DNA of 61,599 nt, counting the filler, from Squatina squatina (Eukaryota), in the NCBI GenBank assembly GCA_031763465.1. It is 3 parts of 3 records of this genome, joined end to end, with 100 filler letters (N's around TTAATTAATTAA, not from the genome) between each part and the next. Parts side by side here need not be neighbours in the genome. Positions count along the whole stretch, not along the records: positions 1 to 29,303 come from JARFOE010000168.1; 2 more parts are not named here. One strand, 5' to 3'. Positions 1 to 61,599 of this stretch are shown in pieces. How positions within the stretch are numbered: the stretch's first letter is position 1; each line of letters begins with the position of its first letter. The notes beneath the pieces are model-generated. The model did not search any database. It was not told the DNA's origin and saw nothing but the letters and a program-made list of their open reading frames with translations. Made by a program: the position numbers and the translations under genes.

Positions 1-315
1 TCTTAGCAGTCTGTTCAGCCATCTGAAGATGGGTGGGGAAGGCAACAAACCTGATCATTTAACCAATATCCACATGTGCACTTTCAGCAAGGTTTCCTCG
101 ATAATGATCGAAAAGGGAACCCTGCGTAACCTTTTACATCTCTTTGTCCAGAGGTACCAAGACAGTCGTATCTTCCCTGCTGGCTTGCATCAGGGTTGAA
201 ACTGGAGTCTTCCTACGTAGCTCTATACTGCAGCTGTTGGAGAGCTTGCCTTGTGGGCCGTTGTGAAAGCTGAAATACTGGAGGTTTGTATTAAATAAAA
301 GTGTTGTTTTTCAAG

Positions 316-463
316 GTCTTCAAGGGATCGATCTCCGAGGGAAAAATCAAGGGATAAGGATCGAAAGGAAAAGAGTTCTTCAGAAAGGAAGCATGAGAGC
401 ACAAATGGGAAGTCAGAATTAAATGCAGCAAGTCCAGAAGAAAGGGAGGCTGGTGAAATCTGA
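316..463 (+). CDS. LUC7L2: Terminal coding exon of a LUC7-like RS-domain splicing factor (LUC7L2/LUC7L family)
   Basis: Acceptor tttttcaag|g at 315/316; reads (R)SSRDRSPREKSRDKDRKEKSSSERKHESTNGKSELNAASPEEREAGEI* with TGA at 461-463. The RSSRDRSPR and EEREAGEI* motifs match the LUC7L2 C-terminus (LUC7L ends EEKEAGEI). Paralog assignment is not certain. Confidence 0.8.
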
Positions 464-700
464 AGTATTGACTGAACCAAAATAGTTAATGTAAAACTGT
501 AAATCTGAAAACATTCTTACAGCCCTCTTTGAATTTTCCCATGTTTATATGATTTCTGCCATTTAAAGCTTCATTTTGGCAGAGAAAATATCAGATTTTG
601 GTAGCTGTAGATATGCACTTGTTTTCCAGTAGCGTTGAGTTTTCTTCTGATGCAGTTTATTTATAAAAATTAAAATAAGTGAGTACATATGTTTTTTTTT

Positions 701-706
701 AATAAA
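701..706 (+). promoter_or_regulatory. Candidate polyadenylation signal for the LUC7-like gene
   Basis: AATAAA about 240 nt after the stop codon, in an AT/U-rich 3'UTR-like stretch. Confidence 0.35.
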
Positions 707-1103
707 GCTCTTTTGAACTAGCATGGAACAAAACAACTTTAAGCTTTTCTAAGTAAGTACCTGTCTAGTGAGTTAGCGATTTGGTCTCCACTCTCTTAAC
801 AACAAAATAAATTCATGTCTGCCTAACGGGATGTGTGAGTTTTGTAACTGGGTCGTTGGGACGGTAGGAGGCAGTGTGGGATGTGGGGAGGCAGTGAGCG
901 TGAGAATGAAGCAGACATACCTGGCAGGGGAGAGACCATGATCNNNNNNNNNNNNNNNNNNNNNNNNNNNNNNNNNNNNNNNNNNNNNNNNNNNNNNNNN
1001 NNNNNNNNNNNNNNNNNNNNNNNNNNNNNNNNNNNNNNNNNNNAATATTACCCCTACTACTTTTTTAAAAACACAGAAAATAACTGTGAGGACGGATAGA
1101 TAC

Positions 1104-1226
1104 CTGCGCCAATGACCTGTTCAATCTTCACACTGGATATGTCAATCTCTTTGGCAAATTCTCTCACCGCCTCATTGGGATCTTCATAGGTGAACGGATC
1201 GATATAAATCTTCATACCAGGTGTCA
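1104..1226 (-). CDS. EPHB2: Ephrin type-B receptor 2, juxtamembrane/kinase-start exon (123 bp)
   Basis: ttgcag|...|gtat boundaries; [40 protein letters not shown](G) contains the two juxtamembrane tyrosines and the start of the GxGxxG loop. Confidence 0.95.
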
Positions 1227-4200
1227 CTGCAAAAAGAAAATTGATCTGTAAGAATACTGCTCCAAGGTGAACCAAAAGATATTACAGCTGCCAGGAACTC
1301 TGCTGTGCGAGTATTCAGAGGAGTTTTATTGATTGAAAATCAGCTGTGGCTCAAATACATTTAACACCAGAACTGTTACAAAACAAATTAATAAACCTAC
1401 AGACCCAAAATATCCACTCAAAATGTGAGGTCACATTTCAACTCTCGAAAGGGCAGTGTGTATCATAACAGATGTACTGGCATTGCTTAGATTTTAAAGT
1501 CTGAATGGGAGTTGGAAGTAGAATACATCACGCAGTACAGTATAGTCTGTCCTTATCATTATGAGTTTAATTAAAAGGAAGCTGTAACCAAAGATTTCAA
1601 TGAGATTCTGAAGCCATGGTGCTTTCCCTGATATCTCTGGGCATCAATCCATAGGCCCAAGGTCAGATTCCCCACGCACACCAATGGCACCCAACTCTCC
1701 CTCTCCATCGCCAGGCTCACCCCTTTGTGCTGTCAGACTGCTTGTTCAACAGCCAGTCTTCACGGAACCTTAGCCAGCTCAACATTGCGAAAGCCTGGAA
1801 GAATAACGGTGAGGCTATCAGCTTCACCGTTCTTATGGAGTAAATCACACCGCAACTTCCGGCATCTGCACTTACCCACTAAACACGCCAGAATAAGTTG
1901 GGGCTTATCCATTCAAGTGTAAGTGAATTTTTTATCAGTGTGGTAAGTTTAGCTGAAAATTTATTGTTATAAGTTTTATAAATCCTTCAGATTTTAATTA
2001 CTGTTGAAGATTTAAAAAAATTAAAAATTAAAATATTGGTCCGGATGTTGCGGTCAGTATGGGGACGTACTCTCAGAGAGTGCAGCCGTACCACCTTTGA
2101 AATCCACCGGAAGTTCGGAATTTCTGCATTTGCTTGCACATGTGCTAAATCCTGAACTTGTGGCCATCTGCAAGGCCCATGTAAAAGCAATTGCCGGTGC
2201 AGAATTGGGCTATTTGCCCAGCAACTGCCAAGCAATTACTTACGGAAATGTTACAGGTGCAGGGCCTGTTTGCATCAGTGTAAGGGGATACCTCAGGTAT
2301 GATTTAAACATTTTCATCTCGAAAATGATAAAGTTTAACTGTCGCAAATGAGTTTTCCTTGTTCATGCAAAAATTTGAGTTTCAATGATGTCGATAAAAT
2401 TATCAGCAATATCCAATTTTTAGTGAAGTTGGTGGAATTAAGCTAATTAAGAATTAAATTCCAATCCTCTAAATTGTAATTAAATTTGATTACGGGATTC
2501 CCTTCTGAAATATGAAAAGTCTGATTCTGTTTGCTGATTGGAGGACCAGGCCCACGTGATCCCAGGTATGCTTCCGTACAGGCTGCTGGGGCAGGACTTG
2601 CGCGTCTGGCACTGGAAGTCCTGCCTCGCCTCGGTTATTGCCCCTCCCGCCAACCGAATTTCGGCTCTTGCGTGCCTCAGTCAGGATTCTTCTATCTGAT
2701 TGGTTGAAGAACCTCGCTGTTGCTTGTCCTGTTCACACACGCCACAGATCCCCTGTAGAGGGCGGCGCACTGCTTTGATTGTCCCCTTATCCTAAGTCGC
2801 AGAGTAAAAGCCCACAATGTAAGCATAATGAATTGTGAGCGCTGATCGCAAAATCCGGGCCATTATCTATGACCCCATTCTGTTGCCTCTCTTTACAACC
2901 TCAGTATCCAGTTTAACCAAGTTGAGCTTCAGACCGCAGAATCTCTCTATCCACAAAGACCATTTCTTTCCAGAAGTTTAGTAGCATTGCAAAGCTGGTC
3001 TGAGGTTTGGCTGTACTGTGATGGGTTTACCATCGTAGGGGAATGGATTTTGCCAAAATGGTGGTGGGCTCCTTGGGTTATATCAGAGCCGGGATTGGAA
3101 ACTTTGGGTTTGGCAGCACTGTAATTGGTCCGCAATTGATTGCCACGGGGAAATCTGCAGTAGAGTTACCGCTGCATTACCGTGGGCACCAGTTCCACTG
3201 GAATTTAGTCCTGGCATGCACTACNNNNNNNNNNNNNNNNNNNNNNNNNNNNNNNNNNNNNNNNNNNNNNNNNNNNNNNNNNNNNNNNNNNNNNNNNNNN
3301 NNNNNNNNNNNNNNNNNNNNNNNNTGTTGAACTCACTGGCCTGTAGCCATTTATTTTACCCTTTCTTCTTTTTTGAATAATGGTATAACATTCACTACCT
3401 ACCGATTCTGTGGTATGATTTGCTGCTTCATTAGATTATACCTAATGCATCAGCAATTTCCTCACTAATTTCTTCCATCCTCAGGTGAAAACATCTGGGA
3501 CTGTCTTCAATTCCACTAGTTTGTCGGTTTCAATTTGTCTCCTGCAAGTTCCTCTCCTCCACTAACTTCTCATCTTCCCTGTATCTGTGGTGTTGCACTC
3601 TCTTCGTTAACTGGATGGTTTAATGGAGTTTCCATGTCCATATGCTCTGCTCATGTCATACCAAAAACCTTTCCTTTTAAAGCTCAGATCTGGCCTTCAA
3701 AATTACTTCCTATAAAGTTTGGTCTTTTTAATTACTGAATGTTAATTCTAAGATCTGTTTTCCAATTCTAGTAGTATAAGCAGTACTGTTACATTGAGAC
3801 TGGAATGACACCAGTGAAAATACTGGCAAAATAAAGCAATGTTGGGTAGGAGTAGGGAAGGAAGGGAGAGGGAGAAACGTATATGTGGCACCTGGCATTG
3901 GTGTTAAATACCATGAACAGTAAACGCTGGATCAATGGCTGCACCTACTGGGAGTATCCATTGGTAAACAAATTAAAGTATTTGATTGGTAGCAATGACA
4001 AGGGAGAGACAGTGGAAAACAAAGAGCTGGGAGTTGGGAGCTTAGACCTGGGAGCCTGGAAAGATGGACCTTGCAGCCGGAAGCTTGAACCTTGTTGGAA
4101 CTGGAAACCTTGATCTTGGAGCTGGGAGTCTGGACAGAAGATAGGTGACCTGTAGGAGTTAGTGTTGGGTAGAAAGGAGATAGTTAGGTCCTGTAGTCTC

Positions 4201-4963
4201 ACAAAGACCTCTCTCAAGGGATGAAAATTAGGATTCAGGACATTTAAACAGTAACAAAGGAAAAGGTTAGTTTTTAAGGCACATTTCTGGCTCTGTGTTT
4301 TATGTGCTTGGGTTAGGAACGTAGGAATATAGGATCAGGAGGAGGCCATTCAGCCACTCGAGCCTGTTCCGCCATTCAATTAGATAATGGCTGATCTGTA
4401 TCTTAACTCCCAGGTTGGTTAACCTCTGGTGGAACCGACTGAGCTACACACATTGACTATTCATGCATATCAAACAATTCTAGAGCTTTATGTATAAAAA
4501 GAGTGGTGATATTTGTGGAACAATGTTACATTCAGAGACTGGTTAGAACTCCTTGAGTTGTATCAAGGATTCTACATTGCCTGGGCAGAAATGCATTGCA
4601 TGGTGCACATATCCTGAGGCTGCAGCACTGTGGCTGCACTGAAGCAGAATTGCACAGCCCTGCAGAGCAGTGGAGCAAGAAAAACGCTGTGGGCGTGTGC
4701 AAGCTCTCATTCATTCTTTGGTGTCCCACCATGTAGAGAGACAGAGACAACAACATCTCACCAGTTCCTAAACGAAGCAAGCAATAAACTAGCCATTCAA
4801 TCATTAGTGCTTCATTGAGAGCTCATCCGTAAAAGCATTGCTAGATTTCAAAGGAATTCTTAATTGAAGGAAGCACATTATACTATCCACAGGAATAAAC
4901 TGCGCAAGGGGTCATGCAACAAAAGGAATCATTGTTTGGAAGGTTATGAAAGTTTTGCGTTAC

Positions 4964-5072
4964 CTGTTGCAAACGATGAGAATGACAACAACAGCAATAA
5001 TGAAGACCAGGCCAGCAGCGGCCGATCCGATAATGAGCGGAAGCTTCTCCTGTAGACTGGTCTGGTATTCAG
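4964..5072 (-). CDS. EPHB2: EPHB2 transmembrane exon (109 bp)
   Basis: Absent from the ORF track; read manually between cctag| and |gtaac as (A)EYQTSLQEKLPLIIGSAAAGLVFIIAVVVILIVCN(R), the EPHB2 TM segment. Confidence 0.95.
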
Positions 5073-6128
5073 CTAGGTAAAAAAACACAGGCAGTAAATG
5101 GGGTATCCATGGCAGGTCTAGGCCAGAGTTACTGCAGTTCCCTCCCTTAATTCCTTCAGGAGCCTCGGATGCAGTTCAACCGACTCCTGAGGCTTATTCA
5201 CCTTACATTAGCACAGCTGTTTGGCATCATGTTGGCAGTAATGTGAATCGAGTCACAGCTTAGAGAGAAAGAGCTCGCACATCTACAACCTTTCACAACC
5301 TCAGAACCCAAAGCGCTTTAAGGCCAATGAAGTACTTTTTGAAGAGCAGTCACTGTTGCAATGTAGGAAACACAGCAGCCAATTTGCACACTGCAAGATC
5401 CCACAAACAACAGAAATAAATGACCTGTTTTAGGTCAATCATAAAATAATGTGGAAATCTGAAATAAAAACACAAAGTGCTCAAATAACTCGGCAGGTCA
5501 GAGAGCATCTGTGGAGAGAGAAAGAGAGTTATCGGGAGGCTATTAACCTAGTGGAGGGCATGGGTTTGGGTGCGGGTGGGGGATAAAACCAGCAAAAGTG
5601 CCAGCGTGTTGAGAAGCCGGCACCAATCCGCCGAAATCCGTGTTTAACTCGAGTGCGCTAGGCTGCCTTTGTGCAACTTGCTTGGGAGAGGCGGGTTGTC
5701 CATTGACATATGCTAATCACTCAATTAGAGCAGTATTTCAACAGTTTCAAATTTAACAGCACATCCACGGGTTGCTGAGTCTTCCAGAAAGTCGCCAGTG
5801 AAAGCATGGCTGCAGCACAGCAGCAACTGAGGGGCTCAGTCAATTTCATGGAATACTGCAGTAAATACACAGCACTCACAGCTTCTTTCTTACCTGTTCG
5901 TGGGAAAGTGTTTTNNNNNNNNNNNNNNNNNNNNNNNNNNNNNNNNNNNNNNNNNNNNNNNNNNNNNNNNNNNNNNNNNNNNNNNNNNNNNNNNNNNNNN
6001 NNNNNNNNNNNNNNCTTTGGGAGTATTTCCTCTGCTCATACCCCAATAGTCACACTTCCAGGAATTCCCATCACCCACACACACAAACAATGCCAGCTAG
6101 AAGGGCAAGAAAATATCGAGTTCCTTAC

Positions 6129-6464
6129 CAGCTTGATTGGTGGTAATATTGACAGACGCAAAGTGGGGTGAGTAAAGACTCTGATCAGACACTCCGTTCA
6201 CAGCCTGGATCTCGAAGGTGTACTGTGTGTGTGCCAGCAGATCGCTGATGTATACGCGAGGCTCAGTCAAGCCCAACTGACGTGGGACAAACTGCACGTT
6301 ATCCCCGCATCGAGTGCAGACCCCACGGCCCGAATTGCAGCTCTTACAGATCACATTGTAAACTACGTCTTCCCGGCCTCCCGTATCGCGAGGAGCGGTC
6401 CATTCCAAGTTCAGGGACGTTTCATTTACACTGGAGATAACAGTCTGCGGAGCGGAGGGTGTCG
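6129..6464 (-). CDS. EPHB2: EPHB2 first fibronectin type III exon (336 bp)
   Basis: ttctccag|...|gtaagg; TPSAPQTVISSVNETSLNLEWTAPRDTGGREDVVYNVICKSC...YTFEIQAVNGVSDQSLYSPHFASVNITTNQA. Confidence 0.96.
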
Positions 6465-8262
6465 CTGGAGAAAAATAAAACACAAAGTCAAACCATCAGT
6501 GCCACTAATAACAGAACACATGCCCATTGCTGGAAATTCAACTTTCAATCTTTTATTATTTAGCACATTTTTCCACTTTTATTGNNNNNNNNNNNNNNNN
6601 NNNNNNNNNNNNNNNNNNNNNNNNNNNNNNNNNNNNNNNNNNNNNNNNNNNNNNNNNNNNNNNNNNNNNNNNNNNNNNNNNNNNGAAGAGGATGATCTGT
6701 CAAGAGAAATCTGGACAGATCGCAAGTTCCGGATCTGTGGGCATGCGCAGTGCAGCCTGAGATTCGGAACTTGCGAGATCCCCCCTGGGTGCGTGCGAAC
6801 ATGGTGCCCACACGGGGGGACCCAGAGGGATCGCAAATTCAGCTCCAATCAGTTTGAGATAATCATGACGAGGGGAGGGGAGGGGATGGGTCGGATAGGG
6901 TCGGTGCAAACTTGCCTTTTCCCATTTAGGGTTTTAAAGTGAATAAAATCCCGGCCCGCTGTCCTGGTGGCAGTTTCAAGCCACCCCCCAACTTTCAAAA
7001 TCACAGGACGCACGCTCGGCTTGGAAGAGGCTGAAAGTTGCTCAATATGACGCCACGTCATTAAACTGAAACATGGACCTGAGCAGGCAGGAGAAACTTT
7101 AAAGCAAAATCATGGCATTTTACAGTTGACTCGTGAGATCGCAGCTTGGCCCAATTTTTTAAAAATTAAAAATCGCTTGTCTCGCGATTAATTCATGAGA
7201 GTTGGCACTACTGAGAAAATCTGCTCATATTTTTCCTGTACATTACTGGGAACTGCACAACATGCTAGCGAGGGATTATTCAGAGCGTATGGGGTGCAAA
7301 ATAGCTGTGAGAGTGAGACAGAAACAGTTTTGAAACAAAGTACATTCACAAGAAGACTCAGAACAAGTAAGATTTGGAAAGTTATCTTCGGCAGCATTCA
7401 GGAGTGAAATGGTCTTTAGCCTAAGCAGAGCAAGAAACGTCATTGTGAGTACCAGATTATTATAAAATGTGCACGCTGCCACGCTCAGCTCATCACTTCC
7501 ACTTTCTGCTTGGGGTAAGCAGACAGCTTTCAACTTGGGGGAATTCCTGAATAGTGAAAGAATTAAGGGTTGAATTGATGTTAATGCTTTGTGTTTTCGA
7601 GTCCAGTGAATACAGAAGTAATGCAGCATGAGTGGAATTGTCAGTGTATTTGCAGCCAAGCCTGGAGTGGAACAGTTCCTTTAAGGTGGTCAGGGACCAT
7701 GCCACCTAGAGAGAGCTGGGAAATGTTCACAAGTTCAAAGCAGATCAATGCAAGTTCAGATGCAAGCGCGCACACATATCACAGTGTTCTCTGTTCACTG
7801 CTGCGTCTCTCGCCACACAAAAGCACTCACTAATCCCACTAAAGCCCTCTCCAAGCAGAACCAGACCCGCCTCTAGGTACTCTGAGGCTGCCAAATTACC
7901 CCTTTGTCAAAAGCCACAATAAAGAGAGCTCTGCACCTGAAGCTTCCATTCATCGGCCTCATTCTCAAATAGCACCAAATCCCAGTCGCTTTTCTGCTGA
8001 TTTTAATTAACGTGAAGTGAAACATGAAAAGTCCAGAAGAGTGAGTCAGGCCTCCATTGTCGTGAACAGTGCGGCCTGGGGGCGAGGCTAGAATGACAGA
8101 GTCCAATCTGCTCCCCGCCTTTCTATTGTGCTGTGAACTCCTTGAAGCTCATGTCAACGATTNNNNNNNNNNNNNNNNNNNNNNNNNNNNNNNNNNNNNN
8201 NNNNNNNNNNNNNNNNNNNNNNNNNNNNNNNNNNNNNNNNNNNNNNNNNNNNNNNNNNNNNN

Positions 8263-8887
8263 GCAAAGGACGACCAAAAAATTGATAAAGAGGGAGAAAA
8301 TAGAATGAGGGTAAATTAGCAAGAAATATAGAAAGATTGTAAGAGCTCCTACAAGTACGAAAAAAGGAAGAGAGTAGTGGAAGTAAACATGGGTCCCTTA
8401 GAGGCAGAGACAGGAGAAATTATCGTGGTGATATGGAAATAGCAGTGATTTTAAACCAAGATTTTGTATCGGTCTTCACAGTAGAAGACACAAAAAAGTA
8501 CCAGAAATAGTGGGAACCAAGGGGCTAATGAGAGTGAGGAACTTAAAAGTAATTGATATTAGTAAAGAAAATGTGCTGGAGAAATTAATGGGACTATAAG
8601 CCGACAAATCCCCTGGACCTGATGGCCTCCATCCTAGGGTTCTAAAAGAGATGGCTGCAGAGGTAGTGGATGCATTGGCTGTATTCTTCCAAAATTCCCT
8701 CAATTCTGGAATGGTCCCAGTGGATTAGAAGGTAGCGAATGTAACACTGCTATTCAAGAGAGGAAGGAGAGAAAACAGGGAACTACAGGCCAGTTAGCCT
8801 GACATCAGTCATCAGGAAAAAGTTAGAGTCCATTATTAAGGAAGTTGTAACAGGGCATTTAAAAAATCATACTATGATTAGGCAGAA
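8263..8887 (+). mobile_element. CR1-clade LINE ORF2 fragment (start of reverse transcriptase), degenerate
   Basis: Translates to KSPGPDGLHPRVLKEMAAEVVDALAVFFQNSLNSGMVPVD*KVANVTLLFK...GNYRPVSLTSV, the canonical CR1 RT N-terminal motifs, with stops and frameshifts. Confidence 0.9.
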
Positions 8888-9380
8888 NNNNNNNNNNNNN
8901 NNNNNNNNNNNNNNNNNNNNNNNNNNNNNNNNNNNNNNNNNNNNNNNNNNNNNNNNNNNNNNNNNNNNNNNNNNNNNNNNNNNNNNNCATATATACATCG
9001 TATGTGCACAATGTATGCACAGTACATATGGAGATGTACCTGCCCACTATCCTACTTCCTCCCCACAATGGCATGTCTGGTATTGACAACCTAATTGGGT
9101 ACCTTTCTATAACAGCCCAATGAGTGGCATCCAGCACTGCAGCTCTGACCCACTCCCAGTTCGATTGGCTTCCTTGTTGAGTATGATGACAGTTGCTGTC
9201 AAAACAGAACAGCAGTCAAAGCACCCTTTCCCATCAGATCATACAACGCCGTGAATTAAATGGCAAAACACCAAAAGGTAAAGCTTGCCAATGGAAGGCC
9301 TGTTGCAGCACAGTTAACGTTCACTTGCATCCCCGGGGTTAGAGGGGAAGGGGACATGTGGAAATGCGCAGGGCACTCAC

Positions 9381-10062
9381 CTTTGCATGCCATAGCCTTT
9401 TCCGGCTCGTACCCGGCCTTGCAGGTACAGCTCCCTATGGGCACCATCCACTCTCCGTCACCATTACAGTACAGTTTGATGGGCACATCCACCTCCTCAG
9501 CATTCGGGACACAGCTCCCCCGAGCCACCACCAGGGACGTGCTCTCTGCTCCGGACAGCGTTTGCTGGAATATCGCCCCATTCCGGATCACCCGTGGGCA
9601 CTTTCGGTAGAAGACCCTGACTGCGATCAGAGACATGCATCCGCCATAATCCTGAAATGCCAGGTAAAAGCCATTCTTGGACACTGGCCCAAAGCTACGG
9701 ACTTCCGTGTTTATTTTCATCACCCTGCCTCCCAGATCCACCTGCGAAAAGCTTTCATCTGCTGCAATGGTATCCACTTTCATCCAGGGATTCTCCATCC
9801 AGTATGGAGTTGCCTTTGTAGCTGAATCTGTTTCAGATTCATAATAGTAGAGATTAAAGGTCTCCTTACAAGAGCCAGGGACATTGGGAATGCTACTACA
9901 GTCCCGCACGGAAAACTTCATCTCCACATGGATACGTTGGGCCCCTTTGCGTTTGATGTATTTGGTGCGAAGCCAGTTGTTCTGACTGGCTTCAAACACA
10001 TTGCAGACCTGGTACGTCCTTATGGTGTTCATAGTCTCGTCGTATCCACTGACTTCTTCCCA
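9381..10062 (-). CDS. EPHB2: EPHB2 ligand-binding domain plus start of cysteine-rich region (large exon, 682 bp)
   Basis: ttgcag|TGG...|gtgagt; [36 protein letters not shown]...[33 protein letters not shown]...[21 protein letters not shown]. Confidence 0.97.
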
Positions 10063-10181
10063 CTGCAACAGAAAGTGTAAANNNNNNNNNNNNNNNNNNN
10101 NNNNNNNNNNNNNNNNNNNNNNNNNNNNNNNNNNNNNNNNNNNNNNNNNNNNNNNNNNNNNNNNNNNNNNNNNNNNNNNNN

Positions 10182-11132
10182 CTCGTTTATTACAGTGTAA
10201 CACTCTCTCTAATCCTTCATGTGTTACAGTGTAACACTCTCTAATCCCTCGTATGTTACAGTGTAACACTCTCTATAATCTCTCATGCATTACAGTGTAT
10301 CACTCTCTCTAATCTCTCATGTATTCCAGTGTCACACTCTCTAATCCCTCGTGTATTAGAGTGTAACACTCTCTCCAATCTCTCGTGTGTTACAGTGTAA
10401 CACTCTCTCTAATCTCTGATGTAGTACAATGCAGCACTCTCTCTAATCCCTCAGGTATTACAGTGTATCACTCTCTCTAATCTCTCATGTACTACAGTGT
10501 AACCCTCTCTAATCTATTGCGTATTACAGTGTAACACTCTCTCTAATCCCTCATGCATTACAGTGTAACACTCTCTCTAATCTCTCATGCGTTACAGTGT
10601 AACACTCTCTCTAATCTCTCATGTATTCCAGTGTAATACTCTCTAATCCCTCATGTATTAGTGTGTAACACTCCCTCCAATCTCTCATGGATTACAGTGT
10701 AACTCTCTCTAATCTCTTGTGTGTTACAGTGTAACACTCTCTCTAATCTCTTGTGTATAACAGTGTAACACTCTCTCTAATCCCTCACGTATTACAGTGT
10801 AACCCTCTCTAATCTATCGTGTATTACAGCGAAACATTCTCTCTAATCCCTCGTTTATTACAGTGTAACACTCTCTCTAATCTCTCATATATTACAGTGT
10901 AAAACACTCTCTCTAATCCCCCATTTATTACAGTGTATCACTCTCTCTAATCTCTCATGCATTACAGTGTAACACTCTCTCTAATCCTTCGTTTATTACA
11001 TTGTAACACTCCCTAATCCCTCATATATTGCAGTCTAACACTCTCTCTAATCCCTCATGTATTACAGTGTAACACTCTCTCTAATTCCTCATGTATTACA
11101 GTGTATCACTCTCCCTAATCCCTCATGTATTA
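10182..11132. repeat. 34-bp (occasionally 32-bp) tandem minisatellite, about 28 copies, cut by gaps at both ends
   Basis: Unit TTACAGTGTAACACTCTCTCTAATC(C/T)CTCATGTA; successive starts at 10524, 10558 and 10592. Confidence 0.95.
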
Positions 11133-11232
11133 NNNNNNNNNNNNNNNNNNNNNNNNNNNNNNNNNNNNNNNNNNNNNNNNNNNNNNNNNNNNNNNNNNNN
11201 NNNNNNNNNNNNNNNNNNNNNNNNNNNNNNNN

Positions 11233-11415
11233 CAATCACCTTAAATCTGTGTCTTCTGGTTCTCGACCCTTCCGCCAATGGGAACAGTTTCTCTCGATCT
11301 ACTGTCCAGACTCCTCATGATTTTGAACACCTCGATCAGATCTCCTCTCAACCTTCTCTGCTCCAAGGAAAACAACCCCAGCTTCTCCAGTCTCTCCCCG
11401 TCACTGAAGCCCCTC
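11233..11415 (-). mobile_element. CR1-clade LINE 3' fragment
   Basis: Reverse strand encodes ERLEKLGLFSLEQRRLRGDLIEVFKIM..., the CR1 ORF2 C-terminus. Confidence 0.85.
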
Positions 11416-12277
11416 ATGTCCCTTGTAAAGTGCTTTGAATTGTTTGTTTATTACTTGTGCTATATCAATGCAAGTTGTAATTTTAGCTAAAGAAACATAA
11501 GGCCTGTTATATAATGCATGTGTGTTTGACAGTGTTCTGAAGTCTGGATGGCTGTTTTTTGCTTGTTAGGATTGGGAAGCATGTCGCTAGTTACAGGATC
11601 AATATCAGAGGTCCAAGAGCAAATTCAACCCTTATCTGAAAATATTGGAAATACATTTATTCGAACCATCCCAGATACACAGTGATCTCAGCCCCAGGAA
11701 CGCCTATCTTTGCAGCTCTGGCAGTCTGTGCACACGCACGGCTGACTAAACCGAGAGAATCTACAACAAACACATGGAAATCACATAAACCTCTATACCC
11801 ACATGGACCACTTAATAGGGCACAAGGGGAATCTACTCCGCCACAAACTGCTGCACTGAGCGAGCCCAAGTGTTTACATGTAAACAGACTGGTGAGCTGG
11901 AGCTAGAGAGAATCCTGGGCGTTTAAAGTTTATAGGAAATAACTAACCAGAGTTTACCAAAATAGTTATTAATCTCTGTCTCAGCTGCAGTAAACAACAC
12001 CCTGTAATGTGCAGTCTGTTACAGAACTATAATTATACCAATAATGAAATACATTAGGTGCTGTGCAAAATGCTGATTGCTGGAGTAAATCGGAGGTTTG
12101 ATAAGTGAGCTGCAGTTACATAATAGCTTTATAAATAATCGATGTGCGTAGTAGTGATCTGTTCCACACCTATTCTTTCAGCAGAATGTAGACACATCAG
12201 CATTTTAACAGTTAATGCAGGCACAGTATTGAGCTTATTACTGTGCTACAAACCGGGACAAGTTCTCAATAAAACAT

Positions 12278-12390
12278 TTTGGAAGGATAGGCAGAAAGGA
12301 AAAGGAGGTGGGGTAGCTCTGTTAAAGGATGAAATCAGTACAATAGATGAAATCAGTACAGAGAAATGATCTTTGCATAGAGGGTTAAGA
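12278..12390 (+). mobile_element. CR1-clade LINE endonuclease fragment
   Basis: KDRQKGKGGGVALL, the AP-endonuclease R-x-D-R...GGGVA motif. Confidence 0.6.
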
Positions 12391-14260
12391 NNNNNNNNNN
12401 NNNNNNNNNNNNNNNNNNNNNNNNNNNNNNNNNNNNNNNNNNNNNNNNNNNNNNNNNNNNNNNNNNNNNNNNNNNNNNNNNNNNNNNNNNCTTTTTAGTT
12501 AAGTTTTAGTTTAAAGTTATAGATCATGTGTGTTATAGTTTCCTTTAAAAGAGGAGTACCACACTGGGAATCTCGAGGATATTTGGGAAATGGAGGTGTT
12601 AGATGTGTGCAATGGAGGTGCTTGTCTGAGTTTGGGTTTAAGGCTGGGGTTGTTGGCATAGTATAACCAGAGCTTATCCTGTGTCTATGGCCTGATCAAA
12701 CAGTGCTTGTTACAAACACAGTGGATGTAAAAACAGACAAAAATATTTTATCCCCAAGCGTTGACATCTGTTCTGTTTGATAAACCCAAAGTTAATCCCC
12801 AAAATGAAAAAGTTACTATTTGTTCTCAGTACAGTGGAGCTGATGCAGCCTGCCAAACTATGCCCCTTAATCAAGTCACAGCCCTCTGGGGTGCCTTCGA
12901 TAGAAATTATATCGAGATTTAACGGTGACTGGCATCTAATTAGCATAAAGGTAATAGGGTTATCTGGATGTAGCTAAGAGGCAGGACTCGAGAGACAACT
13001 TGCCACAGATGAAGAGCTTTCTAGACTGGTTTGCATGATTNNNNNNNNNNNNNNNNNNNNNNNNNNNNNNNNNNNNNNNNNNNNNNNNNNNNNNNNNNNN
13101 NNNNNNNNNNNNNNNNNNNNNNNNNNNNNNNNNNNNNNNNAGGACTGTTCAGTCACCTCAGAACCCACAACTCCGGAGTGGAAGCAAGTCATCCTCGACC
13201 CTGAGGGACTGCCTAAGAAGAAAGAGAGAGGAAGGGCACTATACGCCTGTCAAATGTCAGCACCACATCAGCTGCCAACCTGTAGTACTGGCCACCCATG
13301 TGGACATCAATGTGTTTGAACCCATCAGAGCCAGCCTGACAAGCAGTGAAGGGGCTCTCTTCAATCCTCTTCAATCAAGACTCCAAATCACAACCAACCC
13401 CAAATGTGGCACATCTGTAAAAAACAATCCACAATGTTTTCCTTTTCATTTCGGAAATGTAGTTCTGGATTCTTGCTGGACTGCGCTGTGGGTTTTTCAG
13501 ACCTAATTGAGATCAGATGGTCTGGATTGCCAACAAGGGCCATGAGTATAAAACAGTCTAATTAGTTGAATGATCTTTAAGTGGAATTCAACTGTGTAGA
13601 CACTGCCTGCCTTCAATGGTGAGATTCCAGCTGTCATAATACTGCAATCACTCACACTGTGACAGAGTGTTTTAAACAACTGAATTACTTTCATCCAAGT
13701 GGCCTTGGAATGCCAAGAGTTGGGATATAGTTTAAAGTTTCATTATCAGAGCTCGCATTATACCACACAAGAGTGGAACGCAGGTTCGGCCACTCTGCCA
13801 ACGGCGAGCTCCCAACCTACTGCTGTTGGGGCAGGCTCTGCAGCACATATCTGCTACGTTTCAATGCTTGCCCCACCCAGTGCTGGAATTAAGAGTGATG
13901 TTTGTGAAGGGAAAGCAAAATAAGTATTTCGCTGTTGTTCTTGTGAATGTGCCTGTTGAATTTAAACAACAACATGTATCTCAATAGCACCTTTAACGTA
14001 GTGAAACGCCCCAAGGCGCTTCACAGGAGGGATCAGCAAACAAAATTTGACTCCAAGCCACATAAGGAGGTATTGGAACAGGGCAGCAAAAGCTTGGGCA
14101 AAGTGTTGGTTTAGGGGCAGCACTCTTGCCAATGAGTCAGAAGGTTATGGGTTCAAGCCCNNNNNNNNNNNNNNNNNNNNNNNNNNNNNNNNNNNNNNNN
14201 NNNNNNNNNNNNNNNNNNNNNNNNNNNNNNNNNNNNNNNNNNNNNNNNNNNNNNNNNNNN

Positions 14261-14785
14261 GGGTTTCCCATCCTCCATTTTTCATAAACTTCAGCTCATC
14301 CAAAACTCCAGTGCCCGTATCCTATCCCGCACCAGGTACCGCTCACCCCTCACCCCTGGCCTTGGTGACCTATGCTAGCTCCCAGTCCTCCATTTCCTCA
14401 AATTTAAAATTCTCATCCTCAGGTTTAAACCCCTTCAGAGCCTTGCCCCTCCCTAACTCTGTAACTTCTTCCAGCCCTACACCCCCTAAACTCTCCGTTA
14501 CTGTGATATTGGGCTCTTGTGCAGCCCCGCTTTCCTTTGTCGCATCATTAGTGCCCTTGCCTTCAACTGCCTAGGCCTCACTCTCTGGAACTCCCTCCCT
14601 AAATCCCTCTGCCTTTCTATCTCTTTCTCCTCCTTTAAGACCATCCTTAAGCCCCACATCTTTGACCGAGCTTCTGATCATCCCTCCTGGTATCTCCTTT
14701 GGCTAAGTATCCATTTGTTGTCTGATTACGTCTCTGTAAAGCGCCCTGGGATATTTGTCAACAGTAAAGGCGCCAGTTGCATTGC
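14261..14785 (+). mobile_element. L2-clade LINE 3' end
   Basis: Encodes ...LWNSLPKSL...SFSSFKTILKPHIFD followed by ...gtaaagcgccctgggatatt...taaaggcgc tail. Related copies at about 32720-32960 (+), 13965-14105 (-) and 58490-58860 (-). Confidence 0.75.
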
Positions 14786-17050
14786 TTATTCATTCATTGA
14801 GACGGTTCAGCAGTAGGTTTCCTCCTGGACAACCAGGTGTCGGAAGCCCACCGCCTCGGGGAGCTGTTAAACCAAGCTATCGAGAAAGCCACAGAGCTAA
14901 CTTTCAGGTTGCCTGAGTGTTATGGAGTGCACTCTTTGCCCGCAGCCTGGGAAGAGCCAGCAGCTGGGGATTTCCACTTCTGCATGAATGAGAGGAAAAT
15001 CGAGGCTGGCAAGCGCAGAAGCGGAAAACCTGGGCCCAAGCTTCCAGCTATACTAACTTTTTGGAAACTTATCCTGTGCTATGGTTATGAGGAGTGAGGG
15101 GAGACATAGAATCGAGGAAGAGAGAGAGACACACCTGGAATTTGCACAGGGGCTCTCTCAATATCTTGCTGTAGCTTTGGTGAAAGATCGACCTGGAGAA
15201 ACATCTATTGATTCTGCTGAAGTTATAGCAGGAGACCTGGAGAACCCCTCTGGAGATTCTCCCCCATTCTCAATTACAAATACTTATTGGGAAAAAACTT
15301 AATGTGGAAATACTTCAAAATAGTATTTTATTTTTACATTTGTGTGATTTTGTTGGAACTTTTTTCATTAATGTATTTGGGTAATTATGAGAGATCACGG
15401 AACTGATTGAATGACTGAAAATAATTGTAGATTACTAAGTGACCTGATTTTTTCTTTGGTTTGTTTTACTTGCTTTTAAAATGACAGTTCAATAAAATAG
15501 AACAAATGTTTTGTGTTATTTCCAGGCTGTGGTTGTGGGGGGTCAAAGCCCTCGGGGACGCCAATTTAGTGTGTCTGTTTTGAAAAGTACCCACCACTCT
15601 TTAACATTTTCCCTTGGGTTACTTTTGTAGTACTGAAGGAACTACTCCAAATCTGCCCCTGTGACCTGTTGACTAATGGACTACATTTTGCCTCTCCTGA
15701 CACACAGGCTTTAACTTATTTACTACAATTAATTGCCATTCCAGAGCTGCCGTTATTTGCCCAGGTGTCTGAGAAAGGCACTACATTTTCATTGTATCAA
15801 AAAGAATTTGATTCAGGGTTTTCTATGAATATTTTACCATGTCACACCTCTAAAGCTAGGAGTGTATGGCTGGCAAAGTTAGCCCAAGTGACCACGAAAA
15901 AGTAAATGCTATTTTATTTCATTTAAAAGGAATATATATCAAGCCTATTATGAGCAATATTCCATTCCTTTTACATTTCCATCCACTAAGACACCAGGGG
16001 TAATATTAACCCTCAAGAACAGGTGGGTTTGGGTCGGTTNNNNNNNNNNNNNNNNNNNNNNNNNNNNNNNNNNNNNNNNNNNNNNNNNNNNNNNNNNNNN
16101 NNNNNNNNNNNNNNNNNNNNNNNNNNNNNNNNNNNNNNNCCTCAGTGCTCAGCAGATTCCCAATACGGTCAAGCAGAATCAAAGAATGCATAGGCTCTCA
16201 AATAAATTCATAGCCTTTGATATTCTCTGAGACCGTGGCTCCAGTATTCCTCCTGGGAGGAGCCGGCAGCTGGAATCAGGAGTGGATTTTTTTGTCTCAT
16301 AACACTCCTGTGAAGCGCCTTGGGATATTTTACTCAGCAGCAGCGGGAATGAACAAAAGCATCAGGCATTAGGTCTCCAGCCTGAGAATCTATTAGGGCT
16401 CTGTAATACAAGGTGCCCTCTTACCCTGTGCCACCCACCTTTCTCACACTCTCACCTGAAGGGGCTGGACCACGGGCTGCCACCACCTTCTTCTGCGAGC
16501 CCCCTGTGTTTGGCTGCCAGCCCAGTGAACGTGGAGGTTAGCGAGGAGCTAGGCCCTGTCCTAGTCTGCCCCTCACCCCCCCCACACCCCACCATCCCCC
16601 TGCCCCTCCAGGGCATCCTCAGAACATCCCTGGGCAACGTCAAGGGGCTGAAGACCCAGGATCATGAGACTCCATCTCTTGTCCCTCTCCTTTGCATCAG
16701 GGAGCTGAGTACTCCCCAGGGTGATAGGAGAGACAACTCCAGCCCACATTCTTCAAAAAGGAATGTTTTGTTTTGGTGCAGGAATGCCATTGTTTCGACC
16801 TCAGTGGATTAAAACCTGTTTACTAGTTTGTTTTAATGAATTAAGGAAAAATACATTTCTCTCCTTTTAGAGCCCATTTCAAATGAACAAATACTTCCTT
16901 CTTGTACGTGTTGGATGTTGAACTACATTGTGCTTTGCTGAAAGATCTCANNNNNNNNNNNNNNNNNNNNNNNNNNNNNNNNNNNNNNNNNNNNNNNNNN
17001 NNNNNNNNNNNNNNNNNNNNNNNNNNNNNNNNNNNNNNNNNNNNNNNNNN

Positions 17051-18128
17051 CAGGCGGGTGTATAACAGGCAGGTGTATAGCAGGATGGTGTATTACAGGA
17101 GGGTGTGTAACGGGCGGGTGTATAACACGACAGTATATAACAGGAGGGTGTATAGCAGGAGGATGTATAACAGGCGGGTGTATAATGGGCGGGTGTATAA
17201 CAGGAGCATATATAACGGGCAGGTGTATAATGGGCAGGTTTATAACGGGCGGGTGTATAACAGGCAGGTGTATAATGGGCAGGTGTATAACAGGCAGGTG
17301 TATAACAGGAGGGTTCATAACAGGAGGGTGTATAATGGGCGGGTGTATAACGGGCAGGTGAATAACAGGTGGGTGTAAAAATGGGGTGTATAACTAACAA
17401 GGTGTAGAACGGGCGGGTGTGTAACGGGCGTGTGTCTAACAGGCGGGGTGTATAACGGGCGGGTGCATAATGGGCCGGGGGTGTAACGGACGGGTGTATA
17501 ACGGGCGGGTGTATAATGGGCTGAGTGTGTAACGGGCGGGTGTATAGCGGGTGGATGTATAACAGGCGGGTGTGTAACGGGCGGGGTGTATAACAGGCAG
17601 TTGTATAACAGGCAGGTGTATAACGGGCGGGTGTATAACGGGTGGGTGTACAACAGGCGGGTTGTATAATGGGTGGGTGTATAACAGGCAGGTGTGTAAC
17701 AGGTAGCTGTATAATGGGTGGATGTATAACAGGCAGGTGTATAACAGGAGGGTGTATAGCGGGCAGGTGTATAACAGGCAGGTGTATAACAGGAGGGTGC
17801 ATAGCGGGCATTTGTATAACGGGCGGATGTAGAACAGGAGGGTGTATAACAGGAGGGTGTATAACAGGAGGGTGTACAACTGGAGATTGTATAACGGGCT
17901 GTTGTATAACGGGCGGGCGTATAACAGGAGGTTGTATAACAGGAAGGTGTATTACAAGACTGTGTATAACAGGAGGGTGTATAACAGACGGGTGTGTAAC
18001 AGGAGGGTGTATAACGGGCAGGTGTATAATGGACGGGTGTATAAAAAGAGGGTGTATAACAGAGAGGTGTATAACAGGAGGGTGTATAACAGGAGGGAGT
18101 ACAACTGGAGAGTATATAATGGGCAGGT
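17051..18128. repeat. 15-bp G-rich tandem minisatellite, about 70 copies, cut by gaps at both ends
   Basis: Unit AAC(A/G)GG(A/C)(A/G)GGTGTAT repeated head to tail; accounts for the VYNRR, IHPPV and YTPAR ORFs. Confidence 0.95.
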
Positions 18129-19655
18129 NNNNNNNNNNNNNNNNNNNNNNNNNNNNNNNNNNNNNNNNNNNNNNNNNNNNNNNNNNNNNNNNNNNNNNNN
18201 NNNNNNNNNNNNNNNNNNNNNNNNNNNNCAAATGAGGTTTGATCGGCGAGTGCTCAGACTCCAGGTCAGCAAGGCAGAGCTTTGGGCATTACCAAGATAT
18301 CCAGCTTCCCGAGGGTCCAGGGTGCCATCGATTATGTCTGCCCATCCCAGCAGTTGATTAGATTATCCCTCCTCGCCCACCAACGATCTATGCTCTGACT
18401 GACCTAAGCAGTGCTTGTGTCTGCAGAATAATCCCCTTTAAGGGTTGAGGTAGCCTGACAGCTGATCGCAGCTCCTTACATTGGACGAACAATTGGGGAG
18501 CTGAAAAAACCTAAGAGTCAATAGTACCATTAGCACTGGTTTGGGACATGGGCTTTGTTTTCTGCTGCCAAGAAATTTTCTAAGCGGCCAATTCTGTGTC
18601 TTAAGATAATTGTCCAAAACGGGCGTTAAATTTACACCTATTGGCCTCATATAGACACAGACTATAAAAAGGTCAATTGGGTGCCCCAGTGCTCCCCAGC
18701 ATTTGCCCACAGCCTCTAGGTCATGTCACAGCACTGGTTTTCCTCATTCCAGTTTTGCCTGGCATTTCTCACCCCTCCCCCAGCCTTACAAAGATTGACA
18801 AGTATTTAAAATTCATTTTGAAGTTGAAGGAATATTTCCCCCGTATACAGCCATTTACCTTTAAGCTCATACAGCCTTTTAATTTTGAGCTGAAGGCATG
18901 TATTTGCACATCCCTGATTAAGCTAGCTCCTTGCACAAGGCCAAGACTATGAATAATTATTCGAATGAGCAGTCATCTCGCTGCAGTGTTGGCTCACTTT
19001 GTGCCAGCAACTCAGCAGAGAAGCTTAAGATGATCCTGGGCCAAAGATTGGCCTGTGCTTCCCTTTGCAAATCACACGATGAGCGCAGATAATGACATCA
19101 GTGACCGAATTATAGACAATGGAGCCCTCATGATAAGAAAACAACCCAAATCCTAACCGGTGGTGTTAAACAATGTATACCTTGTGCAGGTTAATCTACC
19201 AGCCTGGGAGATTCCTGATTAAATCCACTTTATATGCATGAAGCACATGTCTTTATTTTATACAGACACTCTGATTTGTCCACTGGCTACGACATATTGA
19301 TATTTATTATAGTATTAGGTTTAAGTAATTTTTATTGATGTCCTGTTGTGAATGTTTAATTATTAAATATGTTATTTATTGTCTTAATTGTTCTTGTTAG
19401 AATGNNNNNNNNNNNNNNNNNNNNNNNNNNNNNNNNNNNNNNNNNNNNNNNNNNNNNNNNNNNNNNNNNNNNNNNNNNNNNNNNNNNNNNNNNNNNNNNN
19501 NNNNGAGCATGTGTTAAGTGTACGCTGGTATCATATGGTGTCATTTCAAAACCTTTGTTTTTCAATTCCAAGTCTAAACAGCTCTACTATAGATAAAATG
19601 CCGATTAAACACGCAACATTCTGTTGTGATGTCATGCCATCTCCCAGTTGGTGTC

Positions 19656-20212
19656 TTAATCTGGGAATATGAGGAATCCACTGAAGATGCTATCAGCTCC
19701 GTCGGATCCCAGCATCGAATTCAACTCTGTTGTTTGAAGATGGACTTCATCTTCTTTCTTCAGTTGAAGGACGACTCCCCCTGAGCTGACCTGGAACTTG
19801 TCGTACATCTGATCACAGAAACCAACCTGCTTTTCTCTATTTAGCATAATGTTGACACAGAGGTTCCCCTTGGAAGTTGCATGATATGTGAAGTAATACA
19901 AGCCTGCTATTTTACACACAAATTTTCCACGTCTAGATGCATAACTCTGCTGTTCATTGCTAATTATTCCATCAAACTTTATTGGGAAGTTTTTTTTGGG
20001 GCTGTAACTTGTTTTCCTTGCCACGGAAAAGGCCGACTTCTGGGTACTCATGTAGTCTCCAACCTCTCCATTTTGACCCCTTTCCCCCGCTGCACCCTTT
20101 TGTCCTTTTTCTCCTCTTTCACCATCAGGACCCACTTTTCCAGTGGAGCCCTCGGGGCCTTGCTCACCCTTCTGTCCTTTATTACCAGCCATACCAGCTG
20201 ATCCAGGGACAC
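19656..20212 (-). CDS. C1QB: Complement C1q B chain, terminal exon (Gly-X-Y collagen plus globular C1q domain)
   Basis: ttgacag|GT phase-1 acceptor; uninterrupted G-X-Y repeats, then GDYMSTQKSAFS...GKFVCKIAGLYYFTYHATSKGNLCVN...GFCD...FQVSSGG...GADSIFSGFLIFPD*. These motifs are closest to C1qB, and the position next to EPHB2 matches the human locus. Confidence 0.92.
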
Positions 20213-20607
20213 CTGTCAACGGCATAAGTCTTACAGTTGATGACTGAATTCATTGAGTGGAATCCGACTTCTGACTCATTCTTCATTATATTTTGACATT
20301 TGAAAGTTACATTTCTAAATATTCAGAATATGGACCCAAGCTTTAAGTCGGGTTGGGCCTGGGCTCCCGGTTTACACTAATGGGGCTGGTTCTGGGAAGT
20401 GATTAGTTCTGAGCACAGAGATGAGCAAAAGAGGGAAAGACTCGTGCTACTGGATCTCCCCTTTTCCTTCGCCCAGGGATTTCTCGTGAACCCCCAGGGG
20501 GATTGGGNNNNNNNNNNNNNNNNNNNNNNNNNNNNNNNNNNNNNNNNNNNNNNNNNNNNNNNNNNNNNNNNNNNNNNNNNNNNNNNNNNNNNNNNNNNNN
20601 NNNNNNN

Positions 20608-20935
20608 CAGCGAGTATAAGCCTAGTCTATCCAGTCTTTCTTCATATGAAAGTCCTGCCATCCCAGGGATCAATCTGGTGAACCATCTCTGTACTCCCTC
20701 TATGTACTCCCTTTATCTACCCTGCTAGTTACATCCTCAAAAGCTGTAACAGATTTGTCAAACATGATTTCCCTTTCAGAAAACCATGTTGACTCTGCCC
20801 AATCCTGATTTTCTAAGTGCCATGTTACCACTTCCTTAATGATGGATTCCAGCATTTTTCCGACGAATGCTGTCAGGCTAACTGGCCGAGAGTTCTCTGT
20901 TTTCTTTCTCTCTCCATTCTTGAATAGCAGTGTTG
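20608..20935 (-). mobile_element. Two juxtaposed CR1-clade LINE fragments
   Basis: MIPGMAGLSYEERLDRLGLYSL (ORF2 C-terminus) and PTLLFKNGER...RPVSLTAFVGKMLESIIKEVVTWHLE (RT start). Confidence 0.85.
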
Positions 20936-22312
20936 GGGTAATATTTGAGTGATATTCCTCGCCCTCTGCCACACTCCCTAATAGCTATGTGCAGAGAGAT
21001 AAGGCTTGACACGAGCAAAATGAAAATATGACAGCCACAATTTCAAATTTTTTGAAACTAAGTTCTCTGAAATAGTTAAGTAGTGCAAGATATTATGGAG
21101 CACTGGTAATTCCAATTGTGAATAATTTATAATATTTCTAAGCACCCAATATGTTCCTGGAATTACCTTACAATAGAAAGCAATGGGCATGGAAACAGTC
21201 TGTTGCCATTACAGTTTAATGCACCTGCCCATGAAATGGCCTTGGGAGCTGCTTGAACAAAATGAGATCAGGCAGACATCAGCAAGGCATGAAGATGGGG
21301 TCACTCAGTCTTAATTCTTCAAAGCTGGAATTTCTTAGGAAGAGAATTTTATATTGCCTCGTTAATACAAAGTGAAAACCAAACTCAGCGACAAATAGAA
21401 GTAGAATGTTCCAGAAATGTCTTTTCTGAACGTTTTTCCCTGTCCGACAAATGCAAATCTTCTAAATAACCTCATATTGCTACCAGAAATCTGAAAGAGA
21501 AATAATNNNNNNNNNNNNNNNNNNNNNNNNNNNNNNNNNNNNNNNNNNNNNNNNNNNNNNNNNNNNNNNNNNNNNNNNNNNNNNNNNNNNNNNNNNNNNN
21601 NNNNNNCGGCACCTCCGACAGTGCAGCACTCCCTCTGCACCACACTGAAGTATCAGTCGAGATTAGGTGCCAAATCCGTGGAGTGGGGCTTGAATCAATG
21701 ATTTTCTGACTCAGAGCCACGGCTGACAGACCTGCACATTTTAGCTGTTTTTTAGTTTACAGCTTTTTTGAGGCTGTGTCATGTTTTTCTGGATAAAGTG
21801 AGAGGATCCAGGTTCCTCACGGCTTCTCCCTCCTTCCCCGCCAAAATGGTCTGACTAACACTATGAAGAAAGAAGGCTGGACTGTAGCTGGTAGATTCAA
21901 TGTGGGTCTGATGATTAACTATCACTTGAGGGCATAGTAGTTTTAAAGGAACATAGACCCGGTACCGTGTGGTGCCAATGTGACGATGTAGGTTCACAGA
22001 AACATCTGTGGGCAGGAATGGAGTGCCTGGGGAGGCAATGTAGACAGAGAGTGCGGGAAAAGGATGGATATTTGAGGGAGTGAGAGATTGAGAGGGAGTC
22101 ATTTTGGGACCATTCTGATGGACTATGGTTTTTTTTTTCAACCAGTCTTATACTTTCCAATGTTGTTCTGGATAAAGAGGAATCCAACAGAACAGGGAGG
22201 GGGATAAGGCAGGGTGGGTAATTACTGATGTATGGGCACATGCCCCTGTTGACTACATGAGCGTATCATATAAGCTGAAGGTTCTTGGATCTATGGTGGA
22301 GCATTCAAAACA

Positions 22313-22902
22313 TTATTCAGCTGGGAAGAGAAGAAACCCAGAAAAGACACTGTCGATGTCTGCGGAACCAAAAACATTGTTGTTACCCGGTGTAGTTTCA
22401 AGCCACACCTTATCGTTCATCCTCAGCCGAAGTACTGTCCCCCCTGAATTCACCTGATAATTAGGCGAAGTAATTTTGCTTCCACCAACGTCACAGAATC
22501 CTGCTTCCTTTCTGTTGTTTTTCATTATCCTTATACAAAGCTTCCCTTCAGAGACTATATTGTATGTAAAGTAATACCAGCCAGCCTTACAAGTAAGAAA
22601 TATTCCAGTTAAAATATTAAAACAAGCTCCCTCATTGGTGATATACTTGTCGAACGTCATCGGGCTTTCAGGGTTAGGGTCATCAGTGGTGTTTTTGACA
22701 ACAGAGAAGGCAGGCCTTTCTTTGCCCACTCGAATGCCCATTTGCACTGATTGTCCCTTCTCTCCTCTCGGCCCAGGTGGTCCAGGTTCACCGTCTGGCC
22801 CTGATGGACCAACATATCCTCTAGGGCCATTAATTCCGGGGTGTCCTGGATCTCCCCATGGTCCTTTCATTCCTGGTTTACCAACAATACCATTGAGCAT
22901 GC
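22313..22902 (-). CDS. C1QA: Complement C1q A chain-like, terminal exon (collagen plus gC1q)
   Basis: tcctcag|GC phase-1 acceptor; starts with the interrupted triplet G-M-L-N-G (like the human C1qA G-I-R-T-G kink), then 16 G-X-Y, RPAFS...GWYYF...GFCD...QVNSGG...[13 protein letters not shown]. Confidence 0.82.
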
Positions 22903-23154
22903 CTGAGGATAAGAAGAACAAAAGATGAGTAAGAACACCTTAGAAATGTCCCTATTCATCTTTTTCTTCCACAGTTCTTGATGACCCACCAGAATAGAGA
23001 CAACTAAATGTGGGCAGTTGTATTCCTTTGCTCCAGCNNNNNNNNNNNNNNNNNNNNNNNNNNNNNNNNNNNNNNNNNNNNNNNNNNNNNNNNNNNNNNN
23101 NNNNNNNNNNNNNNNNNNNNNNNNNNNNNNNNNNNNNAAATGTCCCATACTTAC

Positions 23155-23252
23155 AAAAAGATTCAGGGCAGGTAAACCATATTCTGTAATCTTCACAACT
23201 CCCATCTTCTTGGTCCTTGTTCGCACAAGAAAATTCAAACAAAATGCTGCAC
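23155..23252 (-). CDS. CysD/WxxW-type domain unit 3, exon B (98 bp; open, but downstream of the unit-3 stop)
   Basis: gaacag|G...T|gtaagt; CSILFEFSCANKDQEDGSCEDYRIWFTCPESF. Confidence 0.6.
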
Positions 23253-23354
23253 CTGTTCAATACAGAATGGAATGGTGTGATATTCTAGTTCCTTAAACAA
23301 TTTATACTCTTTGAAATAATGTCACAGTATGAAAATATCGGGAAATGATTTTAC

Positions 23355-23517
23355 GGAGCAATGTTGTCTCCAGTGCTTGAGGCTGGAATTCTTGATATTG
23401 TCTCCACTTCACAGGCAGTCGGATTATTGCAGATAAAATCTGGATATTAATTTCGGAGATTCATAAGATCTTCACAATCCCCATTTCCTGATGGGTTATC
23501 TCGGTCAAACCACTGAT
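23355..23517 (-). pseudogene. CysD/WxxW-type domain unit 3, exon A, disrupted
   Basis: QWFDRDNPSGNGDCEDLMNLRN*YPDFICNNPTACEVETISRIPASSTGDNIA: in-frame TAA at 23447-23449 (GAA in units 1 and 2) and a 17-bp deletion at the exon 5' end. Confidence 0.72.
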
Positions 23518-24986
23518 CTATGGAACAAACAAAAAGCAGACTGTGAGGAACACTTTTAAAGATGGAATTGAGGGTATGGAATAGAAAGAGAATTTTTTCA
23601 ATAACTGGCTGAAAAGTATTTACACGGATTAATAATTGGTTTTAACCAATGGTTGCAGAGAGAGCTGAATAAAAAAGCAAAAATTGAAGTACCTAGTAAC
23701 AGAATTCATTCTGTGCCAGCTCCAAAAGGAATACTCCCTAAATACTGGCGAACATTTCTGTCCCCCTCACCAGCCCTTCTCATCTCCTTTCTAAGTCAGA
23801 CTGTTAATACAGTGCCCAAGCAAAATGAAATTTGGACATTTTTCAATGGATTTGCAGTTGCTGGAAGCTAGGCTGAGACTGGTCAATATGTTTCAATTAA
23901 GATCCTTTCAGCAGCACTGAGAGACAATGTCCCTTCCGTCTGATCTCCGAGATTAAAATCAGGGCCCAGGTGAATGACAATGTTCTGAGCTGAATTGTTA
24001 ACCTCTTTCCCAGTGGAAGACATACATTAATATTGGTGCAAAGGCAAAACACTGTGGATGCTGGAATCTGNNNNNNNNNNNNNNNNNNNNNNNNNNNNNN
24101 NNNNNNNNNNNNNNNNNNNNNNNNNNNNNNNNNNNNNNNNNNNNNNNNNNNNNNNNNNNNNNNNNNNNNNTGCATCAGTTTTCAGTGTTCTCCAGAGAAG
24201 ATCATTTTTATTCCTTAAAGAGTTAGTCATGCAGTCTGTGTCCAAGAGGTTATTCAGTAAGATAGTAAACTAGTGAACTTAAGAGGTATCTGTTGATTTG
24301 CAACACCATGGTATTAGCAAATTGTTTAGATATGTATCTAGAATAGCAAAAAATCTTAGCATTTAGTAATAAAAATCTCAAATGGTACAAACTGAGTGTG
24401 GTTCTGCAGGAACTACTGTTCCACCAAAATGTATATTACTGAATGAATACAATCCTGCAATTTACAGAATCCACATAAGCGCACTTCCTTACTTTATAAT
24501 GATTTCTTTTTAAATTTGAGAACTAATCCACTTTGACCCACACTTACCTTATAAGAAGGTTTAGTGCTTCATGCTCGACGACCATTGACTGTTGATCTCT
24601 AGTTAGTATTGTCTCCACTGCTGCAAGTATATTTTGAACCTAACAAAGCAAAACTCGAGCATTTTGGTCACTACCCAACTGACAGTCAACACGATGGAAT
24701 ACACTACATTCACAAAAAAAAAATCCAGGAGAGCACAGAAAAATGCAGCTAAAATTGTAGAGTCTCATTTTTAAAAGTTTTCACACGGGTCAACTCTGAG
24801 CCCTGATTGGAAGTATTTGGCCTGTGCTCTTTACCTCCTGCAGTGACACGACCATGATTAGGCGCACTAGGTGTTGGGTTCTTATCACTCGGTGATGCAG
24901 CTGGTAAGTTTTCAGTGAGCGTTTCCCCTAGAAGGTTCTTGATGTGCAACACTGCACTAATACTGCTCAGTTCTAACAATACTTAC

Positions 24987-25084
24987 AAAAAGATTCAGGG
25001 CAGATAAATCGTATTCTGTAATCTTCACAGCTCCTATCTGTTTGCTCTGAATTCACACAAGTAAATCCCAAAAAAATGCTGCAC
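24987..25084 (-). CDS. CysD/WxxW-type domain unit 2, exon B (98 bp)
   Basis: aaacag|G...T|gtaagt; (E)CSIFLGFTCVNSEQTDRSCEDYRIRFICPESF; absent from the ORF track, read manually. Confidence 0.78.
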
Positions 25085-25227
25085 CTGTTTAACACAGAAT
25101 GGTAAGGTGTGATAAAATTTGCTAAAAGAATACATATTTTTTGAAGTATAGACGCAGAAGAATTTCACCCCCGATTCTTTGAAATAAAGTGACGATATGA
25201 AAAAAGATAGGAGGAAATATTATTTAC

Positions 25228-25402
25228 TCAGTAACGATGTCTCCAGAGCTTAAGGCTGGAATTCCTGATATTGTCTCCACTTTACAGGCAGTCGGATTAT
25301 GGCAGATAAGATCAGGATATTCATTTCGGAGATTCACAAGATGTTCACAATCCCCATTTCCTGATGGGTTATCTCGGTCAAACCACTGGGTTTTGCGGTT
25401 GC
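25228..25402 (-). CDS. CysD/WxxW-type domain unit 2, exon A (175 bp)
   Basis: atcag|GC...GA|gtaa; NRKTQWFDRDNPSGNGDCEHLVNLRNEYPDLICHNPTACKVETISGIPALSSGDIVT; open frame with the same length and phases as unit 1. Confidence 0.78.
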
Positions 25403-25909
25403 CTGATTTATGGATCAAACAAAAAGCACACTGTGAGGAACACTTTCAAAGATGGAATTGAGGGTTTTTGGTTTCATGGGTGCAGAATAGAAAGAGAAAA
25501 TTTTAACACTTGGGCTCTTTATGGTGATGACCAAGTTGATGATACTTACACAGAATAATAATTGGTTTCAACTGTGGCAACTGAGAGAGCTTTAATAAAA
25601 AAAGAAAAAGCTCATGAAGGCAACTGTTTGGCCTTTGTTCACTGCCTCCTGCAATGATACGAGCATGGGTAAGCCCTGTGGGTGTTGGATTTCCAGCACT
25701 CTGTCATACAGTCGGTGAGTATTCAGTGTACCATTTTGCTAGGTTTCTTGATGTGTAACACTGCAATAACACCGTTCAGTTCTAACAGATTGAAATCATC
25801 TTCTTACTCAAACATATGGCAAAACTACAGCACTGATTGTAAAACACTTGTTTCCAAAGTATTGGATAACACTCAATAAATTCAACTTTTACAAATGTCC
25901 AATACTTAC

Positions 25910-26007
25910 AAAAAGACTCAGGGCAGGTAAATCGAATTTTGCAATCTTCACAACTCCTATCTGTTTGCTCTGAATTCACACAAGTAAATCCAGACAAAAT
26001 GCTGCAT
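25910..26007 (-). CDS. CysD/WxxW-type domain unit 1, exon B (98 bp, phase 2 to 1)
   Basis: aaatag|A...T|gtaagt; (E)CSILSGFTCVNSEQTDRSCEDCKIRFTCPESF, matching the domain C-half C-x4-G-F-x-C-x-N-x-x-Q...C-x-D-Y-x-(V/I)-R-F-x-C. Confidence 0.8.
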
Positions 26008-26116
26008 CTATTTAATACAGAACTGTCGGTTGTGATAATGTTGTTTGCTTAAACAATACACATTTTTTGAAATATAGACACAGTATCAAAGTAAGTTGGG
26101 AGGAATCATTTTTTAC

Positions 26117-26291
26117 TCAGAAATGAAGTCTTCAGTGCTTGAGGCTGGAATTCCTGATATTGTCTCCACTTCACAGGCAGTCGGATTACGGCAGATCTGA
26201 TCAGGATATTCATTTCGGAGATCCATAAGATCTTCATAATCCCCATTTCCTGATGGGTTATCGTGATCAAACCACTGGGTTTTGCAGTTGC
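26117..26291 (-). CDS. CysD/WxxW-type domain unit 1, exon A (175 bp, phase 1 to 2)
   Basis: atcag|GC...GA|gtaa; NCKTQWFDHDNPSGNGDYEDLMDLRNEYPDQICRNPTACEVETISGIPASSTEDFIS. The W-F-D-x-D-x-P-S-G-x-G-D-x-E...I-C-x-x-P pattern is typical of the Mucin2_WxxW/CysD domain, also found at the CILP N-terminus. Confidence 0.8.
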
Positions 26292-26599
26292 CTGATATAT
26301 GAAACAAACAAAGAGCACACTGTGAGCAATACTTTATAAAGACGGTATTAAGGGGNNNNNNNNNNNNNNNNNNNNNNNNNNNNNNNNNNNNNNNNNNNNN
26401 NNNNNNNNNNNNNNNNNNNNNNNNNNNNNNNNNNNNNNNNNNNNNNNNNNNNNNNCCACCTCCTGCAGGATGCTTGGTGGCCCTGTGGGAGATTAAAGAC
26501 ATGAATTAGAATGGTCAAGGTAAGAATGTTTGAAGTGATCATTATGCACATGATCATATTTCACTTGCTGCTGACATCAAGTCAGCCTGAGTGAGTGTT

Positions 26600-27540
26600 G
26601 TATGCCATGTGGCTGTCTGATATTTAATTCTGTCGCCACCTAGCTGGGAGGCCCCCATCTCCCCATCTCCAATGGCCCGGCAAACCAAGACTCCACTGAT
26701 GTTCAGCACCTCCACCTCTGCAGAGACATTGGGAGGCCCACCTCCGGTTCTCTGCTTCTCAGTTGTGTTCTATGCTCTCTTCTGCAAGGAGGGAAAGAGA
26801 GACCTATGAGTGAGAGTCATGGCATCTGTTGAATGGATGGATGGAGCGCATTTGTTGAGCATGACTATGAGGGAGAGACATGACATTGCATAAAGATGAG
26901 GGTGAGCGTCAGTCGTGGATAGGGATGTGAGCGAGTGCATAGAAAGAGGAGGGATGGGTGTACCTGCAAGGTTAAGTTGGTGTGAGCAGTGATGAGATGG
27001 AGTAGGCTTGAGAAGGAATAGTGAGGGGGTCGGAGTGATGTGCACTGTAGGATGTACATGAATGTGTCACTGTACTTTCCTGTCCTGTTTGAGTCATTAA
27101 ACTGCTTTCGGCATTGAAACCCACGAGCGTGGCACCAGATTCCTGTTGCTGATCTCATGGACAACCTCGAGCCATGCCTTCTTTGTTTCACCTTCAGGCT
27201 TCTTCCTCCTGTTAGTAGGAAAGAGCGTCTCCCTACAGGCTCTTGCATCCAGGGAGTTTCCACTACAACGATTCCATTCTGCCAATTCCTTCGGTTGTGC
27301 TCCAAACTCTCTGAAATTGCATATTTGGAGTGCCCCTTTAAATACTGGAATTGAAATCCCCTCATGCCGGTCGTCATCACGCCCTCTCACGCTAAATTGG
27401 TAGAGAAACCTGGAAATTACATGATAATGAGGTGGCTGGGTTAAAAGAAAACACTGACCGAAACACTGCACCTAATTTTGGGGTTTCCCGTGCGATACTG
27501 GACCCCACTTCCAGTGCGTCGCAAAGTTAAAGTGCAGCCC
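26600..27540 (-). mobile_element. Decayed PIF/Harbinger-type transposon carrying a Myb/SANT (trihelix) DNA-binding ORF remnant
   Basis: Frameshifted pieces LDARACRETLFPTNRRKKPEGETKKAWLEVVHEISNRNLVPRSW / QCRKQFND, and a downstream piece KRA*NTTEKQRTGGGPP, fit the NAIF1/MSANTD-like Harbinger accessory protein pattern. Confidence 0.65.
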
Positions 27541-28384
27541 TTTGAAACATAGAAAATAGGTGCAGGAGTAGGCCATTAGGCCCTTCGAGCCTGCACCGCC
27601 ATTCAATATGATCATGGNNNNNNNNNNNNNNNNNNNNNNNNNNNNNNNNNNNNNNNNNNNNNNNNNNNNNNNNNNNNNNNNNNNNNNNNNNNNNNNNNNN
27701 NNNNNNNNNNNNNNNNNAGCAGCACTCATGGCCGCTTTTTTTATGATCTGGTGAACACTGAACTGCTCACCCAAAGGCAAAGTTTAGTGTTGCAAGTGCA
27801 GTTCCCGACTCGCAGACAAAGCCTCCAAATTGATTCAAGTGGGGAAAATGCGATTTATGTAACCAAGATGGCAACCCGGCCTACCCATTTAAATCATGAC
27901 AACAATCACCTGAAAAACTGGGCAGTGTCACTGCTACTTTTAAAGTTTTGAAACAGTGACGAATTCCTTGTTGGGCGGCCATTTTGGGCACTGCGCCTAC
28001 TGATGATGCCATGGGCGACATCCAACGCCCGACACCAAATTTTTAGCACTGTAGGAGCAGTGCCCATTTAGCGCCAGCATTGGCCCAATGCCAATTCTTC
28101 AATGGACCCTCTTAACACCCAAAATGGGCGTTAGATCCCTAGTACCCATTCAGCGCTCATTTTGCGCTTGCACTGAAGGACCAATTGGGCGCCCTCTTTC
28201 TTTTGCTGCAATATTCAGAGCTGGATGGGTCCTCTTTGATCCTTAGCACTTTAGTTGCATCCTATTTTTGTTCAGGAACTCAGATATGGTTGGGACACCA
28301 TAGATTATTTGAAACAAGCCTGACCAGCAAGTTAAAATGTTACTGTGATTTAAACAGAAGTACTAGGCTAAAAAAACAAAAGGA

Positions 28385-28510
28385 AAGTACTGCGGATTCT
28401 GGAAGTCTGAAATAAAAATAGAAAATGCTGGAGACACTCAGCAGGTCAGGCAGCATCTGTGGAGAGAGAAACAGAGTTAAGGTTTCAGGTCGCTGACCTT
28501 TCATAGAACC
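28385..28510 (+). repeat. Short dispersed repeat (elasmobranch-type; family uncertain)
   Basis: ctgaaataaaaatagaaaatgctggagacactcagcaggtcaggcagcatctgtggagagagaaacagagtt recurs at about 5452-5530, 31400-31557 and 42007-42065 (-). Confidence 0.75.
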
Positions 28511-28695
28511 CTGTTCACCTTCATTGCCCTAGTATATGTATGCTGTTAATTGTTATCTTGTGGTAAACTGATTTGTTAAAAATTAGAATCAATTAGACTG
28601 ATATGTCAGAAGGTTCACCCACGATTCTTCTTTATTGTTTCGAGGTAGCGCTTGGAAGAGTCGTCCTAAGGAGCAGTTTGAAGCCCTTGGACACC

Positions 28696-29303
28696 ATGGA
28701 GTTGCCAAACTACAGCAGGCAGCTCATGCAGCAGCTGTACACCCTGAGAAAAGAGGAGCAGTTCTGCGATTGCACTTTACTTATCGGAAACACGCAGTTC
28801 AGAGCACACAAACTCGTGCTGGCTGCCTCCAGCTTGCTGTTTAAATCTCTGCTGGACAACACGGACACAATTTCCATTGACCAGGCTGTTGTCTGCCCTG
28901 AAGAGTTTGCTATTCTTTTGGAGATGGTCTATACAGGCAAAGTTCCCCCAGGGAAGCACAACTTCACCAAAGTGGTTTCTGTTGCTGACAATTTGCAGAT
29001 GTTTGACATTGCTGTGAGCTGCAAGAACATAGTGGAAAACCTAATGAAACACACAACGGCAAATGAAATGCAGGCTGCCAGACCTGCTGTTGAAGAAGCT
29101 GTGCAGCATCTAGTTGCACAAAGTCCAACAGACACACATCAGCACTGTGCAGTGCAAGAATCGGACAAAAATGAGGAGTCTGCTCCTGCCAGTACTGAAA
29201 TAGCAGAACAAAATCTTTCTCTGGAAACATTAAACTGTGCTGGTACAGAAGGCTTTGAAGCTGCTGGAGCTGCTCTTCCCTCTGAGGAGAATATTCTGTT
29301 TGT
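28696..29303 (+). CDS. ZBTB40: Zinc finger and BTB domain-containing protein 40, first coding exon (BTB/POZ domain), truncated by the gap
   Basis: Kozak accATGg at 28696; MELPNYSRQLMQQLYTLRKEEQFCDC...FRAHKLVLAASSLLFKSLLDNTDTISID...GKHNFTKVVSVADNLQMFDIAVSCKN closely follows the ZBTB40 N-terminus. ZBTB40 neighbours the C1Q/EPHB2 locus in human. Confidence 0.95.
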
Positions 29304-29403
29304 NNNNNNNNNNNNNNNNNNNNNNNNNNNNNNNNNNNNNNNNNNNNTTAATTAATTAANNNNNNNNNNNNNNNNNNNNNNNNNNNNNNNNNNNNNNNNN
29401 NNN
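29304..29403. other. Artificial scaffold linker (44 N + TTAATTAATTAA + 44 N)
   Basis: Palindromic 12-mer with stops in all six frames at 29348-29359, exactly centred in a 100-nt gap; synteny switches here. Confidence 0.95.
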
Positions 29404-30221
29404 ATAGCTGCTCATTCAATATGCTGAAGGACTCAATGATATAGTACCACTCTGCGGATATTAATTTAACTTAAGTTAAACCCTTTTAGTCCTCCATTAT
29501 TTTGACCTCTCGGATTTTTTTTCATTCTATTTCAAATAATCCCAATGAATACAGTGTTGTCACTGTGATTGAGCACTGATGCACTAGAAGGTTGGTGAGA
29601 TAATAATCTCTCATGCAACCTCGGTACTTTCTCAATAGCTGCCAACGCCAGTTGAAAGGCTATATCAATGTGCTGCATTGTAACTTTAGAATGTTTGTTG
29701 AGGGAAATGAATGTTTCTCCAGACTGTAGCTTTGAAACTCCCTCGGGTGCGGTTGGGCTGCAAGAACTTCCAAGTTACAATACCGTCTACAGAATTGGAG
29801 GTTTGGGTTGACGTTGCTTAAGGGGAAGTGAATTCTGCTGAGTTAAACTAATAATCCAAAAACGTTATAAAGGGAGAAACGCTTTGCACTTCCCAGTGAC
29901 TCACAGCATTTTCTTGTTGTTGTGTTTTATGTTTCATAACTGCTCAGAGCCCCACTTCTTGTCAATGGAGCGGGACTTCATAATATCTGCTCCCAAACTG
30001 CCTCTTGCCAGCAATGTTAAAACATAAAACGTATGGAGCGAGAAGGATGGAAAAACATCAGTAAATGTGCATGCTGGATAACCCCCGGAGAGTTGGATGT
30101 TGGANNNNNNNNNNNNNNNNNNNNNNNNNNNNNNNNNNNNNNNNNNNNNNNNNNNNNNNNNNNNNNNNNNNNNNNNNNNNNNNNNNNNNNNNNNNNNNNN
30201 NNNNCTGTGCTGGAAACTGCA

Positions 30222-30432
30222 CGTGTGTGTGTGTGTGTGTGTGTCTGTACACGTGTCTGTTTGCATATATGTGAACATATGTGTGCGCACAGGTATGTAT
30301 GCATGTGCGTGTATGTATGCATGCATGTGTGTGCATGTATATACACATGCATGTGTGTTTGCACACGTTTATTTGCGTCAATGCCGGCATATTGTGTGTG
30401 AGCCTCTGCGTGTGTATGTGCGTGCGCGTGCG
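30222..30432. repeat. Degenerate (TG)n/(RY)n microsatellite
   Basis: Alternating purine-pyrimidine run gtgtgtgt...atgcatgtgtgc. Confidence 0.85.
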
Positions 30433-30917
30433 TTTATGACTGATGGACGAGAACAGAATGGTCTCAGTTGTGATCCTCCCTCCTCGTTGTTGAATACCCT
30501 GCAGACCCATTCACACTCAGTCCGCACGTCTGACAGAGCCACTTGGATGAGGAACTGGAGATCTATGGGCTCCCGTGGGACCGTAGCCCAGTGTGGGGGC
30601 GATACTTTTAGGGGTGCGGGCAGGGAGCAAACTTATTTAATTTTTAAAAAAAGTAGTTGCCCAAGAATAAAAGCAGGTCTTCAACGCAATGCTGGTTGAC
30701 ACTGGTGACACCACGAGTATAAATCATCCACCAAATTAGTGGTATTAGAACAGTGCGAAGACTGTATCTTTGCGGGTGGAGAGGGAGGGATGAGACACAG
30801 GGGTTATTCACTGTATTATATAAATTATACAAATCAAATCAAAATTCCCCCCACTTCCCCAGCAAAGTGGATGACGATGCTCCATTGTATAAGGTCTACC
30901 TATACCCTGGTATGTCT

Positions 30918-30957
30918 TATATATATAATATAATATTATATATATATATATATATAT
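30918..30957. repeat. (TA)n microsatellite
   Basis: tatatataatataatattatatatatatatatatatat. Confidence 0.85.
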
Positions 30958-31231
30958 GGATCTGAACGCAACTGGTTCTCAAAGAAATAAATGTACATAT
31001 ACTCAGTTGTAACTTATTCTTCATCATATATACTATAATAAATGTCTCTTGCTGACATGGGTAGGATTGCCTGTTAGCAATGGGACACTATTCCATCATT
31101 TGCATGAGGCTGGTTTGCAAGGTTATCCTCCACAGACAGTAGCTGAGAAATGAGTAGAGTACAGCTCTGTACATCATGGTTTGGAAGTCCATGGCCTTTT
31201 GCCCCGCCAAGTGTTTCATCCCAGGCGGATC

Positions 31232-31453
<222 letters not shown>

Positions 31454-32399
31454 TCAGCAGGTCAGCCAGCATCCGTGGAGAGAGAAACAGAGTTCACAAC
31501 TCAGGTCAAGTTGCTGCCTGACCTGCTGAGTATTATTTCCGATTTCCAGCATCTGCTCGCAGAGGGAAGAGGAAGCTGCAGAAGAGGAAGGGACAGAAGA
31601 AAGGATACAACCCAGACAGCCTCTTTCTGGCCAGGATGGAATCATGCGCCTGCTGTACCAGTGACCACAACCGCAATTCCCCTTTCAGCATTACCCCCAC
31701 ACTTTACCTTCCCTCTGTTACTGATCATGACAATGTCCTCTTGGCCACAATGCTGAAATAAACGCCAGCACAAAGCAAACTTTCCAATCCATCCAATATG
31801 ACATCAAGAAATCAACTTATCACCCTTGTACATTCCCTTAGTGACTGTCTTGCGTGTGCCTTTGCCTATCCGAGTGCTGTTACACAGTGCTACCCCAGTG
31901 GCTGCAGCNNNNNNNNNNNNNNNNNNNNNNNNNNNNNNNNNNNNNNNNNNNNNNNNNNNNNNNNNNNNNNNNNNNNNNNNNNNNNNNNNNNNNNNNNNNN
32001 NNNNNNNNCTGTAATGTTAACTTATACAGTGAAGAGCAACAGCTGTGCTTCTTGTCGAAAGTCACAACGTGTAACAGGTGTGAATTGAAGCAAATTGTGC
32101 ACAGTTTCGGCTCTGATATCATACTGACTGATTTATGAGGCTAATGTGGAAGTTGCAGACATGTTTAATGAACTGTGAGTTTGGGTCTTGACGTTTAATG
32201 TTTGAAATAGCCGAGGTGTAGTCTGGCAGGAGTGTTGCATTACTGATAGAGTAAATTACTTTAACCACCCTGCACTTTGCCCTCTAATCACTTGCTAATT
32301 ATTGACATTACATATGCATACATTTCATAAAATACTCAAATCCATTTCCTACACACTTCATTACTGTACATCAGCTACAGTTGGTGTATTGCATTCATA

Positions 32400-32720
32400 G
32401 GTTCATAGAATCTTACCACACAGCAGGAGATCATTCGGCCCACAGTGCCTGTGCTGGTTCTTTGAAAGAGCAATCCAATTAGTCCCACTCCCCTGCTCTT
32501 TCCCCAAGGCCCTGCAAATTTTTTCCAGACAAGTATACATCCAATTCCCTTTTGAAGATTGCTATTGAATCTGCTTTCACCAGTATTTCAGGCAGGGCAT
32601 TCCAGATCACAACACCTTTGCATAACAAAAATTCTCTTCACCTCCCCTCTGGCTCTTTTGCCAATTATCTTAAATCTGTGTGCTCTGGTTACCTACCCTC
32701 CCGCCACTGGAAACGGTTTC
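32400..32720 (-). mobile_element. CR1-clade LINE 3' end including 3'UTR tail
   Basis: Reverse complement of the 51380-51710 sequence. Similar tails at about 4315-4410, 27545-27617, 33846-33950, 35075-35288, 36680-36745, 38900-39140 and 52380-52495. Confidence 0.85.
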
Positions 32721-35700
32721 TCCCTTTATTGCTGCCTTGGCCTTAAGCTCTGGAATTCCCTCCGTAACCCTCTCCGCCTCTCTACCTCTCTCTCCTCCTT
32801 TAAAACACTCCTTAAAACCTACCTCTTTGACCAATCTTTGATCCTCTGCCATAATTTCTTCTAATGTGGCTCGGTGTCAAATTTCTGTGTTATAACACTC
32901 CTGTGAAGCACCATGGGACGTTTTACTATGTTAAACGTGCTATAGAATACACGTTGTTGTTGTAAAGAAGTTCCTTCTGAATTCCATCTGTGTTTTCTTG
33001 AAAAGCAGGTGCTAATTGCTACTTAAGATCAAGTAATTTTTGAGCTATCGTTTTTCTTCCTGCTTCTTTCAGTACATGNNNNNNNNNNNNNNNNNNNNNN
33101 NNNNNNNNNNNNNNNNNNNNNNNNNNNNNNNNNNNNNNNNNNNNNNNNNNNNNNNNNNNNNNNNNNNNNNNNNNNNNNCTGTATAAATGCAAGTCTTTCA
33201 ATCCTATAGTTGGAAGGGTAAGGGTGCTTTGGACAATCCTAGAGTATCTGATTCAGTTCCACATGAGGCTGTACACTTACCAATGGAACCATCAGGGGAG
33301 GTCTCCAGATGGATTTTTAAAAATAAATACATTTGTAATAGGATTGGACGATGACTTAAAAATCAGAATGCTATGCTGTCCTGAGATACATTGGCTGGTA
33401 TGAAGCCGACAAAGAGCCAGTGATGTGCCAGTTTGTCCGAACTGATGGAATTTGAAACACCCTCACTTCAGGTCGCAGTGCACATAAATCTGTGAAGCCA
33501 AACTGCTCCGATTTCTTTCTGTCTCCATTCTATCTTTGTCCAGAGTTAAAATGTTGCAAGCATCTGCGTTCTGTTTTGCAGCCTGATGCTGATGATAACT
33601 TTTGGCAGCGTGCTATTGTTTAGTTTTTATGGTATGAGACTCGCCTCCTCCCAGATATCTCCCTGAAAGCAGCTCTATAAACAAAGCGTTCCTGTTCACT
33701 GCCAGCTGTGTCTTGATGAACCAACCAATGAACAAATGCATTCATCGGAACACAAATGGACCGCCCCTCTCTCATGCACCCCCCCACCTACCCATCTTCT
33801 TACCATGTTTCTCCATCCCTTCTCTGTGCATATTTGAGTATGACTACATAAGATTACCTAGGATATGACACAGAAACAGGCCATTCGGCCCAACCAGTCC
33901 ATGCCGGCGTTTATGCTCCTTCCGTCTTTCCTCATCTAAATCTATCAGCANNNNNNNNNNNNNNNNNNNNNNNNNNNNNNNNNNNNNNNNNNNNNNNNNN
34001 NNNNNNNNNNNNNNNNNNNNNNNNNNNNNNNNNNNNNNNNNNNNNNNNNNGTACAGCTGCACGTGACCTGCTCATCACTCAACATCTACAAGGAAGTCAC
34101 GCGATAATGAACAGGAGTGGGAGTGCAGACTGATTCTTTCCCTGTCTAACCCAAGGCTAGCAACCCATCATCACCTCCATTGAGCTCACCTAACTTGGCA
34201 CTGAGGCAAGAAATGGAAATTGTGCGCACCTTGGCATTACCGCACCAGTCTGACATTTTGGGAGTTTCACGGGGGTGCGGGGGGGGAGGCGGGAGAGGGA
34301 GTTTCACAGTGGTGGGGGGACCCAGTAGAACCTTGGATGGGTGGTCAGAGGCAGGGTGAACATTTTCCATAACCTCGCCAAAAAGAATCAGAAAGGTTCA
34401 AGGACATCTCAAGTCAATCCTCTGCAAACCAGTCCAATTCAAGCCAGAACATCACTCACCCCAGTACGTGCATTGTAAACTGGATAGCCAACACACACAG
34501 TAAATGGAGCCAACCCTTTCATAATGCTGTTTAGCTGTTCCTGTTCTTACTCTCAGCAGTCCATGGATCTGGACTTTCTGAACTGTATATAATATCCCAG
34601 GATTTACACTGACGGCTTCCCTCTAAGCTGCAAGTTATTTGTTACATTGGATACAAGCACCATCGATTTTCTTGGGTTAAGCATAGTCAGAGACTCCTAA
34701 GTGTCCCGTTACATCAATATAATGGGAACATTCAACCTCACAGAGCAGAATTGCAAAAGGACAAGATGTGGAAACTTTTACTCTCCTGAGTGATAACTCT
34801 CAACTGGTTATCCTTAAGCCACTCAAGCACGCCTGTTACAATCTCACAACAGATGCAGGTTTGTAGCTATGTCATGAATGGAAGGTCTACTCTATGTCTG
34901 TAAACATACTGAGCACTACAAAAAGCACGTTTCCCTACATTACAACAGTGACTGCACTTCAAAAGTTTAAGGTGCTTTGGGACGTCCTGAAGTCACGAAA
35001 GGCACTAAATAAATGCAAATTCTCTCTTACTTACTTTCTATGTGTCAGCCGCTTTGGGCTCATTGCTGGCAAGGGAATTGTACAGAGCACTGTACCAAGG
35101 CGACACGAGGAAAACCCTTTTTACGCAGCGAGTGGTTAGGATCTGGAATGCTCTGCCTGAAAGAATGGTGGAGGCAGATATAATCATAGTTTTCAAAAGG
35201 GAACTGGATAAGTACCTGAAGGAAAAAATTTGCAGGGCTATGTAGAAAGGGCAGAGGAGTGGGACTAGCTGAAGTGCTCTTGCAGAGANNNNNNNNNNNN
35301 NNNNNNNNNNNNNNNNNNNNNNNNNNNNNNNNNNNNNNNNNNNNNNNNNNNNNNNNNNNNNNNNNNNNNNNNNNNNNNNNNNNNNNNNNNNNNNNNNNNN
35401 NNNNNNNNNNNNNNNNNNNNNNNNNNNNNNNNNNNNNNNNNNNNNNNNNNNNNNNNNNNNNNNNNNNNNNNNNNNNNNNNNNNNNNNNNNNNNNNNNNNN
35501 NNNNNNNNNNNNNNNNNNNNNNNNNNNNNNNNNNNNNNNNNNNNNNNNNNNNNNNNNNNNNNNNNNNNNNNNNNNNNNNNNNNNNNNNNNNNNNNNNNNN
35601 NNNNNNNNNNNNNNNNNNNNNNNNNNNNNNNNNNNNNNNNNNNNNNNNNNNNNNNNNNNNNNNNNNNNNNNNNNNNNNNNNNNNNNNNNNNNNCTATTTC

Positions 35701-37675
35701 TTATGTTCTTATGATAGGGACTTCTATTTAACTGAATTATATGGGGAAAGCACACCCAACGTATCAGGAGGTGCTATGACTTCCCAACGAGGCTTATTCC
35801 TTCATTTAGTACTGAGCTGAAATGGTTAAGTGAAAGGCAGCATCTGGGATTTCATCTGAAGGCCCAACAGCACATGTTGTTCTGTTTTGAAATCTGGAAA
35901 ATGCAGGGCACATCAACTGGTCAATTTCCACTGGTTTGCCTGAGAGCTTCAAGCCTCTTAAACATTGTCTTTATGGGTGAATGCGGAGGCCTGGATTTAC
36001 TATCAGAAGATCTGAGCCAGGAAAAGGAATTCAGTCTCTAATTGACAAAGAAACCCCTTTGGAAAATGTGCGTGCGTGTGTCATCTCAGCAACATGACAC
36101 TGAAGCTGAATGCAAATATTCCTCTCCGCTATCCAACTCCGTATCCCACCCGAGTTCGGTTACAGTGTTTTTCCATTGTTCCAGCAGCACAGATTTGTTG
36201 TGTTTTAACTGCGCCTAGCAACTATTCTCTTCCAACTGTACTTGTAAATCAGCAGCAGACCTGTCACGACTTGAGAGAATGAGAAACGCACAGGGCTTCC
36301 TGCCCCCTGCAATCAGCTCCCAATTGTAGCTGGGGAGAAGTCACGAGCAGGCTGCGCTCAGCAGGTGCTGCCTACCAGAGGCAGCCCTTGGCCATTCTTG
36401 GCCAGCCTGCGCCACACTCCCACATCTCCTCCGTCACTCCAACGCTAGCTTGCTAGCTTTCTCTTTCACACTTACTTTCCTCTCAATGACACTCGGCTTT
36501 GTAAAAAGTCCAAGTCTGACACTTAAATACTACCACGTAAATACTACTCCCAATAACTGGAACACCTCCTCTCTTGGGCAGAATACTCATCATCTGTCAG
36601 GCAAGTATGCTTCTCTCACCTCCAAACTCCCTCTCTGTCGCTGTTGCAAATTTTGTCTCTTTTAACATTAATACTATAGAAATCATAGAATCATAGACGC
36701 TTATGGCACAGAAGGAGGCCATTCTGCTCATCGTATCTGTACCAGGACTTGTTAAGCCCGGGAATGCTCTTCCACACATTTAAGGCTGAAGATTATAGGA
36801 AACTCAATCTTCTTATAGAAATCACTTTTTTGCCATGAACACAAACACAGCTGTTGGGCGAACAGTTATCTAAAGTCACTGACACAAACATGACTTTTGG
36901 GGAAAAAAACAGCTCATTGACACCAGTTTTCATGTCATCCTTGATGCCCTGTGATCCATCCTGCAACGAAAGATGTGAGGGCTTTCAGAGAACTGGCAGC
37001 AAAGATAAGAAGAATTGCTTCCATAAGTGCTTTTACGTTTACTTTTTTTCATGTTGATGTCTTAGTAGAGCAACCACCATGCACTACTTTCCCACCTTTA
37101 TACTGCGCCGTTACTGTGGTCTCTGTGCTGGCCTGTCAGAGACTGGTTTAGCGGATGCCAGCCTGGTAACATTAGGGCCCATTTTGATTTGATGCAGTAA
37201 TCGTGTGTGTGGCAAGTGTTGCAGAATGTTGAATTCAGTTGAAATAAATATCGAGAAAGATGTAAAATGTCTGCCGACTTGACATCACCCATTTTGTACT
37301 ATTGCACAAAATCAAAATCCACCCTGTTCTCCTGTTTTCTATTATTTCTTTTTCTACCTTCATGAATGAACAACCAGTAAGATGATTTATCTATTTTTAA
37401 TTTTGTTTTAACTATTCTGTTCTATTTATGTCTAATTTTCATTAACCTCTTCTTGCTTTTACAGCACTCGTTTATTTCCTTCTTTTCAGTCTTGTTAGTC
37501 AATGTCACACTATTGTGACTCGTTCTAATTGTTTCTGCGTCTTTTCTTCATTTTCTTTCTGATCTTTTTGTTTTGNNNNNNNNNNNNNNNNNNNNNNNNN
37601 NNNNNNNNNNNNNNNNNNNNNNNNNNNNNNNNNNNNNNNNNNNNNNNNNNNNNNNNNNNNNNNNNNNNNNNNNNN

Positions 37676-38015
37676 GAGGGGGTGCTGCACTGTTGGAGGT
37701 GCTGTCTTTCGGATGAGATGTTAAATCAACTCTCTGTCCACCTCTCAGGTGGACATAAAAGATCCCATGGCACTATTTCGAGGAAGAGCAGAGGAGTTCT
37801 CCCCAGTGTCCTGGCCAATATTTACCCCTCAATCAACATCACTAAAATAAAACATATTATCTGGACATTATCGCATTGCAATTTGTGGGAGCTTGTCATG
37901 AACAAATTGACTGCCACGTTTCCTACGTTACAACAGTGACTACACTCCAAAAGTACTTAATTGGCTGTAAAGCTGGGACGTTCGGTGGTTGTGAAAGGCT
38001 CTGTATAAATGCAGG
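37676..38015 (+). mobile_element. DeuSINE (SacSINE1-like) SINE, Deu-domain and 3' tail
   Basis: gtgctgcactgttggaggtgctgtctttcggatgagatgttaaa...aaaagatcccatggcactatttcga...gtcctggccaatattta...acaacagtgactacact...tataaatgca. Further copies at about 5270-5420 (-), 14112-14160 (head), 21607-21725 (-), 34925-35020, 50024-50185 (-) and 61010-61400 (-). Confidence 0.8.
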
Positions 38016-39328
38016 TTTTTTTTTCAAAGAGCAGGCACAGGCACAATGGGCCGAATGTCTTCTTGCTGTGCCACAGGCTACAATGGAGAANNNNNNNNNN
38101 TATCTCCTCAACACAACCTGCCTTGTTCAATACCATGAACAATACTTCAGGCCTGGTACAGAGACCATGTTCCACTTAAAGCATAAAAGCAGCCGCGATA
38201 TTGAGGTAGGTCTGTGCGATATTTACTGCCTTCATTTCACAGCCTGAACGTGCTGTTGCAGATTCCATTACCTAAAAAATGTTTTAAAAAGCAAGAAAAC
38301 GCCGCTTGCACAGACAGCAGATTCCGAATCCGTTTGAAAACCAAATTGCGAAAGTACAATAAACAGAGGCTGTGCATGCATGAAAGCTGAAGCAATCAAC
38401 AGAGTACTAAGATTTTAGACAGACTAATGGAAGGAAAACAGCTGCCAGCGAAAGCGTTTTATATTTGCAGTCACTGTAATAGAGGCAATGAAAAGGTTTT
38501 GCATGATCTGACAGAGTGCTTTACAGGATCATTTAGCTCAACATTATCTGTTTTTAATCACTTGTAAATAAAAATTGTAACTTTTCCCCCAAAACCCTAT
38601 TACTGCGTAATACAATTTGAAATGAAATGGAACTTTGATTATTTGTAGTCCCACTGTCTGCACTCTTGATTATCTTTTATTGAAGTGGTAACAGCAGTGG
38701 GATTGGGGAATATATTGGTATCATGCTGCAACAGTTCATAGTAATTTATTGTTTGTGAAGCCTTTCAAAATGTTTCCGAAAGATGTGATGAGGTGCTGTT
38801 TGAATGTAAGTCTTCCTTTATAATTGAGCAAAAATGTGGTTGAGTATTTTTAATTGATTTTTCACAGACTCTTGGTTCTTGGTGCAGCAAAATCATAGAA
38901 CAGACTCATCAAATCATACAGCACAAAAGGAGGCCATTCGGTCCATCTTGCTTGTGCCAACTCTTTGAAAGAACTGTCCAATCAGTCCCATTCCATTACC
39001 CACCAACCCCCCACCTGCCAAGCTGCTCTTTTCCCATAGCCATGCAATTTTTCCTTTTCAAGTATTTATCCAATTCCCTTTTGAAAGTTACTATTGAATC
39101 TGCTCCACTGCCCTTTCAGGCAGAGCATTCCAGATCACAAGTCATTTCAACTTACATACTACATCAGCGATTTTACTACAGCCAAATCTCGTCAATGTAA
39201 AAATGTGGAAAATAAAAATGTCTTACTGNNNNNNNNNNNNNNNNNNNNNNNNNNNNNNNNNNNNNNNNNNNNNNNNNNNNNNNNNNNNNNNNNNNNNNNN
39301 NNNNNNNNNNNNNNNNNNNNNNNNNNNN

Positions 39329-39420
39329 CACGAGTGCAAGTGTGAGTGTGCATGTGGTTACTTGTACGTGTGTGTGCATGTATGTGTGCGAATGTGTGTT
39401 TGCAGTTGTGTGTGTGCGTG
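39329..39420. repeat. Degenerate (TG)n microsatellite
   Basis: gtgcaagtgtgagtgtgcatgtg...tgtgtgcgtg. Confidence 0.75.
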
Positions 39421-42225
39421 TTCTTTTCTTTTTGCCTCAAAATCTACCAGGTATATTTACGATGATACATTCTTTATTACCTTCCAAATCAATTATTTGG
39501 CAATTGATGGGAAAGAATCAATTTCACCTTCGTAACTCAGTTGTACAGGAGACTGACAGAAGCTGCAGTTGGTGAGTAATTTCAGTCACATTGTATCATC
39601 TCACTTGCAAAGGTGGATGAGGTGGATTTAGACTGCTGCCTACTTGAGCGGCAGTCAAATGTTCTGCGACTCAGCAACGGCCTGTGCATGTCAATGCTTG
39701 AATCAGTTGGGAGTTTCAGCTCACTGGACTGAAAGGGTAATAGCAGAATAAAATAAGTTTTATAAGCGTGAAACCTTCCATAATTTAATTCTGGAGATGC
39801 CAGAATCTGTTACTCTTCCAGATGGTTCATTTCGATACATTTTCTGCAGCTCACACCCCAACAGATCTTTGAAGGTTTAGTCCAGGCAGACTGTATTTTC
39901 AGTGATTTTGCTCTTGTCAAGTCTAGTGATGCTGGAGCTGAGCAGCGGCGCACTTAAGACATAATTCTTAGCGCTGAAGCTCAGGTCTGGCACGATTAGC
40001 TGTCAGGGATCATTTTCCAACTTCATGCTCCCTCTGGGGAGCTTCACCCACCGAGAGCCATTATCACAAACTCCAGCCTGCACAGCACGTGTCGAGGTTT
40101 CTGATATGNNNNNNNNNNNNNNNNNNNNNNNNNNNNNNNNNNNNNNNNNNNNNNNNNNNNNNNNNNNNNNNNNNNNNNNNNNNNNNNNNNNNNNNNNNNN
40201 NNNNNNNNGGGGGCAGAGTGTTTGTGTGTGCTGTTGATTCAGTGTCGGTCGGGTGGTACATCCCATTAATTTTAAGCTGTTAACAACTAATTGTCCCTCC
40301 TTCCCATTATCTGAACAAACAACTTAACCGGCCAAAGATTATATCGGAGGCCTTAAAAACCCAGAGCATCGGAGCTTCAAAACCTCAAGGAACTTCACCT
40401 GCTAACCAACGTGGTGATCTGTCATTTGCAATCTTTTATCAATTTTCGGCATTTTTTTTATTTCATCCCCAAGTATGTGCGAGACAGTAAAACTGATCAC
40501 TTTTTCCCTTTGTTTCCTGGGTTTTGCACCTGCTGTAAGTAGTTATATCTGGGCCTGGATGTTGTCTATACCTTACAAAGGGTCTCAAGAGATCTCAGCC
40601 AAGAGGAGCTCAGACCCTCAACCAAGTGACCGAGAGAGCAGCGTGAGTACAAGGGAAGAGGGGTCTGGGGTCCAGACATGGTCTGATTAATGTTACGTTA
40701 ATCATTTGGCTCAGATATTTGCAGCGTCTGATGTTGGTAACTGCCGACTGATACTGTCTTCTCTACAGTGTATCTGTTCCAATTCTGTATTTTTGTCGAC
40801 TATGCAAAGTTATAATTTTGTAGATTTTATTCCCCAGTAGAGGGGATTGGGTACGGGAACCAATTCATTGCTTTATAAATCAAAAAAATACTTCCATTGA
40901 GAGGCTTTAAAGAGGTTGTAAAAACAATTATTCCCTAAGTTTCTTGCATACAGATCTATCCTCCCGATTCCTGTAAAAATACAAAAGCATCAGATTGCCA
41001 GCTGTACTTTAACGTCTTTTACTTAGAAAGTAAATTGAAGCAGCAAATGGCTTTAAACGAATCCCTGAATATTTAACTGATAGTTAATGTAAAACTCAGA
41101 AAAGTTATAGGTTCTGGAAGAATAACATCAGTTTAACAGTCTGAATAATTCAAAACTTTCCTGAAAGTAACTTGTACACATTGTGGCAAGCTGATGTCTA
41201 TGAATGATAACTGAGATTCAAGGATTGAAAGTACTGATCCGGGCGTGAGGGGGAAGGAGAAGGGCGCAGAGGAACGAGGGTTCTATTAAGGGTCAATATG
41301 ACAGCAAGTTGGCAGACTGGCAATGCAATGGGAAATTGGAACCAAGTCAGCTGACTGCAGTAGACTTGGTCAACATGATACTTGAGCCAGACAGCTCTAT
41401 TGTACTTCAAATTACTCTTGGCTCACCAGTCGGGTTCACTGTTGTGACTTGGAGTAGTCACTTATTCATGGTTTCTAGGTTGTAGGATCTGTTGTATCTG
41501 ATTTATCAGAATGTGGTGACTTTTGCCAAACTAATCTTTATTCCTTCAGTCACCACATCACCAGTCCCACCCCACCTCCCCTCAAAAGATGCCCAATCCT
41601 TGCTGGGTTTGCTTCTACAAGCACCGCTAGTCTTCGTACCACATGTATGATCTGAGCCAGTGAGTGTCAGCGGGCACCCCTATCCTTAATCCAACTTGAA
41701 AAGGTGCATTTTCCAGCAGGTGTGTTTGAATAGTGATCAGGAGCAGAAACCCTGGCTGAAATCATTCACACTCCACCTTTTTCTGAAACTCATTGTGCCC
41801 CCACTTACCATTCCAAAACAATCTCCTCACAGCATGCGGTTAGTTTGCCTCTTGAGTCAGAAGGTTATGAGTTCAAGACCAACTTTGGGGCTTCAACTGA
41901 TAATCTNNNNNNNNNNNNNNNNNNNNNNNNNNNNNNNNNNNNNNNNNNNNNNNNNNNNNNNNNNNNNNNNNNNNNNNNNNNNNNNNNNNNNNNNNNNNNN
42001 NNNNNNTAACCATTTTCCTTTCCACAGATGCTGCCTGACCTGAGTTTTTCCAGCTTCTGTTTGTATGACTAATAAAGACCTTGCCCAAAAAAAGTCATTG
42101 CATATTTAAGATACAAAGTCCAATTGAGATGGATAATAAGTGTCCTTCATTCAGATTTCTACAGTGAACCAGTGCAACTAAATTAACCTTTCACACAATA
42201 AAACCCATCACGGTCCAACACTAAC

Positions 42226-42377
42226 CCCTCGCCCGTGAGTGCGCAACAGGCCTGGATGTGCCACGGATGGTCTTTGATGGATGTTAGTGTTAAAAACTTG
42301 GAAATCTCAGCTGCCGACATGGAGTTCTTCATGTCTTGTTTATTGGCAAATACCAGCACAGCTGCCTTCCGGAGGTC
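42226..42377 (-). CDS. ARL5C: ADP-ribosylation factor-like 5 GTPase, internal exon (152 bp, NKQD G4 motif)
   Basis: ttcacag|GAC...GG|gttagt; [50 protein letters not shown](G). The C paralog is assigned by its position between PLXDC1 and CACNB1. Confidence 0.9.
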
Positions 42378-43364
42378 CTGTGAATGAAAACAAGCCATTG
42401 TTACCTATCTTGTAGAACAAAGCAATACCAGCAGAGCAGATCATCGCAGAACTAAAGCTGGAAAACAGCAAGTGCAAATCAAACCAGGTTATGCTATCGC
42501 AGTCGAGGCTCAGCATTCAACTGCACAAACATGTTTAATGAACCCACCTGTTTCAGGGGTGTCTACATTTGGCCAAGCCCAACACCAGGCAAAGAACTGA
42601 CGAGTAATGTGCTGTGTGTGTTGCTGGTCTACAATAGCAATCATTTGNNNNNNNNNNATTAAGGCAGGCTTCCTACCCATTTTCTATTCCCACCCCTCTG
42701 CCTCCCCCAGTTTCTCAGGTGTTATTTGATTACAGAATACATTAAATCCAGGCCAGATTTGGTTTTCACCAGACATCCATAGATAGGAAACACTCCTTAC
42801 TGAGGTCTGTGCTGATTCAAACCACTGTCATTATAGACCTGCAAAGAGAATCCACAGTGCATTATTTGTGCCTGCTGCTCAGAATACCTGATCTTTTCCT
42901 TGTGTTTATTATCCGTTTAGGGGTGTTGCTCCCTTTCCAAGGCACTGAAGCCAACTGTGAGGCAACTCAGCTAACCCAGCACATGCAGGGTAAAAAAAAA
43001 ACAGCAAAATCTGGCCTGTGTGGCTTTCCAGTACACAGGTAGCATCTTTAACTAATTGGTTATGGGGGAAATCAGGAGTTTCTTTTATGGTGTACACCAT
43101 TATAACTTTGCCATCTTAATTCAGTACAGACTACTGGTACCTCCCTGGTCAGTATGGCTCATGGCTATTCAGCAAACCTGACCACCCAACCATTGGAACA
43201 ACAGAGATACTGAAGTTCACAGAACCAATATTGACACATTAGCCTATATAAAAAACAAATTCAGGATCCTATATACCAGATATCACATTCGTAGCAAACT
43301 CCCTTCACTTTTCTCCTCATCCAATACTCAGTTTACTTGCTTCCAATTTAGCAGCAAATTGTAC

Positions 43365-43448
43365 CTCATGCGCCAGCATTTTGTAGAGTTCCTCTTTTGT
43401 AAGTGTGAGCCGCTCTCTATCTGTGCTGTCCACAACTAGAATGACAAA
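43365..43448 (-). CDS. ARL5C: ARL5 GTPase, internal exon (84 bp)
   Basis: tttcag|TTT...GAG|gtac; [28 protein letters not shown], which joins in frame to the 42226-42377 exon. Confidence 0.92.
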
Positions 43449-43529
43449 CTGAAATTAAAACAAATTTACACATCAATACAAATCCATCCCTTCTGGAGGC
43501 CAGCATCATGTACAGTTACCTTTTCATAT

Positions 43530-43886
43530 AACATTGTGAGGAGGACAAAGAACTTACAAAGGGCTATAGACAGGTGGATTGAGTGGGCAATAAATTGGCA
43601 GTTGGAGTATAATGTGGTGAAATGTGAGGTTATTTACTTTAGTAGAACAGAAAAAACAAAAATAAAAATAAATTAAATGTTGGAGAGAGATTTAGGTGTC
43701 CTCATTTAGGAAACAGATTTAGCATTCAGGTACAGCAAGCAATTCAAGGCGGCAAATGGTATGTTGGTTTATATTGCAAGGTGCTTGGAGTACAAGAGTG
43801 AGGAAGTCTTGCTACAATTGTACAGGGCTTTGGTAAGACCGCAGCTGGAGTACTGTACACAGTTTTGGTCTCCTGAGGAAGGATAT
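43530..43886 (+). mobile_element. CR1-clade LINE RT C-terminal fragment
   Basis: LQRAIDRWIEWAINWQLEYNVVKCEV...IARCLEYKSEEVLLQLYRALVRPQLEYCTQFWSP. Confidence 0.88.
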
Positions 43887-45218
43887 NNNNNNNNNNNNNN
43901 NNNNNNNNNNNNNNNNNNNNNNNNNNNNNNNNNNNNNNNNNNNNNNNNNNNNNNNNNNNNNNNNNNNNNNNNNNNNNNNNNNNNNNAGATGTGTATTTGT
44001 CACCTACACTTGACCATTGAGGCCTTTCTGTAGGTTGGGGTTGTGCCCACAATGTGCCACCTTGTTGTACAGCTGAAAATTAGCCTCGAGTTGATGGAAG
44101 TTGAAGGAGCAGTTGCCCAGTGACCAGTGTGCACGACTTGCACAACAACCTAGCTGTCAGTAAGTGGTGGTACATCATGCACCTGGATTGTTTTTCCTCT
44201 CCTGAAGGTGTTCACTCATGTTGGGTTATAGTGCCACGAGCCTTTCTGTCCTTCTGTTCCTCACCCAAGGTCATTCTTCATATGTGAGCCTGGACAGTGA
44301 GTGTAAATAGGATTGATCTTATCCTCACCCAATGTAGATGTGTGCACACTTTCCAGCAGGGAACCCAGCTGATTTCACCTGCTCCTAAACTCGTGTACTG
44401 AGGGTTACCATACAGGTTTAACTGCCACCCTGGATCAGATCAGCTCATTCGGCAGACTCGGGATCAGACTTCCTTGACTTTGTGTGACGGTGTAAAACGG
44501 ATGATCGCGAGTCAACAGCCTGTTTTACAGCTCTCTTGGTTGGAAATAGAAATCAGGAGAGATGTAAAACAAGGTCAAGATCTACTTTCTCCTCTCTATG
44601 GCTCAGTTGTCATTTTTGATTGACGGGGGGGGGTGGGGGAATGATGGTTCTGATAGTTGCAGGATGCAAATGATCTCAACTGCACTGGATAAAACATTTC
44701 GGAGGTAAGCAGAGTCAGGGCTGGAATGGCACAAATAAATGTAATACAGCATTTCTTATTAAAATTTACATTTGAACATTTATTTATAATATATACTGGA
44801 CATAGAATTTTTCAGGAATCAGCGGCAAGTCGTTACTCCTGACCCTGCAGCAATGATCGTCATCAATCCTCTGGTCTAAATTTTGTCACACATTAAGGAC
44901 AAGTAGTGCACTGTCAGCAGAGAAACCGACCAGCAACAAAATTTAACCTCCCACAGAAAATTCAAACAGTATATTATTATAAACAGTACCAGATAGCAGG
45001 GAGTGATTTTCAAGGCCATGATTTGATCTTAGGGTTTGGACAATGATTTATGAGAGCTTTACACTTTTAATATATATTGTTTGTTAATTTTGGTTTCCAT
45101 TTTTGGCACCCGGTTCCTCACAGAGCGTGACCATCCAGTTATATTGCAGCTTAGATGCAGAGTGAAGCTCCCTATGCTCTGGCCCAACAAAGACACCTTC
45201 ATCCCAAATCTCCAAAAA

Positions 45219-45234
45219 TCGCCCCCTACTGGAG
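45219..45234 (-). promoter_or_regulatory. Candidate CTCF-binding motif
   Basis: Minus strand CTCCAGTAGGGGGCGA matches the CTCF core CCASYAGRKGGCR; motif match only. Confidence 0.4.
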
Positions 45235-47038
45235 CAGTGTACATTTTATTCCATTTCAGTAGCTATCTCCACGGCCTACCAGTGAAGAGGCCAAGTTAGT
45301 GTCAATTGGCGCCAAATCATATGTAACTTTGTGTTGTGGGCTCCTGGCTACAAGGAATTGGATAGCGGTTGCCCCAAACACATTTTCCTTTGGGTCCTTA
45401 TAGCCAGCAGAAAAGGGACATTCTCGTTGCAGGAGTCTGGGTTGGTTTCAAATCCAGGCCCCAGAGGTGAAAGGTCAGTGTTCCAACCCAGCACATATAT
45501 TCATCCTCTCCGTTTAGGACATCATCCGAACCCCTTGATTACATCACTGCCTTTTAAATCACTTGCAAGTATTTATTACTCTATGTATGTTTAAATTTTG
45601 GCATAAATTACCCTCTCTANNNNNNNNNNNNNNNNNNNNNNNNNNNNNNNNNNNNNNNNNNNNNNNNNNNNNNNNNNNNNNNNNNNNNNNNNNNNNNNNN
45701 NNNNNNNNNNNNNNNNNNNNNNNNNNNNNNNNNNNNNNNNNNNNNNNNNNNNNNNNNNNNNNNNNNNNNNNNNNNNNNNNNNNNNNNNNNNNNNNNNNNN
45801 NNNNNNNNNNNNNNNNNNNNNNNNNNNNNNNNNNNNNNNNNNNNNNNNNNNNNNNNNNNNNNNNNNNNNNNNNNNNNNNNNNNNNNNNNNNNNNNNNNNN
45901 NNNNNNNNNNNNNNNNNNNNNNNNNNNNNNNNNNNNNNNNNNNNNNNNNNNNNNNNNNNNNNNNNNNNNNNNNNNNNNNNNNNNNNNNNNNNNNNNNNNN
46001 NNNNNNNNNNNNNNNNNNNNNNNNNNNNNNNNNNNNNNNNNNNNNNNNNNNNNNNNNNNNNNNNNNNNNNNNNNNNNNNNNNNNNNNNNNNNNNNNNNNN
46101 NNNNNNNNNNNNNNNNNNNNNNNNNNNNNNNNNNNNNNNNNNNNNNNNNNNNNNNNNNNNNNNNNNNNNNNNNNNNNNNNNNNNNNNNNNNNNNNNNNNN
46201 NNNNNNNNNNNNNNNNNNNNNNNNNNNNNNNNNNNNNNNNNNNNNNNNNNNNNNNNNNNNNNNNNNNNNNNNNNNNNNNNNNNNNNNNNNNNNNNNNNNN
46301 NNNNNNNNNNNNNNNNNNTTGTAAATTCATGTAAACAAGGATTGGTGGGTGAAAGGACATTCTCTGAGGATAGTGGCAGAAAGTGAGAGCCACTTTTTAA
46401 AATGGCATCTTTTAACTTCATGCTTCTATGCTTTCTTTTGTGTTCATGACAGGAACATTTTTTTGTACCCAGCAACGTGTGAACCTGACAGAGTACAGAT
46501 CTAAAATCCTCCAGTCGGACTGTCAGATTCTTGGCTTTGGCTGATTTATTGGCTTTTCACATCTAAGCTATGTAATCAGGTGAATTGATCACAGATCTAC
46601 CTGCAGGTGAACTTGTTGCACAGGGGTGTACAGTAATGATTCAAGCGTGTTTGTCAAATGTGTCAGTTCTTAAAGGGTTAACGACGCACCGTATCTGGTC
46701 CTGATAACAAAACCCTTGCAGACCCAGTACTGAAGCACGAGAAACAATAGGGAGAGAGGGGTGGGGTGGTATTGTATTCAAATCCCCTCTCCCAGAATAT
46801 TCAATCAATAACTGCCTATTAGCATTACGTCAGATAGAGAGGTTCAGGAGTGGTGTGATTATCGAGAGGGTTTGGAAGGACAAGTGCTCCAAATTGTTAA
46901 AACAATTATCAACTCTTCCTCGAAATGGACAAGTTTTTCAATGAAACAGAACTGCTTTGAAACAGACAGCACTACAAGATAACAAAACTCTCCCAAGGGA
47001 AGCAGGAGACAATCCCGACTGGAAGTGCGAGCTGCACT

Positions 47039-47536
47039 TTAGCAAATGTATACGTCGCGGTTCCACTCCTCGATGTCGCTCTGTTTCCTGGACAAGACCT
47101 CATCGTCGTTTTGCCGGTAGCGGTCTCTGGCTTTCAGCCGGCTCCTCTGCTGTCTGTTGTGGTTGTCGCGGTCCTCCTCCTCCTCCTCCTCCCACGACTC
47201 CTGCCGCTGGACTTGCTGCCGTGTGATGCCGCACCAGCGGGCGCCTGTGCCGTGGGGGTCCTCCGAGTGTTCCTGGTCGTCATAAGGGTCCAATTCCATG
47301 CAGGAGTCCCCTGGCTCGGTGTAGGCCGAGTCCCGACTACCCTGTGTCTCCAAGTCAAAGGTATCCTGGCGGGACAGACCGCGGGAGATGCCCCTCGGGT
47401 GATGGCTGTACTGAGGTGTGGAGGAGGACGAGCGACGGTAGCATTGTTTGGCAGAGTCGTTCCGATAGTCATTCAAGCCTGTCCGATCAGGTGTCGAACA
47501 GTCATTGCTTTGCTCTCCATGCACTAAGTAGGAACC
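47039..47536 (-). CDS. CACNB1: Voltage-gated calcium channel beta-1 subunit, terminal exon (beta1b-type C-terminus)
   Basis: ctaactag|GGT; GSYLVHGEQ...LSRQDTFDLETQGSRDSAYTEPGDSCME...RQESWEEEEE...EEWNRDVYIC*, paralleling human CACNB1 LSRQDTFD...SAYTELGDSCV...RQGSWEDEEE...WGRGVYIR. Confidence 0.92.
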   Translation of the reverse strand, partial: GSYLVHGEQSNDCSTPDRTGLNDYRNDSAKQCYRRSSSSTPQYSHHPRGISRGLSRQDTFDLETQGSRDSAYTEPGDSCMELDPYDDQEHSEDPHGTGARWCGITRQQVQRQESWEEEEEEDRDNHNRQQRSRLKARDRYRQNDDEVLSRKQSDIEEWNRDVYIC

Positions 47537-48320
47537 CTAGTTAGTAGCAGCACACCATGCAGAAAGAGGGGGTGGGGGAGGTGGAAAACAAGGATAAGTT
47601 AGTGATAAATGACAAGCACAGTCTCTTACAGCAGATTAATAACAGCAGCAACAAGGAAACACAAACAATCCCATTGGTTCTCTTTCTTTTTAAGTAGTTA
47701 AGTATAAAGCTCAATAACATGTTAAAAAAGCAGCTTTGTTTTAGCAATGTCAACACAAACTCTGACTGTAACGTTTATGATTTAAGTTCCAATTAGACTT
47801 AATGCTGAAATAACTTAATATGACCTCTGCATTAAAAAAAAACTTAGAGAAGCACATTCTTGTTTCTGGTGGCCTGTGCAGGTTGTTCAATCAAATTACT
47901 GAGGATTTGAAAGAGTTTGAAGAAGAACATGGACCAGGAATTTGCTTACCGTGGCAGATCCTGACCCCACTGCCAGCTCTATCTCACAGTCTAAAATGAA
48001 TTTCCACCGATAAGAAAGCCCACCCAGCGCATTTCCCGGCCAATTAGAGGAAGTGGGTCTGGTGACATCATTTATGACACGTCATCAGCCGGTTTCCTTA
48101 AAGGGACTATGTCCAACTTTATTTTGACATTTATGCTGTCAAGTGTTCTGCAGCATTGAGGTGCTGCAAACACTGACACAGATGCACAGGGCTGCACCCA
48201 GCCTCTCCCATGACTCCCTCCATCTGCACCCATGGGCGGAAGAGATCTTCCCACAAGATCAACACAGCCTGGTTGCAGATTTTACAGGAGGCCACAAGCA
48301 GGGATGTAGTCAGGAGGATC

Positions 48321-48420
48321 NNNNNNNNNNNNNNNNNNNNNNNNNNNNNNNNNNNNNNNNNNNNTTAATTAATTAANNNNNNNNNNNNNNNNNNNNNNNN
48401 NNNNNNNNNNNNNNNNNNNN
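48321..48420. other. Artificial scaffold linker (44 N + TTAATTAATTAA + 44 N)
   Basis: Same construct, 12-mer at 48365-48376. Confidence 0.95.
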
Positions 48421-50974
48421 CAGTAATGTTCTCCTGCAGATAACCTTTTCTACCACTAAGAGAGAACCACAATTTGACTGGATCTCCAACCTATCATTCA
48501 GAGCAAATCCCCATCCCACCATTCAGTGTCTCATCCAACAGTTCTAACCCACAACTCAGTGACAACCCCCAGCAGACAAGACTTTCATTTCTTTGTCTAT
48601 CCTCTTAAGATTCTTCCATTGGTCTCAGTTATGTTACCCTTTTGACAACTAAAAATGAACCATAAAATTTAGTAGTAAGTTATCAATATTCTGCCATGGT
48701 CAAAATCAGCTGAGTCAATTTAATCATTACATCTGCCCTTTACAAAGCCATGCCATGCGTGGTCTATGGAACCAGAGCTAAAATATGGTCAAGCATGCAA
48801 GTGGCACCATCCCAATTTCTATGGCTAGACTATGAATGCTCACGGTTTGATAGCCACAAATAGAAATCAATCATTGGTACCAAACCTTGCCATATATGTG
48901 CAGCCTACCTACCCCATAAAAGACAAAACTCCGCCAGATTTTTCCATTAAGTGAGTATCATGGTTTCTCATGGTTTACTGGCAATGTCATACGTAGAACA
49001 TGGTACAAAAATGGGAAACTCAATGTAAGCCATAGTTTACCTTGAATAGAAATATTGTGCACATGTTTTCAAGTATCATTCAACAGGGCCTGTAACAGAG
49101 TATTTTTTTGTGTAGAACACTCACAATTGTTTCGAGTGAGAAGCCCAGTAATACTCACTTCATTGAATTAAACCATCCAGTGTGAAGCCATCATAATCAC
49201 AGCAACAAGCAGGATTTGAGTCCCTTGACCTCTATAAGAACTGAACGATTCAATAATCCAGATGTGCTGATTGGAATCTTGACAAGTATGGCTCATAAAA
49301 TGTTACAGAATGATTATGACATTTTTAAAATTCAACCTTCAATATAGAGACAAGGAAGAATACCAAGTGACTTGAATTAGTAAATTTGCAAAAAACAAAT
49401 CGGATGAAGCTGTACTAATTTCGGTCCCGGTCACTTCTGAGACTTGAGGGTGTAAGTTGTCTGAGCCACACATTTTGTCTATTTTAAGCACACAAACCGG
49501 GGGTGCCTGTGACACGAGAAGCACATCTTGGGCACTGCCAGAGAGGGAATGCTGAAATTGTGGCAGGTGCTGGAGCTAAGGAAGGTGCTGCCCTCTCCCC
49601 AGAAAGGTGCCAATACTGTGCCATTATAAAGGGAGTTCATATTTCAAACTCTTTGGGGTGTCCAGCCTGTGCCCCAGGTATTCAGCAGATGGGTATGCTT
49701 GCTTTCACTTGGTACACCAGCCTGCTGATATCCTGCCAGGCCAGGATGAGACAGATACTACAGGACTCAATATCCATCCCCACCTCCACTCTGTATGATC
49801 TACAGGATGCATTGAAACTTACTTTGACAGCACCTTCCAGCCAAATGACATCTCCCAACGAGAAGAACAAGAACAGCAAGCTCATGGAAATACCATCACC
49901 TCCAGGTTCCCTTCCAAATCATANNNNNNNNNNNNNNNNNNNNNNNNNNNNNNNNNNNNNNNNNNNNNNNNNNNNNNNNNNNNNNNNNNNNNNNNNNNNN
50001 NNNNNNNNNNNNNNNNNNNNNNNGTATCTTGGTTTATCGTACCATCTGAAGGACGTCATCTCTAATGCAGCGCTCCTCTCGATACTGGAGTGTAATCCTA
50101 CATTGTGCTCAGGCTGAAGAATGGGACTTGAATCTACAACCTCTGTCTCCAAGGGGAAAGTACTAGCACCTAAGCCAAGCTGACTTGAATGCTAAAGGGG
50201 AGCACAATCAGGTTGGATTCTCACACTTGACAATTATGCAGTGGCGGCAATCTCTCTCCTCCCTGCTGAGAAATGCACGTTTACGGACAGGATCAGGCTC
50301 GGTTACGATTCCTCCCAAGTTTGAAAAGTCTGCTTATGCTCACTGTGTACATTCACAAATGAAGAATTGAACAAGGTACTAAAGGGTCACGGGAAGCTGT
50401 ATAACTGCACCTCAGCAGAGGTCAGCACCTTGAGAGAGTGGGAAGGGGGAGGCGGTGGGGGTGAAATAGTATTTAGAAAAGATTTTGCTCTTATTGAAAG
50501 AAAAATAAACTAGAGCACATAAATTAAATATTTTGCTTTATCTATAGCCAGAATCTGATGTGAAGTAGTTCTTGCTACTCTCGTTTAGATCAAAAAATGG
50601 AACTAGTGCTTTAAGAGGATGCTGATGTCTTTGTTCCCCTTGCAGCACACTTGCTGTGAAGCAAGATGGATGATGAATGAAAATGCCAACTGTTCCCTGA
50701 GGTGGGACGCTCTGCCTCCTGTGAGGTATAGTGCTCTCCCATTCAGAGTAATAAGTCATTTGCTCATGATTGTGTTCATGTGGTTATGATGTGTATAAAT
50801 GAAATACAGGCACATATATAAAGCATTGCAAATGCATTGGCTTTTAATTAAAGTAATTTACTTATTTACAATGGGAATGTTTGGAATATTTTATATTCCA
50901 TTTATGCTCAGATGTGCAGACAGTATCAAGGTTTGAATAATCAGAGCTATCCTACCCTCATTTGTGAAATTACC

Positions 50975-51715
50975 CATTTTATGGTGCAATTTCAAAAGGA
51001 ATGCAGGAACAGAGACACCTGGGGGTGTATGTATGCAAATCTTTGTAGGTGGCAGGACAAGTTGAGTAGGCGGTAAAAAAAAAAATCACACGGGCTCCTT
51101 GGCTTTCTTAATAGAGGAAGAGAGTATAAAAGCAAGGAAGTTATGCTAAACTTTCATAAAACACTTGCCAGGCTTCAGCTGAAGTACTGTGTTCAATTTT
51201 GAGCACCACACTTTAGGAAGGATGTCAAGGCCTTGGAGAGGGTGTAGAAGAGATTTACTAGAATAGTGCCAGGGATGAGGGGCTTCAGTGACATGGAGAG
51301 ACTGGAGAAGTTATCGTCCTTAGAACACAGAAGGTTAAGAGGAGATTTGATAGAGGGGTTCAAAATTATGAATGGTTTTGATAGAGTGAATAAGGAGAAA
51401 CTATTTCCAGTTGCACCAGGGTCAGTAACCAGATGACACAGATTTAAGGTAATTGGCAAAACAACCAGAGACAACATGAGGAAACATTTTTTTACACAGC
51501 AAGTTGTGTTCTGGAATGCACTGTCTGAAAGGGTGGTGGAAGCAGATTGAATAATAACTTTCAAAAGGGAAATTGGATAAATACTTGAAGGGAAAAAAAA
51601 TGCAGGGCTATGGGGAAAGAGCAGGGGAGTGGGACTAGTTGGATAGCTCTACCAAAGAGCTGGCACAGGCACGATGGGCTGAATGGGCCTCATTCTGTGC
51701 TATGATTCAATATGA
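50975..51715 (+). mobile_element. CR1-clade LINE 3' end (5'-truncated insertion with tail)
   Basis: YKSKEVMLNFHKTLARLQLKYCVQF*APHFRKDVKALERV...RRLRGDLIEGFKIMNGFDRVNKEKLFP, then a typical 3'UTR ending cattctgtgctatgattc. Confidence 0.9.
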
Positions 51716-54700
51716 ACTAGTCTAGGAACGTTCACACATCATCGGCTTATAATATAATCAGGGTTATTCCAGAGGTGCTGGCTGTGTCCCTTTAAGCTTT
51801 TGGTAAGGTTTTGCAAGTCTTTTAGGTTGGCATGCATGCCTACTGCAGAAAACAATGTACCTGCTTAACTGTACAAAAGTTCTTACTATGAAACACGATG
51901 GCTACTGAAATGTTCAGCACATGCAACAAAGTGCTTTTCCCACAACCTGGACTATTAATATCATAGTCATTTCTTGTACCTTCATATAGTTTGAGTGATC
52001 ACATCTACTATGACATAGTTTGCACATTATGTTATATAATTCTATGCACACAGCCTCCTTAAAAGCTTTCAAATGACCGACTGGTCTCCTGAGAGTAGAT
52101 TGGTTGCTCTCCCCACCCACCCCGCCGTCCTGCCAGTTGAAATTGGAAGTGGATGGGTTTGAGGTGAGCCAGGGTCGACTTCAAAATGTTTAAAATTTTA
52201 AGTTTCCCACCCTGCCCAAACGCACTCGTTTTAACGCCGTTGTTGTTTCCTGGGAAGGGGCTGAGCTATAAAATGCATACAGTGAGGCATTTCTTCATAT
52301 TGCAAGGTTCTGCCTTTTCTGATTATATTTCTACTGACTGCTCTGCTCGAGTCTGAAAGGTGGGATTTTTAATTAGAAGGATATGCTGATAGGGTTAAAT
52401 AAAATAGGGCGAGAGGAAGCTCGTGTGGAGCTTGAGCAACAGACTAGTTGGCCGAATGGCCGGTTTCTGTGCTGCAAACTCGACCTAATTCTATGTATTT
52501 AACGCAATACAAAGATACTTAGATTTCAATGTTGTTCATTGATAAATTCCAGACTGCACAGATTATGAAACTCCCTCTCTCTATCCAGTTACTATGGGGG
52601 AATCCAGTATGAGATCGTGTCACCCTTATGACATCATGGCAATATTCTTCATTGATCTTTAAAGGGACAGCTAACAATAACTTTCAGCTGATCAATAATG
52701 AAATGGCATATGCAGCTGAATCATTAGAGAGACCGTAATTATTTATAACTCATGTTTGAAGGTAGCCACTGATCACATGCAAGCTCTCTGATTTCTACCT
52801 CCACCTCTTCATCATGTCTTTCCTTAATTATTCATTAGTCATTTTAACGAGGAAGCAGTGCAGGAAGAATATCCATTTCATTTAAAACAGAAACACATTT
52901 CCACCAGGTAATTACTGCACTCACTGCTGTCCCTAGTGACCAGACTGCATAAGGCAGAACAAATTAAATCCTGTTCCTCTGCAACAGATTAACCCAACAG
53001 TACAGTATGTGAACACATCTGGACATTAGACTAGANNNNNNNNNNNNNNNNNNNNNNNNNNNNNNNNNNNNNNNNNNNNNNNNNNNNNNNNNNNNNNNNN
53101 NNNNNNNNNNNNNNNNNNNNNNNNNNNNNNNNNNNACCTTTAAACTCACTGCTTAAGATGTAGAATAGTGCCTGCAAGTTGGTCTCATTAGCATTTTTTG
53201 CTGTATTGTCAATCTGCTGCTTTGCTGGTGTTTCGTAAAGATCTGCAACGATCCACACACTTGTAAGTGCATTGCAGGAGACATCTCAAAAAGCTTGAAT
53301 CAAAAGTGTTTATTTTTTGTTTTCTATTTTCATGCCTGGCACATGCACACTACATCTTCAGGGACTGCTGGTGTCAGCATACAGAAGTGAAATTTCACTG
53401 CAGGAATTGATAATTGAAATCAGCTATTCTATACAGCTTCTCCCCAAGCAGGCGTGGGCTCCTGGATAGACCTGAGCACCATAAAATTCAACCTCACCTG
53501 AGGCTCAACTCATGCTGTATTGATTTGATTTCTTTTAGTGTCCGAAGGGAACAGAACTAGAATTGATTTGCATATAAATGAAGGTGAAGGCGTATCCTTT
53601 GTGTCCCGAGTTCAGACTGTGGGAAGGGTCACCAGGGGCATCTGTCAGGAAGCACTTACCGCAGGATAACCCCTTCCTGCAGCAGGCCAGAAACAATCAA
53701 GTAATGGGGACACTGAGGTAAATATCCGATCACATCTGAAATACCAAATGTCACACTTTCACCATAGAAATATGATTAGTTTAACATTTTTCAAAGAATC
53801 GCAGCTGCATATTTCAATGGATTTTGAATCTGTATTCTTCTCTGGTAACCAATTTGATTTCTAATGATTTCTTGATATTGAGAACCCTTGATNNNNNNNN
53901 NNNNNNNNNNNNNNNNNNNNNNNNNNNNNNNNNNNNNNNNNNNNNNNNNNNNNNNNNNNNNNNNNNNNNNNNNNNNNNNNNNNNNNNNNNNNAGAGCCTC
54001 AAATAGCTCCTCACTTTAATGTGCCATGACATTTGACTGTGCCACAATCGGCTTGTACATGTGAATAAACAGATCACCATCCACCAAGTGAATATGTCTA
54101 TTACTGAGAAAATAGTTCATGTTGAATTTTGGTTTGTTCTTAAATTGGTCGAAGCAGACAATGCCGATGCTGAACGAGACAGAGGTGTCAATGCAGCAAC
54201 GGCTGCCTAATTAAGTCAGTAATGTATTACGTCGGAGCAAAAGCAGAAAATCTAAAGCTGATTGTTCAGAACGCAAAACCTGCCATGGATTTCTACCCTT
54301 TATGTGTTTGGTGATGTTTCTATTTGTCTCAGTAGCGCGTTGTAAAGATCAGATTACGTGTTTGTTCAATAACAATAAAAAGCATTTGTTTTATGAGGTC
54401 ATAAAGATACTACATCTGCTAACTTTTATGGGCTGTTTATGATCCTACTGAGCATATTCTCTTCTAATGGATCAGTACCAGTGATCTGAGTCCAATTAGA
54501 TAGAAACAGAACATCTAGATTTTCGAAGCACTCATAAATAATTCCCGGGCTGTTTAAAGCAATTCCAGGCATGGCGAGGTTACTGAAAGGGGGAAATAAA
54601 TTGCAATTATTAAGATCTGCTTTGATTTCTCCATAATGTTGAAGCATTTGAATTTCATTAGGCCTGCTGATTGTGTATATATTAATATATGTATAAAATC

Positions 54701-57700
54701 TACCAGGTTATTAGGGAAGAGGGGTCACCATAGTGGGTTTGGGTTCAGATTAGGGATGGTTCTTGAAATCGGTATCCGTTAATGTGATGGTGCATGTGCC
54801 ACAGGGTTCAGAGATATCACACCATGCAAGTACGTGGAAGATGAGAGTAGGTTGGGATATCAGAGATGTCTTACTCGTAAGATTGTNNNNNNNNNNNNNN
54901 NNNNNNNNNNNNNNNNNNNNNNNNNNNNNNNNNNNNNNNNNNNNNNNNNNNNNNNNNNNNNNNNNNNNNNNNNNNNNNNNNNNNNNGCTGCCTCCACTCT
55001 GCCAATATATGCTGGCTGCATCCAGAACTCACCAGTGGTTTGGAGTGTCCCAGAATTGATCCGATTAAGTCCCCAGGGGTAAGAATTGTGTCAGTCTTGT
55101 GGTGCGCCAGCAGAGATGTGGCAATAACAAGAGTGTAGATCTAGGACGAGTGCCATATCACTGCAAATCATCCCAGGTGGCAATTTTCAATTATTTTGAG
55201 ATCAAGTAGGATTTCTCTGTATATTCAAATATAGCAGGAAGCAGATTAGAGATGCGACGGCAAATTTTATTTATAATCCTGAGCCAAGCTTCATATCCTC
55301 TTCCTGTCCATGGATAAAATGACATTGCCTTAAAATACTCTCATAAAACCAAATTGGTAGCTTAACGGAAACACAGGAACCAGAGCAGGATATTGGCCTA
55401 TCTTATTCGATCGCAAATTCTCACCCATGGGGAACGCACTATGTGAAATTTCATATGCACAAAATATCACTTTTCTTTGTCAATTAGCACTACTGGGTGG
55501 AATGGAAAATCGTGAGCTGTGTTTTCACAATTTGCTTCCTGCATACTGACTTTTCACTCAAGGGTTTTTGGGCAGTTGCGTAGCTCAGAATGGAAATTTG
55601 GCTAAGTCCCAACGGACAGTGAATGAGCAACAATCTGACGTCACAGCAAATCATTTATATTGCAAATGATTTAAAATAATTAAAACCCTGTGCATTTCAT
55701 AACCTGGCTATTTTGCCCAACTGGTCTACGCTGGGTTTCTATACCCCACACGAGTCTCCTCCCATGCAAATTGCCTCTTCATCCCTCTAATTCCTTCTCC
55801 CTGCTGTATGCAGCAAGCCTCTTGTTAGGTGCATCAATGCTATCTGCTTCAACCCAAATTCCCACCACACTCTGTACAGAAATTCTTCCTAAATTCTTTA
55901 TTTGATCTATTAGTGGTCATCTTATATTTATGCCCCCTTGTTCTGGACACACCCACAAATGGCAACAGTTTCTCTGAGAGGATAAAATGCAAAGGGGTCA
56001 AGGAATGAATCTCTGCAGCCTCCTCTTACTGTCCCAAATGTGCCCCAATGATGACTGCAGTCTTTATAAAGCTGCACTGAAGATTAATTTGGCTTAAGCG
56101 GCTCATTGCACTCTTTGAACACAATTATGCCAGAATTTACACTATTTCATATGCAAATAAACTCACCCAGGAAACTTCCATAAATGGCTCAACTTAATGG
56201 CGCAACGGGCGTCAAGGAACTGGAAGCCTTTATTTGTACACCTAAAGTTCTGATTGGTCCCCTTGTAGGATAAGACATACCCAATAGTTTCTCTGGAACG
56301 TTTAATTAGAACTGCCCTGCCTACGTAATCAGTTACTTTGCAAAGTGTAATTCGAGCCATTCTGACTGCCGACTCCAGACAGAACAGAGCTCACTTGGAA
56401 CAGACAGGACTCACCCTCATGAGTTAAGACCTTCTCCCACCCAAGTCTCTGACCTTCCTTCCCCCACCCTGGTTTCCTGACCTTCTCCCCCACCGCCCAA
56501 GTTCCCCGCCTGCCTCACCCCTGGATCCCTGACCACCCCCNNNNNNNNNNNNNNNNNNNNNNNNNNNNNNNNNNNNNNNNNNNNNNNNNNNNNNNNNNNN
56601 NNNNNNNNNNNNNNNNNNNNNNNNNNNNNNNNNNNNNNNNCATGTTAACCTTGACCATCTGGCCCTCTCAGTCTCACATCGACCTGTCTGAGCTAAAGTA
56701 CAGATACCTTTAGCTCTCCAACACTGAGCTACCAAGAACATCTAATCCTTCATCCTCAATAAATCAGCTCTGAGCAAGAGGCCCTTCCTATGTACAAGAA
56801 TCTTGTGACAATGACACTGTGTCAGAGCGCAGCGGCATGTTAAAAAATAAACATCAGATAGGAATATTCCCCAAACAGATTGCAGATCTTATTTTCATTC
56901 ACTTGCTATGGGCCTTTGAGAAGCTAAATCCAAATACAATCCAACTGCATTATCTTCAGTGAGCTGCCTTGTACTCTGGTGAATAGGATCTATCAACATA
57001 CCGCATCTCCACACCTCGTTACTTTGATCTGCTTTCTGCCATAGTAATACCTCAATGGATGAGAAGTTAAATAAGACAGGGACCAAATGTTTTGCAAAAT
57101 TACATGATGCATTTCACAGCCTGAATGGTGATTGGTCAGTGAATTTATTAATTTAACCCTTTGCTGTATGGACGAGCTCTACATTAAACAAATGCCAAGC
57201 ACAGATCCTGTCAGAGTGCAAACACCTGTTTAAATGGAAANNNNNNNNNNNNNNNNNNNNNNNNNNNNNNNNNNNNNNNNNNNNNNNNNNNNNNNNNNNN
57301 NNNNNNNNNNNNNNNNNNNNNNNNNNNNNNNNNNNNNNNNGCCTTCTTTGCCAGCCTCCGTCCCAGATAAATTTCAACTCAACCATTTCTCTGCTGCCTG
57401 CATTCTATCCCACAAGTGATCGCATATTGAAATGGGCCTGAAACAGGCAAACGTTTTAGGCATCTAGCAGTAAGCCTTTTTCAAAATGGTGCCCACCACA
57501 TCATTAGGGTGAATGGGGTGGTCAGACTACCGACCCCATTCTGAAGATGTTACCACCCTGTTAAAACATTCTGCCAGTACATGTTAAAATTGACCCCAAC
57601 CTCTTGGTGAGCTGTTATTGTTCTGTCCCAAACAAGGCCTCCCTATTTTGTCTCTCTTCACGCTGCAGATATTCACTGTGGCCCCCCTCCCTCGTGTCCA

Positions 57701-59909
57701 ACTGAATGTGCTGCCCTTCCAAAGCCAGGGTCAAGCAGAGTTCATTGGGGTTCTCTATCAGAGACCATCAGGGTGCAGTGGAAATCNNNNNNNNNNTATC
57801 ACCAGGGGAAGATTGTGACTACTATAGGGTAAGGTCAATGTTCTCATGTAATGTTACAGCTTAGGTTCTGCGCAATGTTTCTCAGCCAGCGTGTACAAAA
57901 GGTTTAGTATAAACCATCTGTTTAGTTTGCAAATACGGCAACAAAATCAGGATTCAGGTCAGACACAAACTGGAAATGAGTTTCTTCTACTTAAACCGAT
58001 CCTGCAAATCCCTCATCAGCTGGGGATGTTTGAATGAGGAAATTATTCTGCATTTTTATTACAGCAGGTAATTTAAAAGAAAGCCAATGTTCAAATTATA
58101 TGAGGTCAGATTTCCTCTGAAGAGTTTGGATTTTATGTTCTACATGTGTCTGGGCTGATATATATTTACAGAAATATATTATATAGCTGTGCTTGGCAGA
58201 AGGGACTCGCCAGAAAACCCCCTAAGCTACAATTAGGTATTTCAGCTCAGTTCTAATTTGGGTATCATCCTGTCTTCGATTGGCACCTTTATAGAATGAC
58301 GTGGGACTGGCTGCTCAATTATATCGATAGCTCCCATTTAACTCTCACTGAATAAGGACAGATCTCTACATATTCATGCTTGCAAACTTGCGAAAGAAAT
58401 AATTCTTTATTCCACAAGTGTGAGCAAAAATCACATGATTATCTACCACATATTTTCAATAAAAGCATTAACATTTCTTACTGCATAACAATAATTTACA
58501 TTTAGATAGTGCCGTTAATATATAAAAAAGGCCCAAGTCGTTCATGGGAATCGAACAAAAAAATTGCCATCAAGCCAAAGAAAGAGACATTAGGACAGGT
58601 GACCAAAAGCTTGGTTAAAGAGGTAGGTTTTAAGCAGAGCCTTAAAGGAGGAGAGTCAGTGAGGTTTGAGGAGGTAATTCCAGAGCTTGGGGCCTAAATG
58701 GCTGAAGGCACGGCCACCAATGGTGGGGCGAAGGAAGTGAGGTTGCACAAGAGGCCAGAATTCTTGGTGGGTTGTAGGACTGGAGGAGGTTACAGAGATA
58801 GGGAGTGGCGAGGCCATGGAGGAATTTAAACATGAGAATGAGAATTTTAAACAGAGTGATTATCTGCACGAACATTTTTGTGTTCTTCTGCGCATGCGTG
58901 CCATGGATTCCGCCCCTTTCAGTCACGCATGCGCAGNNNNNNNNNNNNNNNNNNNNNNNNNNNNNNNNNNNNNNNNNNNNNNNNNNNNNNNNNNNNNNNN
59001 NNNNNNNNNNNNNNNNNNNNNNNNNNNNNNNNNNNNGGTTCTAAACTCTAAGCCTACCCGGCTGAAATGAAGTAATTGAAATGAGAACGTTTTTTGATTG
59101 AGCAATGTTTTTTCTTTGTATTTCCAGCAGGAGAATCATTGAGTAGGAACAATGTGCTGATTCAATCAGGAGTGACATTAACAGTTGTGAGGTGGCAACA
59201 TAAAATACAAGTTGCATAAGAGATTGCGTGCTCAAAATTAGAGCGATTCCGTGCACCAGTTCCATCAGAGATGCAGTTCAGTAATGGTGGTGGCAAATAT
59301 GTTGAGATGAATAATGAAGTGGTCCTTTTATAGTAAGTCATAGGCCATCTGGGTCACCAACATGGTCTGTGGAATACAAAGTCTTTGGTGAGACATGGTT
59401 GGAGGGATGCGTTTTATTTTTAGTGAAAGCTCTCATTTTTAGCACCCACAGTAGAATTGCTTGGTCAATGTCTTACAGTTCCATAACATGGTGGGGGAAA
59501 GGGATCTGAAGGAGATACCATTGACTTAATTTATGGATGTATAGAAAAGCCTCTCTGTGATATCAGTCTTTGTGGAGTAAACAGCTCCTTTGGCTATATG
59601 CTTAAAAAAAATTAATGACGTGTAAAAAATGTAACAATGTGTTTGTGGTGGAATAGCAACTTTAGCAACACTGTTTGTTTTAAACAGCTGCTTGCTGTTA
59701 GGACTGTTAGATATTGTGGGCTGTTATGGAGGGGGATTTATTTTACGGGGGACAAATTGTGTTTTGTTTCATTGTGAAAGAAGCAAAGCTTTTTGGATCA
59801 TTCATCAGATTGGTTTGCTGATTTAAATTGCTAATGGTTTCATCAACATAGCAGAGGTTTTTTGTAAATTAAATGAGCTAATATCCATTGTAAATGTATA
59901 GTTCCACCT

Positions 59910-60850
59910 CATCATAGAAATTACAGTATAGAAGGAAGCTGTTCGGATCATCATGCCAGTGTTAGCTCTTCAACTGGATCTATCTATGCTAATCCCATTT
60001 TTCCAAATCTTTTTATATTAGTTTTCCAATACTTCACCCTTTTAAATGATGTTATGGGCTATGCATCCATAGAAACTTGTGATTAAGAACTGTACTTTCT
60101 AATAAACCTGGTTAAAAACGTCTTCTGGTTTACTCTTGACTCTTCTAGCAACAATTCTTAGTATATCTCAATGTTTTACCAATTTTCCAACGAGTCGAAA
60201 CACTTTCATAATTTTGAAGATCTCTATTAGATGTCCCCTTAACCTTCATTATTCCAATACTGAGGGAATCAAAAAGGCACTAATTTTTCCAAGTTTTGTT
60301 CTTAACTATTACCTTTCATTCATGGTATCATTCTAATTAATTTTCACAGTACCGTTTCCATGATTTGAATATTCCCCCTGTAACAACATGTAATAACTGT
60401 ACAGAATACTCCCACCTGTGACTTTGTCAATATCTTGTATAAATTCAACATCACTTCCTTTTATATTCAATACACCATGCATAAAACCCAGAACCTCATT
60501 TGCTTTTTTATAGTCTTTTCTACTTGCACTTCCACATTTAAAGATCTACGTATTCGTACCCCTCGATCTCTGGGTTACATCAATCTGTTAGGACTATTAC
60601 TACTTAGAATATACTTCATTACTGTTCTTCTTCCCAAAATGCACTACCTCATGTGTCTGCATTAAACATGTTCCACCTATCTGCCCACTCCAATAAGCTA
60701 TTTATGTCTTCCTGAAGTTTCCTGCGTTCTTCGTTACCCGTTGCAATGCTCGCTAATTTGATATCATCAGTCAACTTTAATATTATTCTTGTGCTTATGT
60801 CCAAATCATTTACGGAAATGTAAAAGCAAAAGAGGTCCCAGCACAAATCA
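59910..60850 (-). mobile_element. Old, diverged CR1-clade LINE 3' part
   Basis: Reverse strand FYISVNDLDISTRIILKLTDDIKL...RRKLQEDINSLLEWADRW (degenerate FADD motif region), followed by decayed C-terminal and tail sequence. Confidence 0.75.
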
Positions 60851-61599
60851 CTGTAGATTCCACATAACAGTGTAGACACAAGGGTAGAGGGATTTGTGAA
60901 GAGCTGTGCACTAGTGCATGAATGTGCTATGCCATGGTTCATGCCTATGATTCTATACAGCTTATCCAATCTAATTGCCAAACAGACACCAAGCAAAGGG
61001 AAGAGAAAGAAACAACTTACATTAGATACCGTGTTTCACACCCTCTGGATGTCCCAAAGCACTTTAGAAACAATGAATTATTGTTTAACTGTTGTTCTGT
61101 AGGAAAACTCACTTTGTGCCAATTTTTCACATAGTAAATGAGGTAACTGGATAATTAATCTTTTTTGGAGGTGTTAGTTGAGGGCTGGCAAGAACCCCGG
61201 GAAAGCTTCAAAATCATACCATGGGATCTTTTACTTCCACTTGAAGAGGTGGACAGAGCCTAGTTCAAATGTCTGATCTGAAAGACAGCACTTCTGAAAA
61301 TGCAACATTCCCTCAGTAGTGCACTGAAGTGTCATCTTAAATTACACGCTCAAATTCCCACAATCTTCCAACTCAGAAACCAGAGCACGACCAGTCAGCC
61401 AAACTTAGGTGGCTTCAAAACAGCATGGCTAAATGGTTGACTACAAGTCAATCATGTGTCTTCCGAATGAGGGTGAGACAGGACCTGGCACCGAAAAACA
61501 TAATAATGCAATGCAAAAAAATAAATAACAGAAACATCAACTGTGAAGGTTTAAAGTAGAGTGTGACTGAAGTGAAAGATGAAGCAATCTGTCTCAGCG

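Follow-up and report, generated by a model that had tools for sequence, protein, structure and literature searches.

The closest described relatives of the locus reported here are the elasmobranch members of the fish CysD-only 'Mucin-5AC' family. [quoted passage not shown] Among its homologues, Table 1 of that paper includes proteins from a catshark, with 19 CysD domains, and from a skate, with 27, and we equate the shark proteins retrieved here with its entries by species and name. The neighbouring gene si:dkey-205h13.1 is by description a transmembrane protein (PMC13583502), and the zebrafish gene name is absent from the main text of PMC7806267. Among the mucins, CysD1 of MUC2 binds two Ca2+ (PMC7599080), and passages of PMC3195396 describe MUC2 CysD as forming non-covalent dimers and Oikosin 1, a house protein of Oikopleura, as carrying 13 tandem CysD domains. 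The kind of gene considered below is already described (PMC11765562), and the finding is therefore not a new system.

CysD modules and their relatives

The window, that is the whole 61,599-nt stretch of Squatina squatina DNA analysed, consists of 47 gap-free pieces (median 1094 nt), mostly joined by 100 Ns. On its minus strand, in common with the last exon of C1QA, lie three two-exon (A+B) modules with outer limits at exactly 26291 and 23155 (Table 1), bearing out the layout proposed in an initial annotation of this DNA. A shark-repeat profile recovers exactly three A and three B exons (iE ≤ 1.8e-12; next best 3.6), matches that are far above chance. Neither a further CysD exon nor a signal exon for the CysD gene was found in the window by tBLASTn and profiles, the assembly being gapped.

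Each of the six exons is bounded by AG and GT and shows the phases given in Table 1, and exon B of unit 2 is of the internal type, with a phase-1 donor at its end and no terminal CP-stop. The exon lengths first proposed, 175 and 98 nt, hold for units 1 and 2 and for every exon B, but not for the shortened exon A of unit 3; similarly, the T|GC cysteine codon expected at the B-to-A junction is restored in units 1 and 2, but the unit 3 junction codon is Tyr. Units 1 and 2 share one contig (24171-26355) and lie 889 nt apart, close to the 0.9 kb estimated, with A-B introns that align at 76–81%. The recent duplication read from these introns is unsupported, because the units are nearer to Heptranchias repeats (75–82% identity) than to one another (71–77%); nor do they form a clade. 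An A+B pair spans 273 nt and forms a phase 1-1 cassette, so its duplication or skipping keeps the frame, and this symmetry accounts for the wide spread in repeat number.

Table 1 Coordinates of the CysD exons and of neighbouring exons in the window
Feature	Coordinates	Strand	Length (nt)	Phase	PF13330 (bits)	Remarks
Unit 1 exon A	26117..26291	-	175	1-2	37.6	AG/GT ends, open frame; encodes N-terminal two-thirds of CysD domain
Unit 1 exon B	25910..26007	-	98	2-1		
Unit 2 exon A	25228..25402	-	175	1-2	37.1	
Unit 2 exon B	24987..25084	-	98	2-1	31.0	
Unit 3 exon A	23355..23517	-	163	1-2		Disrupted
Unit 3 exon B	23155..23252	-	98	2-1	25.7	
C1QA last exon	22313..22902	-		phase-1 acceptor		Collagen end and gC1q; open to its stop
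C1QB last exon	19656..20212	-				C1qB E 1e-42 vs C1qC 1e-31 and C1qA 1e-22; C chain rejected on these values
BTB-domain exon of ZBTB gene	28597..29304	+				Strand opposite to modules; gene presumably ZBTB40

The PF13330 cut-off (22.4 bits) was passed, as the initial annotation had predicted, by five of the six exon-bearing ORFs first tested; the sixth, one half of exon A of unit 3, cut short by the stop, scored 14.9 bits, and the second half of that exon, tested separately, gave no match. The WxxW motif is present as its second Trp only, units 1 and 2 reading K-T-Q-W and unit 3 being without these residues, and the first Trp is likewise missing in the relatives retrieved from sharks, Danio, gar and squamates. 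An AlphaFold model of the Heptranchias relative (mean pLDDT 79) finds its best Foldseek matches in the CysD domains of MUC5B, MUC2 and MUC5AC, with TM(target) of 0.59–0.74 to isolated CysD chains; each module is thus predicted to have a mucin-CysD-like fold, as modelled on this relative rather than on the window units. Their acidic D-x-D...G-D-x-E stretch aligns with that of mucin CysD and marks a putative Ca2+ site.

Unit 2 exon A matches 10 of 13 candidate proteins, eight from elasmobranchs at 70–83% identity and two from Callorhinchus at 58–63%. The eight elasmobranch RefSeq/UniRef matches, named si:dkey-205h13.2 or 'mucin-5AC', consist of CysD domains alone, 6–21 in each, and the catshark and zebra-shark proteins, both named si:dkey-205h13.2, are among the best (80% and 71%). 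None of the 10 closest relatives, from a search covering proteins of 101–2000 aa, gave a match to vWD, TSP1, collagen or C1q; since all ten are CysD-only, the initial annotation was right that this is not an ordinary gel-forming mucin or a CILP. Those relatives with complete N-termini begin with a hydrophobic, signal-peptide-like leader, in keeping with the secreted product envisaged earlier, and the eight elasmobranch proteins have a net acidic excess of 31–198 residues with 15–17% Ser+Thr. Runs of near-identical repeats are species-specific, so that the birth-and-death process suggested for the locus survives as turnover of modules within one multi-repeat gene rather than among three related genes.

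Proteins made of CysD alone are present in holocephalans, ray-finned fish (with several teleost subfamilies), amphibians, squamates and invertebrates as well, so the kind is not lineage-specific as first thought; what is confined to chondrichthyans is a type of repeat bearing one additional Cys pair, shared by the window units. The repeat tree places these units inside the chondrichthyan group (85/98), and over 84 columns a 99/83 branch unites chondrichthyan, zebrafish-type and squamate repeats, with no resolved order among the three. Mean identity to the window units is 52% for squamate CysD-only repeats and 45% for the zebrafish/gar type, a ranking that speaks against the assignment to the cupula considered below. 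We think it likely that all three units belong, as internal repeats, to one gene for a chondrichthyan CysD-only secreted protein, upstream of C1QA on the same strand and separate from it.

A candidate extracellular gel protein

The signal exon, terminal module and other repeats of such a gene are unassembled here. Its product would be a strongly acidic string of CysD beads lacking PTS domains, many weak contacts between which could cross-link a polysaccharide-rich extracellular gel. By analogy with the zebrafish namesake, this gel may be the cupula of the lateral-line neuromasts, whose height would set vibration sensitivity, and we lean somewhat towards this assignment.

The same gene might instead supply a general mucosal, skin or gut gel in sharks, or the gel of the ampullae of Lorenzini, and we regard this as a credible possibility, if not the one we expect. 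CysD-only proteins are found in squamates and invertebrates, teleosts have several subfamilies, and the repeat tree does not settle orthology to the zebrafish gene. Lizards have CysD-only relatives and, as squamates, no lateral line, so the function of the family is not sensory alone. Mucins have moreover been proposed in ampullary gel, in a passage of PMC8379299. Against this, the sole functional data for the gene bearing the name are neuromast-specific and point to a mechanosensory gel, not to the mucosal or immune role first suggested; nor was anything found linking the CysD protein to complement. In one supplement of a shark skin-mucus proteome the terms 205h13, XP_0386295, WxxW, mucin-5AC and cartilage intermediate have no occurrences, a weak negative since database names may differ.

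Lesions and possible decay

Each of the three modules departs from the reference repeats. Exon A of unit 3 has lost 17 nt, a new AG 5 nt upstream preserving the frame, and carries an in-frame TAA at ~23449-23447; exon B of the same unit has Gly-to-Glu and Arg-to-Trp changes at columns 100% and 97% conserved in the reference repeats. In unit 1, exon B has a Cys at a column with Tyr in 97/97 reference repeats. Exon A of unit 2 has Arg in place of a linker Cys found in 81/81 internal reference repeats, a Tyr-to-Cys change within the GD-x-E stretch (1/97 reference repeats) and a Glu-to-Lys change at a 99%-conserved column. All three units have seven core cysteines, against six in 94/97 reference repeats, and near-invariant columns are departed from five times in three units against 30 times in 97 repeats counted by a leave-one-species-out test (Poisson p=0.003); for units 1 and 2 alone the figure is 2 of 38 departures, which is not significant (p=0.08). 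As read from the sequence, unit 3 is apparently dead and units 1 and 2 carry milder damage. The TAA could be a single-base error. General sequence error behind the lesions is unlikely, since the EPHB2, C1QA, C1QB and BTB exons have open frames.

Such lesions are rare in intact repeats and present in all three units, suggesting this copy may be decaying, although an assembly as fragmented as this one favours modules that have diverged. Taken to its end, decay would make the whole gene a pseudogene in this shark lineage, with the CysD gel protein lost by nature, which we judge possible but rather unlikely. To the stop and deletion of unit 3, the surplus cysteine and the near-invariant departures can be added 38 non-synonymous against 8 synonymous private changes (with 1 stop) and pairwise dN/dS values of 0.87, 0.81 and 1.47. 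Values near 1 are weakened as proof of pseudogenisation, however, by splitting the sites: relative to synonymous changes, variable columns evolve at 2.1 (p=0.066) and invariant columns at 0.52, the latter changing far less than the former (p=0.002). Invariant columns thus evolve roughly half as fast as synonymous sites, and most of the divergence therefore arose under constraint. Disruption of all copies, along with the lack of a spliced transcript, was named at the outset as telling against the initial reading; unit 3 is disrupted, but in units 1 and 2 the frames are open and the splice sites kept. Skipping of a dead 1-1 cassette would leave the frame intact, a degenerate repeat (repeat 5) occurs within the intact Stegostoma gene, and short-read assembly may tend to merge intact repeats that are nearly identical while retaining those that diverge.

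On a bolder reading, the gene for the main CysD protein of the lateral-line cupula, and possibly also of the ampullary gel, is being lost in this shark lineage, having long been a neighbour of C1QA in cartilaginous fish. For this to hold, the shark gene must be the cupula gene and the gaps must contain no intact modules, and we consider it doubtful. We flag a possible gene loss in one shark, which, if the cupula role were also true, would provide a natural knockout, to be set against sharks with 6–27 repeats in the form of the cupula and in flow sensing, the comparison called for in the zebrafish study (PMC11765562). Confirmation of both would make repeat number testable against cupula height and flow sensitivity in sharks and rays.

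The C1Q neighbourhood and comparison with known systems

The placing of the modules inside the C1q locus rests, within the window, on scaffolding, the unit 3 and C1QA exons lying on separate contigs with 100 Ns between them (23038-23137). In all six checkable elasmobranchs (Mustelus, Stegostoma, Heptranchias, Narcine, Mobula and Pristis), the contigs bearing the CysD gene and C1qA are identical in length, which places both on one chromosome-scale contig, a result that means the same chromosome and not adjacency. It is very unlikely that the CysD contigs belong elsewhere and that their adjacency to C1QA is a scaffolding artefact: no contig in this fragmented assembly covers both, and ARL5-like and CACNB-like exons follow at 42–47 kb (the exon at 47 kb had no usable match in the ESM Atlas), from genes which we take not to be C1Q neighbours in human, but the same-chromosome signal and the expected order of EPHB2, C1QB and C1QA along the minus strand both argue against it.

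By tBLASTn and profiles, neither the signal/collagen exon of C1QA (exon 2) nor its C1QB equivalent nor C1QC was found in the window; that the latter two are missing as well points to assembly gaps behind the absence of C1QA exon 2. C1QA is most likely a gene separate from the CysD modules. That these replace its missing exon in a CysD-collagen-gC1q chimera, as the shared strand and the in-frame T|GC junction of two phase-1 sites might suggest (phase 1 being common for exons of extracellular modules), is highly improbable, since PF13330 and PF00386 were not found together in relatives of either kind: all 14 named chondrichthyan C1qA-type matches are ordinary proteins of 248–253 aa, each with a signal and collagen exon of its own, PF13330 occurs in 0/33 matches of the C1qA search (107–342 aa), C1q occurs in none of the 10 CysD relatives (101–2000 aa), and the unit nearest C1QA is the one with the stop.

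What is apparently new is the CysD gene on the C1qA chromosome of six elasmobranchs, beside C1QA in this scaffold, a link that we did not find in print; the chondrichthyan-specific Cys pair and the phase-symmetric cassette are added to it.

Of the known systems, MUC2, MUC5AC and MUC5B share with the window modules the CysD fold, as modelled, and the acidic stretch, but have vWD-C8-TIL units and PTS domains, which the 10 closest relatives of the modules are without. None of these was found in 232 window ORF translations scanned, out of 372 ORFs of at least 52 aa that lie away from the locus and from two satellites; of the ORFs to the left of 26.8 kb, the scan covered a minority. The RefSeq name 'mucin-5AC' is misleading for the shark proteins. 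CILP combines one CysD-type domain with TSP1, Ig and other parts, in contrast to the tandem modules of the window, and neither TSP1 nor Ig parts were found in the window or in close relatives; the related domain of CILP1 and CILP2 is noted in a passage of PMC3195396. Tandem CysD alone, as in the window, is the architecture of the fish CysD-only 'Mucin-5AC' family, whose elasmobranch members equal the window units in repeat length and cysteine pattern at 70–83% identity. The window copy differs from them in that three internal modules alone are assembled, each having a surplus core Cys and one of them a stop, and in its absent signal exon and terminal module; chondrichthyan repeats in turn have one Cys pair more than those of bony fish and ~45% identity to the zebrafish/gar type. 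More distant are the repeats of Saccoglossus, Branchiostoma and Patella, which do not have the chondrichthyan Cys pair, match the window units at a mean identity of 41% and form a separate group in the repeat tree, Oikosin 1 itself lying outside the alignment. Oikosin 1 and the Saccoglossus oikosin-like protein are nevertheless secreted CysD-only strings thought to organise an extracellular gel, as we propose here for the shark protein.

CysD modules beside C1q exons in a fragmented shark assembly

The window holds three A+B modules, all with AG/GT ends, and a profile made of 97 CysD repeats from sharks and rays (the reference repeats) together with the three units detects three A exons, three B exons and no others. 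Five of the six exon-bearing ORFs pass the PF13330 cut-off, as the initial annotation had expected. The CysD feature is real and was for the most part well described there, but it belongs to a family already in print, of which it is an incomplete and partly damaged member. The picture of three like units holds for units 1 and 2, in-frame cassettes of 273 nt, but not for unit 3 (also in frame, 261 nt), whose exon A is missing 17 nt and relies on a new AG located 5 nt upstream; it has also lost two linker cysteines and carries an in-frame TAA. Unit 3 is dead. A-B introns are 76–81% identical among the units, with dS between units of 0.10–0.19. A recent, species-specific duplication is not shown, since the units resemble one another less (71–77% identity) than they resemble Heptranchias repeats (75–82%), and they form a clade in 0% of 200 bootstrap trees (100-row tree) and in 1% for the 89-repeat tree.

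Features recognised in the window
Feature	Position	Strand	Basis
EPHB2 exons	6100-6495 + 9259-10080	-	top PDB match EphB2, E 5e-139
Satellite, 34-nt unit x 28	10188-11132
Satellite, 15-nt unit x 70	17051-18105
C1QB last exon	20212-19656	-	sequence match
LINE-like reverse transcriptase remnant	20703-20984	-	weak RVT_1 match
C1QA last exon	22902-22313	-	sequence match to elasmobranch C1qA
CysD unit 3	A 23517-23355 / B 23252-23155	-	PF13330 family profile
CysD unit 2	A 25402-25228 / B 25084-24987	-	PF13330 family profile
CysD unit 1	A 26291-26117 / B 26007-25910	-	PF13330 family profile
Myb/SANT-like ORF stretch	27100-27471	-	presumed likeness to Harbinger-associated repeats; no Pfam match
BTB exon, presumably ZBTB40	28597-29304	+	domain match
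ARL5-like exon	42186-42404	-
Open exon	47042-47536	-	presumed likeness to calcium-channel beta-subunit C-terminus; nothing from Pfam or Atlas
Second LINE-like reverse transcriptase remnant	60652-61035	-	presumed

The window comprises 47 gap-free pieces (median 1094 nt), joined mostly by 100 Ns, and its contig order was probably set by reference-guided scaffolding. By profile search, C1QA and C1QB are represented in it by their last exons only (19656-22902), their signal/collagen exons and C1QC being absent, and no EPHA8 exon was recognised; all of these are probably assembly gaps. The C1QA exon is 73–75% identical to C1qA of Heterodontus and Pristiophorus and 57–69% to that of other elasmobranchs, which makes a shark the most likely source. 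Where the collagen part meets the globular head, two Gly columns that are at least 90% conserved among 15 aligned chondrichthyan chains (residues 52 and 56) are occupied in this exon by Val and Ile, and one Gly-X-Y triplet contains a Trp. Each satellite array occupies almost its whole contig, and the Myb/SANT-like stretch separates the BTB exon from the CysD units. The BTB exon is on the strand opposite to the C1Q genes, with no zinc-finger exons recognised downstream in the window; in human, ZBTB40 and the C1Q genes presumably share one strand. Human CACNB-ARL5 pairs are on chromosomes other than that of C1Q, and a scaffold join or rearrangement right of ~30 kb is therefore possible.

Relatives and distribution of the CysD gene

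Unit 2 exon A matched 10 proteins among 13 candidates: eight from elasmobranchs at 70–83% identity (CysD domains by Pfam: Mustelus 21, Scyliorhinus 20, Stegostoma 18, Leucoraja 11, Narcine 9, Heptranchias 7, Cetorhinus 6, Pristiophorus 6) and two Callorhinchus models at 58–63%, with two domains each. No stretch in these 10 passes for any other Pfam domain, and five have a hydrophobic leader. Databases name them si:dkey-205h13.2, 'mucin-5AC' or uncharacterised; the published family spans cartilaginous and bony fish, its members having a signal peptide and 2–27 CysD domains, among them catshark (19 CysD) and skate (27 CysD) proteins (PMC11765562). Short Thr/Pro linkers mark a second type of chondrichthyan repeat (working labels P0047, P0073, P0194, P0196, P0004), which occurs alone or, in batoid proteins, N-terminal to standard repeats.

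Of 7997 candidates scored in a profile search, 307 proteins reached E <= 1e-20. The best 120 of these include fish (cyprinid and acanthomorph si:dkey-205h13.2, gar, sturgeon, bowfin), caecilian, axolotl, newt, geckos, Anolis and Podarcis, as well as amphioxus, tunicates, Saccoglossus and Patella; this breadth contradicts the suggestion of a lineage-specific gene. No mammal, bird or frog is found in the best 120, which does not prove that they lack such proteins. The squamate proteins (P0234, P0241, P0291, P0293, P0295, P0297) are CysD-only, and the three examined have 3-4 domains each and a leader resembling a signal peptide; squamates lack a lateral line. Some teleost CysD-only models contain PF01066 or are named 'transmembrane protein 269' (P0213, P0268, P0294), which suggests TMEM269 is a neighbour of the teleost gene.

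An extra cysteine pair is found in the window units and in 22/22 complete chondrichthyan repeats aligned (one gapped Callorhinchus repeat has a single Cys of the pair), and is absent from the aligned bony-vertebrate and invertebrate repeats. In a tree of 89 of 109 repeats the units group among chondrichthyan repeats (85/98, not starred), and a 99/83 branch places chondrichthyan, zebrafish-type and squamate repeats on the same side, their order not separated. On average the units are 65% identical to chondrichthyan repeats, against 52% for squamate repeats and 45% each for the zebrafish/gar type and for other teleost repeats.

Array turnover, possible decay and linkage to C1qA

In the 100-row tree a single starred group (96/94) unites the true terminal repeats of six species, and several catshark-Mustelus pairs agree by position; near-identical runs occur within Mustelus, Cetorhinus, Heptranchias, Narcine and Leucoraja. 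The array is old, anchored at its ends and turning over in the middle. The window modules are all of internal type, none with the terminal CP-stop. The birth-and-death proposed initially thus survives as module turnover inside a single gene, as the phase 1-1 cassette permits, and not among members of a gene family.

We consider it unlikely that the whole gene has been lost in the source shark, although unit 3 has its stop and deletion, all three units have seven core cysteines versus six in 94/97 reference repeats, and unit 2 carries Arg at a linker site where 81/81 internal repeats have Cys. Departures at near-invariant columns (5 in 3 units versus 30 in 97 repeats, p=0.003) also speak for decay, and the private changes (8 synonymous versus 38 non-synonymous plus the stop) may do so. 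Against it, the departures are not significant for units 1 and 2 alone (p=0.08), and the rate of change at invariant columns is still 0.52 times the synonymous one. An equally degenerate repeat lies within the intact Stegostoma gene, and a fragmented assembly would keep divergent repeats and collapse intact ones.

Linkage was read from the size of the genomic sequence bearing each gene in the protein database. The CysD gene and C1qA share one value in 6/6 species with both: Mustelus (76,748,233), Stegostoma (49,913,908), Heptranchias (37,379,989), Narcine (376,162,909), Mobula (47,181,656) and Pristis (32,947,653). Scyliorhinus, Leucoraja and Cetorhinus (no C1qA entry) and Pristiophorus and Callorhinchus (no size value for the CysD gene) fall outside this count. 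The two genes thus sit on one chromosome, an arrangement inherited once, which does not imply adjacency; the claim that the units lie beside C1QA is upheld at the chromosome level in these six species, but no window contig joins a CysD unit and C1QA. We found no report of this linkage in a literature search largely without subscription papers.

Exon B and the C1QA exon have compatible phases and the C1QA signal/collagen exon is missing, so a CysD-C1QA chimera was put to the test; it is disfavoured by ordinary C1qA proteins (14/14 named chondrichthyan C1qA-type matches, 248–253 aa, whose first ~55 residues precede the part encoded by the window exon), by the absence of PF13330 from 33 C1qA-type matches (search range 107–342 aa) and of C1q from the 10 CysD relatives, and by the wider exon losses. 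As the equivalent C1QB exon and all of C1QC are absent too, an assembly gap is the simpler cause.

A putative gel cross-linker

In its AlphaFold model (mean pLDDT 79, pTM 0.51), the seven-repeat Heptranchias protein is a series of copies of one small beta domain. It is best matched, in structure and in sequence, by CysD domains from MUC5B, MUC2 and MUC5AC; MUC2 CysD1 is described as a sandwich of six strands that binds two Ca2+ (PMC7599080). The shark proteins have a strongly acidic composition and are not PTS-rich. In zebrafish, the sole species studied, the gene is expressed in neuromast support cells, and mutants have shorter cupulae (38.2 versus 47.4 um) and a delayed startle (5.4 versus 4.2 ms), although the protein could not be seen in the cupula (PMC11765562). 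We infer that the product would be secreted, multivalent and stabilised by Ca2+, and would cross-link a polysaccharide gel, by analogy most likely that of the neuromast cupula. As the repeat tree does not separate orthologues, this role is assigned to sharks from the database name and from the BLAST-based table of PMC11765562.

The ampullary gel, for which mucins have been proposed (PMC8379299), is a candidate alternative site. A general mucosal role is a rival to the cupula; five search terms for the CysD protein were unmatched in one supplement of a shark skin-mucus proteome, which reports vWD-type mucins (PMC10707392). The immune role once suggested finds little footing, position being the gene's sole tie to complement. 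Our search, again largely without subscription papers, found no report of its expression in sharks.

The initial annotation was right that this is no ordinary mucin: gel-forming mucins, as defined in PMC4948705, combine vWD-C8-TIL with PTS regions, whereas the 10 closest relatives of the shark gene lack both and are built of CysD alone.
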